From positions 20,949-84,948 of the forward strand of contig CAAGHC010000003.1 of assembly GCA_900769565.1 (NCBI GenBank): a stretch of 64,000 nucleotides of DNA, read 5' to 3'. Made by a program: the position numbers and the translations under genes. Below the pieces are notes generated by a model. That model worked only from the letters and a program-made list of their open reading frames with translations, did not search any database and had not been told where the DNA came from. The DNA is from Clostridia bacterium (GTDB taxonomy: Bacteria > Bacillota > Clostridia > Christensenellales > Borkfalkiaceae). How positions within the stretch are numbered: position 1 is the first letter of the stretch; every line of letters starts with the position of its first letter. Positions 1-64,000 of the stretch are shown here, one piece after another.

Positions 1-516
1 AGTTTCCGTTTCTTCATAGTTGGTAGCACCGTATTTATAAGTGCCGTTATCATTCTTAAAATAGAAGAAAGTCGAACCTAATTCGCCTGCATCTTTATCA
101 ATTCTTGGCAAACCGAATACAAAACCAAATTGTTTATCGCCCTTAATTTCTCTAACGTTAAACGAGAAGTCCACGGTTAAACCATTTTCAACTTCTTCAC
201 TAAATATAGCTGAAGTACGTGATAAGAACGGGTTACCAAGGTCGTAAGTTTTTTCCACTCTTATAACTGCCTTGGAAACTTTTTCACTATCGGTCGTTAC
301 GTTGCCGTCTATGTCAAGCCATTTAACACCCAAACCTCTTTCAGCCTTGAATTTCCATTCTGCGCTTATGATTTCGTCGGTTGCCTGTTTACTGATAACG
401 TTTCCATCTTCTATTTGGACACCTGTTTTACCAGCGTTCGCGAGTTGAAAATGCACTATAGGCACACATAAAACAAGCGCCAAAACCATGCACAAAAGAA
501 CTCTAAATTTTTTCAT
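1..516 (-). CDS. secreted protein, N-terminal part only (the 3' end runs off the window)
   Basis: ATG at 514-516 with ggagaa RBS just upstream. Hand translation gives MKKFRVLLCMVLALVLCVPIVHFQLANA, a signal peptide, followed by beta-rich sequence resembling a LamG/jelly-roll domain. Confidence 0.6.
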   Translation of the reverse strand, partial: MKKFRVLLCMVLALVLCVPIVHFQLANAGKTGVQIEDGNVISKQATDEIISAEWKFKAERGLGVKWLDIDGNVTTDSEKVSKAVIRVEKTYDLGNPFLSRTSAIFSEEVENGLTVDFSFNVREIKGDKQFGFVFGLPRIDKDAGELGSTFFYFKNDNGTYKYGATNYEETET

Positions 517-634
517 GTTGTTCTCCTTAATATTTCATTATAATCGCAATAAAGCATACTATAGTCCTGCATTTATTACGGGTTTGTCAGTATGAAAATC
601 TTCCCATACGGACCTTATTTCAATAGTTTTACTC

Positions 635-2200
635 TTAACCTAAAAGGTCAGCGTTAGTTAAAATTTCTTGCCATTGTGCATCAAAATAATCGTCTTCCAC
701 CTTGCAGAATTGGTCTACAGTCATAACTTGACTTGAATTATCCGAATAAGTGAAACTTAAAACGGCTTTATTATGATGAAGCATATTTAAACCACCGTCG
801 TACAAGAGTTTAGAGTTTAACGCCTTGTAAATTCTGTTACATTGATTTCCAAGTTCTACAGTAGATTTTACGAATGAAGAAACGCTATCAAGCGAAGTCT
901 TTCTGTAACTACCGTCACTATAACTTACGGGAAGCATCATGCCAGAATAACGTTCACAAATATCTAATCCTTTATCGCTATAATAGAATTTGATAAATTC
1001 TTTAGCGCCTTCTTTTGCGTTAGAGTATTCGGGAATTAAAATTAAGTGTTGAGTCTTTTCAGAGAAAACGATATTTCTAGCCTCTCTTACTCTTTCGATA
1101 ATTTGTTCCCCGTGTTCTTTTGCTCTAACAGCGTCAACGGCAGATTGTTGGATAGCGTCTAAAGTGTCACCGTCAACGTAAGCAACTACTGCAGATAATT
1201 GATTTTCGGTAATGCCGAGTTTATTTCCAAGTGCTGAAATTACCGGCCACTTCATCATCTTAACGTTTTTAACGGTTGAATCGGTATTCTTCATTTCTTG
1301 TTCCAACCAACCACCGTTAGGTTGCATTAAACCTGCACCATTCAAGAAGTAGGTTTGCGCTACTGTGTGGGTTAAAGAGTTAGTACCAACGTAAGTATAA
1401 CCCTTGGGGTTAACCAACGCACGAATTACTTTGTATGCCTCTCTTTTAGCGTCGGTAGTCTTGAACACCTTAATAGAGTTTGCCTCTTCAACATCGTCCG
1501 TCTTGTCCCAAATAGTGCCCTTATCGTCCGTCCAAATACCATTCCAGTATTTTTGATAAACGTCAACACCGTCGTATTGAGCCATAAATACGTTTAGTAC
1601 GTATTCCCAGTAATCAGCGTAATGTACGAAAGGAGTATACTTGTCAGCAGATATAGTCTCTACAAGGCTCAAGAATTCGTCGGTGGTTTTAGGAAGTTTA
1701 TAGTTCTTCGTTTCAAACACGTCTGCATTATAAACCATACCACCTATACCTTCTGCCCAAGAAAGAGCGTAGGTGTGACCGTCATCTGCGGTAAATGCAG
1801 TTTTAAGTTGACTATCCATTTTGTCCTTAATCTTAACGCCGTCTACTTCTTCTTCAAGTAAACCGTCAAGGGGTTCAAGATAGCTCTTATACCCCATATA
1901 ACCTTCCATAGTTGTAATGTAAAGGTCTGCAGTATTATCGTCTGGACGGTTGTAAATGTCGGCACTATCAACAGCACTAGACGCAATGAAGTCTACCGTA
2001 TATTCGGGGTGGTCTTCTTCAAACGCCTTTACCATTTTCTGCATGTATTCTAGGCCGTAACCAGATGCCCAGTAGTGTAGTTCAATAGAACTAGGGTCGT
2101 TTTTAGAGCCACCGCCACCTGCAGGACCACAACCAACCATTGCAACTGCGGATACGGATGCTAATACAATCGCCATAATTTTTGTGAAAAGTTTTTTCAT
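635..2200 (-). CDS. ABC transporter extracellular solute-binding lipoprotein (carbohydrate type)
   Basis: 521-aa ORF with a lipobox signal (AMVGCGP) and an aaggagg RBS. It lies directly upstream of two permease genes. Confidence 0.85.
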   Translation of the reverse strand: MKKLFTKIMAIVLASVSAVAMVGCGPAGGGGSKNDPSSIELHYWASGYGLEYMQKMVKAFEEDHPEYTVDFIASSAVDSADIYNRPDDNTADLYITTMEGYMGYKSYLEPLDGLLEEEVDGVKIKDKMDSQLKTAFTADDGHTYALSWAEGIGGMVYNADVFETKNYKLPKTTDEFLSLVETISADKYTPFVHYADYWEYVLNVFMAQYDGVDVYQKYWNGIWTDDKGTIWDKTDDVEEANSIKVFKTTDAKREAYKVIRALVNPKGYTYVGTNSLTHTVAQTYFLNGAGLMQPNGGWLEQEMKNTDSTVKNVKMMKWPVISALGNKLGITENQLSAVVAYVDGDTLDAIQQSAVDAVRAKEHGEQIIERVREARNIVFSEKTQHLILIPEYSNAKEGAKEFIKFYYSDKGLDICERYSGMMLPVSYSDGSYRKTSLDSVSSFVKSTVELGNQCNRIYKALNSKLLYDGGLNMLHHNKAVLSFTYSDNSSQVMTVDQFCKVEDDYFDAQWQEILTNADLLG

Positions 2201-2353
2201 AATATCCTCCTTAAAGGTTTTATCCTTTTTTTTACTAATTGCTAATAAACCGTTTTTCTCTTTTTCGCTCGAAAAAGAGAAAGGGTTAACCCTTGAAAAT
2301 TTTAAGTTTTATCGCTTACGCTACCACTTCGTAGCATTTTTCATTTTTTTGTT

Positions 2354-3259
2354 TTATCCCTTGATACCACCGAGTGATACGTTGTCCAAAATAGTCTTAT
2401 AACCGAACAAATAAACGACTAACGGCGGAATTGCAGAGATAACGCAGGCAGCCATAAGTATATCCATTCTTGCCCTATAAGTCATTTCTAGATTGAATAG
2501 ATAAATACCAGTTGCAAGCGTAGGATAATTAGGTAAGAACAATAACGCTGTCATAGCGTCGTTCCAGCAACCTACAGCGTGCATAACGATAAGCGCGGTA
2601 AGCATACCTTTGCAAAGTGGAAGTTCTATCTTAAACAATATAGTGTAGTGTCCTGCACCGTCGATTTCTGCAGCCTCGGCATACGTGTTAGAAATACCAC
2701 GTATAAATGCGCACATATAAAGGTTGTTTGCACCGAATGCGCCGATTGACGAGTAAAGCAAGAACGGCGAGTTATACATTCCAAGTCTAGTGAACACCGC
2801 ATATTGCGAAGGTAGTGCACCGATAATCGGAATAACCATGGTTAGTAAGTTTATGGTAATGAGCAAGTTTCTACCTGGGAAACGGTATCTTGTTACCGCG
2901 TACGCAACTAAAGTTACACTAAAAATAGAAAGGAACGTTGCACCGAAAACCCACCAAAGGGTATTCCCTATCATACCTATCATGTTAGTTTGTTTAACTT
3001 CCAAAAGCTTAAACACGTCAATGTAGTTTTGCCATTGCCACTTTTTAGGAAGTTCCCACGGGTTCATAATTAAATCGGTATGAGTTTTCAAACCTGCAAG
3101 CATACCCCAAAAATATGCCAAAACGTAAGAGAGTGCAAAAGCCCAAAGTATAACCGCAGCGACAATGAACACAATGGTTTCACCAAGCGTTTTTCTAGCG
3201 ACGTAATCTTTTTTGGGTTTTTTAATAGGTTGACCATCTAAAGTATATACTGTTTTCAT
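2354..3259 (-). CDS. carbohydrate ABC transporter permease
   Basis: 301 aa, multi-pass membrane protein with a BPD_transp_1-like EAAxxDG loop (AEAAEIDGAGH). Confidence 0.85.
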   Translation of the reverse strand: MKTVYTLDGQPIKKPKKDYVARKTLGETIVFIVAAVILWAFALSYVLAYFWGMLAGLKTHTDLIMNPWELPKKWQWQNYIDVFKLLEVKQTNMIGMIGNTLWWVFGATFLSIFSVTLVAYAVTRYRFPGRNLLITINLLTMVIPIIGALPSQYAVFTRLGMYNSPFLLYSSIGAFGANNLYMCAFIRGISNTYAEAAEIDGAGHYTILFKIELPLCKGMLTALIVMHAVGCWNDAMTALLFLPNYPTLATGIYLFNLEMTYRARMDILMAACVISAIPPLVVYLFGYKTILDNVSLGGIKG

Positions 3260-3278
3260 ATCAATCTTAACCCCCTTT

Positions 3279-4259
3279 TTAATATTGAACGTCTTCGACT
3301 TTATTAACTAACCAACGTGTCAAGAACACTATCGGCAAGGTGCAAATCGTAAAGCACAAACCAACGCAAGATGCGTAGTTGTAAGTGTTCGACGTAAGCG
3401 CGTTTCCATAAACGTTTTGGAATATTAAGAACGAAATGGTGTTCGTTCCATAAGCACCGCCCGTCAAGAATAGAATGTTACCACTAGCAGTAAATATACC
3501 GGTCAAACTCAATATAAGTAGCGTACCGATGGTCGGCCAAATCAAAGGTATAATTATCTGAACGAATTCTCTTAACCAACCCAAACCGTCAAGCTTGCCC
3601 GCCTCAATAACTTCGGTCGGAATTCTCGATAAAGCACCACCGTAAAGAACGAAGTTACCCGCAATACCAAACCAAACCGAATACATCATAACCGTTTTAA
3701 GCGCATATCTCGTGTCGGTTAGTAAGGTGTACACCGTGTCGGTATTGTTTATCCATTGCAAAAGTTCAACGATAGGTCCTTTAGGCCCAACTATTTCTTT
3801 ATAGAGAGTAGACCAAACAACGCCGGAAATAAGACCAGGAAGGAAGAATATAATCTGCAATCCACGGTACCCGTAAATCTTCTTAAACATAAAATAAGAA
3901 GTACAAAGTGCTATCGGTGTCATTAATTGACCTAACAAGAAGAACTTAAATGTGTTTATCAAACATAGTGTAAGTTCACTAGTGTTCGCCCCTTCGCCAA
4001 AGAACTGGTTGTACACACGCACAAAGTTATCAAACGTCCAGTACACTTCCCCACGTTTTTTAAGTTGGAACGCCATCAATATCGAGTTGGCGTTAACCAC
4101 TACGTAGAAAATTATAAAGTTTATAAGTTGAAGAGTTATTATTGAAAGAATGAATAAATTCTTTTTAACAACGCGCATTTTTTTATCGCGCTCAAAGAAT
4201 TTAAGTTGGTCTTCCATAGTAAGTTCTTCATAACTTCTAGGCCTTTTATTTAACTCCAT
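3279..4259 (-). CDS. carbohydrate ABC transporter permease
   Basis: The ORF extends to 4283, but the second ATG (MELNKRP) is preceded by aaaggagag. Multi-pass protein with an EAGKLDG loop. Confidence 0.8.
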   Translation of the reverse strand: MELNKRPRSYEELTMEDQLKFFERDKKMRVVKKNLFILSIITLQLINFIIFYVVVNANSILMAFQLKKRGEVYWTFDNFVRVYNQFFGEGANTSELTLCLINTFKFFLLGQLMTPIALCTSYFMFKKIYGYRGLQIIFFLPGLISGVVWSTLYKEIVGPKGPIVELLQWINNTDTVYTLLTDTRYALKTVMMYSVWFGIAGNFVLYGGALSRIPTEVIEAGKLDGLGWLREFVQIIIPLIWPTIGTLLILSLTGIFTASGNILFLTGGAYGTNTISFLIFQNVYGNALTSNTYNYASCVGLCFTICTLPIVFLTRWLVNKVEDVQY

Positions 4260-4356
4260 CTTATCTCTCCTTTTTAAACTCATTTAAAAAAGGGCACAAT
4301 TAACCCTAGTCTAATATTCTTCGTATAATATAATAACACACTTTTAATTGTTTTAC

Positions 4357-4400
4357 CATGCTCTTATGTTGCTTTTTTCATGCTCTTATGTTGCTTTTTT
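4357..4400. repeat. perfect tandem duplication, 2 x 22 bp (catgctcttatgttgctttttt)
   Basis: Read directly from the sequence. It lies about 100 bp upstream of the ABC permease operon start and downstream of the AraC gene. Confidence 0.8.
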
Positions 4401-4502
4401 GTTTAAGTTGTTTTTATTTGCGTTGTTAATGCCTTTTTTACATAAAATTCGCTTTGATTTGTAAGTGTAAACAATTGCCATATTTATTAAAACATTATTA
4501 AA

Positions 4503-4540
4503 TAAAAAATGGTGTGCCCTAGATGTTTATAGAGCACACT
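4503..4540 (-). terminator. Rho-independent terminator after the AraC gene
   Basis: Hairpin GTGTGC...GCACAC followed by a T-run on the minus strand. Confidence 0.6.
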
Positions 4541-4564
4541 ATTTTCTTGCGTTATAAATTTTTA

Positions 4565-5485
4565 CTATTTAACCGTCTTTTTACTTTTAGAGCCTTTCCC
4601 TGTTTTAGAATCTTTTACCACTTTACCACGCTTATATTCCCTGCTATTACATCTGTATTCACTAGGCGAAGTTCCAACGATTTTTTTAAACACTTTTGAA
4701 AAAGCCGAATAACTATTATACCCTAGCGTATGCGCTATCTGTTCGTACGACATTTCCGTTTCCGCAACTAAATACCTTGCCTTTTTAATTTTTGTCATTA
4801 TCATATATTGTTGCAATGAAAATCCTTTTTCATTTAAAAACGTCCTATACAACCACGAACGTTCGTACCCAAATCGGTTTGCAATGTCTGCTATACTGAG
4901 ATTTTGGTCTAAATTGTTTTCCACGTATTGCGATACTGCATCTAGCATAATCTGCTTTTGAGTTTTCGGAACGGTGTTTTGAACGTTACTTACAACGCGC
5001 TTAAACATTCCTAGCATTAGATAAGAAAGCGCCAAAAAATCGTAGACGGGCGCTCTTTCTCGCTGAAGTGCTTGATAGAATTTGCCGAATAGTTTTTCAA
5101 CTTCCTTTACGTCTAAATTTTCAATAACGTACACGTTAGGCCCTATCCCACAACTGCAAAGCAAACTTTCAACAGTTCGCCCAGACAATGAAAGCCAGTA
5201 TCTATAATACGGGTCAGCCGACTCGCTTACGTACTTATGCCTTATACCAGGTCTTATAATAAACGCTTGCCCACTCGTTAACGTATAATTAAATTCCTTA
5301 TCGTCTTCCCAAACGGTAAGGTGACATTGCCCTTTAGTTATTATGTGTATAATGTAATTAGTCCGTTTTTCAGAAAACGAATAACTAGGGTTACCTATAG
5401 TGTCGTACCAACCAAATTCGTCAACACAATAATCTTCGGTGGGTTTTTCAGAATTATAATAAATTAAAAATCTACTATTCTTCAT
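4565..5485 (-). CDS. AraC family transcriptional regulator
   Basis: 306 aa with an N-terminal cupin-like sensor and a C-terminal double HTH (SIADIANRFGYERSWLYRTF ... YEQIAHTLGYNSYSAFSKVFKK). Confidence 0.85.
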   Translation of the reverse strand: MKNSRFLIYYNSEKPTEDYCVDEFGWYDTIGNPSYSFSEKRTNYIIHIITKGQCHLTVWEDDKEFNYTLTSGQAFIIRPGIRHKYVSESADPYYRYWLSLSGRTVESLLCSCGIGPNVYVIENLDVKEVEKLFGKFYQALQRERAPVYDFLALSYLMLGMFKRVVSNVQNTVPKTQKQIMLDAVSQYVENNLDQNLSIADIANRFGYERSWLYRTFLNEKGFSLQQYMIMTKIKKARYLVAETEMSYEQIAHTLGYNSYSAFSKVFKKIVGTSPSEYRCNSREYKRGKVVKDSKTGKGSKSKKTVK

Positions 5486-5644
5486 CTTTAATATTTCCTA
5501 AAATTGCTTATTATGTTATATTGTAACATAAAAAACACCATTAGTAAATACGTTTTTTTAAAATTCTTTATATGTTTTAAAATAAAAAAGCGCGTCACCT
5601 TTAACAAATAGCGTCGCACTTAATAAATAATTTATAATTTTATA

Positions 5645-6931
5645 TTATTCTTTTACTTCTTTTTCGTTTTCTGCTTTACGTTTTGCCACCAAATAATAGA
5701 TAAGTACGATAGCGTAGTGGATTACAAGCCCAACAGCTATTGCTTTTACTAGGTCGAATATTACGGTAAGCGCAAAAGTTAGCACGAGCACCAAAATATC
5801 GTTCCACTTTTTAGTTTTGATTACGCTAACGAATTCTCGCCATTCGCTCATGTTGTAGGCTACTATAAATAGTATTGCTGCGATTATCGGCATAGGTATA
5901 TATGACGCCAACGGCATTAGAAGAACTAATACCAACAAAAGCACTACTGCGTGTATCATACCCGAAAGCGGTGATTTACCACCGTTTTTAACGTTAGCAG
6001 CCGTTCTTGCGATAGCCCCCGTTGCAGGAATACCACCAAAGCACCCGACTAGTAAGTTCCCCGTACCTAGAGCGATAAGTTCGGTATTTGAATTGTGTTT
6101 ATCCCCCACCATTTTATCAGACACCACGCACGATAGAAGTGATTCAATACCCGCAAGTAAAGCAATGGTAAATGCGCTAGGTAAGAGCGCAAGTATGCGT
6201 GCGCCCGTTATTTCGGGAAAACTAAAGGTAGGAAGCGCCGACGATATGGTGTATAGCGAGCCTATAGTGTTTGCGTTTATTACGGGAATAAGGCAAACTA
6301 AAGAGCCCACTAGAACTGCAATGAGTGAACCGGGGATTTTTTTAGACACCTTGGTCCAAAGTATTAAAATTACTAACCCTAATAAACCGATAGCAAAAGC
6401 CCAAGGATTAAAGGTGGAAATGTTTTCAAAAACTAATTTAAGTTTATCAACCGTTTCGATAGCAACCGTTCCTGCTGGATAAGTAAGACCTAAAAAGTCC
6501 TTTAACTGCCCCACCACTAGCGTAACTGCAATACCAGCGGTAAAACCAACCGTGATAGTGTGTGGAATGTATTTGATTAGCGAGCCTACTCTACATACGC
6601 CCATGATTATTAGTATTAAACCTGCCATAACGGTAGCAAGGAACAACCCGTCCATACCTTCGGACAAAATTATTCCCGCAACGATAGTAGCAAACGCTGC
6701 TGTAGGACCTGTAATGTTTACCTTACTGCCACCTAAAAGTGCAGTAACGAAACCTGCGACGATTGCCGTAAATAATCCCCTTTCGGGCGTAGCGCCAGAC
6801 GCTATTGCAAGCGCTATTGATAATGGCAAAGCAATAATCGCAACGATTATGCCTGCCACCACGTCAGACAGATAATCTCTAGTTTTGTAACCCTTAAAAG
6901 CCGTTAAAAGTTTTGGTTGGAATAATTTCAT
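5645..6931 (-). CDS. SulP family inorganic anion permease (no STAS domain)
   Basis: 428 aa with a SulP-type N-terminus (DVVAGIIVAIIALPLSIALAIASG). The ORF ends right after the last TM helix. RBS is aaggagag. Confidence 0.8.
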   Translation of the reverse strand: MKLFQPKLLTAFKGYKTRDYLSDVVAGIIVAIIALPLSIALAIASGATPERGLFTAIVAGFVTALLGGSKVNITGPTAAFATIVAGIILSEGMDGLFLATVMAGLILIIMGVCRVGSLIKYIPHTITVGFTAGIAVTLVVGQLKDFLGLTYPAGTVAIETVDKLKLVFENISTFNPWAFAIGLLGLVILILWTKVSKKIPGSLIAVLVGSLVCLIPVINANTIGSLYTISSALPTFSFPEITGARILALLPSAFTIALLAGIESLLSCVVSDKMVGDKHNSNTELIALGTGNLLVGCFGGIPATGAIARTAANVKNGGKSPLSGMIHAVVLLLVLVLLMPLASYIPMPIIAAILFIVAYNMSEWREFVSVIKTKKWNDILVLVLTFALTVIFDLVKAIAVGLVIHYAIVLIYYLVAKRKAENEKEVKE

Positions 6932-7000
6932 TTACTCTCTCCTTAGTGCGATAGCAATTATATACCAACAACTTTTAAAAAGCAATAAATTTAGTTGATA

Positions 7001-7034
7001 AAAATTAAAAAAGGCAAGGATTTTTCCCTGCCTT
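7001..7034 (-). terminator. Rho-independent terminator
   Basis: AAGGCAGGG-aaaaa-TCCTTGCCTT followed by TTTT on the minus strand. Confidence 0.6.
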
Positions 7035-7057
7035 AAGCGTTTAACTTTATTTTTACT

Positions 7058-7762
7058 CTAATCGGAATACACGTTTTCCGTACTAGCACGTTCTTGCCCA
7101 AAACCTAATAAGTTAAATTCTTCGTCCGCATCAAAGTTCTCGGCATTCTCGTACGCAGAAAGTTTGCTTATAGAAACTTCGTAAGCAGTTAGCGTTCTTA
7201 CGTCGTCATCCGAAAATCGTTTTTGGTATTCCCTACTCTGTATTCTACCACTAACGGCAATCTTTTCCCCAACTGCAAGGTTTTTAGCAAAACGGGCGTT
7301 CCTACCCCATGCGATACACGGTATATAGTCAGACTTATTATAAGAACGGTTTACCGCAATTAAAACGTCTGCAATTTCACGGTTAAACGGCGTCGTCCTA
7401 TACACGGGTGGTTTACACACGTAACCCGTAAGCACTATGTTGTTGGGGTTTTTTACGGGCGCTTGGTCTAAAAGTTCCCTTACGAACACCGTTAGCATAA
7501 GTTTACTTTTACCGTCCACTAATTTATTGTAGCTACGGAACTGACCGAGCGCGTGAATTGTTACGCCCACTTTCAAATCGCAGTCTGCAATCAAGCGTTC
7601 GGATACGGTAACGGGTAAAACGTCTGCTTGCCCCGAAAGTCTTTTTACCAAGACGTTCATCTCGTAAAAGCCCTCGCCGTATACTTCGTGCGAAAATTCG
7701 GCTTTGGTTACGATTTCCCCACTAATGAATACCTTGTTGTTTTTTTCTGTCAAATAGTTCAT
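7058..7762 (-). CDS. single-stranded-DNA-binding-like protein with two OB-fold halves
   Basis: The ORF is listed to 7780 (TTG start), but GGAGG precedes the ATG at 7762. Two internally similar halves and an acidic C-terminal region (DADEEFNLLGF). Confidence 0.5.
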   Translation of the reverse strand: MNYLTEKNNKVFISGEIVTKAEFSHEVYGEGFYEMNVLVKRLSGQADVLPVTVSERLIADCDLKVGVTIHALGQFRSYNKLVDGKSKLMLTVFVRELLDQAPVKNPNNIVLTGYVCKPPVYRTTPFNREIADVLIAVNRSYNKSDYIPCIAWGRNARFAKNLAVGEKIAVSGRIQSREYQKRFSDDDVRTLTAYEVSISKLSAYENAENFDADEEFNLLGFGQERASTENVYSD

Positions 7763-7788
7763 ATATTTTATTTCCTCCAAAGAATTTC

Positions 7789-8625
7789 CTATGAATTTTT
7801 AACCTGCGCACCGTCGGGCGCTACGTGGTAATTATCCCTATAAATCAGTTCGCCTATACTCACGAACTCGTATCCTTTGTTTTTTAACGTCGTGATAATG
7901 CCCTCAAGAGCCTCTGCCGTATGCAAACCTTGGTTATGAAAAAGCACGATAGAACCGTTTTTAACCCTTTCGGTTACTCGTTTTTCTATTTGTGCGCTAG
8001 ACAAATCTTTCCAGTCTAAACTATCCACGTCCCATTGAATTGTATAAAGTTCAAGTTCTTCCGCCACGTCTATCAATAAGTCGTTATACTCACCGAACGG
8101 TGGACGGAAAAGTTCAACTTTTTTGCCCGTAATTTCTTCTATTACTTTTTTAGAAGTTGTAAGTTCTTTCACCATGGCGTTTTTATCAAGTTTGCTCATG
8201 TGCGGGTGGGTTGCCGAGTGAGTGCCTATCTCATGCCCGTGCTCGGAAATCTTTTTCACGTATTCGGGATATTTTTTCGCCCAAAATTCCACCATGAAAA
8301 AAGTGCATTTTACACCGTGTTCAGCCATAATATCAAGCAGTTTATCGGTATAGTCCACGCCCCATGCACAGTCAAAGGAAATGGCTACTTTTTTACTTTC
8401 AGTTTGTACTCTATAGATAGGTAATTTTTTTACAGCGTAACCGAAAAACACTTGTTGTGCGCCACTAAAATACACGCCTAAACAGGTTATAAGCATTACA
8501 ATCGCCATAATTATAACGGTTTTAACTTTCCCCTTTGATAAGACGGCAAAATACATTCTATCACTTCCCCGATAACTCTTTTTGTTGAAATTTAGGCGTT
8601 TTTGTTTTATTTTAGATTTTATCAA
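7789..8625 (-). CDS. polysaccharide deacetylase (NodB homology domain), membrane anchored
   Basis: FDCAWG...TFFMV...GHEIGTHSATHPH motifs and an N-terminal TM helix. The start is uncertain (TTG at 8625 or ATG at 8556). Confidence 0.85.
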   Translation of the reverse strand: MIKSKIKQKRLNFNKKSYRGSDRMYFAVLSKGKVKTVIIMAIVMLITCLGVYFSGAQQVFFGYAVKKLPIYRVQTESKKVAISFDCAWGVDYTDKLLDIMAEHGVKCTFFMVEFWAKKYPEYVKKISEHGHEIGTHSATHPHMSKLDKNAMVKELTTSKKVIEEITGKKVELFRPPFGEYNDLLIDVAEELELYTIQWDVDSLDWKDLSSAQIEKRVTERVKNGSIVLFHNQGLHTAEALEGIITTLKNKGYEFVSIGELIYRDNYHVAPDGAQVKNS

Positions 8626-8679
8626 AACTCCTTTTAAGATAAATGTACTCTCAAAGCCTTAAACTTATGATAAAAATTT

Positions 8680-8716
8680 AAAAAGAAAAAAGCGCTTACC
8701 AAAACGGTAAACGCTT
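8680..8716 (-). terminator. Rho-independent terminator
   Basis: AGCGTTTACC-gtttt-GGTAAGCGCT followed by a T-run on the minus strand. Confidence 0.6.
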
Positions 8717-8733
8717 TTATTGTAAGTTTAATA

Positions 8734-8928
8734 TTAGTCTTTCTTTCTTACGGCAAACGTCATGAATACGGCTAAAACGTTAAAGAAGAAACCTGCCCAA
8801 AACCACATAACTTCGTTCATATCCTTATTTTTATCACGAATAATGTCAACGCAAATTCTTCCGCAAACGTATCCACCAAAAACGTAAATTATTATACCTA
8901 AACAAAAACTGATAATCGTCAACGCCAT
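8734..8928 (-). CDS. small membrane protein (64 aa, two predicted TM helices)
   Basis: ORF with an aaggag RBS and its own terminator. No recognisable family. Confidence 0.4.
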   Translation of the reverse strand: MALTIISFCLGIIIYVFGGYVCGRICVDIIRDKNKDMNEVMWFWAGFFFNVLAVFMTFAVRKKD

Positions 8929-9026
8929 AATATACTCCTTAATGTTTGTTCTACTTTTTTATTATAATCCAATAGTAAGATTTTGTCAACGGTAATCAAA
9001 GATTTTAGCCATAAAATTACTTTTCC

Positions 9027-10610
9027 CTATAACAATGGCGAAAATATTTTTACCACAGAGATTAACCCTTTAGTAAAACTGTTTTGGTTTAACCTCTTTC
9101 CGTTAACAAGCTCGCAACTTTCCATTAAATTTGTCAAATCGTTTTCTATATCTTTTAAACAAGCCGCACCGTAAAGCCATGCACCCACTTCAAAGTGATG
9201 CACTAGACTTCTATAATCAAGATTAGCAGAGCCTACTATAGCGCACTTTCGGTCGGCAAGGTATATTTTAGAATGAACGAAACCTTTTTTATACTCGTAT
9301 ATCTTGACACCTTTTTGAATTAAGCGTGGATAATAACTTTTCGACACTTCGAACACTATTCTTTTATCGGGAATACTAGGCAGAATTATTCTTACGTCCA
9401 CGTTTTTTAGCGACGCACTCTCTAAAGCAAGGCAAAGTTCATCGTCCATCACTAGATAAGGCGTAGTTATATATAAATAGTTTGTTGCGTAACCGATTAA
9501 ATTTAATATAGCCGTTTTGGTAACGCTATAAGGATAGGTTGGGCGTGGTCCATCACCAAACGGAATACAAAACCCGTTTTCTGCACTTTCTTTTGCAACT
9601 AGCGTAGGATAACGATTATCTATAAACTCGTCGATTTTTCTAGTGCTTAAATAGTAATCGGTCAAAAAAAGTTTGGTAATTTCTTTTACGGCGCTACCTT
9701 TTATTCTTACGCCACAATCTTTCCAATGCCCAAAACGGTTAACTGCATTTATATACTCGTCTGCAACGTTTACGCCACCAAGATATGCAACTTCCCCGTC
9801 GATAACCGTGATTTTTCGGTGGTTTCGATTATTAAATTCCCGTCCACTAAACGCGTTTATTTTAGAAAAGGTTGCAACCTGAACGCCGTGATTAACTAGG
9901 TCGGAAACACCCAAAGTGCTAGCGCTTTTCATACAGCCTACGTCGTCGAATAATAGTTTAACTTCCACCCCACTCATTGACTTTTTAATAAGCAAACTCT
10001 TTATTTTTTGCCATAGCGTACCCGACTTGATTATAAAATATTGCAAGAAGATAAACTTTTTAGCATTCGACAAATCGCAAAGCATTTCATCAAAGGTTTT
10101 TTCGCCCGAATTTAAGTAGGTTATATCGCCTGAAAAAAACAAGTTGCAATTACTTATTTGGGTTAGTAGTTTAGCCTGTGAATATGCAAACGCATCTTGC
10201 TTTTTTAGTTCGATAAATTCTTTCTCATCACTTTTCCGATAGCTTTTACCGTTAAGATAATTGAGATTTTTAACGTACTTAATATTCAACGATTTAGAAT
10301 AAAAAAGAAAATACAAAGTTACCCCTGCAACGGGTAAAATTAAAAGAAAAAGCAACCACGGAAGTTTATAATCAGGGTTATCGGCGCTGACTATTATTTT
10401 AACGGCCAAAACTATTCTAAACATAAACTCTACCCACCTAAAAGGTGGAAAAACAATCAGTAGCAACACGCCTAAACCAACAATAAGCACGCACTTTATA
10501 AAAACTATTGTAATAGAAAAAATAAATCTAAACGGCAATTTGTTTTTACCAGTTTTTTTATCCGCCTTTTGGTCAAGAAAAACGCAATTTTCACTCTTTT
10601 TCAGTTCCAT
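9027..10610 (-). CDS. cls: cardiolipin synthase
   Basis: Two PLD HKD motifs (HRKITVIDGEVAYLGGVN and HSKIYLADRKCAIVGSANLD) plus N-terminal TM helices. Confidence 0.9.
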   Translation of the reverse strand: MELKKSENCVFLDQKADKKTGKNKLPFRFIFSITIVFIKCVLIVGLGVLLLIVFPPFRWVEFMFRIVLAVKIIVSADNPDYKLPWLLFLLILPVAGVTLYFLFYSKSLNIKYVKNLNYLNGKSYRKSDEKEFIELKKQDAFAYSQAKLLTQISNCNLFFSGDITYLNSGEKTFDEMLCDLSNAKKFIFLQYFIIKSGTLWQKIKSLLIKKSMSGVEVKLLFDDVGCMKSASTLGVSDLVNHGVQVATFSKINAFSGREFNNRNHRKITVIDGEVAYLGGVNVADEYINAVNRFGHWKDCGVRIKGSAVKEITKLFLTDYYLSTRKIDEFIDNRYPTLVAKESAENGFCIPFGDGPRPTYPYSVTKTAILNLIGYATNYLYITTPYLVMDDELCLALESASLKNVDVRIILPSIPDKRIVFEVSKSYYPRLIQKGVKIYEYKKGFVHSKIYLADRKCAIVGSANLDYRSLVHHFEVGAWLYGAACLKDIENDLTNLMESCELVNGKRLNQNSFTKGLISVVKIFSPLL

Positions 10611-10815
10611 TAAAGTTAGTATGCGCCAAATCTTACGATAAAATGTTTTATAATTGTTATTTGCTTATTGTATTTATATACGAAAACCGAGCATTTTGAG
10701 ATTAAAAATAGATAAAAACACTCATTGTAATATGCTCTGTTTTTTGATACAATATTAAAAAAGAGTAAAACGACTTTTTAAGCGTTATAAAAAGTTATAG
10801 TTTAAGGAGAAAATT

Positions 10816-12114
10816 ATGAAAAGTTACGCAAAATCAAACGAACTTGTTGCAAGAGAATTAAAGTGTTCACCACTTGCAGCGCAAACCTTTTCTAAATCGC
10901 ACCGTTATTTTATGCCGAACAATGCACCCATGTTTATCGACCATGGTAAGGGCGCTAGAGTTTACGACGTTGACGGTAACGAATTTTTAGATTTTACCGC
11001 AAGTTTAGGGCCTATCACTTTAGGATATTGTTACGACAAGGTTAACGACGCTGTTAAGGCACAACTTGAAAAGGGTATTATTTTCCCCACTCAATCGCCC
11101 CTAGAATGCGAACTTGCCGAACTTTTAACTAGCCTTATCCCCTGTGCAGAAATGGTTAAGTTTGTTAAAAACGGCTCTGACGCTACCACAGCAGCAATTA
11201 GAATTGCAAGAGCGTTTACGGGTAGAAAAAGAGTTGCTATGAGCGGTTATCACGGTATGCACGACTGGTCAATCGGTGCATCTGCAAACAGAAAGGGCGT
11301 TCCCGAAGACGTTTGCGCGCTCACAGATACCTTTAAGTATAACGATTTAAGTTCTATTGAAAGCGTACTCAACTCTCACCCCGGCGAATACGCTGCAGTA
11401 ATTTTAGAGCCTATACAAAGTAACGGTACTACTACCGAATACTTACAAGGTTTGAAAGATTTAGTTCATAAACACGGCGCACTTCTTATATTCGACGAAG
11501 TTGTAAGTGGTTTCAGATACGCTCTCGGTGGTGGTGGCGAATACTACGGCGTTACGCCCGATATGGCGTCTTTCGGTAAAGGTTGCTCTAACGGTATGCC
11601 CTTATCTTTCGTTGCAGGTAGACGTGACCTTATATCCATGATTGAACAAGGCGTATTTATTTCTATGACTTTCGGTGGCGAAGCGCTCTCTCTAGCAGGC
11701 TGTATTGCTACTGTGAAAGAATTAGTTGAAAAGGATGCTTTCAAGCATTTCTGGAAGTTAGGACAAATCATGAAAGACGGGCTTGAAAACCTTATTAAAA
11801 AACATGGTATTGAAAGCGCTGTATCGGTTAGTGGTCTTGCCCCGCACTGTGGTCTTGCTTTCGACGGCGTTGGCAGTCTAAATTATCTTGACGTTAACTC
11901 TATTTTCTCGTCAGTTATGATTGAAAACGGTATTTTATGCCACGCAATCAACAACATTAACCTTTCGCACACCGAAGAAGATATTAAGTTATATCTTGAC
12001 GCTGCCGACAAGGCGTTTGCACTTATTAAAGTTGCAATCGATAAAGACAGCCTAGACGGTATTCTTCCCGAAGGCGCAAGAGTTAACCCGATATTCAAAA
12101 GAAACATTAAATAA
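10816..12114 (+). CDS. class III (PLP-dependent) aminotransferase, glutamate-1-semialdehyde aminomutase-like
   Basis: 432 aa; the FDEVVSGFR and SFGKG (PLP-lysine) motifs are typical of the family. RBS is aaggaga. Confidence 0.85.
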   Translation: MKSYAKSNELVARELKCSPLAAQTFSKSHRYFMPNNAPMFIDHGKGARVYDVDGNEFLDFTASLGPITLGYCYDKVNDAVKAQLEKGIIFPTQSPLECELAELLTSLIPCAEMVKFVKNGSDATTAAIRIARAFTGRKRVAMSGYHGMHDWSIGASANRKGVPEDVCALTDTFKYNDLSSIESVLNSHPGEYAAVILEPIQSNGTTTEYLQGLKDLVHKHGALLIFDEVVSGFRYALGGGGEYYGVTPDMASFGKGCSNGMPLSFVAGRRDLISMIEQGVFISMTFGGEALSLAGCIATVKELVEKDAFKHFWKLGQIMKDGLENLIKKHGIESAVSVSGLAPHCGLAFDGVGSLNYLDVNSIFSSVMIENGILCHAINNINLSHTEEDIKLYLDAADKAFALIKVAIDKDSLDGILPEGARVNPIFKRNIK

Positions 12115-12133
12115 TTAATTTTAAGCACTATAA

Positions 12134-12170
12134 AAGCACGGCGAAAGGTCGCCGTGCTTTTTTGTTTTTT
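12134..12170 (+). terminator. Rho-independent terminator (usable from both strands)
   Basis: GCACGGCGA-aagg-TCGCCGTGC followed by TTTTTTGTTTTTTT. Confidence 0.75.
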
Positions 12171-12199
12171 TAGTAATAATCCTAGCCACAATTTTTACT

Positions 12200-13075
12200 T
12201 TAATTCTTCTTTTCTAGTTTATATTCTTCGGGGGTTTTGCCTAAAAAACTTTTAAACGCATAGAAAAAACCGTTATACGAAGAATATCCACTTAATCTTG
12301 ATATTTCGTCTAGTGAAAGTTTTCCTTGCTTAATAAGCATGCATGCGTTTTCCACACGTTGCTTTACTAAAAGTTTTTTAAAACTCATACCGAAAAACTT
12401 TTTTACTATTCGGTTTGTTTGACATACCGATAAGCACAGTTTGTCTGCCAAATCTTCAATACTGATACGCTCGTTATATCTCTCGTAAAAAAACTTTTCC
12501 ACCACGATTTTTTGTTTTACCATGTAATCGGTTTCTACGTCCCTACCATTTTGGGAATCTTTTTTTAGGTTGCCGGCTATCAAAACGGCCTCGCAAAAAT
12601 CAACCAAAAACAATGATAAAATCGCCTTTATTCTATGGATATTCTCATCAGAAAATTCATAGTCTTTTAATCTTGAGAACGTATTGATTTTATCGTAGTC
12701 TTTAATAATAAAATAGTCGCCAAAATTTCTTAAAATTTCGGTATAGAACTTATATTCGGAAAAACTAAAATTCTTGTTTTTAGCATCAACGGAAATCTTT
12801 GCAGGGTTGAACATGAACGAGCATCTTACAAGGTCGGCACTATAATCTTCTACGTAGTGACTCACGTTGGGCGCAAAAAGGCACACGTCCCCTTCCGTAA
12901 GGTGAACGTGGTCTTCCTTTACCACCAGACTTGCCGAGCCTGATTTTATAACGTGAATTTCATAGTAAGCATGAAAGTGCGCTGATTGTCCCCATTCGTT
13001 ACTACCGCAAAACGAACCGTTTTCGGGATAAATCGTAAACTGCGCATCACCAAGCCGTATCTTTATTTCCTGCAT
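12200..13075 (-). CDS. AraC family transcriptional regulator
   Basis: 291 aa with an N-terminal cupin and a C-terminal HTH pair (ISIEDLADKLCLSVCQTNRIVKKFFG ... LDEISRLSGYSSYNGFFYAFKSF). Confidence 0.8.
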   Translation of the reverse strand: MQEIKIRLGDAQFTIYPENGSFCGSNEWGQSAHFHAYYEIHVIKSGSASLVVKEDHVHLTEGDVCLFAPNVSHYVEDYSADLVRCSFMFNPAKISVDAKNKNFSFSEYKFYTEILRNFGDYFIIKDYDKINTFSRLKDYEFSDENIHRIKAILSLFLVDFCEAVLIAGNLKKDSQNGRDVETDYMVKQKIVVEKFFYERYNERISIEDLADKLCLSVCQTNRIVKKFFGMSFKKLLVKQRVENACMLIKQGKLSLDEISRLSGYSSYNGFFYAFKSFLGKTPEEYKLEKKN

Positions 13076-13099
13076 GCTTTAAGTTTGCCTATTTTGTAT

Positions 13100-13864
13100 T
13101 TATTTTAACTTTGTAATGATATCAGCGTAATAATTATTAAGACCTATTACGTCAGAGCCCACGTTGATAAAGTTATAACCCATATCTTCAAGCGCTTTAT
13201 GGTTAGCAACGCCACCAACCGTACCTGCCATCTTGCCGTATTTTCTAGCCGTCTTTGCAACTAATTCCTTAACCCTTGCAATTTCGGGGTGAGAAAATTC
13301 GTTGGGATGACCTATGCCTTGCGAAAAGTCTGCAGGTCCAAAGAATATCATATCAATTCCGGGTAAAGCACAGATTTCTTCTAATTCTTTTAAGGGTTCT
13401 GGGTCTTCTATTTGAACGATATTAAATCTTTCTTCGTTGGCTTGCTTTAAATATAAATCAGCGTCTACTAAACAGAATTTACCGTCAGCGTTACCGCCGT
13501 CGATAGGACGTCTACCTATCGGATGGAATTTAGTATAATAAACTACTTTTTTAGCGTCTTCCAAACTCATAAGGTGAGGAATCATTATACCCGTCGAATC
13601 TGCCTCTAACGGACAAATCATATCGTTATAACTGCCACGTCTTACCCTAGTAAGCACGTCAACGTCGTAAATTTTAGCCGCTCTGATAATATTTTCAAGT
13701 TCTTGAAAGTCGTTTGGCACGTGTTCCATATCCGTCCATAGACAGTCGATACCCGTCATTGCAGCAAGTTCCGCCGCCCTTGCGTCAAAAAGATTTAATT
13801 TGAACGAATAAGCCGTTTCACCGTTACGTATTTTTCTTAATACTCTACTCTTTCTCATTTCCAT
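13100..13864 (-). CDS. HpcH/HpaI family 2-keto-3-deoxy-acid aldolase
   Basis: 254 aa with family-typical length and layout (WTDMEH, IMIPH, QIEDPE, FFGPADFS). Confidence 0.8.
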   Translation of the reverse strand: MEMRKSRVLRKIRNGETAYSFKLNLFDARAAELAAMTGIDCLWTDMEHVPNDFQELENIIRAAKIYDVDVLTRVRRGSYNDMICPLEADSTGIMIPHLMSLEDAKKVVYYTKFHPIGRRPIDGGNADGKFCLVDADLYLKQANEERFNIVQIEDPEPLKELEEICALPGIDMIFFGPADFSQGIGHPNEFSHPEIARVKELVAKTARKYGKMAGTVGGVANHKALEDMGYNFINVGSDVIGLNNYYADIITKLK

Positions 13865-13882
13865 AATAATTTACTCCTGCTA

Positions 13883-14833
13883 TTAAAGTTTAATTTCATC
13901 AAGATATTTTACTACCCCGCCTTCGTCGCGACTGCGAAGTCCTAAAACAACTAATTTCATAAGTTCTATCGTTTCTTCAAACGGGAAGGGTTCTTCGTCC
14001 GTTCTTAAAAAATGCACAAACTTATCAAGTTGCTTTTTAAACGCATAGTAACTATCCAAAGTTTGGATATATTTAGAACCTGCCGAACCTATAAGTAAAG
14101 TTCCTGCACCAGCCATTCCTTTACCTTGAACTATATCGACGATACAACCGTTTTCGTGAGTAAGACGAAGTGCTGCTCTCTCATAAGTTCCCGTGTTAAT
14201 TATACTCTTAAATCCACCTTTAAGTATAGGATAAATACTCTCTAATGCGTGTATTCCGTAAGTTTCGTAAATCTTGGGCATAGGTTGGCATATGTACATA
14301 AGTTTGCCAAGTTCATAATTATTATTGTGGTAGGGCTCTAAATCTTTTACGTATCTCATACTAGAGCCACTTATAAACTTTTTGCCCTGTCTTTTCCATT
14401 CAACGAAAGTTCTTAAATCTTCTTCGTTATCCACTAACGGTTTATCAATAAACATAGGAATATTTGCATCCATGAACGGTCTACAACGCTCAACGTGTTC
14501 ACTGCCAACGTCGGTTGCGCATATAACGGCGTCAACCTGACCTATCATATCTTCAGGGCGCTCTACTACGTTTTCAATATTCGACGCAAGCGCTATATGT
14601 CTTGCCCTTTCTATCCCCTCGTATCCCGTGCAACAAATATGCGTGATTTTAGCACCGTCACAACCGAAAGTTTCTGCCGGTTGTTTATATAGATATTGCG
14701 GTATTACAGGGTAAGGACATTCGTCCATATATTTTTTATTGTAACCGTTAAACATTGCACTCCACGAATAAGGGTGTCCGTTTCCTTCGGTCATGCCTAA
14801 TATACCTATTTTAATTTCCTTTTTGGTTATCAT
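13883..14833 (-). CDS. Gfo/Idh/MocA family oxidoreductase
   Basis: 316 aa with an N-terminal Rossmann-like segment (IKIGILGMTEGNGH). It is 18 nt upstream of the aldolase gene. Confidence 0.7.
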   Translation of the reverse strand: MITKKEIKIGILGMTEGNGHPYSWSAMFNGYNKKYMDECPYPVIPQYLYKQPAETFGCDGAKITHICCTGYEGIERARHIALASNIENVVERPEDMIGQVDAVICATDVGSEHVERCRPFMDANIPMFIDKPLVDNEEDLRTFVEWKRQGKKFISGSSMRYVKDLEPYHNNNYELGKLMYICQPMPKIYETYGIHALESIYPILKGGFKSIINTGTYERAALRLTHENGCIVDIVQGKGMAGAGTLLIGSAGSKYIQTLDSYYAFKKQLDKFVHFLRTDEEPFPFEETIELMKLVVLGLRSRDEGGVVKYLDEIKL

Positions 14834-14914
14834 AACTCTCTCCTTTATTTATTCCATTATATAATTTTACTACACGTATTTCAATAATGCAATTAAAAAT
14901 TCCGTCTAAAATTT

Positions 14915-14971
14915 TAAAAAACATGCTCGGTTTTTGTATAAAAAGCGTTTTTTAATACAATTTCCGAGCAT
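14915..14971 (-). terminator. long-stem terminator after the hydrogenase/PHP operon
   Basis: ATGCTCGG-aaa-TTGTAT ... ATACAA-aaa-CCGAGCAT followed by GTTTTTT on the minus strand. Confidence 0.6.
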
Positions 14972-15021
14972 ATAATATTTTTTATCAATAAATTAGACGA
15001 TTATTAAGTTGTACTTTTGCC

Positions 15022-15840
15022 TTAAATTTTTGTATCTATAAACTTTCCGTTTTTAAGCACGGCAATACTGTTAAAACCAAAACTTTTAACGTACTCTTCC
15101 ATTTCATTAAACTTATAGTCCATAAAATTTTTATTATGACAATCGGAAGATATTATTAACCTTGCGTTAAGGTTTTTAAGTTCTTTCATGATGAACGGTG
15201 CGGGATACGGTGTCGTGCGGTAACCCCTTGCTATTGCGCCGGTATTAACTTCAAAAATTTCCACCTTTTCCCTCAAAGCGTGCAACGCCTCAAATGCGTA
15301 GTTTTTGTATTCTTTGCTTTCCGTATCAAAAAAACATACGCTTTCAGCATGTTTGGTTATTAGGTCAAAATGCCCTACTATATCAAGTTTTTTGCACCTT
15401 TCGGGAAGTTTCGCCATGTATTGATAATACATTTTAACATACTGCATTCCGTCGCCGTTAAAGTAATCGTCTATAATACCTTTCACCACTTCTTTCGAGC
15501 GGTCGAATGCGATAACCCCGTCATTTTTCTTAAAACCATGTACCGAGCCTATTACGTAATCGTAAGGCGCAAAGTCTATATCGGAAAGATAGTCAAATTC
15601 TATCCCTAAATATATTTCTATTTGGTCTTTATACACCTTTTTTAATCTGTTTATTTCTTTTATATACAACTCGGTTTTTTCTTCGGTCATGGTATAAACA
15701 GGCGAAAAAGTCGAATGTGAATGTCCTGAAAAGCCAAGACTATCAAAACCCTTTTCTATTGCACATAAAACCATTTCTTCTGCAGAACATTCACCGTCAC
15801 AGAAATTCGTATGTTGATGTAAATTTTGCTTAAATTCCAT
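15022..15840 (-). CDS. PHP-family histidinol-phosphatase-like protein
   Basis: 272 aa; N-terminal HQHTNFCDG and GFSGHSH metal-binding motifs of the PHP fold. Confidence 0.8.
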   Translation of the reverse strand: MEFKQNLHQHTNFCDGECSAEEMVLCAIEKGFDSLGFSGHSHSTFSPVYTMTEEKTELYIKEINRLKKVYKDQIEIYLGIEFDYLSDIDFAPYDYVIGSVHGFKKNDGVIAFDRSKEVVKGIIDDYFNGDGMQYVKMYYQYMAKLPERCKKLDIVGHFDLITKHAESVCFFDTESKEYKNYAFEALHALREKVEIFEVNTGAIARGYRTTPYPAPFIMKELKNLNARLIISSDCHNKNFMDYKFNEMEEYVKSFGFNSIAVLKNGKFIDTKI

Positions 15841-15857
15841 TTTATATACCTATTATC

Positions 15858-17279
15858 CTATTCCGTCTTAAAATTATTTATCGCATCCCTCATGCTCTTT
15901 TCAACGGCTTCCTTGCCATACTTGTCAACTTCTGCCTTGTTTTTCTCACCGTGAGTTAAACAACCTGCGCCACTAATGCAACCACCTACGCACGCCATTC
16001 CTTCAATAAAATTTCCGTCAAGCACGCCTTTGTTCAGTTTCAATAGCGCCATACGGCACGCCTCTATTCCGTCGCATACGACAGGCTTAAAGTCAAAGTC
16101 GATATTCTGTTCCTTAATCGCTTGAGAAACTGCGTCGGTTAACCCACCGCTACGTGCAAAGATTCTACCAAAATAAGACGCGTTGTCAAGACTACTTTCT
16201 TCTAAAGACGCTATATCAAGGTCACGACTATCGAAAAGCGCTTGCAACTCTTCAAAGGTAAGGACAGTATCTACGTATTCTTTTACCCTATCTAATTGAG
16301 CCTCTGCTTTCTTTGCCGTACAAGGTCCTATAAATATAACCTTTGCGCCTGCTACTTTTTCTTTTACGTATTTTGCAAGCAATGCCATAGGTGAAAGATT
16401 TTCAGACATTTTTTCAACCAAGTTAGGGAATGCCGATTTAACGTACTGCACGAATGCAGGACAACACGAACTTGTAAGCACGCCTTTTTCGGAAAGTTCC
16501 TTACTCTCTGCCATTGCCACCATGTCTGCACCAAGCGCCGCCTCAACCACTTGGTCAAAACCTAACTTTTTAAGGCCCGTTATTACTTGACCTAGTTTAG
16601 CATAAGAAAACTGACTTGATATAGACGGTGCTACGATAGCGTAAACTTTTTGCCCCTCTTTGCGATTTTTAAGTATATCTATGGCGTTTAAGATAAACGA
16701 TTTATCCATAATTGCACCAAACGGGCATTGATATACGCACGCACCGCATTGAATACATTTTGAATCGTCTATGCAAGCAGATTTATCTTCGTTCATAGAA
16801 ATTGCTTTTACTTTGCAAGCGTTTTGACAAGGGCGTTTACGGTTTGCTATCGCAGTATACGGACAAACCTTTGCACAAGCGCCACACTCTTTACACTTGG
16901 TTTTATCAATGTGCGCAACGTGGTTATGGTCGAACGATATTGCACCGAATTTACAAGCGTCTTCACAACGGTGCGCAAGACAACCACGGCAAGCGTTAGT
17001 AACTTCATGTCCACCTACGGGGCATTCGTCGCAGGCAATTTGTATAACTTCGATAATGTTGGGATTGTTTTTATCCCCACCCATTGCAAGTTTAACACGT
17101 TCGCCTAAAATAGCACGCTCTTTATATACGCAACAGCGCATAGTAGGTTCTTTTCCAGGTACTATTCTTAACGGAATATCCATCAAATTTTCAAGCAACG
17201 TGTCGTTCCAAGCAAGCCTTGCAACTTCACGTAAAACTTTGTATTTTAAATGTTGAACTTTAGTATCAAATTTGCGCAT
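15858..17279 (-). CDS. [FeFe]-hydrogenase-like protein (ferredoxin-type clusters plus H-cluster domain)
   Basis: H-cluster motifs TSSCCPAF, GPCTAKK and EGMACVGGC, with several CxxCxxCxxxCP clusters in the N-terminal half. Start placed at the ATG preceded by aaggag; the ORF extends to 17306. Confidence 0.8.
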   Translation of the reverse strand: MRKFDTKVQHLKYKVLREVARLAWNDTLLENLMDIPLRIVPGKEPTMRCCVYKERAILGERVKLAMGGDKNNPNIIEVIQIACDECPVGGHEVTNACRGCLAHRCEDACKFGAISFDHNHVAHIDKTKCKECGACAKVCPYTAIANRKRPCQNACKVKAISMNEDKSACIDDSKCIQCGACVYQCPFGAIMDKSFILNAIDILKNRKEGQKVYAIVAPSISSQFSYAKLGQVITGLKKLGFDQVVEAALGADMVAMAESKELSEKGVLTSSCCPAFVQYVKSAFPNLVEKMSENLSPMALLAKYVKEKVAGAKVIFIGPCTAKKAEAQLDRVKEYVDTVLTFEELQALFDSRDLDIASLEESSLDNASYFGRIFARSGGLTDAVSQAIKEQNIDFDFKPVVCDGIEACRMALLKLNKGVLDGNFIEGMACVGGCISGAGCLTHGEKNKAEVDKYGKEAVEKSMRDAINNFKTE

Positions 17280-17492
17280 ACTCGTTCTCCTTTTGTATTT
17301 TCGCATAGCGTTTTAGGTGGAAAAATTATCACCTTAAAATCCACGGGTATTTTAACACATATAACGATAAAAGTCAACGCAAAGCAACTTTAAATAATGC
17401 CAAATATTAACATGTTATAAGTTTTATAAACACGTAAACGAATATTAGAAAAGGACTTTAAGAAAACGTTTTCCTAAAAGTCCTTTTTATAA

Positions 17493-18770
17493 TTAAATTC
17501 CTATAAATGCGCCGTACTCTTTTAATTTCCTTTGCAATTCTTTTACGTCTACGTTGCGAACGTCCGTCTTTTCCTTACACGCCATGGCTATTGCCGTTCC
17601 CGCAGCCTCACCGATACAGCAAACGGTTGGCATAATTCGATAAGATGCTTGTGCGCCGTGGTCAGACGATATACATCTACCAGCCACCAAAAGGTTGGTT
17701 GCCGTTTTAGGTATTAAACTACGATAAGGAATGGTATAATACTTACCTTCAGGGAAGTAATAATGGCTTGTCCCCGTACCCTCTGGACTATGAATATCAA
17801 TATCATAATTGCAAGCGGCAATAGAATCTTCAAATTTGGTAAAAGAACGTGCATCACTTTCAGTAAGTAAATATTCGCCAACAATTTTTCTACTTTCTCT
17901 AACGCCTATTTCGGGTGCAGTCATCATGAGATAGCTATTTTCTAATCCGTCGGCATGTTTTTTCATAAATTCATAAACTTCATACACTTGCTTACGAGCA
18001 ATTACTTCTGCCTTGGTAAGGTCAAACGGCGAAGTCGGGTCCATTTTTACAACTCTAGTAGTATTCAAATGTAATATCCCTGGAATAGGCATCTTTACGG
18101 ACAAAATATTTTCTCTAGGATTGATAAATTCACCCCTTTCAAGCGCTTCTTTATACTCTGCATTAAGACGATTTCTGCACGCCCAAAAACGTTCGATATC
18201 AACGTTCCCAAGTCTAAAACAAAGGGTCATAGGTTGGCATAAGTTATCAGATTCACGACCTAACATCGTGGGTATTCCTGCAAGAAAGGAAAGTTGTGCG
18301 TCACCCGTTGCATCAACAAAATAATCAGCCTCTATTTCAATTAAACCACTTTTAGTAGCAACTGTGACAGATTTGATTTGCTCTCCGTCTTTTTTGGCTT
18401 GACAAATATACGCGTGATAAAGAAGTTCAACACCAGCGTCTTCAACCATATCGTTGAGTATAAATTTAAGTTCTTCTTCCATGAAAGAATATTCGATTAG
18501 TTTACGACTAGTAACGTATTCTAAAGTCATTCTTCTTTCATTCAACTTGTCAAAAATAGTCTTGAACAAACCTGCCGAAAGATTAGTGGTTACACCATCA
18601 ACTTTTGCAAGCGTAGGCATAAACGGATTAACTAGGCAATTTACCGCCGCCCCGCCTAACGCATTCCCTTTTTCTATTAGAAGAACCTTGCGTCCTTCTC
18701 TTGATGCAGAAATAGCAGCCGAAACGCCTGAAAACCCACCGCCAACTACGACGATATCGTATCTTTCCAT
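17493..18770 (-). CDS. FAD-dependent oxidoreductase (FAD_oxidored-type)
   Basis: Dinucleotide-binding motif DIVVVGGGFSGVSAA immediately after the internal ATG, which has a taaggag RBS. The 28 upstream codons of the ORF (to 18854) look non-coding. Confidence 0.75.
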   Translation of the reverse strand: MERYDIVVVGGGFSGVSAAISASREGRKVLLIEKGNALGGAAVNCLVNPFMPTLAKVDGVTTNLSAGLFKTIFDKLNERRMTLEYVTSRKLIEYSFMEEELKFILNDMVEDAGVELLYHAYICQAKKDGEQIKSVTVATKSGLIEIEADYFVDATGDAQLSFLAGIPTMLGRESDNLCQPMTLCFRLGNVDIERFWACRNRLNAEYKEALERGEFINPRENILSVKMPIPGILHLNTTRVVKMDPTSPFDLTKAEVIARKQVYEVYEFMKKHADGLENSYLMMTAPEIGVRESRKIVGEYLLTESDARSFTKFEDSIAACNYDIDIHSPEGTGTSHYYFPEGKYYTIPYRSLIPKTATNLLVAGRCISSDHGAQASYRIMPTVCCIGEAAGTAIAMACKEKTDVRNVDVKELQRKLKEYGAFIGI

Positions 18771-18944
18771 TATTACACTCCTTAATAAAAGCGCTTTTAT
18801 CTGTAGTAAATGATACAATAAAAGCACTAAAATGTCAACGACTAACAATCGCAATTACTCAATTATGAATAAATGTGTTATTTCTGCAAATAAATGTATC
18901 TTTTGTTAAATGTTTTTGTTGTTTTACTATGAAATTTTATAAAC

Positions 18945-18970
18945 AAAAAAGCACCCGACGGATGCTTTTT
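18945..18970 (-). terminator. weak bidirectional terminator
   Basis: Imperfect hairpin GCACCC-gac-GGATGC flanked by A/T runs. Confidence 0.35.
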
Positions 18971-19024
18971 AGTTTTCTTTTTTATTAAGTGACTATTCTG
19001 TCCAACCACAACTAAACTTACGTT

Positions 19025-19567
19025 TTATAATAACGATAAATCTAGTTCTCTAAACGATTTTCTAACGTGAAATTCAATTGAATGCGTTGGATATAACGAC
19101 AAACATACTTTGTCGGGCATAAAACCTTCGGTTTCTATTCTGTATGCGTTAAAATTAACAACGTCCTTTTCCTTTACACCGATAAACTCTAACGGTATTC
19201 TAAATTCACCGATATAGCCGTTTTCAAGCTTGACTACGTTAGTTTCAAAACCCTTTTCTAAAAGGTCAACCACTATTTTTTTGCCATTACCCTTTTTGTT
19301 AGTTATCAATGCGCAAAATGCCGTACCGTTGGGCGCAAGCTCAAACTCAAAGTAACGTTTATCCATATCGGTTTTTTCGGTTGCGATAAACACTTCGACT
19401 ACGTCGCCACGGAATATGTTTTTATTGTACTCGTTAAACGGGCAAAAAAACTGACAGTCGTCACAAGTAAAATTAAATATTAAACTTCCGTTTTCTTTTT
19501 TTACGTTAAGTACCGTCTTAAATTTAGTGGGTTTGCCCCTTCTAAATTCGTTCAATTCAAATCTCAT
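19025..19567 (-). CDS. carbohydrate-binding family 9-like protein
   Basis: 180 aa. GDVVEVFI ... FEFELAPNG resembles the CBM9/DOMON-like fold. Weak call based on recall only. Confidence 0.4.
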   Translation of the reverse strand: MRFELNEFRRGKPTKFKTVLNVKKENGSLIFNFTCDDCQFFCPFNEYNKNIFRGDVVEVFIATEKTDMDKRYFEFELAPNGTAFCALITNKKGNGKKIVVDLLEKGFETNVVKLENGYIGEFRIPLEFIGVKEKDVVNFNAYRIETEGFMPDKVCLSLYPTHSIEFHVRKSFRELDLSLL

Positions 19568-19585
19568 AATCTATCGCTCGCAAAA

Positions 19586-21184
19586 TTATTTTTTGTTTAG
19601 ATATTTATTGAAATATATTATCGGAATAGTGCTCCAACCATGGCACAAACTTCCGGCAACGTCAATTTTAACACCGTTTATGGTTTCCCAGAAAGTAGTT
19701 GCACCTGCATCTAACATATAAGAGTAATCATTTCTTATATCGTTAAGAATAAAGTCCTTATCGTCAACAGCTTCGTAAAGGAAGGTTTTCATAGACAACG
19801 TGCACGGCACTAAACTCTTGTCGTTAATAATTTTTTCCACCAAAGATTTATCTGCAACCCCGCTTAAAACGGCAAACACGTTGCCAAGTTGACCATAAAT
19901 TTCACCGTCGGTGCAAAGTTTATATAATCCGTTTACGTAAAAAGTATCGTTTATAGCCTTTTTCATAGGCTCAAAATCAATCACTTCCCCCGTAAGATTA
20001 CAGTAACTTTGCATAGCGTATAGATACATACAGTTTATAATTAAATCATACTTTCTAGGCTCAACGTCCTCGGGTTTTCTAGTAATTTGGTATTCCCTAT
20101 CGCTACCCACACTCCACTCGTAAAAATTCCAGCACGGGAATTCAAAACACGGTATTAAATTGTTTTCGTCAATCCTACTTTCGAACGCCTCTTTTATCTT
20201 TTTAAGCACGGGTAAAATTTCGGGTAAAACACTTCTGTCGTTAGTGAATTTAACGTATTCCTCAACCGTCCTAAAATATACTAAACTAAATGACGGAATA
20301 GGTATATCTCTACCCGTAGGATAACAAATGCTCAATAACCCGTCAGAACGTATTCCACGAGAAATAAACATTAAATTATATCTAGCGTATTCTATTTCGT
20401 TAAAGGCGTAAAAACCACCCCTCATTTCGTTAAAGCCGTCCATAGAGTAGAGAGCTTGTTCACGCCAAGGACAATCTTCATAATGCTCGTGCATACAACT
20501 TCTTAAAGTGTAAACACAGGTGTCGTAAATTCTTTGGTCAAGGTCGTTTTCAAGTTTATACGGCACGGTCGTTAACGGATAATTTACGGGTAAAATCGCA
20601 ACTTCGTTTATCTTTATCGGTTTTTCACTCTCTATATCGATATATCTCAAACCACAACGTCTAAAACTGTTAAACAACTTGTTTTCGCCGGGCTTTAGAA
20701 CGTATTCAAAACTGAAATCTCTTTCTTCCCATATCCTTAAAACAGTACCTTTATCAGTTAAATACTCACCAAAACTTACAACTATGGTTTGCTCTGTTTC
20801 ACTATAAATATCTAACGATACAAAGCCCACGCATTCCTTTTTGAAGTCTACTAAATTGCCTTTTATTATTTGACCGCAAATTTTTTCACCTAAAGTCAAA
20901 TTCTTCCTTTTTCTTTCAATAAAGTTTCTTGACTTTTCTACTAAAAAACTGTTTTTATATGGCAAGTTGTTTTCAATAGTGTTGTCATACTTAAAAGATT
21001 GTCCGATTTGCAATGTTAAAAGTTTATTGTAGCCGTTGCAAAAATTAATATCTTGCCTTGACAAAGTATTTTGGTTGCTAACAACAACTTCCTTTCCGTC
21101 TACGGTAAGATTAAAAATAACGCCCGCCACGTCGGTAATATAAGTTTGGTTATTTACACCGTAATACCACACTTTAATTTGCAC
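19586..21184 (-). CDS. six-hairpin glycoside hydrolase, GH78 (alpha-L-rhamnosidase)-like
   Basis: 532 aa. EDCPWREQALY and the C-terminal GATTFWE...HGWS segment resemble the rhamnosidase catalytic domain. GTG start, no signal peptide. Confidence 0.55.
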   Translation of the reverse strand: MQIKVWYYGVNNQTYITDVAGVIFNLTVDGKEVVVSNQNTLSRQDINFCNGYNKLLTLQIGQSFKYDNTIENNLPYKNSFLVEKSRNFIERKRKNLTLGEKICGQIIKGNLVDFKKECVGFVSLDIYSETEQTIVVSFGEYLTDKGTVLRIWEERDFSFEYVLKPGENKLFNSFRRCGLRYIDIESEKPIKINEVAILPVNYPLTTVPYKLENDLDQRIYDTCVYTLRSCMHEHYEDCPWREQALYSMDGFNEMRGGFYAFNEIEYARYNLMFISRGIRSDGLLSICYPTGRDIPIPSFSLVYFRTVEEYVKFTNDRSVLPEILPVLKKIKEAFESRIDENNLIPCFEFPCWNFYEWSVGSDREYQITRKPEDVEPRKYDLIINCMYLYAMQSYCNLTGEVIDFEPMKKAINDTFYVNGLYKLCTDGEIYGQLGNVFAVLSGVADKSLVEKIINDKSLVPCTLSMKTFLYEAVDDKDFILNDIRNDYSYMLDAGATTFWETINGVKIDVAGSLCHGWSTIPIIYFNKYLNKK

Positions 21185-21240
21185 GTGGTTTTTCCCACTT
21201 TTACAAAACTTTGTAACGTCAACCTTATTACGAATTTAAT

Positions 21241-21555
21241 ATGTATTATTTAGGCGCTAATGGTAATTCCGTAATAAGTATTACGGAAAGTAAAGATAAA
21301 CCACTTTCAGCTGATTATTTTTATAAAAAAACAGGAAATTATTATATTATTAAAGTAGTGGTGGACGACCAGTATATGGGGGATATAAGAGCGACTTACG
21401 TTTATGATGAAGAATATGATTTGGTAGGGTTTATAGGGAATAACGAAATAGGCGAAAATATTAACACAAAGGTCATAATAAAACCACTTTGTGACGACTT
21501 TGTTATTCCTAATGAAATAATAGAAAAAATAAACGATTACAATTTGGAGAATTAA
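21241..21555 (+). CDS. hypothetical protein (104 aa), possibly a gene fragment
   Basis: Very AT-rich ORF with no convincing RBS, followed by a clean terminator. Confidence 0.3.
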   Translation: MYYLGANGNSVISITESKDKPLSADYFYKKTGNYYIIKVVVDDQYMGDIRATYVYDEEYDLVGFIGNNEIGENINTKVIIKPLCDDFVIPNEIIEKINDYNLEN

Positions 21556-21561
21556 AACCAA

Positions 21562-21592
21562 AAGCGTTAGAAAATTCTAACGCTTTTAATAT
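21562..21592 (+). terminator. Rho-independent terminator
   Basis: AGCGTTAGAA-aa-TTCTAACGCT followed by TTTTAATATT. Confidence 0.6.
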
Positions 21593-21613
21593 TGTCTTTG
21601 GTTATTTTTCAAC

Positions 21614-21736
21614 ACGTTCAAAAGTAAATATTATCCCTGCATTACCTTTAATGAATATATATTTGATTATCGTAATAGAAAAAGCGACTCTATTTGGGTT
21701 CAAATAGAATCGCTCTTGGCGGAGAAAGAGGGATTT
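21614..21736 (-). repeat. direct repeat copy A: last 20-21 nt of tRNA-Ser plus the ~100-nt region downstream of it
   Basis: TTGGCGGAGAAAGAGGGATTT is identical to 30584-30604. The flanking ~100 nt align with 30476-30583 at roughly 80 percent identity by eye, and each copy has its own terminator hairpin. Confidence 0.8.
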
Positions 21737-21814
21737 TCGCCTGTGCGACCTACCCGATAAAATGTCCACTGGACATTTTAGTCCTACGGACAAATTGCTA
21801 ACGCAATTTTCTCC
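21717..21814 (-). pseudogene. tRNA-Ser ghost: authentic 5' (GGAGAAA) and 3' (AAATCCCTCTTTCTCCGCCA) ends around a non-tRNA core
   Basis: 98 nt. Acceptor-stem halves are present, but there is no T-arm 5' strand and no anticodon arm. The core folds into small hairpins instead (TAAAATGTCC-agt-GGACATTTTA). Confidence 0.45.
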
Positions 21815-21840
21815 ATATTCAAATCCCTCATTAACCCACA

Positions 21841-21885
21841 GAAAACAAAAACTCTATTCAAACCACAAGGGTTCAAATAGAGTTT
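21841..21885 (-). terminator. Rho-independent terminator of the islet operon
   Basis: AAACTCTATTTGAA...TTTGAATAGAGTTT followed by TTGTTTTC on the minus strand. Confidence 0.6.
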
Positions 21886-21975
21886 CTGCTGTGAGTAATT
21901 AAGTATTTGATACAAGTTTCATTTTTGCGAAAAGGTTTCAAAATTGAAAATCGGTTTCAATTTTAACGATAAGGC

Positions 21976-22719
21976 TTATAAACCTAAAATTTGCCGTTTT
22001 TTCGCCTCATACTCTTCGGGCGTAATTGCGCCCTTGTCAAGCAAATCCTTAAAAATCAAGAGTCGTCTGGCTTGGTCGTTTAAGTCCTCTGTCGGAGCAG
22101 ATTCTTTCACTCTTCCGTGCATTGTTTCTGTGCCTTTGATTTTTACAGGAATAGGCTCATTTTCCCAAGCGGAATATGTAGCTTTCATAGACTTTGACAC
22201 AAGGGCAAAATCCTCATCACCCATTTCAATGTAAGGCTTCGATGTTACGGATTTCCACCAAGCGAACAACGCCACTTCAATTGCCAATGATACAAGGAAA
22301 ATAATTAGAAATACTGTGGTAACAGGTCTATCCGATGCGTGGGGAGAGAGCCAAAAGAACTGCGCTATAAGACCGACAAAAACGAAACCACTCAATCCTA
22401 ACGCCCATCTATAGATTCTTCTATACGCCCACGATTTTTTCTCGACAACATTGTATTCAACCCACTCCATACCTTGAGCCATACATACTGTTTCACCGCA
22501 GTGTGGGCATTCCTTGAGTTTATTTCCTAAACGGCGGGGACCTTGGATTTTATATAAAGCATCGATAATCTTCCAGCCTAAAAGCCAAAAAAGCATTGTA
22601 CCTGCCGTTGCAATAAATAGTACAATCATCAGAATTGTCAGCAAGCCCTCGTCATCTCTCTTTAACGTTTTTCCGCAATGAGGACAACAATGGTTTGTTA
22701 TGTTATATTGGAAAGCCAT
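21976..22719 (-). CDS. membrane protein with a split zinc ribbon and a C-terminal SHOCT domain
   Basis: CPHCG occurs twice, with about 4 TM helices. The C-terminus LIFKDLLDKGAITPEEYEAKKRQILGL matches the SHOCT pattern. Confidence 0.6.
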   Translation of the reverse strand: MAFQYNITNHCCPHCGKTLKRDDEGLLTILMIVLFIATAGTMLFWLLGWKIIDALYKIQGPRRLGNKLKECPHCGETVCMAQGMEWVEYNVVEKKSWAYRRIYRWALGLSGFVFVGLIAQFFWLSPHASDRPVTTVFLIIFLVSLAIEVALFAWWKSVTSKPYIEMGDEDFALVSKSMKATYSAWENEPIPVKIKGTETMHGRVKESAPTEDLNDQARRLLIFKDLLDKGAITPEEYEAKKRQILGL

Positions 22720-22739
22720 TTTACTCCCCCTCGATAAGG

Positions 22740-23660
22740 CTATTTTTTGAAAGTTTCTTTATAAGTTTTAGGGTCTACCGCTTCCACGTGAGCCTTGTAT
22801 CCTTCCCACGTTTTCGGTGCCATTACACTTGAAAATGCCTCAAAGTTTGCAAGCTCCCTCTCGGTGTGGTATACGGCATATTCAATCACATCAAAGCGGT
22901 CGAGGTATTCTTGCATAACATTATAGAATACGTGCGCCACGATTTCGGGAGGATTGCGGAAAGCACCACAGCCAAAAGCACCCAAAATAAGGACTTCATT
23001 TCCGTTGGCTACCGCCACCTCGAATATTCTACGAACGCGCGACGTGAGCAGTTTTTCAAGCTCTGTGGCGCTTATTTTTGCTGCCGTAGTACCTGCGTTA
23101 GGGTTCATTGCATTGCTTGGGCGCTCTCTTAAATTAGGCGCAGCACAAGTAAGAATATTGACCTTCCACCACTCCTCCTGTGGAAGAGGCTCTGGAAAGT
23201 TCGTATCACTCTTGAATACGCAAACATTAGGCGTGTAAATGCAATCGTTGTTATAAAGCGGATTATTGGCTTTTCTGTGAGGCATATAAAACGCATCCCA
23301 CATTGCCGAAATGTTCAAGCACGGGTAAAGTGTTGTGCAACGGCAGATGCATTCTTCCTGCGCCGATGAGCCGTTAACGACTCCACCACCGGGGTTGCTT
23401 GCCGATGCAAAGTTTAGCACGCACACCTTCTTGCCTTGCTTGGCATAAGGCTCGGCGGCTTCAAGTGAACGCTTGCCGCTAACTATAACTTTTGCCTGTT
23501 TCTGCATTTGCGCCACGGGAACGACAATCGTTTCCTTTTCGGCTATAAATGTTTGCGCCGCAACCGATGCGGTAATCGTTGATTTCAGATACGAATCGGT
23601 TAAATATCTGCGTTCCGTATCTTTAAATATTTCTGCGTTTTTGGTTCTTCTATCTATCAT
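22740..23660 (-). CDS. TIGR02452/DUF2263 family macrodomain protein (bacterial-type poly(ADP-ribose) glycohydrolase-like)
   Basis: LNFASASNPGGGVVNGSSAQEECICRCTTLY contains the GGG-X7-QEE PARG signature. ILGAFGCGAFRNPP is also typical of the family. Confidence 0.8.
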   Translation of the reverse strand: MIDRRTKNAEIFKDTERRYLTDSYLKSTITASVAAQTFIAEKETIVVPVAQMQKQAKVIVSGKRSLEAAEPYAKQGKKVCVLNFASASNPGGGVVNGSSAQEECICRCTTLYPCLNISAMWDAFYMPHRKANNPLYNNDCIYTPNVCVFKSDTNFPEPLPQEEWWKVNILTCAAPNLRERPSNAMNPNAGTTAAKISATELEKLLTSRVRRIFEVAVANGNEVLILGAFGCGAFRNPPEIVAHVFYNVMQEYLDRFDVIEYAVYHTERELANFEAFSSVMAPKTWEGYKAHVEAVDPKTYKETFKK

Positions 23661-23664
23661 CGTT

Positions 23665-26427
23665 TTACTGTACTAAATATGCAACTTGAATATACCCCGA
23701 AACCTGTCCGCTGACAGAAACGGAATAATTCAAAGACGAAGGCGTGAATAAGTAATTATCCAAATTGGTTGATTGAACGTTAGTGAACTTGCTTTCGATG
23801 CCACTGCTTATGTACTCGGTTTTGCTATATCCCATACCGCCAGCACCATTGCTTGCCGTTCCTGTCATATTAACAGTAAACACCACAGAAACATCGGTAT
23901 ATGTCAAAGAGTCATCTTTCTTGGAAACAGTTGTGCCTACAAGATACGAGGTGTTATAACAATCAACGTTTAAATAATTTCTGAAATTGGAGTTGTTAAG
24001 GGTTATGGTTTGCCACTGATACTTGATATACCTTGTATCGGTATATGTGTAACCATCATAAACAACGCTGGCGGTAAAAGCAAAGGTGATTTCCGTTTCC
24101 GTAGCGTTTTTGGTTACCTCATACGCAGTGTTAGAAACATAAGTGGTTGCGGTGTCGGTAAAGCCTCCACAGCCGCAAGTAAAGGTTGCAGTTACATTGA
24201 AACCATTTTCATCCTCAACCCAACTGAAGGTCGGTTCAGAATAATAGTGAGTTTCACCATCACATTCTTGTGCGGGGACATATCCATCGTAGAAGATAAA
24301 GCCTAAATCAGCAAGCCCATAGTTCATTTCCGCCGTATCAAAATATGCAGCCATCCAATTTAACAAGTCCTGCAAACAAACGGAATATATTTCGAGCATC
24401 TCACTTTCATAATCTTCAAGGCCATTGTAGCTAAAATACGTTAGCTTGGTTCGAGTGGTGAAAGTGCCAGCCTCTAAATAGCCCTTTACATCGTTTTGAT
24501 CTACAAAGCTGCCGTTGGAATAAATGCTATAAGAGCAACCATAATAGTAGCCTTGGGATGTTGGCAACAAACTGAGATATGTGTAATAATATGCACCATC
24601 GTCACCAAACCAACTCATTGATGCAAAAGCGGTGTTGTCACTGTCAACGCACACCATTGACATCTTTACGTCATAGTTGCTTCCTTCAAACTCCTCGTCA
24701 ATTCTGTACCACTGATTTGCATTATCAAGCTCTCCCTCTGCACGAATATGGTTTTTCAGCAGAGTCAAAGCGTTAGTGTTATAACCGAAGTCAAGCGCCT
24801 CGAAACCAAAGTCCTCGGCAGAAATATCATCTACATAACTGTCAAGGCAATAATCGAACCACTCCACAATGCACGCAACTGCATTTGAGTAAAACTCCAT
24901 AATCGAGTCTTCTTCCCAATACTCTCCTTCGTAAGAATAATGGGTCAGAATGGTTGTGGGCGTATATGTTGCGGGATTTATGTATCCGTAGGTATAATTT
25001 TCGTTTTCGCCATAGGTGTAATGCGCATAATAGGTATACAAGCCCTCTTCATTAGGTCGCAAATCAATACTCAAATACAAATCCGAGCCGTCCGAAAACT
25101 CCCAAACGCCCTCAATAAAGGTAATTTTAGAAGATTCATCATAACCAATGGCATAAATAAATCCGTTACCCTCGATTTGGTGATAATACAAATCATCGGT
25201 AATAAAATTATAATTACCGACTATCCATTCAGCAAGAATATCGTTTGGAGTATGCTGCAAATCGTACAGTTCTGCAATTGTAAGAGGTGTGCCGTATGAA
25301 AGATTATCAAGCTCTCCTGTGAAAATTGCTACATTGATTTCACCATAGAAAGCACCTACGTTTATACCGATAACTTCTCCGTATTTGTTTATCAACGGAC
25401 TACCCGAGCTACCATTGGTGATAGCAGCATCGTGTTGAACATAGGTTACGCCTTCGATTTCTCTCTTTGCATAAGATACGATACCAACGGAAACGGAGGC
25501 TGTAAAGCCTTTAGGCGAACCTACGGCATATACCATTTCTGCGACAACGGGGTCGTTTTTACAAATGTTTGCGGGGGTAAGACCCGTTGCATCGATTTCC
25601 AAAACTGCCAAATCAATATCAGCATCATAAGCCAATACGGATTTAATTGTATAAGTATCCTCTCCTATCGTAATCGTGGCAGAATAAGCGCCGTCAATTA
25701 CGTGATAGTTGGTGATGATTTTTCCATCTGCACTGCTTACAAATCCAGTTCCCAGCGCAAGAGGCATACCTTTTTTATCATAGGTTATAATCTCGCCAAC
25801 ATACTTGAGAGCTTGGTTGTAAATCTCGGTTGAGGTGTACTCTTGCAAGAGATAGTTTTCCTCGTAGTAATAATTGCAATTATCACGGGTACAACTAAAT
25901 CTTTTTAATCCTTTTTCAAGGCAGGTTGCTTCATCAACGATTGTTACATCATCGCAAGCGTGCTGCAATGCTTGAAGGGTCTCTTGGTGAACGAGAGTCG
26001 TTTCGCAAATGCTACAATGGCTACCCGCAGTTTTGCCTGCGGTCGTACAAGTGGGAGTAACTGCGGCGTCATCAACAGGTGTATGACCAAGGGCTGCTAT
26101 TTCCGTCTGGGCAACAATTATGGTACTGCATACACTACAATGGCTGCCTTCGGTTTTACCTTTTGCGATGCAAGTAGCTGGAACGGCGGCATCGGTAACT
26201 TCGGTGTGAGCAAGCTGGGCAATTGTATCATATTCGGAATAACCGCAATCACAGGTTCTTGTCTGCAAACCGGGCGCAGTACAAGAAGGCGTAGTTGTGG
26301 TTGTCCACGCCGAAAAGCTGTGAGTATGGTCCCCGTCGTCAGAAGAGTCGCATGCAGTAAAGCATACAGCCATCGTCAACGTCATTAGGAAAATAAGAAT
26401 CGGTAAAAAAGCCCGCCTCAATTTCAT
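23665..26427 (-). CDS. 920-aa lipoprotein with Cys-rich repeats, a trypsin-like (S1) serine protease domain and a duplicated Tyr-rich C-terminal domain
   Basis: Lipobox (AVCFTAC). Two ~41-aa repeats (H-T-x-V-x-D-A-A-V-x-x-T-C-x-x-x-G-K-T-x-G-S-H-C-S-x-C). Catalytic triad contexts NYHVIDG, DIDLAVLE and GSSGSPL. Confidence 0.75.
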   Translation of the reverse strand: MKLRRAFLPILIFLMTLTMAVCFTACDSSDDGDHTHSFSAWTTTTTPSCTAPGLQTRTCDCGYSEYDTIAQLAHTEVTDAAVPATCIAKGKTEGSHCSVCSTIIVAQTEIAALGHTPVDDAAVTPTCTTAGKTAGSHCSICETTLVHQETLQALQHACDDVTIVDEATCLEKGLKRFSCTRDNCNYYYEENYLLQEYTSTEIYNQALKYVGEIITYDKKGMPLALGTGFVSSADGKIITNYHVIDGAYSATITIGEDTYTIKSVLAYDADIDLAVLEIDATGLTPANICKNDPVVAEMVYAVGSPKGFTASVSVGIVSYAKREIEGVTYVQHDAAITNGSSGSPLINKYGEVIGINVGAFYGEINVAIFTGELDNLSYGTPLTIAELYDLQHTPNDILAEWIVGNYNFITDDLYYHQIEGNGFIYAIGYDESSKITFIEGVWEFSDGSDLYLSIDLRPNEEGLYTYYAHYTYGENENYTYGYINPATYTPTTILTHYSYEGEYWEEDSIMEFYSNAVACIVEWFDYCLDSYVDDISAEDFGFEALDFGYNTNALTLLKNHIRAEGELDNANQWYRIDEEFEGSNYDVKMSMVCVDSDNTAFASMSWFGDDGAYYYTYLSLLPTSQGYYYGCSYSIYSNGSFVDQNDVKGYLEAGTFTTRTKLTYFSYNGLEDYESEMLEIYSVCLQDLLNWMAAYFDTAEMNYGLADLGFIFYDGYVPAQECDGETHYYSEPTFSWVEDENGFNVTATFTCGCGGFTDTATTYVSNTAYEVTKNATETEITFAFTASVVYDGYTYTDTRYIKYQWQTITLNNSNFRNYLNVDCYNTSYLVGTTVSKKDDSLTYTDVSVVFTVNMTGTASNGAGGMGYSKTEYISSGIESKFTNVQSTNLDNYLFTPSSLNYSVSVSGQVSGYIQVAYLVQ

Positions 26428-26487
26428 TGTTTTAGCCGTCCCTCTAAAATGTTTATTAAAATATTATATCACACAATTAAATATTTT

Positions 26488-27087
26488 TCAATCCGTTTCA
26501 CTACAAACGAACATATTTATAACAATTTTATTGTCTTTTTTACTTTTTTGAACCGCATACTCATAGGCAATGCGTGTTCCGCTTTTCGGCTGATAGGTGC
26601 TTATATCCCTATTAGCCCTTTTTCTTTTTGGAGGCTGATATGCCTCGTTATAGTAGAAAACACAGTAATCACTGGCATCTATCATCTCTTGATTACGCTC
26701 GACGTAAGATGCCTTTCCCGCCGAGTAAACCTTATCGGATTGCACCTCGGCATCGTAGTCCTTGAGCTTGACGTCCGTTTTCAGAACCGCAGCCCAAGAC
26801 CTCTCCACTTTCTCTTTCTCGTCTTTTTTAACCGCATACTCGCTACGCCGGGTGTATGCGACCCTCACAATTTGGGGATACTCTTTCTGGTAGTCGGTTA
26901 CGATTCGGTGGCAAAGGTCGTCAAATTCGCTGCGACTTCCGAACAGAAAATACCGCACACCCTCATCCACGATGAGCTTGCGAATTGTATCTTTTATATT
27001 TGCCACTAATTCATCGGTCAACGCAATGGTGCGATGGCCAATGAAACAGCACTTCTTTTCTGCCACACTACCACCCCAATCGGACAA
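26488..27087 (-). CDS. SLOG superfamily protein, DUF1273/YpsA-like
   Basis: The layout matches B. subtilis YpsA from recall: CCFIGHR..., YFLFGSRSEFDDLC...YQKEYPQIVRVAY..., MIDASDYCVFYYN. Confidence 0.65.
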   Translation of the reverse strand: MSDWGGSVAEKKCCFIGHRTIALTDELVANIKDTIRKLIVDEGVRYFLFGSRSEFDDLCHRIVTDYQKEYPQIVRVAYTRRSEYAVKKDEKEKVERSWAAVLKTDVKLKDYDAEVQSDKVYSAGKASYVERNQEMIDASDYCVFYYNEAYQPPKRKRANRDISTYQPKSGTRIAYEYAVQKSKKDNKIVINMFVCSETD

Positions 27088-27133
27088 AGATATATCAATT
27101 ATAGCATATAATTATGACTTTTTCAACCGATTT

Positions 27134-27151
27134 TTATAGTCCGCAGACGAT
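27134..27151. promoter_or_regulatory. operator-like site TTATAGTCCGCAGACGAT upstream of the SLOG gene
   Basis: An 18-nt exact copy of 27542-27559. It lies between the XRE stop codon and the SLOG start codon. Confidence 0.5.
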
Positions 27152-27155
27152 ATTT

Positions 27156-27503
27156 CTATTTTAGGTACTTATTATCCCGTAAAGCCTTCTTTATTCCTCT
27201 TGCATTATCGAGGATTACCCGCCGTTCAAAGTTCGTGCAATCCCTCAAAATGACCTCAAATTCCGTAACGCAGGCGGACAATTGTTGGTCGAGCGAATCG
27301 CACAGGATTGCATCGGTAGAAACGCCGAGTGCGTTGGCAAGGGCTATCAGCGTTTCCACGCTCATAAATTTCATCCCATTCTCAAGGTGGCTTATGTAGG
27401 TCGTGGAAACATCCACCATTTCGGATAGTTTGGCTTGAGATAAATTTTTGCGCCTACGCAGCCTTCGTATCCTCTGTCCAACAGTATAAAAATCAAGTTT
27501 CAT
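27156..27503 (-). CDS. XRE family HTH transcriptional regulator
   Basis: 115 aa; VGQRIRRLRRRKNLSQAKLSEMVDVSTTYISHLENG is a canonical HTH_3 motif. Confidence 0.85.
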   Translation of the reverse strand: MKLDFYTVGQRIRRLRRRKNLSQAKLSEMVDVSTTYISHLENGMKFMSVETLIALANALGVSTDAILCDSLDQQLSACVTEFEVILRDCTNFERRVILDNARGIKKALRDNKYLK

Positions 27504-27541
27504 TTAAGAACCTCCTTTAATTTAAAAAATTCTCTAATTTA

Positions 27542-27571
27542 TTATAGTCCGCAGACGATTAAATCGTCAGC
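27542..27571. promoter_or_regulatory. operator: second copy of TTATAGTCCGCAGACGAT overlapping a 21-bp near-perfect palindrome
   Basis: The palindrome is GCAGACGATT-A-AATCGTCAGC. It sits in the divergent XRE/XRE intergenic region. Confidence 0.55.
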
Positions 27572-27619
27572 CGTAGATTTCAATAATCGTCTGGAAATGA
27601 TAAACTATAACTGATAATT

Positions 27620-27629
27620 TCGTCTGCGG
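27620..27629. promoter_or_regulatory. inverted copy of the operator core (TCGTCTGCGG)
   Basis: Reverse complement of CCGCAGACGA, about 20 nt upstream of the second XRE gene's start. Confidence 0.45.
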
Positions 27630-27648
27630 TTTATGGAGGTGCGCCACA

Positions 27649-28008
27649 ATGGATGAGAACACATTAGAATATAAAGTCGGTCAGCGAATAAGGGCTGCAC
27701 GTCAAGCGAAGAAAATGAGCCAAGCGGATTTGGCTTTTGAAGCCCATGTGTCCTTGCCGCACATCAGTGATATTGAGCTTGGAAAGAAGGAAATGCTCCT
27801 TACAACCTTCTGTAAAGTCATAGAAGCGTTGCAGGTGTCAGCGGACGAAATCCTACGCCCTGATGTCCCCGAGGTGAACCGAATTTACCAGAAAGAATTT
27901 GCTGAATTACTCGGTGATTGCACACCAACGGAAATCGAGGCAATTCTTAAAATTGTGCGTGAGTTGAAGATAACAATGCACACCAAAAAAGATGAATACG
28001 ATGACTAA
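27649..28008 (+). CDS. XRE family HTH transcriptional regulator
   Basis: 119 aa; VGQRIRAARQAKKMSQADLAFEAHVSLPHISDIELG. RBS is ggaggtg. Confidence 0.85.
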   Translation: MDENTLEYKVGQRIRAARQAKKMSQADLAFEAHVSLPHISDIELGKKEMLLTTFCKVIEALQVSADEILRPDVPEVNRIYQKEFAELLGDCTPTEIEAILKIVRELKITMHTKKDEYDD

Positions 28009-28159
28009 TTGAGTGGGTTTGCGCCCACTCTTTTTTTATTTCCTCCAATAATTTTTTGCGTTTCAATAACTGGCGGTTAAAATGTTGACCGACAGTTATT
28101 CGCATTTTGTCGAAAAAGCGGTTATAATGTCATCAACTATTACTATGGAGGCAAATATT

Positions 28160-28768
28160 ATGAGTACTGAAGTTGAGGTATATGAACGCTTGGCGCAAAT
28201 CGGTGAGGCGCAGAAATACTCCACTTTCTTTGGCGAAAACTCCGAGCAGGCACAGAAGTTAGCCGAGCATAAGGCTTGGCTTCAGAACATTCGGCACGAA
28301 CGCCCCAATACGGCGCACCATTACCGAGTGGGCATATATATCCGTTACTACAATCAAACGAAATACGATAATTACCTTGAAAAGCACCTTCAGGAATTCA
28401 ATGACACGATGGCGCTTTGCCCCAATTGGGAGCTTGTGGATTTCTATATTGACGAGGGTGCTACTGCACCGAATATGGAGAGCGCCAAGGAATGGAGTCG
28501 GCTTTTGCAGGATTGCTTGGACGGAAAGATTGACCTCATCATCACTCAAAAAGTTAAAAACGTATCGAAAAAGCCACACGAAATTACATATCTTGCAAGA
28601 ATTCTCTCTCATATGAATCCGCCCGTTGGTATGTACTTTATCTCCGAGGACATTTTCACGCTTGCGTCCTACTATCAAAGCGACCGCATGGACGAGTTCT
28701 TCCTGCCGTCCCCCGATTGGAAACTGCTGCCCGACGATTTGGATGAAGGAGGCAATCCCGATGATTGA
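28160..28768 (+). CDS. resolvase-domain paralog lacking the catalytic serine
   Basis: Aligns with the next gene's product (VGIYIRYYNQTKYD vs VGIYVRVSTDDVRQ; IDLIITQKVKNVSKK vs ITLIITKSVSRFAR), but Ser and Arg are replaced. ATG with a ggagg RBS; the stop overlaps the next start (ATGA). Confidence 0.65.
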   Translation: MSTEVEVYERLAQIGEAQKYSTFFGENSEQAQKLAEHKAWLQNIRHERPNTAHHYRVGIYIRYYNQTKYDNYLEKHLQEFNDTMALCPNWELVDFYIDEGATAPNMESAKEWSRLLQDCLDGKIDLIITQKVKNVSKKPHEITYLARILSHMNPPVGMYFISEDIFTLASYYQSDRMDEFFLPSPDWKLLPDDLDEGGNPDD

Positions 28769-29560
28769 CGAAGCAAGACGTAACTCCCGCCAAGAGGAAA
28801 AAGAAAATGTCCGCCGACGTATCCGTGTGGAAATCAACCCCGATAATTATGAGTATTTTCCCGAGAAGAAAAAGACGGATTATTATGACACAAGCACTCC
28901 ACAGCTTGTCGGCATTTATGTGCGTGTTTCAACCGATGACGTAAGGCAGACCACCTCTTTCGAGTTGCAGAAAAAATACTATGAGGAGTTCGTTCAAAAG
29001 CACCCCAACTGGACTCTCGTCAAAATATACGCAGACGAAGGCATCAGCGGTACTTCCACCAAAAAGCGTGATGCGTTCAATCAGATGATTGCCGATGCAA
29101 AGGCGGGAAAAATTACGCTTATAATCACGAAAAGCGTGTCCCGTTTTGCAAGAAACGTATTAGACTTCATAGGCATCGTCCGCAACCTTGCAGAACGCAA
29201 GCCCGCTGTCGGCGTTTTCTTTGAATCGGAGGCAATCTTCTCGCTCAACGATGACTCGCAGATGGCATTGACCTTTCAAGCCACAATGGCAGATGAAGAA
29301 TCGCATACCCGTAGCCGTAGTATGGAAACATCCCTGCGTATGCGCCTTGACCACGGCTTACCCTTGACCCCGAAACTGCTCGGCTATAGCCACGATGCAA
29401 GAGGTAAACTTATCATCAATCCCGATGAAGCCCCCACTGTAAAGTTGGCGTTTTATATGTATCTTTTCGGCTACTCTTCGGGACAAATCGCAAAAGCGTT
29501 CATTGCCCTTGAGCGTAAGTCCTACCTTGGCAATACCACGAAATGGACGTCTATGGGTGT
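28761..29560 (+). pseudogene. large serine recombinase, truncated after about 265 codons
   Basis: Intact catalytic domain (YVRVSTDDVRQTTSFELQ, SRFARN) and the start of the recombinase domain (LLGYSHDARGKLIINPDEAPTVKLAF...KWTS). The frame then runs into AT-rich antisense DNA. The zinc-ribbon and coiled-coil parts are missing. Confidence 0.7.
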
Positions 29561-29750
29561 ATTCAACACCGTATTCAAAGTAAAGTCCATTTTCATCTTC
29601 ATAAAGGTCGTAATCTGTAACCGTTATCTTTCCACGATTGGTTATAACAACAGTTATTTTGTTATTTTCTTTATCAAGAAAGTAAATATTGAAAGTGATA
29701 AATTCTTCACCATCAAAGTGTTGAAATTCTTTTAAGTAGCATTTATTCAT
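29358..29750 (-). CDS. hypothetical small protein; only the first ~65 codons look genuine
   Basis: Low-GC ORF whose 3' half is antisense read-through into the recombinase remnant. Confidence 0.3.
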   Translation of the reverse strand: MNKCYLKEFQHFDGEEFITFNIYFLDKENNKITVVITNRGKITVTDYDLYEDENGLYFEYGVEYTHRRPFRGIAKVGLTLKGNERFCDLSRRVAEKIHIKRQLYSGGFIGIDDKFTSCIVAIAEQFRGQG

Positions 29751-29762
29751 AATTTTTCCTTC

Positions 29763-30062
29763 TTATTTGTCTGCTAATTTGTACCAGATGTTGTATTCTA
29801 ATTCAATTTCTCTTGTTTCATAAGAGCCGTTCTTTTCAAATTCAACTTCACGGTATTCTGTTATAGAACCTTTATATTCATTTGTTCTTGTATGGATAGG
29901 ATGCAATTCTTTCATACAATCTTCAAATACACGAATATACGGTTTTCCGTTTTTTCCTACACAGGCGATTATCAAATCTTTATCGGTTATATAACCAATA
30001 CCTGTAATCTTGGTAAAATCACTTTTACCACTTCTTGTTACTGAGTAAACTACTTTTTTCAT
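29763..30062 (-). CDS. hypothetical small protein (~99 aa)
   Basis: Internal start MKKVVYSV preceded by caggaggt; the listed ORF extends to 30128. No recognisable family. Confidence 0.4.
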   Translation of the reverse strand: MKKVVYSVTRSGKSDFTKITGIGYITDKDLIIACVGKNGKPYIRVFEDCMKELHPIHTRTNEYKGSITEYREVEFEKNGSYETREIELEYNIWYKLADK

Positions 30063-30475
30063 CTTTTGGATACCTCCTGAATTTTTTATTAGCCTTTCGG
30101 CAGGGGCTAAGAACCACTGAAAAAACACTAATCTTTTTGCTTGTTGTATCGTTTCTCAGCACGTCAAGGATATAGGATAAAATTATTGCGTAAATAAAAA
30201 AAGAGCCAAACTCAAATAGAGTCTGACCCTTGTATAATATATTAAGTTCTAAGCGATAATTTTAGCCCATTGACTTGCTGTTTTTTCTGTGGTACAACGA
30301 CACCACGAAAGGCAAAAAATTCAGAATTTATATTTTTAATTTATAAAAAAGTTGCAAATAAAGAAGGGGCCTACAAGAAGTCTTGTAAGCCCTTAAACGG
30401 TTATTTTTTCTTTTTAATGAAATCGCCGTGTTCATTTCTTGGTATGAACTTCCAGTGCGTATTTTCGGCTTTAGG

Positions 30476-30604
30476 ACGTTCAAAATCAAAGATAATGCCT
30501 GCATTTCCTTTAACAAATATATATTTAAGTATCGTAATAGAAAAAACAGTCGCATCTGAACTAAGGTTCAAACGCGACTGCATTTGGCGGAGAAAGAGGG
30601 ATTT
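30476..30604 (-). repeat. direct repeat copy B (3' end of the intact tRNA-Ser plus its downstream region)
   Basis: See copy A at 21614-21736. Confidence 0.8.
30541..30580 (-). terminator. terminator of tRNA-Ser
   Basis: CAGTCGC...GCGACTG hairpin followed by TTTTTT on the minus strand. Confidence 0.6.
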
Positions 30605-30676
30605 GAACCCTCGCTGCGCTTATCACACACTACTCCCTTAGCAGGGGAGCCCCTTCGGCCTCTTGGGTATTTCTCC
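30585..30676 (-). tRNA. tRNA-Ser (anticodon GCU)
   Basis: 92-nt reverse-complement cloverleaf: acceptor GGAGAAA/TTTCTCC, anticodon arm CTCCC-CTGCTAA-GGGAG, long variable arm, T arm GAGGG-TTCAAAT-CCCTC, encoded CCA. Confidence 0.92.
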
Positions 30677-30711
30677 ATAGCCGAATTACTTTCTTTTTTT
30701 ATTGCTATGAT

Positions 30712-30740
30712 ATGTTACCACAAAAAAACCGATTTGTCAA
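30712..30740 (-). promoter_or_regulatory. sigma-70-type promoter for tRNA-Ser
   Basis: TTGACA, 17-nt spacer, TAACAT, ending about 35 nt upstream of the mature tRNA 5' end. Confidence 0.5.
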
Positions 30741-30766
30741 AGTTTTTTTTGTATTTTATTATTTTT

Positions 30767-31666
30767 TCATTCAATATTTATCGTTTGTCCCTCACTTGCT
30801 CTTTCGTCAGGGGTTTCTAATGGCCGAATTGCCGTGCCAAGTACCGTCAATCCCCTAGTTGCGCCATATTTGTCCGTTCTGATTTTCTCCGTACTAATCG
30901 TCCTACCGTTTTTACTCCTTACCAAATACCCTTCGCTTTTATACCCTGCTCGCCCGTATCTTACCACAAGTCTTTCACCTTGATAAAGGTCTGGATATTC
31001 GCTAGCAGAATCTAAAATCTCTTCTTCGGGAAGTGCTGGTATTTCTTCGGTAATAACGCTATGCCTAGTTATTACTTCTTCCATAGGCTCTCCGTAAATT
31101 TCTATATTAAGTCTCGTACCGTCGGCAATTGCACGCAAAATTATAGGATTATGGGTATCGTTTACAAATCGCAAGTCGGCAGAGCCAGAATTTACCATAG
31201 CGTCAAAGGACGGATTTACGTAATGAACGGGCAAGGAATGTGGATGAAACTCTGTAATTTTAAGGCCAGCCAGTAAAACGGCGTTATATAGGGTTGTGGA
31301 CACTTGACAAACCCCACCGCCTACCCCGTCGACGAACTCACCACCTACGATAATTTTCGCCTTTTTATAGCCACGTTTTTCCGTACGCACACCAACCGTT
31401 TTATTAAAGGAAAATTCCCCACCTACGTCTATAAAAGTATTATTAATTGCGCTTACGGCAAGCGCTATGTTAGACTTTCTTTCTACAGTAGAAGTTGCAT
31501 AGGAAGTAAAAAACTTACTACGAAGAACTATGTCGCACGGCTTAAGGTCGTAAAAAGGCATGGAACTGTTAGCGCTAACGACAGTTCCACCATTAAAGCA
31601 AGTAAACGACGATAAAAACGTGCAAATTGCAAGAATATAAAATAAAAATTTCCTTAACGCATACAT
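30767..31666 (-). CDS. VanW family protein
   Basis: GGEFSFNKTVG...GGGVCQVSTTLYNA...HPHS...DAMV motifs of the VanW domain, with an N-terminal signal/anchor. Confidence 0.8.
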   Translation of the reverse strand: MYALRKFLFYILAICTFLSSFTCFNGGTVVSANSSMPFYDLKPCDIVLRSKFFTSYATSTVERKSNIALAVSAINNTFIDVGGEFSFNKTVGVRTEKRGYKKAKIIVGGEFVDGVGGGVCQVSTTLYNAVLLAGLKITEFHPHSLPVHYVNPSFDAMVNSGSADLRFVNDTHNPIILRAIADGTRLNIEIYGEPMEEVITRHSVITEEIPALPEEEILDSASEYPDLYQGERLVVRYGRAGYKSEGYLVRSKNGRTISTEKIRTDKYGATRGLTVLGTAIRPLETPDERASEGQTINIE

Positions 31667-31818
31667 ATTTAAATAAGCCCGAATATAATATGTGTATTAG
31701 TTAAAAAAACATTCTTGTTTTAGACTTGAATTTTCTCTTTTAGTATTGACAAAGCAAATTTAATTTGCTATAATTTACAAAAATAATCGCTTAAATGCGC
31801 AGAAAAAGGAGAAACACT

Positions 31819-32277
31819 ATGAACAAATTTGCAAAAATCTTAACTTCTATTCTTTTAGTAGTCGTACTCGCTTTGACGTTGACGGGTTGCTCGTCTTATG
31901 GCAAAGTAGAAAAAGCGCTTGAAAATATCGGCTATACGGCTATTGAATCTAGTGACGACGCTGACAAAATCAAAGGCGAAAGTGAAATTGCCGTTACCGT
32001 ACACGCTTTAACTAACAAAGACAGCCTTTCTATAACCGAAGTTGGTAAAATCAACGTCGTTGTTGTTCTTGAATTCAAGGAAACTAAAGAAATGAAAGAT
32101 TTCTATGAAGATAGCGACACCCTAAAAGGTCTTGTTAAAGACATTAAGGACGACGGCACTGCTGAAGACTTCTACAACAAACTCGTTGAAAAAGGCTTTG
32201 CAAAAGGTAATTGCTTAATCATTTCCATTAATCCTATTGCAACTAGCGACGTTTGTGACGCTATTAAGAACGCTTAA
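31819..32277 (+). CDS. lipoprotein of unknown function
   Basis: Start at the ATG after aaaggaga. Lipobox LTLTGCSS. Confidence 0.6.
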   Translation: MNKFAKILTSILLVVVLALTLTGCSSYGKVEKALENIGYTAIESSDDADKIKGESEIAVTVHALTNKDSLSITEVGKINVVVVLEFKETKEMKDFYEDSDTLKGLVKDIKDDGTAEDFYNKLVEKGFAKGNCLIISINPIATSDVCDAIKNA

Positions 32278-32293
32278 TAAATTTAAAACTTAA

Positions 32294-32320
32294 AGGGCTG
32301 AAAATTCAGCCCTTTTTTGT
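32294..32320. terminator. bidirectional terminator
   Basis: GGGCTGAA-aa-TTCAGCCC flanked by A- and T-runs. Confidence 0.7.
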
Positions 32321-32352
32321 TTTGCTTGTTTTTGATTTTAAATCTTTTTAGC

Positions 32353-33630
32353 CTAGTCGTTACAATAAAAATTCGTTGACGGTGCGGCGTCAGGCTTTCT
32401 TCCAACCGAAGTGTTATCCTGCCTACGATTACGAAGTTCAGGTATGGGATTTGGCGCAATTTCAAACCGATAGTCAGCCCCCCTATGCCTTATTGCCTTT
32501 TCAATAACGTTATGCGACGGAACTATTTCGGTAGTTGGATTGATTTGGTTTTGGAAACGGTAAAAATCGGCATCTTTAGGCAGTTTACCAACCTTTTCGT
32601 AGTTTTCTTTTACCGAAGTGAACTGCACGGTTTCAGCCAAAATCTTGCGAACGTAATCAATGTTTTCATGCAAACAAATAGGTGCGGGGAATTCACCGTC
32701 TTTGATAACTTCTTGCCATTCTTTGCCTTCGTACTTTTTAAGAAGTTCAACTGCTTTATGAAGATGTCCGATTTCAAAGGATAAGTTTTCTTCCCAAAGA
32801 TTTTTAACGTACGGGTCGGTTTCCGTCATGTAGCACGACCAGTATAAGTAACATTCACAGTATTCATGCCACAATAACATTTCTAACCACGTAGCGTTTG
32901 CATCCATGAGCGACTCGTACTGGGTAACGTGTTCTTCTTCAACTAATGCAATTTCTTGATATAATCTACGACCGATATCAGAAACGGCAAAGTTGGTAAC
33001 GTTCATATAGTAGTTCATAGTCTGTTGCTCTGCGGCAGTTATAATCATGGTATTAAGCACGGTTTGAACGTCTGCCGTTTTTGCATTGATTGTTTTTTTA
33101 ACGTTGTCAAACGGGTATCTATGATGGCTTATCGTGGGTCTACCCGGCATAATCTCGGTATATCTTCCAACAAGCCACTCGGCGTACACGCCTTGCTCCA
33201 TCTCTAATAAGTTAGCATACCTATATAAATGGTCAAAGTCTTCTAAAAGTGCAAAATCTAAAGCGTTTTTAACCTTACAATCAAGTTCTCGTTTGGCAAG
33301 TTCTGCCGTTAAATCCACAGCCAACTGTTCATAGGAAATTGTGTGTTCTAATATGCTTTCGTTAACAGGTTTTAGCAAGGAAATTTTTAATTGTTGCTGT
33401 TTTTCTACGTATCTAGTAAGCGCTATCTCTCTGCGCAAGTCGTTATCGCTCGTATGTCTTGCTAGTTGATGGGAAAACCAGTTTGCCTCAAACTCCGTAC
33501 CATTCATTAAAATAATACGAGTTTTTGTGTAAGGGTCAACTTCTCGTTTATCATAAGACTTGGGGTAAACTTGTTGCCAGTTTTGTATCATTTTATCTAT
33601 CGGGCGTGATTTTTCGTTAAAAGGATTCAT
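32353..33630 (-). CDS. ferritin-like (di-iron four-helix bundle) protein
   Basis: Two E...ExxH-type motifs (LLEDFDHLYRY / VEEEHVTQYE / FEIGHLHK). Start placed at the ATG after ggagtg; the ORF extends to 33657. Confidence 0.45.
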   Translation of the reverse strand: MNPFNEKSRPIDKMIQNWQQVYPKSYDKREVDPYTKTRIILMNGTEFEANWFSHQLARHTSDNDLRREIALTRYVEKQQQLKISLLKPVNESILEHTISYEQLAVDLTAELAKRELDCKVKNALDFALLEDFDHLYRYANLLEMEQGVYAEWLVGRYTEIMPGRPTISHHRYPFDNVKKTINAKTADVQTVLNTMIITAAEQQTMNYYMNVTNFAVSDIGRRLYQEIALVEEEHVTQYESLMDANATWLEMLLWHEYCECYLYWSCYMTETDPYVKNLWEENLSFEIGHLHKAVELLKKYEGKEWQEVIKDGEFPAPICLHENIDYVRKILAETVQFTSVKENYEKVGKLPKDADFYRFQNQINPTTEIVPSHNVIEKAIRHRGADYRFEIAPNPIPELRNRRQDNTSVGRKPDAAPSTNFYCND

Positions 33631-33807
33631 AAAATTCACTCCTAAACATATTCTCAATGTTTACAATATGATTTAAAACGAGTAATTGTTATTGTGATTG
33701 ATTTATCCTATAAAAGTTTCTTTTGAATTTTTTATTCCAAAATAACAAATACTTGCTTTGATAAAATAATCGTGATATAATTGTAAAACAACTACATATT
33801 AAGGACG

Positions 33808-34740
33808 GTGCATATGAACATACTACACATGAAATACGCAGTAGAAATTGCCAACACTCGCTCGATTAGTAAGGCTGCGGAAAACTTGTACACTTCCCAA
33901 CCCAACATAAGCCGTGCTATTAAATCGCTTGAAAACGACCTTAAAATCAAGATTTTTAAGCGCTCGTCAAAAGGCATTGAAATCACCATTGACGGTGAAG
34001 AATTTTTACTGTACGCTAAAACCGCTTTAGCCCAGATTAAAAAAATTGAATCAATTTACGAAAATCGCAACGAAAAGAAACTTCGTCTTTCTGTCTGCGT
34101 ACCGAGAGCAAGTTATTTTTCTTACGCTTTTGCAGATTTTTCTAAAGGTTTAGACGCAAATGCGTCCGCCGAAATTGTTTATAAAGAAACTAATTCCATG
34201 CGCTCGATTATCAACGTTGTAAAAGAAGAATACGACCTTGGTATAGTAAGATATCAAAGCGCTTTCGATAAATATTTTAATTCACTCTTTGAAGAAAAGA
34301 AACTTTCCTACGAAGTGCTAAACGAGTTTCGATACGTTATGGCGGTATCAAAAAATAATCCGCTTGCTAAAAAAGAAAAAGTTAGCGCAGAAGACCTTCA
34401 AAACTGCATAGAAATCACTCACGGTGACCCGTACGTACCAAGTTTGCCCTTGATTGACGTAAAGCGTGCTGAACTTTCGGAATTTGCTAAAAAGCGCATT
34501 AGCGTTTTTGAACGTGGCGTTCAATTTACACTTTTAGAACAAGTGCCAAATACTTTTATGTGGGTTTCGCCTATCCCTAAAGATTTGCTCGATAAATTTA
34601 ATCTTGTAGAAATCAAATGCGACTTTAACACCAAAACTTATAAGGACGTTTTAATTCACAGAAAGAAGTATCACTTAACCAAACTAGACAACGAATTTAT
34701 TAAAAAAATCGTTGAATCTAAAAACAAATACTTTATTTAA
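33808..34740 (+). CDS. LysR family transcriptional regulator
   Basis: N-terminal HTH (LHMKYAVEIANTRSISKAAENLYTSQPNISRAIKSLE) plus a substrate-binding domain. Confidence 0.85.
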   Translation: MHMNILHMKYAVEIANTRSISKAAENLYTSQPNISRAIKSLENDLKIKIFKRSSKGIEITIDGEEFLLYAKTALAQIKKIESIYENRNEKKLRLSVCVPRASYFSYAFADFSKGLDANASAEIVYKETNSMRSIINVVKEEYDLGIVRYQSAFDKYFNSLFEEKKLSYEVLNEFRYVMAVSKNNPLAKKEKVSAEDLQNCIEITHGDPYVPSLPLIDVKRAELSEFAKKRISVFERGVQFTLLEQVPNTFMWVSPIPKDLLDKFNLVEIKCDFNTKTYKDVLIHRKKYHLTKLDNEFIKKIVESKNKYFI

Positions 34741-34751
34741 TTTAGGTAAAC

Positions 34752-34790
34752 TAAAAAGCCATTCGCTTATAAAACGAATGGCTTTTTTAT
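34752..34790. terminator. bidirectional terminator
   Basis: AGCCATTCG...CGAATGGCT followed by TTTTTT. Confidence 0.7.
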
Positions 34791-34809
34791 TATTCAATTT
34801 AACTATTCA

Positions 34810-36153
34810 TTAAATTAAACCTATCATAAGGTTACATGATAAAACGATTAAAACGAGTGCGATAGGATAGGTTGATGCGTAAGCACCTGCAACGTCGTCC
34901 GTACCTGCGGTAGAAATAAGAGTACCGAGTGCGGGCGTAGAAGTCATACCACCGGTAATTGAGCCAAGGTTGTTGAGAAGTGGCATCTTCAACAAGTATT
35001 TAGCAACGAAGAAACCAACTATCATGGGAAAAATTGTCATAACTGCGCCACCGATAAAGCCCCAAGCAACAATACCGATATCGTCACCGATTGCAGAAAC
35101 AAGGTTAACACCACCATCAACACCAGCACCGATAAGGAATAACATAAGTCCTAATTCTTTCAAACTCTTAAGAGTTGCTTCGGGAATTTCTAGAGATAGT
35201 CTACCGATTCTACCAAAGTGTCCGAATACCAAACACATGATAAGTACGCCACCCGTAGTTCCAAGCGAGAACACAGCGCCTGCAAAAAGCGGAATTTTTA
35301 TACCACCTAAAACAAGACCTGCAACTATTGCAAGAGCCAAAGCTGTAAAGCCGAAGTCGTCGCACTTAAAAAGATTTTTCTTTTCCTTTTTCTCTGCGTT
35401 TTCTAAAACTTCAGGTCTTAATAAGCTTCTTTCATAGTTCATGTCTGCTTTAACAAATTTGGGCAATAATTGAACGAACAAAACTACGCCGATAACACCG
35501 AAAGGATATGCAATTGCGTGACCTATGGTAACCATAGTATCTTCCATACCCTTAAGTTTAACGGCTTCGCCTGCTGCCGAATAACCAGGGGTTGAAGTAA
35601 GAGCACCTGATAAAATACCCGACCAGAAATCAGAGCCGTACGGTGATACGAAAGTAAAGATTACTGCTACTGCCGTGCCTGCAAGAATGATTAAAATACC
35701 CATGAAGATATATGTCTTAAAGTTTTTAGCCAAGTCTCTAAAGAATTTAGGACCTGCAATAAAACCAACAGAGCCTACGAACATAACTAAACCTACGTTT
35801 TGAATTACGCTCTTATAAAATTTAGTATTACCTGTACCAGGTTTCAAATTAAGGCTACCTAAAATCGGTGTCGTATCAGGTATCAACGTGCAGAGATAAC
35901 CGAAAAGTATTGCTACTAAAAATACGCCTGCCGTTCCTAAATTAACGCCTTTAATGGTAATTCTACCAAGTAAATATCCAAGTACTGTCACAGCAAATAA
36001 GCCGAATAATAACGAAGATATAGAGAAAATACTATTAACTCCGACATCTGACTTGCTAGCGTTAATGCCACACCATACGCCTATGCCTGCAACTGCGACC
36101 AAAGCAATAGCAATCCAAAGCCACTTAAGACTTTTGCTTTTTTGTTGTTCCAT
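34810..36153 (-). CDS. AAE (aspartate:alanine exchanger / YidE-YbjL-SucE) family transporter
   Basis: Two Asp-Al_Ex repeats (LGRITIKGVNLGTAGVFLVAILFG and GGIKIPLFAGAVFSLGTTGGVLIMCLVFG). No TrkA_C insert. Confidence 0.7.
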   Translation of the reverse strand: MEQQKSKSLKWLWIAIALVAVAGIGVWCGINASKSDVGVNSIFSISSLLFGLFAVTVLGYLLGRITIKGVNLGTAGVFLVAILFGYLCTLIPDTTPILGSLNLKPGTGNTKFYKSVIQNVGLVMFVGSVGFIAGPKFFRDLAKNFKTYIFMGILIILAGTAVAVIFTFVSPYGSDFWSGILSGALTSTPGYSAAGEAVKLKGMEDTMVTIGHAIAYPFGVIGVVLFVQLLPKFVKADMNYERSLLRPEVLENAEKKEKKNLFKCDDFGFTALALAIVAGLVLGGIKIPLFAGAVFSLGTTGGVLIMCLVFGHFGRIGRLSLEIPEATLKSLKELGLMLFLIGAGVDGGVNLVSAIGDDIGIVAWGFIGGAVMTIFPMIVGFFVAKYLLKMPLLNNLGSITGGMTSTPALGTLISTAGTDDVAGAYASTYPIALVLIVLSCNLMIGLI

Positions 36154-36248
36154 TTTTTTACTCCTAAGAAATCTTATTTCATCAAATCCCTTTATCTTTG
36201 CACACTTAAGCCCGTCGACCTCAATCGACGGGCAAAATGGACAAATTA

Positions 36249-37859
36249 TTAAACGTTAGGTTGTTTAGTATAGTTAGGTAATAATTGCGGAGAAAGTTTA
36301 GTGGGTTTTAATCCAGCATCTTCAAGTTCTGCCTTGAATGCATCAACGTGAGCAAGCGTGAGTTCTTTAACTTCAACGCTCTTGCACTTTTCACCTGCGC
36401 TCTTACCTGCGTTTCTACCGAATACGATAATATCGAGAAGTGAGTTACCCATAAGTCTATTTCTGCCGTGGATTCCCCCTACTGCCTCACCTGCTACGAA
36501 CAAGTTTTCAACAGTAGTGCTCATGCCGTCAGCCGATATATCTAAACCACCGTTTTGATAGTGAAGGGTCGGATAAACGAGAATGGGGTCTTTTCTAATA
36601 TCAATACCGTACTTACCAAACATACGGAGCATTGCGGGAATACGCTTTTCAATCGTGCCTTCGCCACCGATAATATCAATCATCGGGGTATCGAGCCATA
36701 CGCCTTCGCCGTCGGTAGTCTTAATACCGTTGTCACGCTTTTTACATTCTCTAATGATAGAAGATGCAGTAACGTCACGGGTTTCAAGCGAGTATACGAA
36801 TGCTTCGCCGTCTTTATTTACGAGTTGTGCGCCGAGTGAACGAACTTTTTCGGTAACGAGAGCACCGAAGATTTGGGTAGGTTCAGCAACGCCCGTGGGG
36901 TGATATTGTAAAGTATCAGCGTAAAGTAATTTTGCGCCTGCTCTATAACCTAATACTAAACCGTCGGCAGTTGCGCCGTAGTGGTTAGAAGTCGGGAAAC
37001 CTTGATAGTGAAGTCTGCCTGCACCACCGGTAGCAATTACAACCGTCTTTGCTCTAGCAATAGAGATTTCCTTGGTTTCCATATTCATAAGAACTGCGCC
37101 TGCACACTTACCTTCGGTATCTTTAATAAGTTCGATAGCAGCGGTGAAGTCTACTACGGGAATACCTCTGTTCAAAACTTCATCACGAAGAGTTCTCATG
37201 ATTTCTGCACCCGAGTAGTCCTTACAAGCGTGCATACGTTTTCTACTAGTACCACCACCGTGGGTAGTAATCATAGTACCGTCTGCTTCTTTATCGAACA
37301 TAACGCCGAGTTCGTTAAGCCATTTAATACAGTCGGGAGCGTCGGTAACGAGCTTGTATAAAAGTTCGTGCTTTGCAGCAAAGTGACCGCCACCAAAAGC
37401 ATCAAGATAGTGAATTGCAGGGCTATCGTTGGGCTTATCTGCAGCTTGAATACCACCTTCTGCCATCATGGTGTTTGCATCACCTATACGAAGTTTGGTT
37501 ACCATCATAACTTTTGCGCCCTTGTTGTCGGCTTCGATTGCTGCAGAAGAACCTGCGCCACCACCACCGATAACTAAAACGTCTACGTCGTAGTCGGGTT
37601 TAGAAAGGTCGATATCCATATCGAGAACCCTTGACTTACCTTGTAAAAGGTCTGCAAGTTCGTGAAGAACTTTACCCCCCTTGTTAGGTCCAACTTTTAA
37701 TTGTTCGTAAGCGCTATCGATATAGTCGGGATGGTTTTCTTTCAAAACCGTTTGTTTTTCGTCAGCAGTCATTCTGCCAAAGAGATTTTCAAGTCTTTTT
37801 GCTCTAGTCGCTTCTACTTTCTTCATAGAAACGAGTTGTTCTTCGGTATATTTATACAT
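36249..37859 (-). CDS. fumarate reductase/succinate dehydrogenase-family flavoprotein (soluble type)
   Basis: VLVIGGGGAGSSAA, QYHPTG and GRNRLMGNSLLDIIVFG motifs. No His at the covalent-FAD position (DANTMMAEGG). ~90-aa N-terminal extension. Confidence 0.8.
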   Translation of the reverse strand: MYKYTEEQLVSMKKVEATRAKRLENLFGRMTADEKQTVLKENHPDYIDSAYEQLKVGPNKGGKVLHELADLLQGKSRVLDMDIDLSKPDYDVDVLVIGGGGAGSSAAIEADNKGAKVMMVTKLRIGDANTMMAEGGIQAADKPNDSPAIHYLDAFGGGHFAAKHELLYKLVTDAPDCIKWLNELGVMFDKEADGTMITTHGGGTSRKRMHACKDYSGAEIMRTLRDEVLNRGIPVVDFTAAIELIKDTEGKCAGAVLMNMETKEISIARAKTVVIATGGAGRLHYQGFPTSNHYGATADGLVLGYRAGAKLLYADTLQYHPTGVAEPTQIFGALVTEKVRSLGAQLVNKDGEAFVYSLETRDVTASSIIRECKKRDNGIKTTDGEGVWLDTPMIDIIGGEGTIEKRIPAMLRMFGKYGIDIRKDPILVYPTLHYQNGGLDISADGMSTTVENLFVAGEAVGGIHGRNRLMGNSLLDIIVFGRNAGKSAGEKCKSVEVKELTLAHVDAFKAELEDAGLKPTKLSPQLLPNYTKQPNV

Positions 37860-37870
37860 ATTCTGCCCCC

Positions 37871-38545
37871 TTATTTCTCAATTTCTCTGTTGTTGTAGAG
37901 TTCTTTCAACTCTTCAACGGGCTTATTCATGAGCGTTTCGATAATATCTTTGTACACGCCTTCGTCAATTTCCTTAACTCTTTCGATAAGGTGCATAGAT
38001 TCGGGTGCTAAATATTTACCGTAAAGTCTTCTAGCAAGTTCTGCTACCTGTGGATGTGAAATACCGGCAGGACAACGAGAAGAACATACACCACACATTA
38101 CGCAGTCAAAAGATTCTTCTGCGCAGTTTGCATAGTCGCCACGTTGAGCGTACGCAATGTATTGCATAACGTTAAGACCTTGAGTACAACTCTTGGTACA
38201 AGCGTTGCAACCGATACAAGCGTAAATTTCGGGGTAAAGTTGCATCATAATTTGTTCGCTGGGCTTAACCTTTTCAATGTCGTAAACTTGTTTTACGAGC
38301 GGGAAGAAGGGAAGCGTTGCAACGTACATATTGTCTTCAACTTTGGTTTGACAAGCAAGACAAGCCTTTAACTCTCTATCACCTTTGATACGGTAAATAG
38401 TCGAGCAAGCACCACAGAAACCGTTACGGCAACCACAACCACGAACGAGTTGATAGCCAGCGTATTCCATTGCTTTCATTATGGTAAGACTTTCGGGAAC
38501 TTCGTATTTTTTGCCAAACAAAAAAACGTTTACTTTCTTTTCCAT
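37871..38545 (-). CDS. iron-sulfur subunit (2Fe-2S plus two 4Fe-4S motifs), FrdB/SdhB-like
   Basis: CGCRNGFCGAC...C, CIGCNACTKSC and CVMCGVCSSRCP. Lies 11 nt upstream of the flavoprotein gene. Confidence 0.7.
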   Translation of the reverse strand: MEKKVNVFLFGKKYEVPESLTIMKAMEYAGYQLVRGCGCRNGFCGACSTIYRIKGDRELKACLACQTKVEDNMYVATLPFFPLVKQVYDIEKVKPSEQIMMQLYPEIYACIGCNACTKSCTQGLNVMQYIAYAQRGDYANCAEESFDCVMCGVCSSRCPAGISHPQVAELARRLYGKYLAPESMHLIERVKEIDEGVYKDIIETLMNKPVEELKELYNNREIEK

Positions 38546-38562
38546 TTTAATTTTTCTCCTTA

Positions 38563-39396
38563 TTAATACTCATCGGGAAGTTGGTCAAGTTGGTCCATTC
38601 TGAACACAGGGCCGTCTTTACATACGTATTTAGAACCTACGTTACAACGACCGCACTTACCTATTCCGCATTTCATTCTCAATTCTAACGTGGTGTAAAC
38701 TTGCTCTTTGTTAAAGCCGAGTTCACCCAAGCCTTGAAGGGTAAATTTAATCATTATCGGCGGACCGCAGAGAACTGCAGTTTTATTCGGTTCAAATCCT
38801 AATTCCTTAACGTAAGTGGGAACGAAACCTACGTGTCCGTCCCAACCTTCTTGTTCACGGTCGATAGTTAAGTGAACGTTTATGCTGGGGTCGGTCATCC
38901 ATTCGTTAATGATTTCCTGATAATGAACAAGGTCTTCTTTACTTCTTGAACCGTAAACGATATCAACCTTGCCGTAATTTTCACGATTGTCCCTAACGTA
39001 GTTGATAACCGAACGAACGGGCGCTAAACCGATACCACCTGCGATAAAGAGCATATCTTTGCCCTTGAACGCCGTTTCTACCGGGAAACCGTTGCCGTAA
39101 GGTCCTCTAACCGTTACTTGTTGACCTACTTCGATACCGTGTATCCATTCGGTAACACAACCGCATTTTTTGATTGAAAATTCAACGTAATCTTTATTCG
39201 TTGGCGACGAAGTGATTGAAAACAACGCTTCGCCTACGCCCGGCATAGAAAGCATTGCGCATTGACCGGGTTTATGGATAAAGGGTTTTTGTCCGTCGAG
39301 CGTCAAAACTCTGAAGGTCTTAACGTCGGGTGTATCCTGTCTTATAGCGGTAACTTCACACACCTGCGGAATTAAAGGTTCTCTTTCGTTATTCAT
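38563..39396 (-). CDS. FAD/NAD(P)H-binding 2Fe-2S oxidoreductase (FlxA / sulfhydrogenase-gamma / AsrB-like)
   Basis: FNR-like fold (FIAGGIGLAPV) with C-terminal CGIGKCGRC...C. Confidence 0.75.
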   Translation of the reverse strand: MNNEREPLIPQVCEVTAIRQDTPDVKTFRVLTLDGQKPFIHKPGQCAMLSMPGVGEALFSITSSPTNKDYVEFSIKKCGCVTEWIHGIEVGQQVTVRGPYGNGFPVETAFKGKDMLFIAGGIGLAPVRSVINYVRDNRENYGKVDIVYGSRSKEDLVHYQEIINEWMTDPSINVHLTIDREQEGWDGHVGFVPTYVKELGFEPNKTAVLCGPPIMIKFTLQGLGELGFNKEQVYTTLELRMKCGIGKCGRCNVGSKYVCKDGPVFRMDQLDQLPDEY

Positions 39397-40420
39397 TCTC
39401 TTTACCTCCGAGAGTTTTCATTACTTTAACGATATTCATAGATATCGGACATTTGCTTAAGCATCTACCGCAACCAACGCAACCGAACAAACCGTCGTTA
39501 TTGGTGGGATAGTAAACTAATTTGTGCATAAATCTTTGACGGAAACGTTCTAATTGAGTTAATCTCGGTTGACCTGCACTCATCTTCGTAAAGTCAGAGT
39601 ACATACAAGAGTCCCAACAACGGAAACGTTGAATACCCGATTTAGTCTTAAAATCCTTAATGTCGTAACATTGACAAGTCGGACATACGAAAGTACAAGT
39701 ACCACAACCAAGGCAAGCCTCTGAAAGAGTTTTCCATTCGGGTGCGTTAAAGAACTTGTCCGTTTTGTCCTTACCGAATTCGCTAGCCTTAACGTCTTTA
39801 AGCGGAAGTTTTGCCATAACCGCTTTGATTTGTTCTTTTTGTTCGTTAACAGCCTTATCGTCACATTCTTCGGTAACGCTTTCAAGTTTTTCCATAAGCG
39901 CTTTACCCTTTTCGGTTTTAGCCGTAAGGTAAATATCGCTTTCGGTCTTATACGCTTCGATATCGCCTGCAGGTGCAGATGCGTCTATATCAAAGGTTTG
40001 ACAGAAACAAGTTTCGGTAGGTCTAGTACAAGCCATGGATACGACAACGCCGTGTTCACGCCTGTTTTTCCAGTAGGTATCTACCGGTTCTGCAAGGAAT
40101 ACTCTATCAAGAACTTCCAAACTCTTAACGTCACAAGCACGAACGCCGAAAACTACGAAATCTTCGCTTTCAGAACGGGTATCGATAACTTCAATCTTCT
40201 TTCCGTCCGTCTTAAATTCCATAAGACTTTCGGTTTGTGGGAAGAAGAAGTCCTTTGCGCTACGGTCGGTCTTTAAAGCGTTTGACATCTTCATTCCGTT
40301 TTCATACTTTGCATATACAGCGCCCTTATCACCGTCAACGGGTATATAAAGTTTTGCACTTTCAGATATTTTAGCAAAGAGTGCGTCTAAATTATTGAGA
40401 GAACATTTACGCATTTTCAT
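39389..40420 (-). CDS. 4Fe-4S protein (FlxB / sulfhydrogenase-beta / AsrA-like)
   Basis: CLGCGTCTFVCPTCQC and CVGCGRCLSKCP. Overlaps both neighbours by 8 and 14 nt. Confidence 0.7.
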   Translation of the reverse strand: MKMRKCSLNNLDALFAKISESAKLYIPVDGDKGAVYAKYENGMKMSNALKTDRSAKDFFFPQTESLMEFKTDGKKIEVIDTRSESEDFVVFGVRACDVKSLEVLDRVFLAEPVDTYWKNRREHGVVVSMACTRPTETCFCQTFDIDASAPAGDIEAYKTESDIYLTAKTEKGKALMEKLESVTEECDDKAVNEQKEQIKAVMAKLPLKDVKASEFGKDKTDKFFNAPEWKTLSEACLGCGTCTFVCPTCQCYDIKDFKTKSGIQRFRCWDSCMYSDFTKMSAGQPRLTQLERFRQRFMHKLVYYPTNNDGLFGCVGCGRCLSKCPISMNIVKVMKTLGGKENE

Positions 40421-41405
40421 TTCCCCCCTTGTTTACTGCATCACTAGGCTCTATATCTTCTTTGGTGTAGTTAACTAGCGGTGCACGACTGCCGATTTCT
40501 TCACCTGCTTGATAATCGCCGTAGAATTCGTTGATGTCTTTTATAAACTTACGGTTAAGTAAGTGTAGTGGAATGTGTTGCGGACAAACCCTTGAACATT
40601 CGCCACAGTCGGTACAACGACCTGCAACGTGGAACGCACGGATAATGTGGAACATCTTTTCTTCAAAACTGTTTGCAGGAGATTTATTTTCCACGCCCGA
40701 GTTGGGGTTGTCAAACACACACTTTTCACAAGTACAAGCGGGACAAACGTCACGACAAGCGTTACAACGGATGCAACGTGAAAGTTCGTTTTGCCAGAAA
40801 GCAAATCTTTCGTCCGCACTCATTTTTTCAAGTTTTTCGACTTCGTCGAAACGGTTGCTATCTAAAACGTCCCCCGTTTCGCCCATAAGTTCGTCGTAAT
40901 AAACGTGTTTTTTGCTCTTACAGTTAACGCAACGTTCTGCTAAAACGTCTTTTTTATCAATGGACTTAACGCCGTCGTAAAGAGTTTCAACCTTGATAGC
41001 GTCGCCATCAGAATTTACCGATACGATACCGTCGCCAACGAGCGCTTTAATCTTGTTTACGTCAACCATACCGTCGCAAGGAATACCTACTGCATAAACC
41101 TTTTCCCTATCAAAACGGTGTTCGGTAAGAAGTTGGTTAAAACTGTAAGTATCGCAAGGCTTTAAGAAAACTAAAACCTTTCCTTCGCCCTTGCGGGTTT
41201 CTTTAACTAAATATTTAGAGAAGTTCGCTCCGCAAAAATCGCCGAAAACGAAATCCTTTTTCATCTCTTCTGCGCTAGTGAAAAGTGCAGGTGTTACGTC
41301 GTAAGAAAATTCACCGATTTTCCAACCGAATACACGGTCAACTTTACCTTCGCTTAATAACGATTGCGCCTTTTCAATAAGCATATCACGGGTTATTTTT
41401 TGCAT
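40407..41405 (-). CDS. 4Fe-4S protein, FrhB/FlxC-like
   Basis: CIRCNACRDVCPACTC and CTDCGECSRVCP. Overlaps both neighbours. Confidence 0.6.
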   Translation of the reverse strand: MQKITRDMLIEKAQSLLSEGKVDRVFGWKIGEFSYDVTPALFTSAEEMKKDFVFGDFCGANFSKYLVKETRKGEGKVLVFLKPCDTYSFNQLLTEHRFDREKVYAVGIPCDGMVDVNKIKALVGDGIVSVNSDGDAIKVETLYDGVKSIDKKDVLAERCVNCKSKKHVYYDELMGETGDVLDSNRFDEVEKLEKMSADERFAFWQNELSRCIRCNACRDVCPACTCEKCVFDNPNSGVENKSPANSFEEKMFHIIRAFHVAGRCTDCGECSRVCPQHIPLHLLNRKFIKDINEFYGDYQAGEEIGSRAPLVNYTKEDIEPSDAVNKGGNENA

Positions 41406-41827
41406 CTCAAATCCTCCAATCTCTTGTTTTCACCAAGTTTGGTTACCGTTTGAACAAAGTCGTTCATGGTAGCTGCAAATTTAGCACCTTCTGCCGCCGA
41501 TACCCATTCTACACGGGTACGTTCTCTTTCAATTCCTAGATAATCGAGCATTGAGAAAAGAAGAGCCATTCTTCTTCTAGTGTAGTAGTTACCAGAAGTA
41601 TAGTGGCAATCCCCAGGGTGGCAACCACAAAGGATAACGCCGTCTGCACCACGTTGGAATGCACGAAGGATAAACATGGGGTTTACCCTACACGAACAAG
41701 GAACACGGATAACTTTTACTTCTGCAGGGTAAGCTAATCTGTTACTACCTGCAAGGTCTGCGCCCGCATACGAGCACCAGTTACAACAAAACGCCACGAT
41801 TTTAGGCTTATATTCGTTTACTTGCAT
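41393..41827 (-). CDS. mvhD: methyl-viologen-reducing hydrogenase delta subunit homolog (MvhD/FlxD)
   Basis: IVAFCCNWCSYAGADLAG...RVPCSCRV...GADGVILCGCHPGDCHY is the FlpD/MvhD signature. Confidence 0.85.
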   Translation of the reverse strand: MQVNEYKPKIVAFCCNWCSYAGADLAGSNRLAYPAEVKVIRVPCSCRVNPMFILRAFQRGADGVILCGCHPGDCHYTSGNYYTRRRMALLFSMLDYLGIERERTRVEWVSAAEGAKFAATMNDFVQTVTKLGENKRLEDLRCKK

Positions 41828-43812
41828 ATTGCGTCAACCTCCGCCATAATCTGTTTGCTTGCAAATCCCTTAAGGTCCATAGCGCCTGAAGGACAAGCAA
41901 CCGTACAACAACCGCAACCTTGACATACCGCTTCGTTAACTTGCGCTACTCTGCGAACAAGCGTTGTTCTGTTCGGGCCACGGAATTCTTTGTCTACGTA
42001 AGTAATTGCACCGTAAGGACATACCTTTTCGCAAGACGAACAACCGTTACACATCAATTCGTCTGATTTAGCAACGCACGGGTTACCCGTAAGTTTGTCT
42101 TTTGCGAGTAGGCCTATTACCTTCGCTGCCGCAGCACCTGCTTGAGATACCGTTTCGGGTATATCTTTAGGTCCTTGACAAGCACCCGAAAGGAATATAC
42201 CCGCCGTCGGGCTTTCTACCGGACGAAGTTTGGGGTGCGCTTCGGTAAAGAAGTCGTTAGTGTCCATACTTGCAGTAAGCATGGTTGCAAGGGGACGTGC
42301 CGATTTATCGGGTTCGATTGCCGCAGCAAGAACTACTAGGTCTGCCTCAATCTTAAGTTGCTTGTTAGCAATAAGGTCAGAGCCCTGAACGATAAGCTTA
42401 TCACCTTCGGGTGAAACCTTACCTACCATACCTTTTATATAATGTACACCGTATTCTTCAACAGCACGACGGTAGAACTCGTCAAAGTTCTTACCGGGCG
42501 TTCTTACGTCGATATAGAATACGTAAACGTCGGTATCAGGATATTTGTCACGGGTAAGCATTGCGTGTTTTGCAGTATACATACAGCAAATCTTCGAGCA
42601 ATATTCCTTACCTTTTTCAGCACACGACGCACAACGTGAACCTACGCATTGTACGAATACGAGCGTGTGGGGGTGCTTGCCGTCCGACGGACGAAGAAGT
42701 TTACCTGCAGTAGGGCCTGCAGCGTTCATTAAACGCTCGAATTCCAAAGAAGTGATTACGTCTTTACTTTGATTATAAGCATATTCGTCAAACTTGTCCA
42801 TGCTTATCGGATTGAAACCGGTAGCGGCAACAATTGCGCCGTACTTTTCTTCAACGTATTCGTCCTTTTGAGTATAGTCGATAGCCTTTGCAGTACATAC
42901 TTTAGAACATACACCGCACTTGCCCGTCTTAAGCATAGTACAATAATCTGCGTCGATAGTTGCAATCTTGGGAACTGCTTGCGCAAAAGGAATATAGATT
43001 GCACGACGATTGTCCATACCAAGGTTAAACTCGTTAGGAACTTTCTTTTGCGGACACTTTTCAGTACAAAGACCGCAACCCGTACAAACGTCTTCCTTTA
43101 CGTAACGAGCCTTTCTCTTAATCTTAACGTCGAAGTTACCTACGAAACCTTTGATTTCTTCAACTTCGCTATAAGAGAAAATTCTAATTTTTTCATGTTG
43201 AGCAACGTCAACCATCTTGGGGGTAAGTATACAAGCCGCACAGTCGAGCGTCGGGAAAGTCTTATCGATTTGAGCCATTTTACCACCGATAGTGGGCTTT
43301 TTCTCAACGATATCAACTTCAAACCCAGCGTCTGCTATATCGAGAGCAGTTTGAATACCTGCGATACCGCCACCGATAACGAGCGCGCGCTTTGTAACGG
43401 GGCTTTCACCGGGGGTAAGGGGTGCGTTAAGGTTAACTTTAGCGATTGCCGTTCTACCTAAAACGATTGCCTTTTCAGTACCTTCAACCATGTCCTTATG
43501 AATCCAAGAACATTGTTCACGAATGTTTGCGATTTCTACCATGTAGGGGTTTAAGCCTGCTGCTTGAGCAGTCTTTCTGAAAGTCGCCTCGTGCATTCTG
43601 GGCGAACAAGAACATACTACGATACCCGTAAGGTTATGTTCTTTGATTGCTTGTTTAATAAGCTCCTGCCCTGCTTGCGAACACATATATTGATAGTTGG
43701 CAGAATGTACTACGCCCGGTTCGTTTCTTAAGGCTTCTGCAACCTTTACAACGTCTACCGTGCCGGCAATATTACTACCGCACCAACATACGAATACTCC
43801 TATTCTCTGCAT
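41818..43812 (-). CDS. hdrA: heterodisulfide reductase subunit A-like flavoprotein
   Basis: 664 aa: ALVIGGGIAGIQTALD FAD motif, thioredoxin-reductase-like core, inserted and C-terminal ferredoxin Cys clusters (CTGCGLCTEKCP, CNGCSSCEKVCP, CQGCGCCTVACP). Confidence 0.9.
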   Translation of the reverse strand: MQRIGVFVCWCGSNIAGTVDVVKVAEALRNEPGVVHSANYQYMCSQAGQELIKQAIKEHNLTGIVVCSCSPRMHEATFRKTAQAAGLNPYMVEIANIREQCSWIHKDMVEGTEKAIVLGRTAIAKVNLNAPLTPGESPVTKRALVIGGGIAGIQTALDIADAGFEVDIVEKKPTIGGKMAQIDKTFPTLDCAACILTPKMVDVAQHEKIRIFSYSEVEEIKGFVGNFDVKIKRKARYVKEDVCTGCGLCTEKCPQKKVPNEFNLGMDNRRAIYIPFAQAVPKIATIDADYCTMLKTGKCGVCSKVCTAKAIDYTQKDEYVEEKYGAIVAATGFNPISMDKFDEYAYNQSKDVITSLEFERLMNAAGPTAGKLLRPSDGKHPHTLVFVQCVGSRCASCAEKGKEYCSKICCMYTAKHAMLTRDKYPDTDVYVFYIDVRTPGKNFDEFYRRAVEEYGVHYIKGMVGKVSPEGDKLIVQGSDLIANKQLKIEADLVVLAAAIEPDKSARPLATMLTASMDTNDFFTEAHPKLRPVESPTAGIFLSGACQGPKDIPETVSQAGAAAAKVIGLLAKDKLTGNPCVAKSDELMCNGCSSCEKVCPYGAITYVDKEFRGPNRTTLVRRVAQVNEAVCQGCGCCTVACPSGAMDLKGFASKQIMAEVDAICK

Positions 43813-43827
43813 TTGTATTCTCCTTTT

Positions 43828-44220
43828 TTACTTTGTATATTTCCTGAACGCACTTACGATTGCTTGTTGGGGCAAATCTTCGTCTAAAAGTTCGGGAACG
43901 TCGTCTGCTTTAAGGTGGTTTTTGTCTTGTTCACGTACTACGCTTAATCTTACTGCCTCAACGAGTTTTGCAGGCTCTACGCCACGGGGACATCTGTCCA
44001 CACAAGCAAAACACGAAAGACAACGATAGAGCGATTTGGACTTTAACAAGGGTTCGATATCCCCCGTTTCTACCATGTACACGAATTGATGGGGATGATA
44101 TTCCATCTCGTCGTATGCAGGGCAAGTACCCGAACATTTTCCGCATTTCATGCACTTTCTCGGATTAACGCCACTGCGACGGATAATTTCATCACAAATT
44201 TTTTGCTTGGAATTTTCCAT
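43828..44220 (-). CDS. hdrC: heterodisulfide reductase subunit C-like
   Basis: 130 aa with CMKCGKCSGTCP and CLSCFACVDRCP. Confidence 0.8.
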   Translation of the reverse strand: MENSKQKICDEIIRRSGVNPRKCMKCGKCSGTCPAYDEMEYHPHQFVYMVETGDIEPLLKSKSLYRCLSCFACVDRCPRGVEPAKLVEAVRLSVVREQDKNHLKADDVPELLDEDLPQQAIVSAFRKYTK

Positions 44221-44226
44221 ACTGTT

Positions 44227-45003
44227 TTACTCCTTTACGCCGAGCGCTTCTGCAAGAAGTTCGGTTATGTAAACCACTTGCACGCCCGTGCCGTTCTTTT
44301 CAAGGTTGTATTTACAAAGCGGACAAGCGGTAACGATAACTTCAGCCCCTTGCGCTTTTGCATTCAAAGAAACTCTACTACTCTTTTCCTTTGCAACCGC
44401 CTTGTCTTCCATGGTCATATATCCGCCACAACATTCGTTACGGAACGCATAATACACGGGTTCAGCACCGAGCGCACGAATTAAATCTTCCATGATGGTC
44501 GGATTTTCCGGGTCGTCCATTGCCATAACTTTGGACGGACGAAGAAGTAAGCATCCGTAGTAAGGTGCTATCTTCTTACCCGTAAGCGGATTTACTACCT
44601 TTTCTTTAATTTTGTCAAAGCCCACTTTGTCACGAAGAAGTTCTAAATAATGTAAAACTTCGGTTTGACCTTCGTAAGGCTCTTCCGCCATGTAGTTGTT
44701 TGCACGCAAAGCAAAATCCTTATCGGTTGCCATTGCGTTGTTCGTTTGCTTAATAACGTTGTGACAAGCAGAACATACCGTCACTAACGCTTGACCTTTT
44801 GCATTAGCTTCCTTAAGCGCACGCACCGAAGATAATTTGGTAGCAATTTCATCACTAGACGTAGTGAATACGCCACCGCAACATTGCCAATTTTCAATTT
44901 CTTCTAACGTAACGCCTAAAACTTCAGCACTCTTTCTTGCATAAAGGTCTAGGTCTTTGGCTTTAGTCTTTAACGTACAGCCGGGAAAATAACTGACTTT
45001 CAT
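44227..45003 (-). CDS. hdrB: heterodisulfide reductase subunit B-like (two CCG domains)
   Basis: YFPGC...WQCCGG...CSAC and YYGC...NECCGG...CPLC. Confidence 0.88.
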   Translation of the reverse strand: MKVSYFPGCTLKTKAKDLDLYARKSAEVLGVTLEEIENWQCCGGVFTTSSDEIATKLSSVRALKEANAKGQALVTVCSACHNVIKQTNNAMATDKDFALRANNYMAEEPYEGQTEVLHYLELLRDKVGFDKIKEKVVNPLTGKKIAPYYGCLLLRPSKVMAMDDPENPTIMEDLIRALGAEPVYYAFRNECCGGYMTMEDKAVAKEKSSRVSLNAKAQGAEVIVTACPLCKYNLEKNGTGVQVVYITELLAEALGVKE

Positions 45004-45022
45004 CTGTTTTTGCTCCTATTTA

Positions 45023-46399
45023 TTAAACCATTTGTTCGGGGTGGAAAACTTCGTCGAATTTTTCCGCCGTCAAAAATCCTAATTCAACACACGCTTGCTT
45101 TAACGATACGCCGTCTTTGAACGCCTTCTTTGCAGTCTTTGCAGCGTTTTCATAACCGATATACGGGTTAAGTGCCGTTACTAGCATTAAAGAGTTGTGT
45201 AAGTTGTGGTCCATCTTTTCACGGTTTGCTTTAATACCAACTGCGCAGTTTACGTTAAATGAAACGATTGCCTCTGCCAAAAGTCTTGCCGATTGCAAGA
45301 AGTTGTACATACATACGGGCATGAATACGTTAAGTTCAAAGTTTCCTTGAGATGCAGCCATTGCAACTGCAACGTCGTTACCCATAACTTGAACGGCAAC
45401 CATGGTAACGGCCTCGCATTGAGTGGGATTAACCTTACCAGGCATGATTGACGAACCAGGTTCGTTTTCGGGAATAAAGATTTCACCAAGACCGTCACGT
45501 GGACCACTTGCGAGCCAACGTACGTCGTTAGCAATCTTCATCATATCACATGCGAGCGCCTTGATTGCGCCGTGTGCGAATACGAGTTCGTCTTTACTAG
45601 TTAATGCGTGGAATTTGTTGCCTGCGGTTACGAAAGCCTTTCCGGTAATTTCACTTACCTTTTTAGCAACTAATTCATCAAAACCTTTAGGTGCGTTTAA
45701 GCCCGTACCAACTGCAGTGCCACCGAGAGCAAGTTCTGCTAAAGGCTTAATAGAAAGTTTCAAAAGTTCAACGTCACGTTCCAAACTAGTTCTCCAACCG
45801 CTGATTTCTTGGCTGAACTTAATGGGCGTTGCATCTTGAAGGTGAGTTCTACCACACTTAACAACCCCTTCGTTTTCCTTTTCCAAACGGATAAAGGTAT
45901 CGATAAGAGATTGAACTGCGGGGATAAGTTTGTCTTCAATAACGGTAACTGCAGAAATGTGCATTGCCGTCGGGAAAGTGTCGTTTGAAGACTGACTCAT
46001 ATTAATATCGTCGTTGGGGTGAAGAATTTTCTTACCTGCGATTTCATTACCCCTATTTGCAATAACTTCGTTCGCATTCATGTTAGATTGCGTGCCAGAC
46101 CCCGTTTGCCATACAACGAGCGGGAAGTGGTCGTTAAGCGAACCGCTCATAACTTCGTCGCAAGCTTTAGCGATAGCGTTAACTTTTTCCGCCGTCATTT
46201 TTTCAGGACGGAGTTCGTGGTTTGCAAGTGCGGCTGCTTTTTTGAGTACGCCGAATGCACGGGTAATTTCCCTAGGCATAGTTTCAATGTCCACACCTAT
46301 CTTAAAATTCTCGTGACTGCGTTGAGTTTGTGCCGCCCAGTAACGGTCTGCGGGAACTTTTACTTCTCCCATTGAATCGTGTTCGATACGATAATCCAT
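45023..46399 (-). CDS. fumC: class II fumarate hydratase
   Basis: 458 aa with the GSSIMPGKVNPTQCE signature and a typical FumC N-terminus (MDYRIEHDSMGEVKVPADRYWAAQTQRS). Confidence 0.93.
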   Translation of the reverse strand: MDYRIEHDSMGEVKVPADRYWAAQTQRSHENFKIGVDIETMPREITRAFGVLKKAAALANHELRPEKMTAEKVNAIAKACDEVMSGSLNDHFPLVVWQTGSGTQSNMNANEVIANRGNEIAGKKILHPNDDINMSQSSNDTFPTAMHISAVTVIEDKLIPAVQSLIDTFIRLEKENEGVVKCGRTHLQDATPIKFSQEISGWRTSLERDVELLKLSIKPLAELALGGTAVGTGLNAPKGFDELVAKKVSEITGKAFVTAGNKFHALTSKDELVFAHGAIKALACDMMKIANDVRWLASGPRDGLGEIFIPENEPGSSIMPGKVNPTQCEAVTMVAVQVMGNDVAVAMAASQGNFELNVFMPVCMYNFLQSARLLAEAIVSFNVNCAVGIKANREKMDHNLHNSLMLVTALNPYIGYENAAKTAKKAFKDGVSLKQACVELGFLTAEKFDEVFHPEQMV

Positions 46400-46509
46400 T
46401 TTTTACGTCTCCTTGATAGTAATTTTCTTTCGACCTTACCAAACTGCCGAAAGGTAAAAATCGCATAAAATCCCTTATAATCGTGATTGTATATATTATA
46501 ACAAACTGC

Positions 46510-46538
46510 TTGCAAATTGTAAATGGTTTAATTTGCAA
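46510..46538. promoter_or_regulatory. inverted repeat TTGCAAATT-N11-AATTTGCAA upstream of the fumC-hdr-frd operon
   Basis: 9-bp perfect arms, 110-140 bp upstream of the fumC start, in the divergent region shared with azlC. Confidence 0.3.
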
Positions 46539-46724
46539 TTTTAATAAAAAATTGGAATAAGTTTATAACTTTTTTGTTATATTGACCCAACATTTACCAT
46601 AAATGGACTGTTTTAACAGTTTTTGTGTTATATTAACACTTTATTTTTTCATACTCAACCCACTTTTTGTTGCCTAACCAAAATTTTTGTGATAAAATAC
46701 TGCTTGTTTTTAGGAGCAAAACTA

Positions 46725-47465
46725 ATGAAAAACACCACAAACGGAAATAAACTTTCCATGAAAAACGGAATAAAAGACGGATTGCCGATAGGTCTTGGCT
46801 ACCTTTCGGTTTCTTTTGCGTTCGGCGTGCAAGCAAGCATTGCGGGAATTCCACTTTTCATGTCCGTTTTTATCTCTATGACCAACCTAACTTCAGCAGG
46901 GCAACTTGCAGGGCTCACGGTTATAGCGACGCTTGGAACTATTCTTGAAATGATACTCACTCAACTAGTTATCAACGCTAGATATTTTTTGATGAGCATA
47001 ACCCTATCGCAAAAACTTGACGACGGATTTAGTACGGGGCACAGATTTTTCTCTTCGGCATTTATTACCGACGAAATTTTTGCAGTCGCCTCGTCAAAAC
47101 CACATCTTATAAACAAAAAATATTTTTACGGTTTGGTAATTCTACCATACTTCGGTTGGGCGCTTGGCACTTTGCTCGGCGCAGCGGCGGGAAACGTTCT
47201 TCCCACCCAAATAACCAACGCTTTGGGCATTGCCCTTTACGCCATGTTTATAGCAATTATAATTCCCCCGTCGCTAAAATCTTTAGGCATTGCTTGCACG
47301 GTAATTTTTAGTGCAGGATTAAGTTCGATTTTCTATTACGTACCCGTCCTAAAACAGTCGATTTCCGGTGGCCTTGCCACTATAATATGCGCACTCGTAA
47401 CCGCTTTAGTTATTGCGGTAATTTTCCCCGTTCCGCAGAAGGAGGAAAGAAATGAGTCTTGCTAA
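46725..47465 (+). CDS. azlC: AzlC family branched-chain amino acid transport protein
   Basis: Start at the ATG after taggag; the ORF extends upstream to 46623. GIKDGLPIGLGYLSVSFAFGV is a typical AzlC N-terminus. Confidence 0.8.
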   Translation: MKNTTNGNKLSMKNGIKDGLPIGLGYLSVSFAFGVQASIAGIPLFMSVFISMTNLTSAGQLAGLTVIATLGTILEMILTQLVINARYFLMSITLSQKLDDGFSTGHRFFSSAFITDEIFAVASSKPHLINKKYFYGLVILPYFGWALGTLLGAAAGNVLPTQITNALGIALYAMFIAIIIPPSLKSLGIACTVIFSAGLSSIFYYVPVLKQSISGGLATIICALVTALVIAVIFPVPQKEERNESC

Positions 47466-47760
47466 AATGGCGCTTATGATTTTGGTTATGGCAGGCGTAA
47501 CCTATTTAATACGAATGATACCGTTAGTTTTCTTCAGAAAGAAAATTAAGTCTAAATACGTTTGCAGTTTGCTTTACTATATCCCCTACGCCGTACTATC
47601 CGCAATGACCTTTCCCGCTATATTTTACTCAACGGGAAACGAGATAACGGCTCTCGTTGGCACGGTGGTTGCGCTTATCGCCACCGTTAGCAAGCGTTCT
47701 CTCATTATAGTAGCCGTTCTAGCCTGCCTTGCAGTTCTTGTAACGGGGTTCATAATCTAA
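47452..47760 (+). CDS. azlD: AzlD family protein
   Basis: 102-aa hydrophobic protein overlapping the azlC end by 14 nt. Confidence 0.75.
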   Translation: MSLAKMALMILVMAGVTYLIRMIPLVFFRKKIKSKYVCSLLYYIPYAVLSAMTFPAIFYSTGNEITALVGTVVALIATVSKRSLIIVAVLACLAVLVTGFII

Positions 47761-47793
47761 ATTAAAAAATCAAAATCTAAACTTAAAAACAAA

Positions 47794-47835
47794 ATACGCT
47801 TGCTCGAAAATCTCGAGCAAGCGTATTATTTTTTA
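47794..47835. terminator. bidirectional terminator
   Basis: 14-bp stem ATACGCTTGCTCGA-aaatc-TCGAGCAAGCGTAT with flanking T-runs on both strands. Confidence 0.75.
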
Positions 47836-47845
47836 TGGTCGATGT

Positions 47846-50461
47846 TTATTTATGCGCTTTTATAAAACCGATTGCTTTAGCAAGTTCCATAATCACTACG
47901 GGAACAAACGAAAGCCCCAACGCAATCAAGTATGCTTGATAAGGCAATATAACGAGTTCAAAGGCTATGCGAACGGGGGTAAATAATACGAGTGCCATGA
48001 GCGCGAGCGACGCAAGTGCAGACAAGTTTAATTTACTATTCCCGAACGGATTAATCTTAAAGAGCGAATGGTCGGAACGCATATTGAAAGCGTGCACAAT
48101 CTGCGATACTGCCAAGGTCATAAACGCCATGGTTTGACCACCTTGAGCGCCCATGTAACCTTCGCCGAGTTTATAACTTACAAGCGAAAGAATAGCAAAC
48201 ATTAAACCTTGCAATACAACCCTTACGCCCATTCCGTTAGCAAAAATACCTTCGTCCTTGGGTTTGGGTTTTTTCTTCATAACGTCGTCTTCCACAGGTT
48301 CCATTCCAAGCGCAATTGCAGGCAAACTATCCGTCACCAAATTTATCCATAAAAGTTGCATGGAAAGCAAGGGCGTTACTTGCCACAATAACATTGCAAC
48401 GAACACGGTTATTACCTCACCGATATTCGTACCGAGCAAAAAGCCCACTACTTTTTTGATGTTTGCATAAATTCCACGGCCTTCCTTTACGGCATCTACG
48501 ATAGTCGCAAAATTGTCGTCGGTAAGGGTCATATCGGCAGCGCCTTTAGCAACGTCCGTACCCGTAATACCCATAGCGCAACCTATATCGGCAGCCTTTA
48601 GCGCAGGGGCGTCGTTAACGCCGTCACCCGTCATAGAAACTACCTGCCCCTTTCTTTGCCATGCCTTAACAATTCGTATTTTATTTTCTGGGGAAACACG
48701 GGCGTAAACGGAAATGGTTTCTACTTGAGCGTCTAATTCAGCATCACTCATGGCGTCTAACTCACTACCCGTGATTGCTCTATCCCCGTCCAAAAGTATA
48801 CCTAATTCTCTAGCGATTGCAGATGCTGTAACTACGTGGTCACCCGTAATCATAACGGGTTTAATCCCTGCCTCACGGCACACTCTAACAGCCTCTTTGG
48901 CTTCGGGTCTGGGTGGGTCAATCATTCCCACTAGCCCCATGAAAGTAAGGTCTGTTTCTAGCGTGTTAGCAGTAATCTCGTTAGGAAGTTGGTCAATCAC
49001 TTTATAACCCACGGCAAGCACACGAAGAGCGCTAGAACTCATTTGGTCACAAATCTTTCTAGCGAGCGCCAAATCACCCTTTACGCAACGGTCTGCCATA
49101 ACGTCGAATGCGCCTTTAACTATAACGACTTTCTTTCCGTCAATCTCGTTTACCGTGCTCATTAATTTTCTGTCAGAGTCGAACGGTAATCCTGCGATAC
49201 GGGGATACGTTTTATTCAAATCTTCCTTACTAAATCCATGCTTATAGGTAGCGAAAACTATAGCCGTTTCGGTGGGGTCGCCTATATGAACTTCTTTGCC
49301 GTTTTCAAACTCTACCGAGCCGTCGCAACAAAGCGTTCCGTACTTTAAAAGTTCTATCGCACTAGCAGAAATCTCACCATCTAGATTTTCGGTGTTATCT
49401 GCACCGTCCACGAAAGTTTTTACTAGTGTCATGCGATTCATAGTAAGCGTACCCGTCTTATCAGAACAGATAACCGACGCACTACCTAGCGTTTCAACTG
49501 CAGGCAAGCGCTTGATGATTGCATTCTTCTTTACCATGCGTTGAACGCCTATCGCAAGCACTATGGTAACTATTGCAGGCAAACCTTCGGGGATTGCCGA
49601 TACTGCAAGCGATACTGCTATCATGAATATCTCGATAACTTCCATTTCGCTTATTAAGCCTATAACGAATATAATCGCACATACGCCTAAAGCAAGGAAA
49701 CCCAAGTATTTTCCGAGTTTTGCAAGTTTCTTCTGTAAGGGGGTTTGCGTTTCGCTCTCACCCGATAAAAGGTTGGCAATTTTACCCATTTCGGTATTCA
49801 TGCCCGTTGCCGTGACTACTGCAACTGCCGTACCGTAAGTAATGCTACAACCTGAAAACACCATATTTTGTCTATCGCCAAGCGGTGCGTTTTCCTTAAC
49901 GACTTGGTCAGCATCTTTCTCACTAGGAACGGACTCACCCGTTAGCGCAGCCTCTTCACTCTTAAGACTTGCGCTCTTAATAAGTCTAGCGTCGGCGGGA
50001 ACGAAGTCCCCAGCCTCAAGTAAAATTATATCCCCTGGAACTAGGTCGGATGCGTTTATGATACATTCCTTTCCGTCACGCAAAACTCTTGCGTGCGGTG
50101 CAGACATGTTTTTAAGAGCGTCAAGCGCCTTTTCGGCTTTACTTTCCTGCGTTACGCCCATAACAGCGTTTAACACTACTATCAAAAGTATAAGCGCAGG
50201 CTCAAAGAATTCCCTAGTGTTCCCCTCTACGCAAGCGATTACGAAAGACACGATTGCCGCAATTATAAGTATAATAATCATTGCGTCTTTGAACTGCTCT
50301 ATAAATCTCGTTAAATTGCTTTTCTTCTTTTTTTCATTAAGTTTGTTTAGCCCGTATTCAGCCTGCCTTTTGGAAACTTCCACCTGTGAAAGCCCGACTG
50401 CCGAGTCGGTATTCAACGACGATAGCGTTTCCTTTGCAGAAACGGAATGATAAGTTGCCAT
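47846..50461 (-). CDS. P-type (type IIA-like) cation-transporting ATPase, Ca2+/Mn2+ type
   Basis: 871 aa: ICSDKTGTLT phosphorylation motif, TGDGVNDAPALK, MITGDH, PEGLP. Confidence 0.92.
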   Translation of the reverse strand: MATYHSVSAKETLSSLNTDSAVGLSQVEVSKRQAEYGLNKLNEKKKKSNLTRFIEQFKDAMIIILIIAAIVSFVIACVEGNTREFFEPALILLIVVLNAVMGVTQESKAEKALDALKNMSAPHARVLRDGKECIINASDLVPGDIILLEAGDFVPADARLIKSASLKSEEAALTGESVPSEKDADQVVKENAPLGDRQNMVFSGCSITYGTAVAVVTATGMNTEMGKIANLLSGESETQTPLQKKLAKLGKYLGFLALGVCAIIFVIGLISEMEVIEIFMIAVSLAVSAIPEGLPAIVTIVLAIGVQRMVKKNAIIKRLPAVETLGSASVICSDKTGTLTMNRMTLVKTFVDGADNTENLDGEISASAIELLKYGTLCCDGSVEFENGKEVHIGDPTETAIVFATYKHGFSKEDLNKTYPRIAGLPFDSDRKLMSTVNEIDGKKVVIVKGAFDVMADRCVKGDLALARKICDQMSSSALRVLAVGYKVIDQLPNEITANTLETDLTFMGLVGMIDPPRPEAKEAVRVCREAGIKPVMITGDHVVTASAIARELGILLDGDRAITGSELDAMSDAELDAQVETISVYARVSPENKIRIVKAWQRKGQVVSMTGDGVNDAPALKAADIGCAMGITGTDVAKGAADMTLTDDNFATIVDAVKEGRGIYANIKKVVGFLLGTNIGEVITVFVAMLLWQVTPLLSMQLLWINLVTDSLPAIALGMEPVEDDVMKKKPKPKDEGIFANGMGVRVVLQGLMFAILSLVSYKLGEGYMGAQGGQTMAFMTLAVSQIVHAFNMRSDHSLFKINPFGNSKLNLSALASLALMALVLFTPVRIAFELVILPYQAYLIALGLSFVPVVIMELAKAIGFIKAHK

Positions 50462-50562
50462 ATTTACTCCTTATAAAAGTATTTTTACCTTAAAACTTTT
50501 TTTAATTCAAAAATATTCGCTAGGTTTGTCCTTTTATGCCCGTATTAATTTATGGTTAAACA

Positions 50563-50714
50563 AAAAACCGAACATATTTTACTATGCTCGGTTTTGTAAT
50601 TTTTATAAAACCCACGCATAGTTATCTACACGCAAGTCTCGTCATTTAAAGCAAACCAGCCGTCAGGCATGTTGTTGATTTGCTCCGCATTTCTGCGCCG
50701 ACTACTCCCTTACG
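50563..50714 (-). promoter_or_regulatory. yybP-ykoY-like (Mn2+) riboswitch leader with terminator/antiterminator
   Basis: Minus strand: P1 CGUAAG ... CUUGCG encloses GGAGUAG at the 5' side and GAGAC at the 3' side, with internal pairings AGCAAA/UUUGCU and GCA-GAAA-UGC. This is followed by the terminator AAAACCGAGCAUA-guaaaa-UAUGUUCGGUUUUUU and the competing segment CUAUGCGUGGGUUUU. Confidence 0.6.
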
Positions 50715-50724
50715 GAATAATCTT

Positions 50725-50753
50725 ATTTTAACATCAAAATTATTCGGTGTCAA
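50725..50753 (-). promoter_or_regulatory. sigma-70-type promoter of the riboswitch/ATPase transcript
   Basis: TTGACA, 17-nt spacer, TAAAAT, ending about 10 nt upstream of the P1 stem. Confidence 0.55.
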
Positions 50754-50767
50754 CTTTTATATGCTAT

Positions 50768-52183
50768 TTACGAAAAGAATGCTATTATGCCGAATACCCA
50801 GAACGCAATCAAAATTACGGGAAGAATATATTTAGCATAAACTTTAATCTTTTCAGGCAAAGTCAAACCTTTGCCGAGATTTGCCTCGGTAAGGAATTGA
50901 TTCCAACCCCACGCCTTTCTGTCTAAAGTACAGAAAAGAACGTACACGAGCGAGCCTAAAGGCAATATGTTGTTGCTTATAATAAAGTCTTCTAAATCCA
51001 TAATTACCGAGCCTTCGCCAAACGGTTGAACGCCCGATAAAAGGTTAAAGCCTAGTGCACAAGGCAAGCCTAAAACTATAAGCATGCACATACTTATAAG
51101 ACAAGATTTCTTTCTTGACCAGCCCCATTTATCCATACCGAATGCAAGTATATTTTCAAATACTGCAGTAACCGTAGACATTGCGGCAAAAATCATGAAC
51201 AAGAAGAATAGCGTACCCCAAATTCTACCACCTGCCATTTGGTTAAATATATTTGGCATGGTTTGGAATATTAAGCCTGGGCCTGCCTCGGGCGCACCCG
51301 TTACGGGGAAAGCAAACGATGCGGGAATTACTATTAAACCTGCAATAAACGCAACTGCCGTATCAAGCCCTGCAACTGAAACTGCCTCACCGAAAAGCCT
51401 TCTGTCTTTTTTGATATAACTACCGAAAATAGCCATTGAGCCCATGCCGATAGATAGAGTAAAGAAAGCCTGACCAAGTGCGGCAAAAATTACTTCGCCA
51501 AGAATAAACTCTCCGTCTGCGTTGTAGATAAGTTTGGAAAAATCTGGAACGAGATAATACTTTAAGCCTTCGCCTGCATTAGGTAAAGTACAAACGTAAA
51601 CTGCAAGCACTAAAATTATCGCAAAAAGCATTAGCATCATTACTTTGTTTACTTTTTCCACGCCCTTTTTAAGGCCTAAAGAGCAAATGAAAAAGCCCAC
51701 TACGGTAACGAAAATCATAAAGCCTACGAGTAGCCATGCGTTAGAAGTTACCTGCCCGAACTGTGCGTAAACTTGGTCTGCATTTTGGCCAACGAAATCG
51801 CCTTTTAGCATCTTGATAAAATAAATGAACATCCAACCGGTAACGGTAGTGTAGAACATCATTAAAAGATAGTTACCAACAATTCCTACCCAACCGAAAT
51901 AGTGCCATTTAGTATTTTCTGGCTCAAGCGCCGTAAAAGACCCTGCTAAACTCTTTTGACTTGCTCTACCAACAGAAAATTCCATGGTCATTATCGGAAG
52001 TCCGAAAAGAATTAAAAACAATAGATAAATAAGTATGAACGCAGCGCCACCGTACTGACTTACTATGTACGGAAAACGCCATACGTTACCTAGCCCTATT
52101 GCGCACCCTGCCGAAATTAGCAAAAAGCCTAGCCTTGAACCAAACTTTTCTCTGCCTTCGGTTTGTAAATTTTTATTTGACAT
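50768..52183 (-). CDS. sodium:neurotransmitter symporter (SNF) family transporter
   Basis: GLGNVWRFPY signature; 471 aa, multi-pass. Confidence 0.9.
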   Translation of the reverse strand: MSNKNLQTEGREKFGSRLGFLLISAGCAIGLGNVWRFPYIVSQYGGAAFILIYLLFLILFGLPIMTMEFSVGRASQKSLAGSFTALEPENTKWHYFGWVGIVGNYLLMMFYTTVTGWMFIYFIKMLKGDFVGQNADQVYAQFGQVTSNAWLLVGFMIFVTVVGFFICSLGLKKGVEKVNKVMMLMLFAIILVLAVYVCTLPNAGEGLKYYLVPDFSKLIYNADGEFILGEVIFAALGQAFFTLSIGMGSMAIFGSYIKKDRRLFGEAVSVAGLDTAVAFIAGLIVIPASFAFPVTGAPEAGPGLIFQTMPNIFNQMAGGRIWGTLFFLFMIFAAMSTVTAVFENILAFGMDKWGWSRKKSCLISMCMLIVLGLPCALGFNLLSGVQPFGEGSVIMDLEDFIISNNILPLGSLVYVLFCTLDRKAWGWNQFLTEANLGKGLTLPEKIKVYAKYILPVILIAFWVFGIIAFFS

Positions 52184-52211
52184 AATTTACCCCCTTTTTC
52201 CTTGGTTTTAT

Positions 52212-53195
52212 TTACTCGCTTTTAGAAATAGCGTCGCCACTATTTTCCAAAATTGCGTCGTCACCTTTGTTATCGCTTTTGCTTTTACTAAATATCTTTT
52301 TTATATCGGGTTTAAGTTCGCTAATAAGCACTGCCCCAAACACGGCAACAAAGCCTAAAATTAACCCGAACGATAAAGTTTCCGCACCCATAATAACCGA
52401 AAATATTGCGCCGAAAACTGCTTCTAAACTTAAAATTATAGCCGATTGATTTGGTTTAACGAACTTTTGACCTATTATCTGCGCAAACTGTGTCATTAGA
52501 GTACAAACTAAAGTAAGATAGCCTATCTTTGAAAGTTGTTCCATGTTTAGTTTATAGCCCGAAATACCTACTTTAGGTAGTTCGATTATAAGTGAAGAAA
52601 TAGCACAGACTACGCCAACGGTCAATAGTTCGAAAACTAGCATCTTTAACGGGTCTTTCCCCTTGCCTTGAAAGTAATCGATAAAGATTATTTGCAAAGC
52701 AAAAAAGATTGCGCCCATAAGCGTAAGCCCGTCGCCCAAAATTAAATTACTGCCCGTTTCATTCTTTCCAGCAAAAGCAATTAAGCCTATACCCGTAATA
52801 CATAAAACGGCTGCAAAAACGTTATAAATCTTCGGTTTCTTTCTAAACAACAGCCAAACCAAAAAAGGACAAAGCACGCAGTAAGACGAAGTTAGAAACG
52901 CATTCTGACTAGGCGTAGTGTATTTTAGCCCCGAAGTTTGCGTTAGATACGCACCTGCTAATATCAAACCTAAAACCACACCACCTAGAAAAGTGCCTTT
53001 ATCAATCTTGATTATACGTTTAATGAATACTATTGCAAGCACCGCCCCTGCCGTTAAAAATCTTAACGAAATAACGTAAAAAGCAGGTACGGTTTCAATA
53101 GTTTGTTTTAAGAAAACGAAAGACGTACCCCACGCCAGCGTTGCAAAAAGCAATAAAATTATTCCTATAATATTCGTCTTTTTATTTTCAAGCAT
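52212..53195 (-). CDS. EamA/DMT family transporter
   Basis: 327 aa, about 10 TM helices in two EamA-like halves. Confidence 0.8.
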   Translation of the reverse strand: MLENKKTNIIGIILLLFATLAWGTSFVFLKQTIETVPAFYVISLRFLTAGAVLAIVFIKRIIKIDKGTFLGGVVLGLILAGAYLTQTSGLKYTTPSQNAFLTSSYCVLCPFLVWLLFRKKPKIYNVFAAVLCITGIGLIAFAGKNETGSNLILGDGLTLMGAIFFALQIIFIDYFQGKGKDPLKMLVFELLTVGVVCAISSLIIELPKVGISGYKLNMEQLSKIGYLTLVCTLMTQFAQIIGQKFVKPNQSAIILSLEAVFGAIFSVIMGAETLSFGLILGFVAVFGAVLISELKPDIKKIFSKSKSDNKGDDAILENSGDAISKSE

Positions 53196-53270
53196 TGTTC
53201 AGCACCAATAAACTTAATTATGTTACTACATTTAAATGAATTTGTCAAGTAAGAGCGATATTTTAACTTT

Positions 53271-54677
53271 TTAATAACCGTATTTTTTGCGTTTAACAAG
53301 TAAAAATATTCCCGATAATAGAGTAGCCATAAAGTCTGCAACGATTATAGAATACCAAATTCCGTCAATGCCTAAAAGCATAGGCAATATGATTACCGAG
53401 CCTAGTTGGAAAACTAACGTTCTTAAAAACGATATAATTGCAGAAGTAACGCCGTCGTTCAACGCTGTAAAAAAACCTGAACCGTAAATAGCAAAACCCA
53501 TAAACAAAAACGACAATGCAAAAATTCTAAACCCTGAAACGGTTAGATTTGTTAATTCACTATCGTACCCTACGAACAGTTTGGCTAACGGTATGGCAAA
53601 AACTTCACCCACTATTACCATAGACACGCCTAGCACGGCTAAAATTACTAGGCTTTGACCAAGCAATGATTTTAATTCTTTTTGATTCCTTGCGCCAAAA
53701 TTATAACTAACGATAGGCGCACTACCTATTGAATACCCGATAAAGGTTGCGGCAAACATAAAACTTACGTACATCATTACGCCGTATGCGGCAACACCGT
53801 TTTCGCCTGCATATTTTAAAAGTTGAATATTATACGCCATGCCAACCAAATTCATGGATATATTACTCATAAATTCCGAAGAGCCGTTTGCACACGCTTT
53901 TAAAACTGCCCTTAAATCAAAGCGGGCTTTACCCAAACGGAAAAGGCTACCGTTTTTACTAAAAAAGTATATTAGCGGTATGCCACCACCTATCACTTGG
54001 CTTACCGCTGTAGCAACGGCAGCACCGATAAGTTTATATTCTTGTGGCAATAAAATTACCAAAATAGCGTCAAGCACCATATTCGAAATCCCCGACGCTA
54101 CGGTTATCCATAACCCTAGTTGTGGTTTTTCTGATGCTGGAAAAAATGAATGAAAGAAAATCTGCAACACGCAAAACGGTAGGGCTAAAAGTATAATGCT
54201 TGCATAAACTACGGCATTATCTAAAACTTCACCCGTAGCACCGAGAAGTATTGCAATCGGCTTAATAAAGACTATACCTAGCACGGCGGATACGATGCCA
54301 ACGGCAAAGCAAACGTAAACGAAAAGTGAAAACAATTCGTTCGCCTTTTCTTTTTCACCTTCGCCAAACTTTTTAGCAACTAAAGCAGTGCCACCCGTTC
54401 CGAACATAAAACCTACGGTCGCAACAATCATTAAAAAGGGCATTATAATATTTACTGCGGTAAAAGGCACTTTTCCTGCAAAATTAGACACGAAAAGACC
54501 GTCCACCATACCATAAATGGACGTAAATATCATCATGGCGATGGACGGTAAGGTATACTTGACAAGCCTGCCGTATGAAAAATGGTCTGAAAGTTTTATC
54601 CCTTGCTTTTGCACTATATTAACCGGTAAATTAAATTCAATTATCGCTTTGGTCTTGATTTTTTTCTTCGTTTTCAT
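53271..54677 (-). CDS. MATE family efflux transporter
   Basis: 468 aa, 12 TM, MATE-like N-terminus (LPSIAMMIFTSIYGMVDGLFVSNF). The listed start overlaps the upstream gene by 41 nt, so the true start may be internal. Confidence 0.8.
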   Translation of the reverse strand: MKTKKKIKTKAIIEFNLPVNIVQKQGIKLSDHFSYGRLVKYTLPSIAMMIFTSIYGMVDGLFVSNFAGKVPFTAVNIIMPFLMIVATVGFMFGTGGTALVAKKFGEGEKEKANELFSLFVYVCFAVGIVSAVLGIVFIKPIAILLGATGEVLDNAVVYASIILLALPFCVLQIFFHSFFPASEKPQLGLWITVASGISNMVLDAILVILLPQEYKLIGAAVATAVSQVIGGGIPLIYFFSKNGSLFRLGKARFDLRAVLKACANGSSEFMSNISMNLVGMAYNIQLLKYAGENGVAAYGVMMYVSFMFAATFIGYSIGSAPIVSYNFGARNQKELKSLLGQSLVILAVLGVSMVIVGEVFAIPLAKLFVGYDSELTNLTVSGFRIFALSFLFMGFAIYGSGFFTALNDGVTSAIISFLRTLVFQLGSVIILPMLLGIDGIWYSIIVADFMATLLSGIFLLVKRKKYGY

Positions 54678-55923
54678 TAGTTAAGGGTATAAATGGCTTA
54701 TCGAACGGCTCGTTTTTAAATATTTTGCCGTAAGGAAGTGCAACTAATACACCTACGAATACTATGCCTGCCCAAACTAAAATAAGATTTCCCCAACCTA
54801 TGGTGTCAACTGAATTTGCAAAGAACGTGTTTGCAACCGCCGCCCCAACGTAACTTAAACAGTCTAAAAAGCCCGTTATACTAGATACTTTACCCGTATC
54901 ACGAAGTCTTGGACAGTAAACGCTATATAGCATTGTAGACGCACCTTTCGACGCCATTACGGCAAGGGTTAACAAAATTATGTTAACAAAAGTAAATTGT
55001 GGCTTTACAAAGTAGGTCGCTAAAAACAGTATTACCGATAAAGAAAACATTAACAGTACGGTAAAGTTCATTCTGTAGTTAAGTTTTTCGTATACGAAAA
55101 TTGCGATGAACGTTACGAACGACATTACAAAAGTAGTAACGGTAAATATCATTGCCGAGTCACTTGCACTAAACCCTATGTATTGCGCAAAATATTGTGG
55201 CATCCAAAAAACTACCGAAGTCCTTACTATACCAGTTACAATTGACACTAATGAAAACTTAATTATTCCGTGTTTAATTAGCCCCTTAACGCTACCATTT
55301 ACTTTAATATTTTCTTTTTTATGCTCTCTATACTTAACTATTCCCTGCTTTTCAAACACCACGAAAAAGAAAAACACCACTAACGCCATTAATATAAGCG
55401 AAATACTGCTTACCACGAATACTGATTGCCAAACTATGGATGCAGCGAGTATTCCCGCAATGGGTGAACCTAAAAATGAGGCGAACACGTATCCCACGTT
55501 AGTGCGAGTCGCATATAACGGCTCTACACTTTCGGAAACCACTTTAGTCATTGGCCCGTAGACCATTGCAAGGAAAAAACCCGTCATGGCGTAAGCAATC
55601 GTAGCACCGAGTGGAATATCTTTTAAAACGAGAAACAAAAAGTTGGTCACACCGCCAAGCGCTAGACCTAAACTTATCATATATTTGGCTTTAATTTTAT
55701 CACCGATTGAACCGTTTATAAGTTGGCCTACTGCATAAAAAATAAGGTAAGTAGAAGAAATCTTGCCTATGAATTCGTTTGAATATCCACCCGTAACAGG
55801 GTCGGTCATCTGTGGCGTTACCGCACTCAAAACGTTTCTTGCAATATAAACTGCTAAATAAGCTATTGAACACAGCGTTCCTAAACAAAGTGCGTTTTTT
55901 GCTTTTTTACTCAACTTTTTCAC
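54637..55923 (-). CDS. MFS transporter
   Basis: 428 aa, 12 predicted TM helices. Confidence 0.8.
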   Translation of the reverse strand: MKKLSKKAKNALCLGTLCSIAYLAVYIARNVLSAVTPQMTDPVTGGYSNEFIGKISSTYLIFYAVGQLINGSIGDKIKAKYMISLGLALGGVTNFLFLVLKDIPLGATIAYAMTGFFLAMVYGPMTKVVSESVEPLYATRTNVGYVFASFLGSPIAGILAASIVWQSVFVVSSISLILMALVVFFFFVVFEKQGIVKYREHKKENIKVNGSVKGLIKHGIIKFSLVSIVTGIVRTSVVFWMPQYFAQYIGFSASDSAMIFTVTTFVMSFVTFIAIFVYEKLNYRMNFTVLLMFSLSVILFLATYFVKPQFTFVNIILLTLAVMASKGASTMLYSVYCPRLRDTGKVSSITGFLDCLSYVGAAVANTFFANSVDTIGWGNLILVWAGIVFVGVLVALPYGKIFKNEPFDKPFIPLTNENEEKNQDQSDN

Positions 55924-56003
55924 GTCGTTCCTCCTTTTTTTGTGGTGATTTTTAAATTGTGATTTAGTATATATTAGACAGTTAAAAAAGTCAAGTAAAA
56001 AAA

Positions 56004-56037
56004 CGGCTTGGAACTAACTTTTCTAAGCCGTTTTTTT
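56004..56037. terminator. bidirectional terminator
   Basis: CGGCTTGGAA...TTCTAAGCCG flanked by A/T runs. Confidence 0.6.
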
Positions 56038-56053
56038 ATTCAAAATTGCATGC

Positions 56054-56776
56054 TTAAACCAAAAAAGGTTGTTTATTTACACGGTGAACTATAATCTCGT
56101 CAATTACGGCGTTTCCACGGTTTTTAAGCATAAACATTACTATATCTGCAACGTCTTCTGGCATAATTTGTCCTTCGCTAGTTAGGTCTGGGCGAGATAT
56201 TTTTATCATATCGGTATACACCCCACCCGGCGAAACGGCGTGCACACGAACACCGTCGTTATAAACTTCGCTAGCAAGCGATTTAGTAAAGCCTAAAAGT
56301 GCGTGTTTACTTGCCGTATAAGCGCTCTGCAAAGGGTATCCTGCGTGTCCTACTACCGAGCATACGTTAATAACGCTTGCCCTTTTTGATTTTTTCAAAT
56401 ACGGCAAGGCTTTTTGAGTTAACATAAACGGAACTCTTGCGTTTATTGCCATTATTTTATCAAAAATTTCCCGTTCGGTTTTTTCAAAAGGGGCGCTGTG
56501 CGCCATGCCGGCGTTGTTAATTAGAATATCTATTCCACCCGTCTTTTCTATCGCCCTTTCAAAACAATCGTCAAGCGTCTTATCAGAAGTTAAATCGCCC
56601 TCGAAAATATAGGCTTTTGCCCCTAAATCTTCAATCATTTTCTTGCTTTCTTGCAGTTTTTCCATTTTATTACCACCAAAAAGAACGATATTCACCCCTT
56701 CTTTTGCTAGTGATAAACAAATTGCTCTACCTATTCCACCACCAGCACCCGTAACGAATGCAACTAAATCTTTCAT
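56054..56776 (-). CDS. SDR family oxidoreductase
   Basis: TGAGGGIGRA and YTASKHAL motifs. Start at the ATG after aaggagag; the ORF extends to 56812. Confidence 0.85.
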   Translation of the reverse strand: MKDLVAFVTGAGGGIGRAICLSLAKEGVNIVLFGGNKMEKLQESKKMIEDLGAKAYIFEGDLTSDKTLDDCFERAIEKTGGIDILINNAGMAHSAPFEKTEREIFDKIMAINARVPFMLTQKALPYLKKSKRASVINVCSVVGHAGYPLQSAYTASKHALLGFTKSLASEVYNDGVRVHAVSPGGVYTDMIKISRPDLTSEGQIMPEDVADIVMFMLKNRGNAVIDEIIVHRVNKQPFLV

Positions 56777-56850
56777 AACAACTCTCCTTATTTCTCGTTT
56801 ATTATACCACAATTACTAACCCGTTCGCAATTGATTTTTAATTTAGCGAA

Positions 56851-56889
56851 TAATAAAATAAAAATTACCGAGCGCACTAATCTCGGTAA
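56851..56889 (-). terminator. Rho-independent terminator
   Basis: TTACCGAG...CTCGGTAA followed by a T-rich run on the minus strand. Confidence 0.55.
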
Positions 56890-56898
56890 TCTATTTTA

Positions 56899-57894
56899 CT
56901 ATAAATATTTTTTAAGGCTATCTTTTAAGCATTCTGCATACTTGATAAAACCTTTTTCAACGGGGTGCACTCCGTCTGGCGAAAAATTTTCTTTGTCACA
57001 CGACAAGAATTCGGTAGTATTTATTACCGTTACCATATCAAACCAACTTGCTACTTCTGTTAATTTTTCACGAAGTTTGACTAAATTATCAATGGGTATC
57101 ATTAAATGAGACGTTTGACAATAATTTAACGGTAAAATCAAGAATATCGGCTTATCTTTATGTACTTTGCTAATTTTTTGCAAAAAGTCCTTACAATCGT
57201 TTGCAACTTCATTTAAGTCGTGGTAACCGAAATCATTAATACCAAGCGCTATCGTAACAAAATCTTCGTTATAGTCAGCAGTTTCATCAATAATAACTTC
57301 TTCAAAAAAAGCACTGCCTACACCTAAATTTATCACTTCGTATCCCGTTTGGAAACCCAAGATGTTAGCGTATGATAGCGACGGCTTTCTAGCGTCGTAT
57401 CCTTGTGTAATAGAGTCGCCGTAAGCAACAATCTTGCCTTTTTTCTCTGCGGGATAAAATTTAGCGCCGTCGGATAATTCCACGCTCTTGATTTCCGCCC
57501 TAAAAAGGTTTGGGAAGAAAAGGGTAACTCTATTTTCTTTGCCGTCTAATTCAGTAAAAATTTCACCAAAGCGCTTTTCAGCCTGCTCTTCCCCCACCGT
57601 TAAACAGAGTTTTCCGTTAACCAAGACGTCAAAATAATACCACGCTCTAGATGACGATTTTTTAGCGTCTACGTAATGCACTCTTATAAATTTGCTGTCC
57701 GTATAAAAATCAAAATACACGCCTGCCGTTGCATAGCACTTATTCACAAATTCATAATCTACAGCCATTTTAGCACTAGCAAAGCATTGCACTTGACTTT
57801 CTTTCATACGATAAAAAGCAAAACCACTTGGTAACTCTTTGCTATCAGCATATCCAAAAGTTATTTTTTTTATTTCTTCAAAATTTAATAACAT
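56899..57894 (-). CDS. SGNH/GDSL hydrolase (sugar O-acetylesterase-like)
   Basis: GDSITQGY block I and a C-terminal D-G-V-H-P block; ~150-aa N-terminal beta-rich domain. Confidence 0.7.
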   Translation of the reverse strand: MLLNFEEIKKITFGYADSKELPSGFAFYRMKESQVQCFASAKMAVDYEFVNKCYATAGVYFDFYTDSKFIRVHYVDAKKSSSRAWYYFDVLVNGKLCLTVGEEQAEKRFGEIFTELDGKENRVTLFFPNLFRAEIKSVELSDGAKFYPAEKKGKIVAYGDSITQGYDARKPSLSYANILGFQTGYEVINLGVGSAFFEEVIIDETADYNEDFVTIALGINDFGYHDLNEVANDCKDFLQKISKVHKDKPIFLILPLNYCQTSHLMIPIDNLVKLREKLTEVASWFDMVTVINTTEFLSCDKENFSPDGVHPVEKGFIKYAECLKDSLKKYL

Positions 57895-57896
57895 GA

Positions 57897-58823
57897 TTAA
57901 AGTCTATTAAGAAAATCAACAAATTCTAAATTATAATCGTCCCTAATCTTTTTAAATTTCTCTATAAGTGGTTTAATCTGTTCTTGATTAAAACTTGCGT
58001 TCGGTCTTCTGCAGTAGCCTTGACCTATACCAAAATAAGATAAAATCGCTTTTAAACTTGGCAAGAACGAACTATTAACGAATGCGTCAACAATAAGCAC
58101 GCCCGCCTCGTTCAATCTTAAAAACTCTTGCATATCGCCTTTTAAGAAAGCGTCCCTTTGCGCAATAAAAAGTTCGGGCGCAAAGTTATAGGTAGTACCG
58201 ATAGCACCGTCTATCCCCGTAAGCATTGCAGAACCTATCATTTCATCTGCGCCACTAAAAATGAGTTTGTCTTTTAAATTAAGTTTAAGCATCTTCATCA
58301 TATAGTGGTTATGATTTGTGTATTTCATACCTGCACAATTAGGTATATCGCAAAGTTCTTTAGTTTCAGCAATACTAAACGAACGAGTAAGTACGTTAGT
58401 ATACATGAGCATAGGAATTTTAACACTTTGCGCAATTTTGGTATAATAATCTTTAATCATTTCAAAAGAAAACGCACCAAAATACGGTGGAACGGAAGAA
58501 ACTGCGTCTGCACCGATGCTTTCGGCATATTTAGTAAGTTCTACGGCAGTATTAGTGTCGTTTGCGCCCGTATAAGCGATTGCCGGAACTTTGCCACCTA
58601 TTTCTTCTACGCAAATTTTAATTACTTTTTTCCTTTCTTCAACGTCCATTAAAAAGCCTTCACCCGTAGCACCTGCTATGTAAAAGCCTTCAGCTTTTTT
58701 ATTTAATAATTCCCTTACAATCGCTCTTTGCGCTTGTTCATCTACTTTGCCGTCCTTATCGAACATAGTTACGACTGCGGGAATAATGGGAAATTTACAA
58801 AAATTCATAACAATATCCTCCAT
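57897..58823 (-). CDS. DapA/NanA family (class I aldolase) lyase
   Basis: PAVVTMFDKDGKVD, GATGEG and the GMKYT Schiff-base lysine context. Confidence 0.8.
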   Translation of the reverse strand: MEDIVMNFCKFPIIPAVVTMFDKDGKVDEQAQRAIVRELLNKKAEGFYIAGATGEGFLMDVEERKKVIKICVEEIGGKVPAIAYTGANDTNTAVELTKYAESIGADAVSSVPPYFGAFSFEMIKDYYTKIAQSVKIPMLMYTNVLTRSFSIAETKELCDIPNCAGMKYTNHNHYMMKMLKLNLKDKLIFSGADEMIGSAMLTGIDGAIGTTYNFAPELFIAQRDAFLKGDMQEFLRLNEAGVLIVDAFVNSSFLPSLKAILSYFGIGQGYCRRPNASFNQEQIKPLIEKFKKIRDDYNLEFVDFLNRL

Positions 58824-58852
58824 ATTTATTTTTTATATATATTTTTTATATA

Positions 58853-59806
58853 TTATTGTTTAGGTTTAGCTAGTTCTGCCATTATACCTAAAATATCAAC
58901 GTCTTTCATAACTTCAATAATGTCAGCCCTGCCCCTGTCGCTAATTTTAGGCGTGTTAATATAGGCTATGTTACTAGCAACCTGCTCTTTAGTATCTGCA
59001 CCTAAAACCAAACTAGTAACGCCACCTAAATCTCTGATAAAGGCAATCGCAAGTTCTGGAACGCTCATGTTTTCACCATTTGCAATTTCACGCAGTTTCA
59101 TTAAATACGGACCTGCAAGACTTTGTAATTCGGGCGTTCTCATATTAGACGGGTCAAGAAAAAATAGGCCTTGGAAAAATACGCTACGTACGAAAACGTG
59201 AATATTTTTCTTGATAAGTTTATCTAAATAGCCTTCTTTAAGCACCCTTAAATCGAAGATATTCATAGGCACTTGTACGGCTTGGAATGCGTCGCCAAGT
59301 TCTAGCATTATCCCTAACTCGCTAGAAAATCTCGCCATAGAAAAACCCGTTATGTCAACTAGTTTTTGCTCTTTGAGTTTTGTGAACGCTTTAGCAATTT
59401 TTTCACCGTGTAAAATACCGTTTACGGGCGTATTATGTAAAAGCAAACAATCTACTTTTTCTAAACCTAGTTTTTCTAGCGACGTTTCCACCGACGAAAA
59501 CACTTCGCTCTCAACTTGAGCATAAGTCGCATTTTCGTCTAACAAGCATTTATATTTGGTTGTAATAAAGGGCATTTTCCCCTTATAACCAGCAAAAAAC
59601 CTACCTAGAACGTCTTCCGATTCGCCGTACAATCTAGCCGTATCAATAGCCGTTATTCCATTTGAAAGGGCAGTTGAAAGCATCTCAAAACTCTTTTCTT
59701 CAGACGGGCGACCTGCATTGTTTGCAATGCCATAGTTCATGCCTAGTTGCACAGTCCCGAGTGAAATTTGAGAAACAGACTTGCCGTTTATTAATCTATA
59801 TTCCAT
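58853..59806 (-). CDS. aldo/keto reductase
   Basis: 317 aa; LGTVQLGMNYG, DTARLYGESE. Confidence 0.85.
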   Translation of the reverse strand: MEYRLINGKSVSQISLGTVQLGMNYGIANNAGRPSEEKSFEMLSTALSNGITAIDTARLYGESEDVLGRFFAGYKGKMPFITTKYKCLLDENATYAQVESEVFSSVETSLEKLGLEKVDCLLLHNTPVNGILHGEKIAKAFTKLKEQKLVDITGFSMARFSSELGIMLELGDAFQAVQVPMNIFDLRVLKEGYLDKLIKKNIHVFVRSVFFQGLFFLDPSNMRTPELQSLAGPYLMKLREIANGENMSVPELAIAFIRDLGGVTSLVLGADTKEQVASNIAYINTPKISDRGRADIIEVMKDVDILGIMAELAKPKQ

Positions 59807-59814
59807 AATCTTTT

Positions 59815-60597
59815 TTATTTTGCAGTATAGCCACCGTCAACAGGAATTACCGTACCTGTGATATATTCAGACGCATTAGAGGCAAGGAATAAAACAATGC
59901 CCATAAGGTCGGTATCGTTTGCCATTCTCTTAAGGAAAGTTCTATCGTTGTATCTTTCAACAAAGAGCGGATGTTGATTATTGAAAAAACCACCCGGTTG
60001 AATTACGTTGCAACGAACGTTCTTCGGACCGTAGTAACTTGCCATAAATCTAGTAAGGTTAGTCATACCACCTTTATGGAAGAAATAATCAGGCGCATTA
60101 AATCCACTAAAGCCAACACCATTATATAAGGTATCGTCAGGTCCTAATATGCCCATGTACGAACCGATATTGATAATGCTACCACTACCATTTTCAGCCA
60201 TGTGGTCACCAAACGCTCTGCACATTGCAAAAATACCCGTTGCGTTAACGTCCATACTCTTTTCAAAAGATGCTATGTCGTCGTTATAACTTTTCATAGA
60301 ACGAAGAACGGAGTTGTTTACTAAAATATCAACCTTTCCATCAACAGCGATAATCCTGTTTAAGAAATCTAAAATACTCTTTTCGTCGCTTTGGTCAAAA
60401 CTTTCTCCAACCACGTTAAGTCCTTCTTCTTGCATCAATTTAGCATATTCAACGTTGCTATCAAGATTTCTAGACGCGGTGTAAACCTTTGCGCCTGCCT
60501 CTGCAAGTGCACGGGTGATTTGTCTGCCGTAAAGACCACTACCACCGGTAACGACTGCTACTTTGCCTTCAAGATTAAATAAATCTAAAACGCCCAT
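59815..60597 (-). CDS. SDR family oxidoreductase
   Basis: VTGGSGLYG Rossmann motif; 260 aa. Confidence 0.85.
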   Translation of the reverse strand: MGVLDLFNLEGKVAVVTGGSGLYGRQITRALAEAGAKVYTASRNLDSNVEYAKLMQEEGLNVVGESFDQSDEKSILDFLNRIIAVDGKVDILVNNSVLRSMKSYNDDIASFEKSMDVNATGIFAMCRAFGDHMAENGSGSIINIGSYMGILGPDDTLYNGVGFSGFNAPDYFFHKGGMTNLTRFMASYYGPKNVRCNVIQPGGFFNNQHPLFVERYNDRTFLKRMANDTDLMGIVLFLASNASEYITGTVIPVDGGYTAK

Positions 60598-60747
60598 ATC
60601 AATTTCTCCTATTAAAATCGTTTTGTATTTAAAAGTTTAGCACAATCAAAGCGTAATTTCAAGAATATATACGACATTTTTTAATAATAATGTCGCATTT
60701 AGCAACTATTGTTTGACTTTTAGCCATATATTTGTTAAACTGCAGAT

Positions 60748-61653
60748 ATGAACACTTATACTCAATCACAAAATATATACTGTTGTAACTTTTCTTTCGG
60801 TGGCGTAAATTTTTCTGCATTTTTAGACCCTACTTTTTTTGAAAAGCGCATAATCGACCCAAAAGTAATAAAAACGTCTTATCCTACGCACAATCACGTT
60901 CACCACGAATTGATTGCCGTTTTGAACGGCTCGATTACCACTAAAAGTAGTGAACATTCGGTTTCAGTACATAGTGGTGAATGTTTGTTTTGCCCCGCCA
61001 AACTAATACATGCTACTCAAAACGTATTAGGTACGGAAATACTTTCAATAGGTTTCACATTTAAAAAAAGTGGACGAAAGGCTGACGACGTTTTCACCTA
61101 TTTTTCTGAACTTTTAAACCCTAATAAACCGATAGTACTTAAAAACCAAAAAGAGTTGTTCGATAAAATAGTAAAAATTAAAAAGGTCTTATTAGAAAAC
61201 CAACCGCTTTATCACTTTGAAATTCAAACCCTACTTCAAGAGATAGTATTGCTTTTATGCCGAGAACTTAATAAATTAAGCGAGCGCAAGGTCAAAAATC
61301 CAAACCTTTATTCTAGCAATAATCTTTCATTTTTAATAAACTTGAAGTTAAACGTGCCTATTGCAAACCTTAATTTAAACACTATCGCTAAAGAACTTTT
61401 TATAAGCCCAAGGCAGTTGGAACGCTTGATAAAAAATATTTTCGGAATGTCGTTTGCAGAGCGACGTGCCTTTTTAAGAACGGAAAGCGCTAAAAATTTA
61501 CTCATTGAAACAGATTTATCTATAGAAGAAATTTCAAATCTCGTCGGTTTTTCAGATAAATCGGGTTTTTATCGCGTCTTTACTAAAACGACAGGTCAAA
61601 CACCAGCAAGTTACAGAAAACAGCACAAACACAAAACTAAGCAAGCAGAATAA
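60748..61653 (+). CDS. AraC family transcriptional regulator
   Basis: Cupin N-terminus and C-terminal HTH pair (LNTIAKELFISPRQLERLIKNIFG ... IEEISNLVGFSDKSGFYRVF). Confidence 0.8.
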   Translation: MNTYTQSQNIYCCNFSFGGVNFSAFLDPTFFEKRIIDPKVIKTSYPTHNHVHHELIAVLNGSITTKSSEHSVSVHSGECLFCPAKLIHATQNVLGTEILSIGFTFKKSGRKADDVFTYFSELLNPNKPIVLKNQKELFDKIVKIKKVLLENQPLYHFEIQTLLQEIVLLLCRELNKLSERKVKNPNLYSSNNLSFLINLKLNVPIANLNLNTIAKELFISPRQLERLIKNIFGMSFAERRAFLRTESAKNLLIETDLSIEEISNLVGFSDKSGFYRVFTKTTGQTPASYRKQHKHKTKQAE

Positions 61654-61660
61654 ATTAAAA

Positions 61661-61691
61661 GCACCGAATTAAAATCAACTCGGTGCTTTTT
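61661..61691. terminator. bidirectional terminator
   Basis: GCACCGA...TCGGTGC followed by TTTTT. Confidence 0.65.
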
Positions 61692-61710
61692 ATCTTTTGT
61701 TATCACTAGT

Positions 61711-62157
61711 TTACGGTAAAAGTTTAAATACTGCTTTTTTAACCTTTTCTGCTCCACCAACTTTTATGCCTGCCATATGAAGTTCGTAGGGCTTAAAGAA
61801 TACACAGTTAGTACCGTCAAGCATAACTTCTTCCGTGCATAAGGCATTATCAAGTTCGTAATCGCCGTCAACGTCAAACGGAGTGGTTATCTCATCAATC
61901 TTTTCTGCTTTTTGCACGATTTCTTTACCGCTCAAGATTACGTGAATATCAATATATTTTTTATGCCATTCAAACACGCCTTTAGCATCTTTGGTTTCGT
62001 ACTCAAAAACGTTTATGCAGTTTCCGTCACCAAGACTATGCGAGCCTAATTCCAAATTTTTAAGGTCGTTTTTAGATAAAAATTCCTTAATCCTTGCTTT
62101 TAAATCAGCACTAATTTCGTTTAATGACAATATTTCGTCAATTTTACAAGTTAACAT
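61711..62157 (-). CDS. YhcH/YjgK/YiaL (DUF386) family protein
   Basis: 148 aa; FEWHKKYIDIHVILSGKE and FFKPYELH are typical of the family. Confidence 0.7.
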   Translation of the reverse strand: MLTCKIDEILSLNEISADLKARIKEFLSKNDLKNLELGSHSLGDGNCINVFEYETKDAKGVFEWHKKYIDIHVILSGKEIVQKAEKIDEITTPFDVDGDYELDNALCTEEVMLDGTNCVFFKPYELHMAGIKVGGAEKVKKAVFKLLP

Positions 62158-62193
62158 ATTTTTTCTCCTTACTTTTTATCGTTACCGTAAAAA

Positions 62194-63906
62194 TTATTTC
62201 ATAATTTCTTCAAAAGCCGTCTTGGTTTTTTCAAAAATTTCAACTGCCTCTTGTTTACTACCGCACTTTAACGAATAATAAACTTTAAGTTTGGGCTCTG
62301 TTCCACTAGGTCTTACGCAAACAAACCCACCGTCTTTAAGTTCGTAGTAAACAGCGTTAACTTTAGTGCAATCTAGTTTTTCTACTCTGCCGTCGCTTAA
62401 TTTTCTTTCAAGGCTAGAATAATCTCTAGTTGCAACTACGTCTAAATCCCCGATTTTATCAACGCTAATCGTCTTAAGTTTATCAACCACGGCGTTCATT
62501 TCCTTCATAGCGTTAAGCCCACTATACTTGATGCTAACGTTCGTATCGAAAACGTAACCGTACTTTTGATAAAGTTGTTGTAAGCGCTCGTAAACGCTTA
62601 TGCCGTGATAATTATAGTAACATACCATCTCTGCAAACAACATGCTTGCAACTACGGCATCTTTATCTCTACAATGCGTTCCACGTAGGTATCCGCAACT
62701 CTCTTCAAACCCGAAAATAAATTCACGCTTACCCGTATCGTCAAACTGCTTTATCTTTTCACCTATGAACTTAAAGCCTACGGGCACGTCCATAAGTTCA
62801 ACACCGTAATCGTCGGCAATAAGTTTTGCCATGCCCGTCGTAACGAAACTCTTTACCACAAACCCTTTGTCGGTAAGTTTGCCCGTTTCTGAAAGCCTTT
62901 TAAGCACGTAATCTAAAAGCAATGCGCCCGATTGATTACCCGTTAACGCAACGAATTCACCGTTTTCATCTCGTAGCGCTACGCCAAGTCTATCGCAGTC
63001 TGGGTCTGTGCCAAACACAACGTCTGCCGACTTAAAGTCTGCCATTTTAATACCAAGCGTAAGCGTTTCTTTTACTTCGGGATTAGGAACTTCAACAGTA
63101 GAAAATTCGGTGTCTTTAACCGTCTGTTCAGGCACTAACGTCGCAGATATGCCTATCTTTTTAAGTATAGTCGTCACCGGCACGTATCCACTACCATGCA
63201 CGGGCGTATAAACGATTTTTATGCTCTTTCCTACCTTTCTAACTTCTTTTGGGGAAAGAGAAAGTTTCTTTATTGTCTTATAATATTTTTTGTCAATGGA
63301 CTTGCTTACTGCATGAATATTCTTTATCGCTTTAGCGTCAAACAAAATTTTATCGGATAAACAACTGCCGATTTGGTCAATATATTTAACTACTTCGGCG
63401 GTCGCCTCGGGTGACATTTGCGCACCGTCTTCCCCGTAAACTTTATAACCGTTGTACTCTTTAGGATTATGGCTCGCCGTAATCATTATGCCGGCAATAG
63501 TTTTTAATTGCTTTACCGCATAAGAAAGCATAGGCACTGGGTGCACGTCGTCAAACAAATACGCCTTTATTCCGTTAGATGCCAAAACTACTGCTGATGC
63601 AAACGCAAACTCGTAAGAAAGCCTTCTCGTGTCGTAAGAAATTACAACACCACGTTCCATTGCTTGTCTGCCAAGCGTTTTTATGTATTCCGAAAGGCCT
63701 TGTGTAGCACGCTTTACTGTATGAACGTTCATCATGTTCGTACCAAGCCCGATAATTCCACGCATTCCTGCCGTGCCGAATTCTAGGTCTTTACCAAAAC
63801 GATACTCTATTTCCTTATCGTCGTCAGATATAGCCATAAGCTCGTTTTTTTCTTTTTCATCAAGAATGCTACTGTTTAGCCATTCATTATATAATTGTTT
63901 ATACAT
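62194..63906 (-). CDS. phosphoglucomutase/phosphomannomutase family protein
   Basis: TASHNPKEYNGYK phosphoserine loop, GTDPDCDR metal loop; 570 aa. Confidence 0.9.
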   Translation of the reverse strand: MYKQLYNEWLNSSILDEKEKNELMAISDDDKEIEYRFGKDLEFGTAGMRGIIGLGTNMMNVHTVKRATQGLSEYIKTLGRQAMERGVVISYDTRRLSYEFAFASAVVLASNGIKAYLFDDVHPVPMLSYAVKQLKTIAGIMITASHNPKEYNGYKVYGEDGAQMSPEATAEVVKYIDQIGSCLSDKILFDAKAIKNIHAVSKSIDKKYYKTIKKLSLSPKEVRKVGKSIKIVYTPVHGSGYVPVTTILKKIGISATLVPEQTVKDTEFSTVEVPNPEVKETLTLGIKMADFKSADVVFGTDPDCDRLGVALRDENGEFVALTGNQSGALLLDYVLKRLSETGKLTDKGFVVKSFVTTGMAKLIADDYGVELMDVPVGFKFIGEKIKQFDDTGKREFIFGFEESCGYLRGTHCRDKDAVVASMLFAEMVCYYNYHGISVYERLQQLYQKYGYVFDTNVSIKYSGLNAMKEMNAVVDKLKTISVDKIGDLDVVATRDYSSLERKLSDGRVEKLDCTKVNAVYYELKDGGFVCVRPSGTEPKLKVYYSLKCGSKQEAVEIFEKTKTAFEEIMK

Positions 63907-64000
63907 ATCGTATTTGCCCCGTTACTAAAATAATCCTTAATATTATACAAGATAGCCCCTGCATTTGTCAAAGAATTTTGATTTTTTAATACGTTATTAC

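Follow-up and report, generated by a model that had tools for sequence, protein, structure and literature searches.

We asked whether five adjacent genes, read in the original prediction as one ADP-ribose-centred conflict system, form a functional unit or are merely neighbours on a mobile element. In the window, by which we mean the whole 64-kb stretch of DNA that was analysed, the genes lie on the minus strand in the order XRE1, SLOG, protease, PARG and Zn-ribbon/TM/SHOCT protein. Gene calls confirmed the predicted co-orientation and spacing of all five, with gaps of 68–89, 60, 4 and 20 nt from XRE1 to the SHOCT end, where the first range depends on the SLOG start. The domain assignments were also right, as judged by profile searches (HTH_3, Trypsin_2, PF10021/TIGR02452 and SHOCT) and, for SLOG, by fold. 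The cassette forms the expected GC-rich islet beside recombinase genes, the GC content of the region 22–29 kb being 0.41–0.45 compared with 0.32–0.37 in the immediate flanks; the 36–50 kb part of the window is GC-rich to the same degree. As a whole, the earlier interpretation is partly supported. Comparison with related loci makes it somewhat more probable than an even chance that positions 21890–29553 are the remnant of an immobilised prophage-like element, with SLOG in its backbone and swap-in cargo behind it, and not one system.

The regulatory genes come first in this argument. XRE1 (27156–27503, minus strand) encodes a Cro/CI-type HTH regulator of 115 residues (HTH_3, E = 1e-14) and is the putative maintenance repressor of the element. 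XRE2 (27649–28008, plus strand), a divergent second HTH regulator of 119 residues (HTH_3, E = 7e-13), is 87–96% conserved across the element family. An 18-nt operator, ATCGTCTGCGGACTATAA, had been reported in the XRE promoter region and upstream of SLOG. We found exactly two occurrences of it in the 64 kb, at 27134–27151 and 27542–27559 (both minus strand), where 0.03 matches would be expected by chance with up to three mismatches permitted. The copy between XRE1 and SLOG, identified by a repeat search, has kept its position in all nine of the family members examined. The other copy, identified by repeat and promoter searches, lies over the −10 hexamer of the XRE1 promoter match. In relatives, both operators are kept in position and read as the palindrome ATAGTC-N4-GACTAT. 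A third, inverted operator-like site, TTCGTCTGCGGTTTAT (27617–27634, plus strand; inverted repeats I1 and I3), adjoins the XRE2 start, so that the divergent genes share three operator-like sites, two of them family-conserved. Judged from sequence and conservation, the two regulators form a divergent pair of the Cro/CI type that acts on 16-bp palindromic operators (ATAGTC-N4-GACTAT type).

Upstream of SLOG there is a sigma-70-like promoter match (27098–27126, minus strand) with 11 of 12 consensus positions and an extended −10 element. The SLOG-side operator sits upstream of this match without overlapping it, the inferred start of SLOG transcription lying ∼50 nt downstream of the operator centre. 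Because the operators are conserved across relatives, the SLOG gene is predicted to be under XRE control, be it repression or activation, as had been proposed. Another sigma-70-like match, TTGAAA-17-TATAAT with an extended TG (26463–26491, minus strand; 11 of 12 consensus positions), lies upstream of the protease gene. Over 36 nt, this stretch and the promoter region of SLOG are 72% similar (repeat family D2), and the operator search of the 64 kb found no operator at it.

The horizontal acquisition inferred in the original prediction was borne out by the flanking DNA. The cassette DNA, at 99.97% identity, was found in three unrelated contexts with one exact common end. This end is the right (cargo-side) terminal segment of the element (21890–21975, minus strand), which is identical in the three genomic contexts and ends ...ACTTAATTACTCACA; the 87-nt right end is 82% conserved in a further relative, L007. 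Beyond XRE2 lie a backbone gene for a resolvase N-terminal-domain-like protein of 228 residues (28082–28768, plus strand; Resolvase, E = 3e-4; phrog_95 integrase, E = 1.8e-9) and a truncated large serine recombinase gene (28761–29573, plus strand), identified by comparison with the full-length copy in L002. The window recombinase retains only residues 1–271 of the 636-residue protein, its identity with the L002 copy stops at 29553, and there is no further backbone gene anywhere in the 64-kb window. In full-length relatives there are Rec432, Rec529 and Rec636, all intact, together with a ParB-like protein. Two recombinase breakpoints, 75 bp apart, were considered as a site-specific crossover and dropped since their positions differ. 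A search of PHROGs gave no function for the backbone proteins p312, p124 and p239, nor for the window ORFs at 29358–30128.

In the immunity regions of temperate phages, moron or accessory genes lie behind the repressor, as in the lambda cI-rexAB layout. The locus resembles such a region in having divergent HTH genes with common operators, an adjoining recombinase and variable accessory genes transcribed from the repressor side. The full-length relatives also adjoin phage lysis, tail and head genes: the backbone is next to holin and tail-fibre genes in L141 and next to portal, scaffold, capsid and tail genes in L142. The putative prophage status was taken from the neighbour genes in two MAG contigs, and the window copy has none of the holin, tail, portal or capsid genes. 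Unlike a typical immunity region, the element has three large serine recombinases and a small resolvase-like protein rather than one integrase, and its family is rare in viral databases. There were two loci in IMG/VR, the family is nearly absent from sequenced phages, and at the DNA level the cassette had no match among sequenced phages or plasmids. On these comparisons, the cassette is predicted to represent one end, with the immunity region, of a prophage-like element of gut Clostridia that carries multiple serine recombinases.

The unit that stays constant among relatives consists of the recombinase, XRE2, XRE1 and SLOG, with both operators kept. This backbone is 76–96% identical, and the cargo downstream of SLOG is exchanged wholesale within the element family, giving at least six variants. 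The closest backbone relative, V2, has the protease nearest to that of the window (75–85% identity) and lacks PARG and SHOCT. In V4 and V5, PARG is present and both the protease and the SHOCT protein are missing, and V3 and V6 have SLOG with none of the window-type PARG. The cargo of the sister variants is mostly surface proteins (lipoprotein proteases, BspA-type LRR_5, PKD and Sel1), and Pfam gave no match for the small genes in the cargo of V1b, V5 and V6.

Near-identical copies aside, all four genes behind XRE1 occur together in only one sister lineage, L136, in the order XRE1-SLOG-protease-(two small genes)-PARG-SHOCT and with 54–87% protein identity. As this lineage is diverged, the four genes have been together for some time. 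In profile searches, PARG was present in one of 80 SLOG-homolog loci, this one being a near-identical copy, and SLOG, protease or SHOCT in none of 28 PARG-homolog loci. The lack of co-occurrence in other genomes, which the original prediction had named as refuting it, is thus largely borne out; the four genes occur together in L136 and not in these wider collections, a near-identical copy aside. With cargo swapped between variants and PARG so rare beside SLOG, the idea of a self-contained sensor/eraser/effector module gains little support. Two pairs travel together, one of XRE and SLOG and one of PARG and the Zn-ribbon/SHOCT protein; the protease travels with neither. Cloning the cassette as a new four-gene defence system would thus take the wrong unit.

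Within the family, a PARG 82–85% identical to that of the window lies 0–2 genes from the cargo end in V1, V1b, V4 and V5. From this position, PARG may be a semi-core gene and not a chance passenger, a hint that it is functionally tied to the SLOG of the backbone. With SLOG present in the backbone throughout the family in which PARG recurs, the two may be linked more loosely through ADP-ribose.

The SLOG gene (26488–27087, minus strand) encodes a stand-alone YpsA/YoqJ-like protein, probably starting at the GTG at 27066 to give 192 residues, as gene callers give for identical copies. Its match to the Pfam YpsA family (PF06908) scored 25.2 bits, under the gathering score of 27.7, and many close homologs have a precomputed PF06908 match. 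With the sequence match being marginal, the fold assignment required structure prediction. The AF2 model (pLDDT 80.5) had 2nx2 (YpsA) as its best Foldseek match (E = 2e-8, TM 0.56–0.62), followed by LOG and the TRPM2 MHR domain. A sequence-profile search of the PDB with the SLOG alignment gave no match at E ≤ 1; fold comparison alone succeeded. According to the model, the protein has a SLOG Rossmannoid fold nearest to YpsA. The homologs have invariant motifs of their own (CCFxGHR, FLFGSRSxFD and YVERNQxMI). The invariant G50-S-R-S-E54-F-D56 follows strand 2 and is a candidate counterpart of the GxD/E substrate-binding motif of the YpsA clade (G53/E55 in YpsA).

The window protein is like members of the YpsA/YoqJ family (DUF1273) in being stand-alone, in its length of ∼190 residues and in having Bacillus subtilis YpsA as its best fold match, and like YoqJ of SPbeta in being prophage-associated. 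Unlike YpsA, it does not adjoin gpsB, and its constant partner is an XRE-type regulator. More distant SLOG homologs also have an XRE-type gene immediately upstream (43 of 62 loci), which is divergent in 37 of the 43; the genes downstream of these homologs showed no recurrent family across the 62 loci. In the window family XRE1 and SLOG are co-oriented, yet SLOG has a separate promoter match. This widespread, undescribed pair of XRE and YpsA-like SLOG genes in Clostridia is a simple two-gene target for studying SLOG function in mobile elements. It has been proposed that the YpsA-like SLOGs of viruses act against immune signals derived from ADPr and co-occur with Macro domains, and in DNA viruses the SLOG, Macro, NADAR and Nudix domains co-occur above chance (PMC9503650). 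The SLOG protein of Thoeris (ThsA, paired with the TIR protein ThsB) is a sensor of ADPr-derived signals. The window SLOG differs in having no effector domain, and a Pfam scan found no TIR or SIR2 in the cassette.

The protease gene (23665–26427, minus strand) encodes a lipoprotein trypsin-like serine protease of 920 residues (Trypsin_2, E = 1e-28). It has a signal peptide with the lipobox CFTAC, a Cys-rich N-terminal region, the Trypsin_2 domain at residues 226–355 with the H248/D278/S348 motifs, and an uncharacterised C-terminal part of 545 residues. Because the lipoprotein signal peptide and lipobox are conserved, the protease is predicted to be extracytoplasmic. Neither SLOG nor PARG has a signal peptide, and direct sensor-to-effector coupling within the cassette therefore seems unlikely from the predicted locations. 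The last gene (21976–22719, minus strand) encodes the membrane protein, which combines a pair of CPHC zinc-ribbon-like motifs with three TM-like segments and has a SHOCT domain at its C terminus (SHOCT, E = 8e-9; TM and CxxC scan). Its family has only nine proteins. It follows a long-form PARG in all three cases with a readable neighbour (V1, L136 and L137), the member in L138 falling outside this count as its upstream DNA is missing.

The PARG gene (22740–23660, minus strand) encodes a bacterial-type PARG-like macrodomain protein of 306 residues. It scored 131 bits against PF10021 (E = 5e-38; cut-off 23.5) and 171 bits against TIGR02452 (E = 2.7e-50; cut-off 50), and its profile matched 5zda (2e-28) and 3sig (1e-26) in the PDB, aligning to the solved PARGs of Deinococcus radiodurans and Thermomonospora curvata. 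The predicted GGG-X7-QEE signature is present as the catalytic loop GGG-VVNGSSA-QEE (G91–G93, Q101–E103), which is invariant among homologs. The diphosphate loop GAFGCGAF is intact and aligns to GAWGCGVF of the D. radiodurans enzyme. Thus, with scores above the family cut-offs and both loops intact, the protein is like other bacterial-type PARGs (D. radiodurans DRB0099, T. curvata PARG and Streptomyces coelicolor SCO0909), and, as with them, its gene stands alone, is patchily distributed and has moved horizontally. It differs from them in riding a prophage-like element, in a C-terminal extension of ∼23 residues, which is common to the most similar homologs (305–307 residues), and in the Zn-ribbon/SHOCT protein that follows this long form in V1, L136 and L137, the three elements with a readable downstream gene.

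Elsewhere, PARG homologs occur in variable defence-island-like arrays, with genes for type I R-M, CBASS, GmrSD and methylases as neighbours. In a phage collection, protein searches gave 19 records with PARG relatives, none above 51% identity. These were jumbo phages (Bacillus phage G and Prevotella Lak phages), a single large uncultured phage and a 23-kb record from a faecal sample; SLOG had one weak relative in the collection. In DarTG, the macrodomain protein is an eraser of ADP-ribosylation. The window cassette shares the macrodomain and differs in having no adjacent ART/DarT toxin; profile searches found no ADP-ribosyltransferase family in the cassette or in the element backbone. Bacterial PARGs expressed as single genes protected cells against the RNA-ADP-ribosylating toxin RhsP2 (PMC11833690). 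The pattern seen here fits such stand-alone PARG immunity, as far as sequence can indicate, and would provide a natural case of a stand-alone bacterial PARG as mobile cargo, in keeping with protection against ADP-ribosylating toxins.

How, then, should the grouping of these genes be explained? The original proposal, one XRE-controlled ADP-ribose conflict system in which SLOG senses, PARG resets or erases and the protease and/or SHOCT protein executes, would account for the tight packing and co-orientation of the genes, their joint retention in L136, the ADPr-related nature of both SLOG and macrodomains and the defence-island-like arrays around PARG homologs. We consider it quite improbable, since the components separate freely across V2, V3, V4, V5 and V6, co-occurrence is absent outside the element family, the protease is a lipoprotein outside the cytoplasm with a separate promoter match lacking an operator, and no ART, TIR or SIR2 signal generator is present. 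The locus matched no known defence architecture, as had been noted: PADLOC-DB v2 has no model matching SLOG, PARG or SHOCT, the protease matches generic protease-domain models only and XRE generic HTH models only. A narrower version, which we rate as unlikely, keeps SLOG and PARG as a two-part core set at the slot edges to neutralise ADP-ribose immunity. Soluble signals derived from ADPr would be the target of SLOG and ADP-ribosylated macromolecules that of PARG, with the protease and SHOCT protein as passengers. The presence of SLOG in every family member, the swapping of the intervening genes in V1, V1b, V4 and V5, where PARG keeps its place near the end, and the published domain co-occurrence in DNA viruses (PMC9503650) all speak for this version. 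Against it, PARG is missing from V2, V3 and V6, of which V2 is closest to the window in its backbone, and among the more distant homologs SLOG is never near PARG nor PARG near SLOG.

Two further explanations concern parts of the cassette. XRE and SLOG could be a toxin–antitoxin or abortive-infection-like pair, in which a growth-inhibitory SLOG is silenced by XRE until triggered. The operator adjoining the SLOG promoter and the XRE gene directly upstream of SLOG in 43 of the 62 distant-homolog loci are compatible with this, as is the finding that over-expressed B. subtilis YpsA blocks cell division (PMC6459960). However, the residues behind that phenotype are reported as non-conserved in the prophage member YoqJ (PMC6459960), and the divergence of XRE without co-transcription in 37 of the 43 loci implies a regulator layout rather than a type II antitoxin; we therefore hold such a pair to be very improbable. 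There is also precedent for envelope functions in this position. An example is Ltp of phage TP-J34, one of the lipoproteins from lysogeny modules that mediate exclusion. By analogy, the protease and SHOCT protein might be lysogenic-conversion or superinfection-exclusion genes that block phages or aid colonisation, with PARG and SLOG unrelated. They occupy the slot downstream of a prophage-type repressor and the sister-variant cargo is dominated by surface proteins, but there is no homology to known exclusion proteins and the recurrence of PARG is left unexplained, so this is the most doubtful explanation of all.

The reading that we favour is the element remnant with exchangeable cargo. The immunity region and an accessory-gene slot would be all that is left of the element, with XRE1 followed by SLOG as the conserved backbone and the slot comprising everything from SLOG to the element end. 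Here, the slot would hold three genes that arrived separately and have a promoter match of their own, encoding the protease, a cytoplasmic PARG and the SHOCT protein. During lysogeny-like carriage, one or more repressor-side transcripts would express SLOG and the cargo. PARG would act alone as an ADP-ribosyl hydrolase, stripping from host or element macromolecules the ADP-ribose placed there by toxins or by the ADP-ribosyltransferases of rival phages or defences. SLOG may bind or process an ADP-ribose- or nucleotide-type ligand to the benefit of the element, and the protease and membrane protein would work at the cell envelope, independently of SLOG and PARG. Separate acquisition is countered by the operon-like gaps of 4 nt (protease to PARG) and 20 nt (PARG to SHOCT), and by the retention in L136 and the position of PARG near the cargo end in four variants.

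The terminator predicted after the SHOCT gene was found as an intrinsic-terminator hairpin with a 20-bp stem and T-run (21845–21889, minus strand; −23.8 kcal/mol, z −8.05). It lies just outside the shared mobile DNA and directly abuts the element end at 21890. As identity with L002 and L003 stops at 21890, the terminator is derived from the host or an outer island and has no place in the shared mobile DNA. The insertion junctions of the element family all abut terminators and may reveal an unusual target-site rule; a literature search for serine-recombinase elements targeting terminators returned nothing relevant. A family-wide proposal can be built on this, with the cargo end exactly at the 5′ foot of host intrinsic-terminator hairpins, which would imply that targets are chosen by structure, SLOG behind the CI-like repressor and PARG at the far edge of the slot, SLOG and PARG being a joint countermeasure against ADP-ribose-based immunity or toxins; we regard this combination as unlikely. 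On the other side, the islet is bounded by tRNA-Ser(GCT) (30585–30676, minus strand) together with a direct repeat. The last 20 nt of the tRNA gene and ∼105 nt downstream of it (30476–30604) are repeated at 21614–21736. These 125-nt repeats were dropped as att sites of the serine-recombinase element because the element stops at 21890, 153 nt inward from the repeat; they bracket the 8.85-kb islet.

The five-gene cassette of the original prediction was recovered as five minus-strand ORFs, with gaps of 68–89, 60, 4 and 20 nt between consecutive ORFs, as had been described. The XRE regulator (XRE1, 27156–27503) matched HTH_3 in a profile search (E 1e-14). The SLOG protein (26488–27087) scored 25.2 bits against the YpsA profile, below the cut-off of 27.7, and a structure was therefore needed for its assignment. 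A model predicted with AlphaFold from 15 homologs (pLDDT 80.5) gave B. subtilis YpsA (2nx2) as the best structural match (E 2e-8, TM 0.56–0.62); LOG enzymes and the TRPM2 ADPR-binding domain ranked next. The 920-aa protease (23665–26427) matched Trypsin_2 (E 1e-28) and retains an intact H/D/S catalytic triad at the motif level. Its signal peptide contains a lipobox, CFTAC, that is kept in four related cargo proteases; its C-terminal 545 aa gave no family match. The PARG (22740–23660; PF10021, E 5e-38; TIGR02452, E 2.7e-50) has both the GGG-VVNGSSA-QEE motif and the GAFGCGAF loop, and aligned at ∼1e-28 to the PARG structures solved for D. radiodurans and T. curvata. The last protein (21976–22719) combines a SHOCT domain (E 8e-9) with two CPHC motifs and three TM-like segments. 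Every part is of a known kind: a bacterial-type PARG, a YpsA/YoqJ-like SLOG, an HtrA-like lipoprotein protease, a Cro/CI switch and large serine recombinases.

In the cargo proteases, the mature N-terminal region (window protease, aa 27–200, about 25830–26350; L136, 1488–2075; L007, 10654–11250) opens with a conserved HTHSFSxWTT motif. Between this motif and the trypsin domain lie repeated Cys-pair units of the C-x5-G-x5-C-x2-C type.

The expectation that SLOG, protease, PARG and SHOCT genes travel as a set was largely not borne out. Among 80 genome loci with SLOG homologs 45–97% identical, the complete set was confined to one near-identical contig of 5.6 kb. At 86% identity, a single locus has XRE1, SLOG and protease without PARG or SHOCT, and loci at ∼76% share only the backbone, i.e. 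the recombinase–XRE2 genes and the divergent XRE1–SLOG genes. The partner genes were absent from the neighbours in all 69 SLOG loci with analysable ORF neighbourhoods. Similarly, none of 28 loci with PARG homologs (61–77% identical) contained the SLOG, protease or SHOCT genes. Profile-HMM cross-searches of the SLOG and PARG loci confirmed both negatives.

Behind the same backbone (SLOG 75–86%, XRE2 87–96% identical) we found at least six cargo variants. V1, the window variant, has protease, PARG and SHOCT genes. V2 (L007, L134) has a protease, a 190-aa protein and an LRR_5 protein; V3 (L009, L130) has Sel1, a different lipoprotein trypsin, LRR_5 and two SHOCT proteins; and V6 (L122–129) has a 148-aa protein, an HTH protein and an MBG_2 protein; these three lack PARG. 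PARG is present in V4 (L114–118), after PKD, two LRR_5 and two Zn-ribbon proteins and before DUF1835 and a 260-aa protein, and in V5 (L120), where seven small genes, peptide deformylase and LOR among them, precede it. The closest relative of the window protease is the V2 protease (75–85% identity), which lacks PARG and SHOCT neighbours. The gene content of these loci points to the SLOG as part of the backbone and the protease as independent cargo. In four variants, PARG is separated from the element end by 0–2 genes. The Zn-ribbon/SHOCT family has only nine members, and its gene directly follows a long-form PARG in all three cases with a readable upstream gene; the two may thus form a small unit, a pairing that appears to be undescribed. 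L137, a deletion derivative, is left with PARG–SHOCT alone. Just past the V6 cargo, L122 encodes a group II intron-type reverse transcriptase (RVT_1, GIIM) with Exo_endo_phos (16922–19723).

The cassette's mobile origin is evident from its copies. An identical PARG protein is encoded in three distinct genomic contexts, and the DNA is 99.97% identical to the window from 21890 to 29478 or 29553, where identity ceases. The full element is present in one context (L002, extended as L141). Leftward from the XRE2/XRE1 junction it encodes XRE2, a ∼200–228-aa protein, the large serine recombinase Rec636, three unknown proteins, a ParB-like DUF6551 protein, two further large serine recombinases (Rec529 and Rec431, convergent with the genes before them), a SHOCT_2 peptide and a 136-aa protein, directly followed by holin and tail-fibre genes. 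This backbone was found again in many metagenomic contigs. In L003, extended as L142 (10680–13082), the N-terminal 240 residues of the recombinase form a fusion with an SPP1-type portal gene, and MuF, scaffold, capsid and tail genes come next, a layout that would be expected from one inversion inside such a prophage. By its gene content, this mobile carrier appears to be prophage-like. In the window, XRE2 (27649–28008) is divergent from the cassette and is followed by a 228-aa resolvase N-terminal-like gene and a large serine recombinase whose homology ends after residue 271 of 636. The remaining backbone genes were found nowhere in the 64-kb window, and the window copy is therefore best read as an immobile remnant.

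The window copy and that of L003/L142 are independent, yet both are broken in the same recombinase gene, at points 75 bp apart (29478–29553 in window coordinates). Other remnants (L115, L137) keep the cargo end and have lost the other side to varying extents. The relatives of the element are nearly all MAG or metagenome contigs, and all carriers are Clostridia except the near-identical 5.6-kb contig (L006, JAFUKL010000041.1), which was assigned to a MAG of Muribaculaceae (Bacteroidota). The assignment probably reflects a binning error; otherwise it would imply wide transfer.

In 10 of 10 independent contexts, a different stem-loop follows, within 0–4 nt, the cargo-side element end, which reads ...TTACTCACA or is similar to ...CTTTACTCCCAAAA. 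The contexts are the window (21845–21890), L002/L003 (11771), L007 (15575), L114 (12721), L115 (12439), L120 (10987), L121 (3437), L136 (6833) and L137 (5615). Nine of the ten stem-loops carry a T-run, as in intrinsic terminators, and the hairpin z-scores are between −2.4 and −8 for nine and −1.2 for one. These data suggest that the element, when it inserts, targets the 5′ foot of terminators. This would be unusual among serine-recombinase elements, and the pattern appears to be undescribed.

The cassette had also been placed in a GC-rich islet. The GC content is indeed raised over 22–29 kb (0.41–0.45, against 0.32–0.37 alongside), but the window has a second raised-GC stretch at 36000–50000 (0.42–0.46), so that GC contrast alone cannot single out the islet. 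The 3′ 20 nt of tRNA-Ser(GCT) (30585–30676) and ∼105 nt downstream are repeated (30476–30604 and 21614–21736). These ∼125-nt direct repeats are imperfect (80–86% identical), with a perfect copy of the 20-nt tRNA end, and flank an islet of 8.85 kb in which no tyrosine integrase was found. The remnant of the serine-recombinase element stops 153 nt inward of the repeat, so that the islet resembles an older, tRNA-linked island that was later entered by the element.

The repeated 18-nt operator, ATCGTCTGCGGACTATAA, was present as predicted, exactly twice (27134–27151 and 27542–27559), where 0.03 chance matches are expected even with three mismatches allowed. Both positions are kept in 9 of 9 family members examined; in several members the operator is a perfect palindrome, ATAGTC-N4-GACTAT. 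In the window, a third, inverted copy adjoins the start of XRE2. With its operators, the XRE1/XRE2 region is organized as a Cro/CI-type switch. One operator, proximal to XRE1, overlaps the −10 hexamer in the promoter match of that gene and suggests that XRE1 regulates its own expression; here and below, promoter matches are consensus matches and no proof of function. The second operator stops 8 nt short of the −35 hexamer, on its upstream side, in the near-consensus promoter match of SLOG, and control of SLOG by XRE1, as repression or activation, is likely. A separate near-consensus promoter match with an extended −10 precedes the protease gene, and the operator search of the window found no operator there; it may therefore be that the protease–PARG–SHOCT unit escapes XRE control altogether. 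The protease and SLOG promoter regions (26463–26498 and 27098–27133) are 72% identical over 36 nt that include near-consensus −35, TG and −10 elements, suggesting a duplicated promoter module.

The cassette has the same arrangement as accessory genes behind a prophage repressor, and the repressor-side genes would be expressed during carriage of the element. PARG could act alone as an ADP-ribosyl hydrolase that undoes modifications by toxins or rival elements; bacterial PARGs, as single genes, reversed such modification against RhsP2 (PMC11833690). The YpsA-like SLOG might serve the element by binding or processing a ligand of ADPr or nucleotide type, which fits the proposal that viral YpsA-like SLOGs, co-occurring with Macro domains, counter ADPr-derived immune signals (PMC9503650). 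The lipoprotein protease and the membrane protein would act at the envelope, independently.

A joint role for SLOG and PARG is possible. They occur together in the sister lineage L136, which retains the whole set (XRE1 64%, SLOG 75%, protease 62%, PARG 82%, SHOCT 87%) with two extra small genes between protease and PARG; V2, V3 and V6 have the SLOG without PARG. The same lineage and variants bear on the original prediction of one sensor/eraser/effector system made of all four proteins, which we consider quite improbable. The cassette is not Thoeris, as it has no TIR and its SLOG lacks an effector domain, nor DarTG, as it has no ART.

Distant SLOG homologs (45–61% identity) come from Clostridia MAGs (L012–L085, most with the SLOG near position 10001). 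In 43 of 62 such loci the gene directly upstream encodes an XRE-type HTH protein; it is divergent in 37 of the 43, and the median gap is 133 nt. No family recurs in the two genes downstream (the commonest appeared four times among 116 proteins). XRE/SLOG thus looks like a conserved two-gene unit, of which we found no description. PARG homologs occupy long co-oriented variable arrays (L092, L101, L104, L105, L108; L089, L106; L100, L109), beside type I HsdR with a YgjP-like peptidase, a CBASS pair (SMODS-like nucleotidyltransferase and Cap15), GmrSD, DNA methylases and a large DEAD/MZB helicase. For a gene that appears to move singly, these neighbours are defence-island-like. For the five loci with listed positions (L092, L101, L104, L105, L108), a Macro-domain protein is encoded directly downstream (+1) of the PARG homolog in four, where it has 330–340 aa, and at −3 in L108. 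The Macro-domain gene of L101 and of L105 is in turn followed by genes for YjbR and methyladenine glycosylase.

Follow-up and report, generated by a model that had tools for sequence, protein, structure and literature searches.

Known systems related to the operon

The closest described counterpart of the locus analysed here is the 'succinate operon' of Pseudoclostridium (Hungateiclostridium) thermosuccinogenes (CDQ83_RS03315-RS03365), which was published in 2020 (PMC7282089) and also in a 2019 preprint by Koendjbiharie and van Kranenburg. Compared by description, it contains a fumarate hydratase gene, seven Flx-Hdr genes, two fumarate reductase genes and a gene for a hypothetical transporter, putatively of succinate, listed in the same sequence as in our locus. 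The operon is transcribed and was up-regulated approximately 4-fold under CO2 limitation, and the authors propose that its products reduce fumarate with NADH and couple this step to the reduction of ferredoxin (PMC7282089). Neither the operon idea nor the bifurcation hypothesis is therefore new, and the novelty implied by the first-pass annotation of our locus was too strong. Its statement that no characterised enzyme has such a composition still appears to be true, as none was found in the literature, nor was biochemical evidence for any operon of this kind.

Several other systems share parts of this composition. All seven subunit types, with matching domain composition, are present in FlxABCD-HdrABC of Desulfovibrio vulgaris (Ramos et al. 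2015), for which the DsrC disulfide has been proposed as the high-potential acceptor. The HdrABC-MvhAGD and Fdh-Hdr complexes of methanogens (5odc, 7bkb, 8rvu) contain clear homologues of HdrA, HdrB, HdrC and MvhD and have the same proposed bifurcation site and ferredoxin branch, but their donor is a hydrogenase or formate dehydrogenase, where our locus has an NAD(P)H-type Flx module, and their acceptor is CoM-S-S-CoB instead of fumarate via FrdAB. Methanogen thiol:fumarate reductase (TfrAB), which lacks both HdrA and Flx, works with CoM-SH and CoB-SH. In type E succinate:quinone oxidoreductase/methylmenaquinol:fumarate reductase (SdhABE), an SdhAB-type pair has a CCG-domain protein as its direct partner; this enzyme is membrane-associated and quinone-linked, and its CCG protein, unlike that described here, is not part of a full HdrABC module. 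The MetFV-HdrABC-MvhD complex of acetogens follows the same design, in which an Hdr/MvhD module is placed on a non-disulfide high-potential reductase; its terminal enzyme is methylene-THF reductase, and Flx or Frd subunits are absent. The analogies to Flx-Hdr, MetFV-Hdr and Tfr that had been drawn for the locus hold.

Organization of the operon

The window, a 64,000-nucleotide stretch of a Clostridia bacterium contig (CAAGHC010000003.1), derives from a gut or rumen Christensenellales-type genome, whereas P. thermosuccinogenes is a thermophilic member of Hungateiclostridiaceae. In the ORF listing, ten consecutive genes occupy the minus strand from 46399 to 36249, starting with fumC and ending with the frdA-like gene, and a permease gene comes next. 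The features of the region are as follows:

46495..46523, minus strand: promoter-like site (TTTACA, 17 nt, TATAAT, extended -10 TG; 11/12 matches)
45023..46399, minus strand: fumC, class II fumarate hydratase, 458 aa (Lyase_1 and FumaraseC_C)
44227..45003, minus strand: HdrB-like protein, 258 aa (two CCG domains, PF02754 in two stretches)
43828..44220, minus strand: HdrC-like protein, 130 aa, 2x[4Fe-4S] (Fer4_17/Fer4_8)
41818..43812, minus strand: HdrA, 664 aa, flavoprotein with cysteine motifs for six [4Fe-4S] clusters (HdrA2 model, 792 bits)
41393..41827, minus strand: MvhD/FlxD, 144 aa, [2Fe-2S] connector to HdrA (FlpD over the full length, ~3.9e-55)
40407..41405, minus strand: FlxC-like Fe-S protein, 332 aa (Fer4_8/Fer4_9 dicluster, residues 207-278)
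39389..40420, minus strand: FlxB-like Fe-S protein of the AsrA/sulfhydrogenase-beta (HydB-like) type, 343 aa (Fer4_22, 1.2e-29)
38563..39396, minus strand: FlxA-like NAD(P)H-binding FNR-like flavoprotein, [2Fe-2S], 277 aa (FAD_binding_6, NAD_binding_1, DHODB_Fe-S_bind)
37871..38545, minus strand: FrdB-like protein, 224 aa, [2Fe-2S]+2x[4Fe-4S] (Fer2_4 and Fer4)
36249..37859, minus strand: FrdA-like flavoprotein, 536 aa, predicted non-covalent FAD (FAD_binding_2, 2.7e-69)
34810..36153, minus strand: AspT/YidE/YbjL-family (AAE) permease, 447 aa (Asp-Al_Ex in two stretches)
33808..34740, plus strand: LysR-family regulator (HTH_1 and LysR_substrate; no equivalog cut-off passed)

The genes and their identities were confirmed, and the ten ORFs lie exactly where the first-pass annotation had placed them. 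The non-overlapping junctions are separated by 19, 6, 15, 17 and 11 nt, in line with the claimed maximum of 19 nt. The four overlaps of 8-14 nt reported earlier are present at the same junctions and measure 10, 13, 14 and 8 nt; the MvhD/FlxD ORF and the end of hdrA share 10 nt, and the flxC-like gene overlaps its neighbours on both sides. For each ORF, the first start codon following a stop was used, and the starts are probably right because homologues span 95-100% of each operon ORF. The promoter-like site, located ~95 nt 5' of the fumC start codon, is the joint best match in the region, but it is suggestive only because the number of such sites is no higher than expected by chance. The LysR-family gene is convergent with the permease gene, and a link between this regulator and the operon is unproven.

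FumC was assigned by NCBIfam model TIGR00979 (711 bits, cut-off 665). A fumarase heading the operon, as had been described, was found in this locus, but this is not a general rule: fumC lies immediately upstream of hdrB in 45 of the 54 related loci, and this position is occupied by an LDH-type gene in one locus and by the permease gene in two. The AAE-type permease claimed 3' of the operon was also recovered; in addition to its two Asp-Al_Ex domains, it passed the cut-off of TIGR01625 (AspT/YidE/YbjL duplication domain; 141 bits, cut-off 72). In 60 of the 69 related loci, a permease gene lies no more than 700 nt 3' of frdA. We list the protein as a candidate C4-dicarboxylate or succinate transporter.

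The Hdr and Flx subunits

HdrA was aligned over its full length (3-661) to M. wolfeii HdrA (5odc_A) with 694 bits. In the N-terminal, inserted and C-terminal ferredoxin domains, the two proteins have the same cysteine motifs except for one residue, which is Cys in the query and Ala in 5odc_A, and the inserted domain carries a 5-residue insertion. HdrA is the presumed site of the bifurcating FAD. For the HdrC-like protein, the HdrC model TIGR03290 ranks best (62 bits, below the cut-off), and the two CxxCxxCxxxCP motifs claimed for it are present (CMKCGKCSGTCP and CLSCFACVDRCP). The two CCG motifs claimed for the HdrB-like protein correspond to two CCG domains, and thus two non-cubane [4Fe-4S] sites are predicted; both C...CCG...CxxC cysteine sets are retained. 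This protein matches the HdrB chain 8rvv_B with 124 bits over residues 1-235 and is ~35-45 residues shorter at the C-terminus than methanogen HdrB. Its top NCBIfam model is SdhE (MFR anchor; 148 bits against a cut-off of 500), followed by HdrB (140 bits, also below the cut-off).

The FlxA-like protein, which is the presumed NADH entry site, matches models of the AsrB/HydG-gamma type with 210-238 bits, and the FlxB-like protein matches ShyB (181 bits) and AsrA (146 bits), both below the cut-off. The seven genes are arranged as hdrB-hdrC-hdrA-flxD-flxC-flxB-flxA. In place of the DsrC disulfide proposed for Desulfovibrio, the acceptor branch here would comprise FrdAB and fumarate; a DsrC gene was not found among the scanned window ORFs.

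The fumarate reductase-like subunits

The name FrdB-like is based on moderate similarity: this protein matches the TfrB model with an E-value of 7.5e-10 (N-terminal region), and its profile matches E. coli FrdB with 3.9e-9, over the 2Fe-2S domain, and W. succinogenes FrdB with 1e-8. Twelve cysteines are invariant among nine diverse homologues. Because there are two full CxxCxxCxxxC motifs, the last of which has a fourth Cys, a [4Fe-4S] cluster is predicted where SdhB carries a [3Fe-4S] cluster, and the last SdhB-type motif of SdhABE is likewise predicted to bind [4Fe-4S]. Domain searches and the cysteine alignment detected no CCG domain in the FrdB-like protein. FrdB-like, HdrC and HdrB match successive positions of the TfrB model (19-99, 133-221 and 262-487), so that three genes here are the counterparts of a single methanogen polypeptide, in which an Fe-S subunit is combined with CCG domains. 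This mapping, the SdhE match of HdrB and the fourth Cys together provide, by analogy, a precedent for a CCG protein that would dock directly on an FrdB-type protein.

The FrdA-like flavoprotein is extended by 90 aa at its N-terminus, and the C-terminal domains of Sdh and of TfrA are both absent from it. The HPTG and GRNRLMGNSLLD motifs were both found, and the missing covalent-FAD His was borne out by the alignment, in which Asn129 occupies the position of E. coli SdhA His45; a true TfrA representative has Gly there. The C4-dicarboxylate catalytic residues form a complete and invariant set, with SdhA H242, T254, E255, R286, H354 and R399 corresponding to H320, T336, E337, R361, H433 and R468. 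The AF2 model (pLDDT 94.7) has E. coli FrdA (1kf6_A) as its best fold match (E 3.9e-37). No curated equivalog cut-off was passed, the best-scoring curated model being TfrA (338 bits against a cut-off of 718).

Conservation and modularity

All 56 informative Christensenellales loci share the nine-gene hdr-flx-frd core in colinear order, although the identities of FlxB, FlxC, HdrB and HdrC drop to ~50-63%; a lack of conserved gene order, which would have counted against the reading in the first-pass annotation, was not found in these relatives. The tight linkage between Hdr and FrdAB is conserved. At 38-56% identity, another lineage has a cluster in a different order and without flx (hdrA-mvhD-hdrC-hdrB-frdB-frdA), which adjoins 2-oxoacid:ferredoxin oxidoreductase, a ferredoxin-using enzyme. 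A Gammaproteobacteria MAG contains an FrdB-FrdA-NuoF-like operon, and FrdAB is stand-alone in some other relatives. FrdAB thus has the appearance of a portable terminal module, and the existence of a natural FrdB-FrdA fusion (P0122), together with the NuoF-like operon, indicates that it behaves as a separable acceptor module.

Proposed function and alternative explanations

The first-pass interpretation is partly supported by these results. An electron-bifurcating reading is plausible, and we consider it reasonably probable that the operon encodes an NADH-dependent fumarate reductase coupled to ferredoxin reduction. The enzyme would be soluble and quinone-independent and would consist of three modules, the products of the operon presumably forming one physical complex. 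FlxA (FAD, [2Fe-2S]) would oxidise NADH, and the FlxB and FlxC Fe-S proteins and the [2Fe-2S] cluster of MvhD/FlxD would relay the electrons to the HdrA FAD, where the pair would be bifurcated. The low-potential electron would reach ferredoxin through the ferredoxin-like domains of HdrA, whereas the high-potential electron would move by way of HdrC and both CCG clusters of HdrB directly to the FrdB-like protein ([4Fe-4S], [4Fe-4S], [2Fe-2S]) and then to the non-covalent FAD of the FrdA-like protein, where fumarate would be reduced. The net reaction would be 2 NADH + Fd(ox, 2 e-) + fumarate -> 2 NAD+ + Fd(red) + succinate. FumC would supply fumarate from malate, and the AAE-type permease would move a C4-dicarboxylate, probably exporting succinate.

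With potentials of -320 mV for NADH, ~+30 mV for fumarate and ~-420 mV or lower for ferredoxin, the coupled reaction is exergonic. Bifurcation is not required, however, because NADH alone reduces fumarate with a large driving force, and to our knowledge it has never been demonstrated in vitro for FlxABCD-HdrABC. Flx and Hdr might thus just wire NADH to FrdAB with no reduction of ferredoxin, in a strongly exergonic uncoupled reaction, and such a simple NADH link is feasible because a NuoF-like NADH-binding subunit alone pairs with related FrdAB in the Gammaproteobacteria MAG. We regard this as unlikely, if still worth considering: full-length HdrA with all cluster motifs is kept along with MvhD, HdrB and HdrC in every one of the 56 loci, which would be costly if one subunit were enough, HdrA is the bifurcating subunit in all Hdr complexes solved to date (PDB), and the flx-less variant adjoins a ferredoxin-dependent oxidoreductase. 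It is improbable that the operon encodes two enzymes joined by a soluble thiol/disulfide couple, with Flx-Hdr reducing a disulfide, as has been proposed for DsrC in Desulfovibrio, and a thiol:fumarate reductase re-oxidising the thiol as in TfrAB. That TfrA is the best curated model of the flavoprotein, that HdrB keeps both CCG sites, which bind heterodisulfide in methanogens, and that 'ferredoxin (and thiols)' are named as the recipients of electrons from Flx-Hdr (PMC7282089) would fit this arrangement. However, HdrB is the sole CCG protein of the operon, so that FrdAB alone, with no CCG domain in its FrdB-like subunit, has no recognisable site for thiol oxidation; neither DsrC nor CoM/CoB biosynthesis genes were found in the operon or the annotated parts of the window, and relatives of FrdAB use quite different partners.

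The identity of the substrate was also considered. The FAD_binding_2 superfamily spans many specificities (e.g. urocanate reductase), the catalytic residues are common to NadB, and the score of the NadB model is close to that of the Sdh/Frd model (272 vs 277 bits), with no fumarate reductase equivalog cut-off passed, so the flavoprotein might be an L-aspartate oxidase-like enzyme or another unsaturated-acid reductase served by Hdr/Flx. In the neighbour-joining tree, however, it is placed in a separate clade, distinct from NadB (two representatives passing the NadB cut-off), TfrA and classical Sdh/Frd, with deep nodes at ~50% bootstrap; it did not cluster with NadB or AprA, an outcome on which the first-pass annotation had staked its reading in advance. 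FrdA, SdhA and Fcc3 rank above NadB (rank 36) in the structural comparison, the flavoprotein is always accompanied by an FrdB-type Fe-S subunit, which NadB lacks, the operon encodes a fumarase, and the 'short' sister clade adjoins class I fumarase. Fumarate, as first suggested, is therefore the likely acceptor, and a different substrate seems distinctly improbable. Operation in reverse, in which succinate would be oxidised to fumarate and on to malate via fumarase, pulled by the co-oxidation of reduced ferredoxin with reduction of 2 NAD+ (confurcation), has a very slight chance of being correct in vivo. Bifurcating enzymes are reversible in principle, and the presence of a fumarase and a transporter has no inherent direction, but this reaction would be endergonic by ~50 kJ/mol (calculated from textbook standard potentials), and the P. 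thermosuccinogenes operon is part of a succinate-producing pathway.

We therefore favour NADH-dependent fumarate reduction coupled to ferredoxin reduction. As far as we know, cultured Christensenella are not known for succinate production. The reduced ferredoxin would be re-oxidised by a hydrogenase or Rnf, and a monomeric [FeFe] hydrogenase is encoded within the window. If ferredoxin is re-oxidised in this way, the operon would allow energy conservation, or the production of H2 from NADH, without quinones or cytochromes.

Organization of the operon

The ten ORFs that the first-pass annotation had placed on the minus strand between 46399 and 36249 match our coordinates exactly, and their products were identified using Pfam and NCBIfam. 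In the order of transcription, they are as follows.

fumC: class II fumarase (TIGR00979, 711 bits, passing the cut-off of 665)
hdrB: HdrB-like protein
hdrC: HdrC-like protein
hdrA: full-length HdrA (694 bits to Methanothermobacter wolfeii HdrA, 5odc_A, over residues 3-661)
mvhD/flxD: MvhD/FlxD protein (FlpD, 4e-55)
flxC: Fer4 protein
flxB: AsrA/sulfhydrogenase-beta-like protein (Fer4_22)
flxA: FNR-like protein with FAD, NAD(P)H and [2Fe-2S] domains
frdB (37871-38545, minus strand): FrdB-like protein of 224 aa with one [2Fe-2S] domain and two full [4Fe-4S] motifs
frdA (36249-37859, minus strand): FrdA-like FAD_binding_2 flavoprotein of 536 aa

The genes are separated by short gaps (19, 6, 15, 17 and 11 nt) or overlap, at four junctions, by 10, 13, 14 and 8 nt. 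The two CCG (HdrB-type cysteine) domains of the HdrB-like protein and the two CxxCxxCxxxCP motifs (two [4Fe-4S]) of the HdrC-like protein are present as originally described, and HdrA keeps all of the cluster cysteine motifs of 5odc_A except for one residue. The operon is a real finding that was well read in the first-pass annotation.

A gene for an AspT/YidE/YbjL-family permease, whose direction of transport we infer, starts 95 nt past frdA. Just upstream of fumC, a promoter-like site that agrees at 11 of 12 positions and has an extended -10 ties for best in this region, with site counts at chance level overall. The terminator scan at the operon ends yielded nothing convincing, the number of sites being at chance level, and when the window was scanned for Rfam families and tRNAs, the sole match was a tRNA-Ser gene, with no riboswitch upstream of the operon. 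Just beyond the LysR regulator gene adjacent to the operon is a 434-aa ORF (32353-33657, minus strand) that matches no Pfam or NCBIfam model.

The FrdA-like flavoprotein

Alignment of FrdA with Escherichia coli SdhA and with 29 relatives revealed a complete and invariant dicarboxylate site, in which H320, T336, E337, R361, H433 and R468 correspond to SdhA H242, T254, E255, R286, H354 and R399. FrdA thus combines the FAD_binding_2 fold with the His/Arg/His/Arg and Thr-Glu dicarboxylate site that characterizes SdhA/FrdA proteins. It also carries a 90-residue N-terminal extension with an HPDY...GxNKG signature conserved throughout the family. The absence of the histidine for covalent FAD binding, noted in the first-pass annotation, was confirmed: Asn129 occupies the position of E. 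coli SdhA His45, the 8-alpha-histidyl FAD site, and this Asn is invariant in the N-extension family. Alignments stop near residue 500 of FrdA, and the Sdh/Frd C-terminal helical domain (PF02910) had no match in FrdA in the Pfam search.

The AlphaFold2 model of FrdA is confident, including the extension (mean pLDDT 94.7), and residues 1-90 form a small helical unit in this high-confidence prediction. The extension may take the place of the absent Sdh C-terminal domain or act as the surface on which partner subunits dock. The best fold match in PDB is E. coli FrdA (1kf6_A, E 3.9e-37, TM 0.71), followed by mycobacterial Sdh1, Shewanella Fcc3 and SdhA; L-aspartate oxidase first appears at rank 36.

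FrdA is below every curated cut-off, scoring 338 with the TfrA model (cut-off 718), 277 bits with the Sdh/Frd model TIGR01812 (567) and 272 bits with the NadB model TIGR00551 (453). In a neighbour-joining tree of 23 sequences with NCBIfam labels, it groups with the N-extension proteins (bootstrap values are 97-100 where it joins its closest neighbours but about 50 at the node uniting the family), with flavoproteins of about 400 residues as the sister group. It lies apart from the cut-off-passing NadB, TfrA and Sdh/Frd representatives, including both NadB sequences that pass TIGR00551. The first-pass annotation had proposed phylogenetic placement as a check and named clustering with NadB or AprA as evidence against its reading; FrdA clusters with neither. 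The possibility that FrdA is the L-aspartate oxidase NadB was dropped on scores, tree, fold ranking and gene context.

The sister clade of ~400-aa flavoproteins does not have the N-terminal extension. The gene for one of its members, in another genome (L088:8001-11497; ~40% identity), is directly upstream of the genes for both class I fumarase subunits, alpha and beta, and of a gene for ComA, of the phosphosulfolactate synthase family.

The FrdB-like partner

Twelve cysteines of FrdB are invariant in nine homologues from widely differing contexts. Their pattern predicts one [2Fe-2S] and two [4Fe-4S] clusters, with a [4Fe-4S] at the site of the classical SdhB [3Fe-4S]. Such a replacement is the pattern of Sdh/Tfr enzymes partnered by CCG-domain proteins. 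When the FrdB homologue profile was searched against PDB, it matched E. coli FrdB (E 4e-9) and Wolinella FrdB (1e-8) via the [2Fe-2S] domain. In a related locus, a single 727-aa polypeptide (P0122, L087:5250-7433) is a natural FrdB-FrdA fusion, with identities of 37% over 224 aa in the FrdB part and 56% in the flavoprotein part. The existence of this fusion supports the view that FrdB and FrdA are a physical pair.

Conservation and distribution

The window resembles metagenome-assembled genomes (MAGs) of gut and rumen Christensenellales, the best loci being 82-95% identical for FrdA. Christensenellales are a health-associated, heritable gut group that feeds H2 to methanogens. A species-representative genome collection contained 557 matched stretches encoding a relative, and synteny was counted in the best 80 of these, all of which are Christensenellales-type. 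The core hdrB-hdrC-hdrA-mvhD-flxC-flxB-flxA-frdB-frdA is colinear in all 56 of these loci with a complete hdrB, so that the gene order on which the first-pass annotation had staked its reading is kept, despite median identities of just 54-63% for FlxB, FlxC, HdrC and HdrB. The operon is nearly universal among the sampled Christensenellales loci. Its spread in other Clostridia is taken from the literature and the contexts of five 50%-cluster representatives.

The ends of the operon are more variable. The permease gene is downstream of the core in 60 of 69 loci. Fumarase, described earlier as heading the operon, takes that place immediately before hdrB in 45 of 54 loci; elsewhere the head is an LDH-type gene (L024), the AAE permease gene (L023 and L025) or nothing related. 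In L024, a Christensenellaceae MAG, the gene in place of fumC upstream of hdrB (L024:1637-2587) passes L-lactate dehydrogenase cut-offs; its identification as malate dehydrogenase was therefore rejected, and it is not counted as evidence for a malate route.

FrdAB in other gene contexts

More distant relatives place FrdAB in the following arrangements.

L081:811-9771: FrdA 56%, FrdB 53%, HdrA 47% and HdrB 38% identical; four 2-oxoacid:ferredoxin oxidoreductase genes, then hdrA-mvhD-hdrC-hdrB-frdB-frdA, with flxABC absent
L082:9366-12891 (also L083), marine Gammaproteobacteria MAG: FrdA 46% identical; overlapping frdB-frdA-nuoF-like operon with no Hdr
L084 (Prochlorococcus-type contig) and L086: FrdA 43% and 46% identical, respectively; FrdAB pair alone

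L081 has no flxABC, so the Hdr-Frd link survives there with an apparently different electron donor. The NuoF-like NADH-binding subunit of L082 scores 386 bits with the NuoF model, below the cut-off, and this operon may encode a soluble NADH:fumarate reductase of three subunits that does without Hdr. On our reading of these gene orders, FrdAB is probably a portable module that acts as the terminal reductase of a C4-dicarboxylate. It would have stayed together with HdrABC/MvhD in at least two divergent arrangements, and the module that supplies its electrons, be it Flx, a NuoF-like subunit or another, would be exchangeable.

At L084:8001-10357, frdA precedes frdB, and the L084 protein shares a 90% cluster with WP_413360575.1 from Prochlorococcus sp. 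MIT 1201. It is surprising to see a fumarate-reductase-like module of this kind in an oxygenic phototroph.

Comparison with known systems

All of the expected features of the Hdr part of FlxABCD-HdrABC are present here, namely HdrA with FAD and Fe-S cysteine motifs, HdrB with two CCG domains and HdrC with two [4Fe-4S] motifs. The Flx part is matched at the domain level (FlxA with FAD/NAD(P)H and [2Fe-2S] domains, Fe-S proteins FlxB and FlxC, and MvhD-like FlxD). However, the gene order differs, being flxABCD-hdrABC in that system and hdrBCA-flxDCBA here. No DsrC-type disulfide acceptor was found among the annotated ORFs of the window. In TfrAB, TfrB is a single polypeptide with Fe-S and CCG parts, whereas three separate proteins match it piecewise here, at 38, 25 and 42 bits (cut-off 385); FrdA likewise falls short of the TfrA equivalog level.

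A 'succinate operon' of Pseudoclostridium thermosuccinogenes (PMC7282089, BMC Microbiol 2020) encodes fumarate hydratase, an Flx-Hdr complex (seven genes), fumarate reductase (two genes) and a putative succinate transporter. Judging from the published description, this operon (CDQ83_RS03315-RS03365) has the same gene inventory as that in the window. It was induced ~4-fold under CO2 limitation, and its authors assume that ferredoxin reduction is tied to fumarate reduction, citing a 2019 preprint that, as cited there, is devoted to this proposal. For Ruminococcus champanellensis, a 2024 preprint mentions but does not interpret a STRING link that connects HdrA, Sdh/Frd and a COG0543-type protein. 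Our literature search found no published enzymology or structure of this operon type, only PMC7282089 and its cited preprint being relevant.

The ferredoxin-linked bifurcation idea has thus already been published, in 2019-2020, for one thermophile. The operon is a further case of a type that has been described before and for which bifurcation has been hypothesized, here from a gut lineage that is widespread and of medical interest. The present analysis adds statistics on synteny, describes flx-less and NuoF-linked variants and the fusion protein, and places the flavoprotein by structure and phylogeny. The contribution is breadth, modular variants and a list of tests rather than a new concept.

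Other features of the window

A monomeric [FeFe] hydrogenase of group B1 is encoded at 15858-17306 on the minus strand (TIGR04105, 575 bits; cut-off 450), and the adjoining gene at 17493-18854 encodes a PF12831 FAD-dependent oxidoreductase. The stretch 21976-30676 has a G+C content of 0.41-0.44, compared with 0.34-0.38 in its flanks, and encodes a SHOCT-domain protein, a microbial PARG-type protein, a 920-aa trypsin-like protease and a serine recombinase. It finishes near the tRNA-Ser gene (30585-30676) and may be an integrated element.

Proposed mechanism and alternatives

The operon encodes the parts expected for an electron-bifurcating Hdr complex, the sites are intact and the linkage is conserved. 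A bifurcating mechanism is plausible, and we lean modestly towards it. The products would form a soluble complex in which NADH, the putative donor, enters at FlxA, and FlxB, FlxC and FlxD would relay electrons to the HdrA flavin. From there, one electron would pass to ferredoxin and the second, via HdrC, HdrB, FrdB and the FrdA flavin, to fumarate. The [FeFe] hydrogenase encoded in the window could re-oxidize ferredoxin and is a possible sink for it. Direct transfer from HdrB to FrdB is supported in that the top curated match of the HdrB-like protein is SdhE, the CCG subunit of methylmenaquinol:fumarate reductase, and in that FrdB, HdrC and HdrB match consecutive segments of the TfrB polypeptide.

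In a less probable rival reading, two enzymes would be joined by a thiol. FrdAB itself does not have a CCG domain and therefore has no obvious means of thiol use, which again supports direct transfer. Simple NADH:fumarate reduction is another, also less probable reading, of which the NuoF-linked operon of L082 would be an example; that operon has no Hdr, whereas the one described here includes the complete seven-subunit Flx/Hdr module. That the complex runs in reverse, or that the flavoprotein has another substrate, is unlikely.

Returning to the bifurcating reading, we give roughly even chances to its widest form, which combines a bifurcating enzyme, its role as the standard fumarate reductase of Christensenellales and an unclassified portable FrdAB module. 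The enzyme would be a flavin-based electron-bifurcating NADH:ferredoxin/fumarate oxidoreductase, a class without a characterized member, and HdrB would serve an Fe-S/flavoprotein reductase directly, bypassing a thiol/disulfide intermediate. The N-extension FrdAB pair would be a previously unclassified module that is plugged onto Hdr/Flx, Hdr alone or a NuoF-like subunit. With a close relative in >500 species-level genomes, the enzyme would convert NADH into reduced ferredoxin in quinone-free gut bacteria at the expense of fumarate, and hence supply H2 for methanogens.

If the mechanism is true, fumarate would become one of the few high-potential acceptors driving flavin-based electron bifurcation. 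The HdrBC unit would feed a reductase directly rather than reduce a disulfide, which bears on what bacterial Flx-Hdr complexes reduce, and the operon would explain how Clostridia without quinones or cytochromes gain energy from fumarate reduction.
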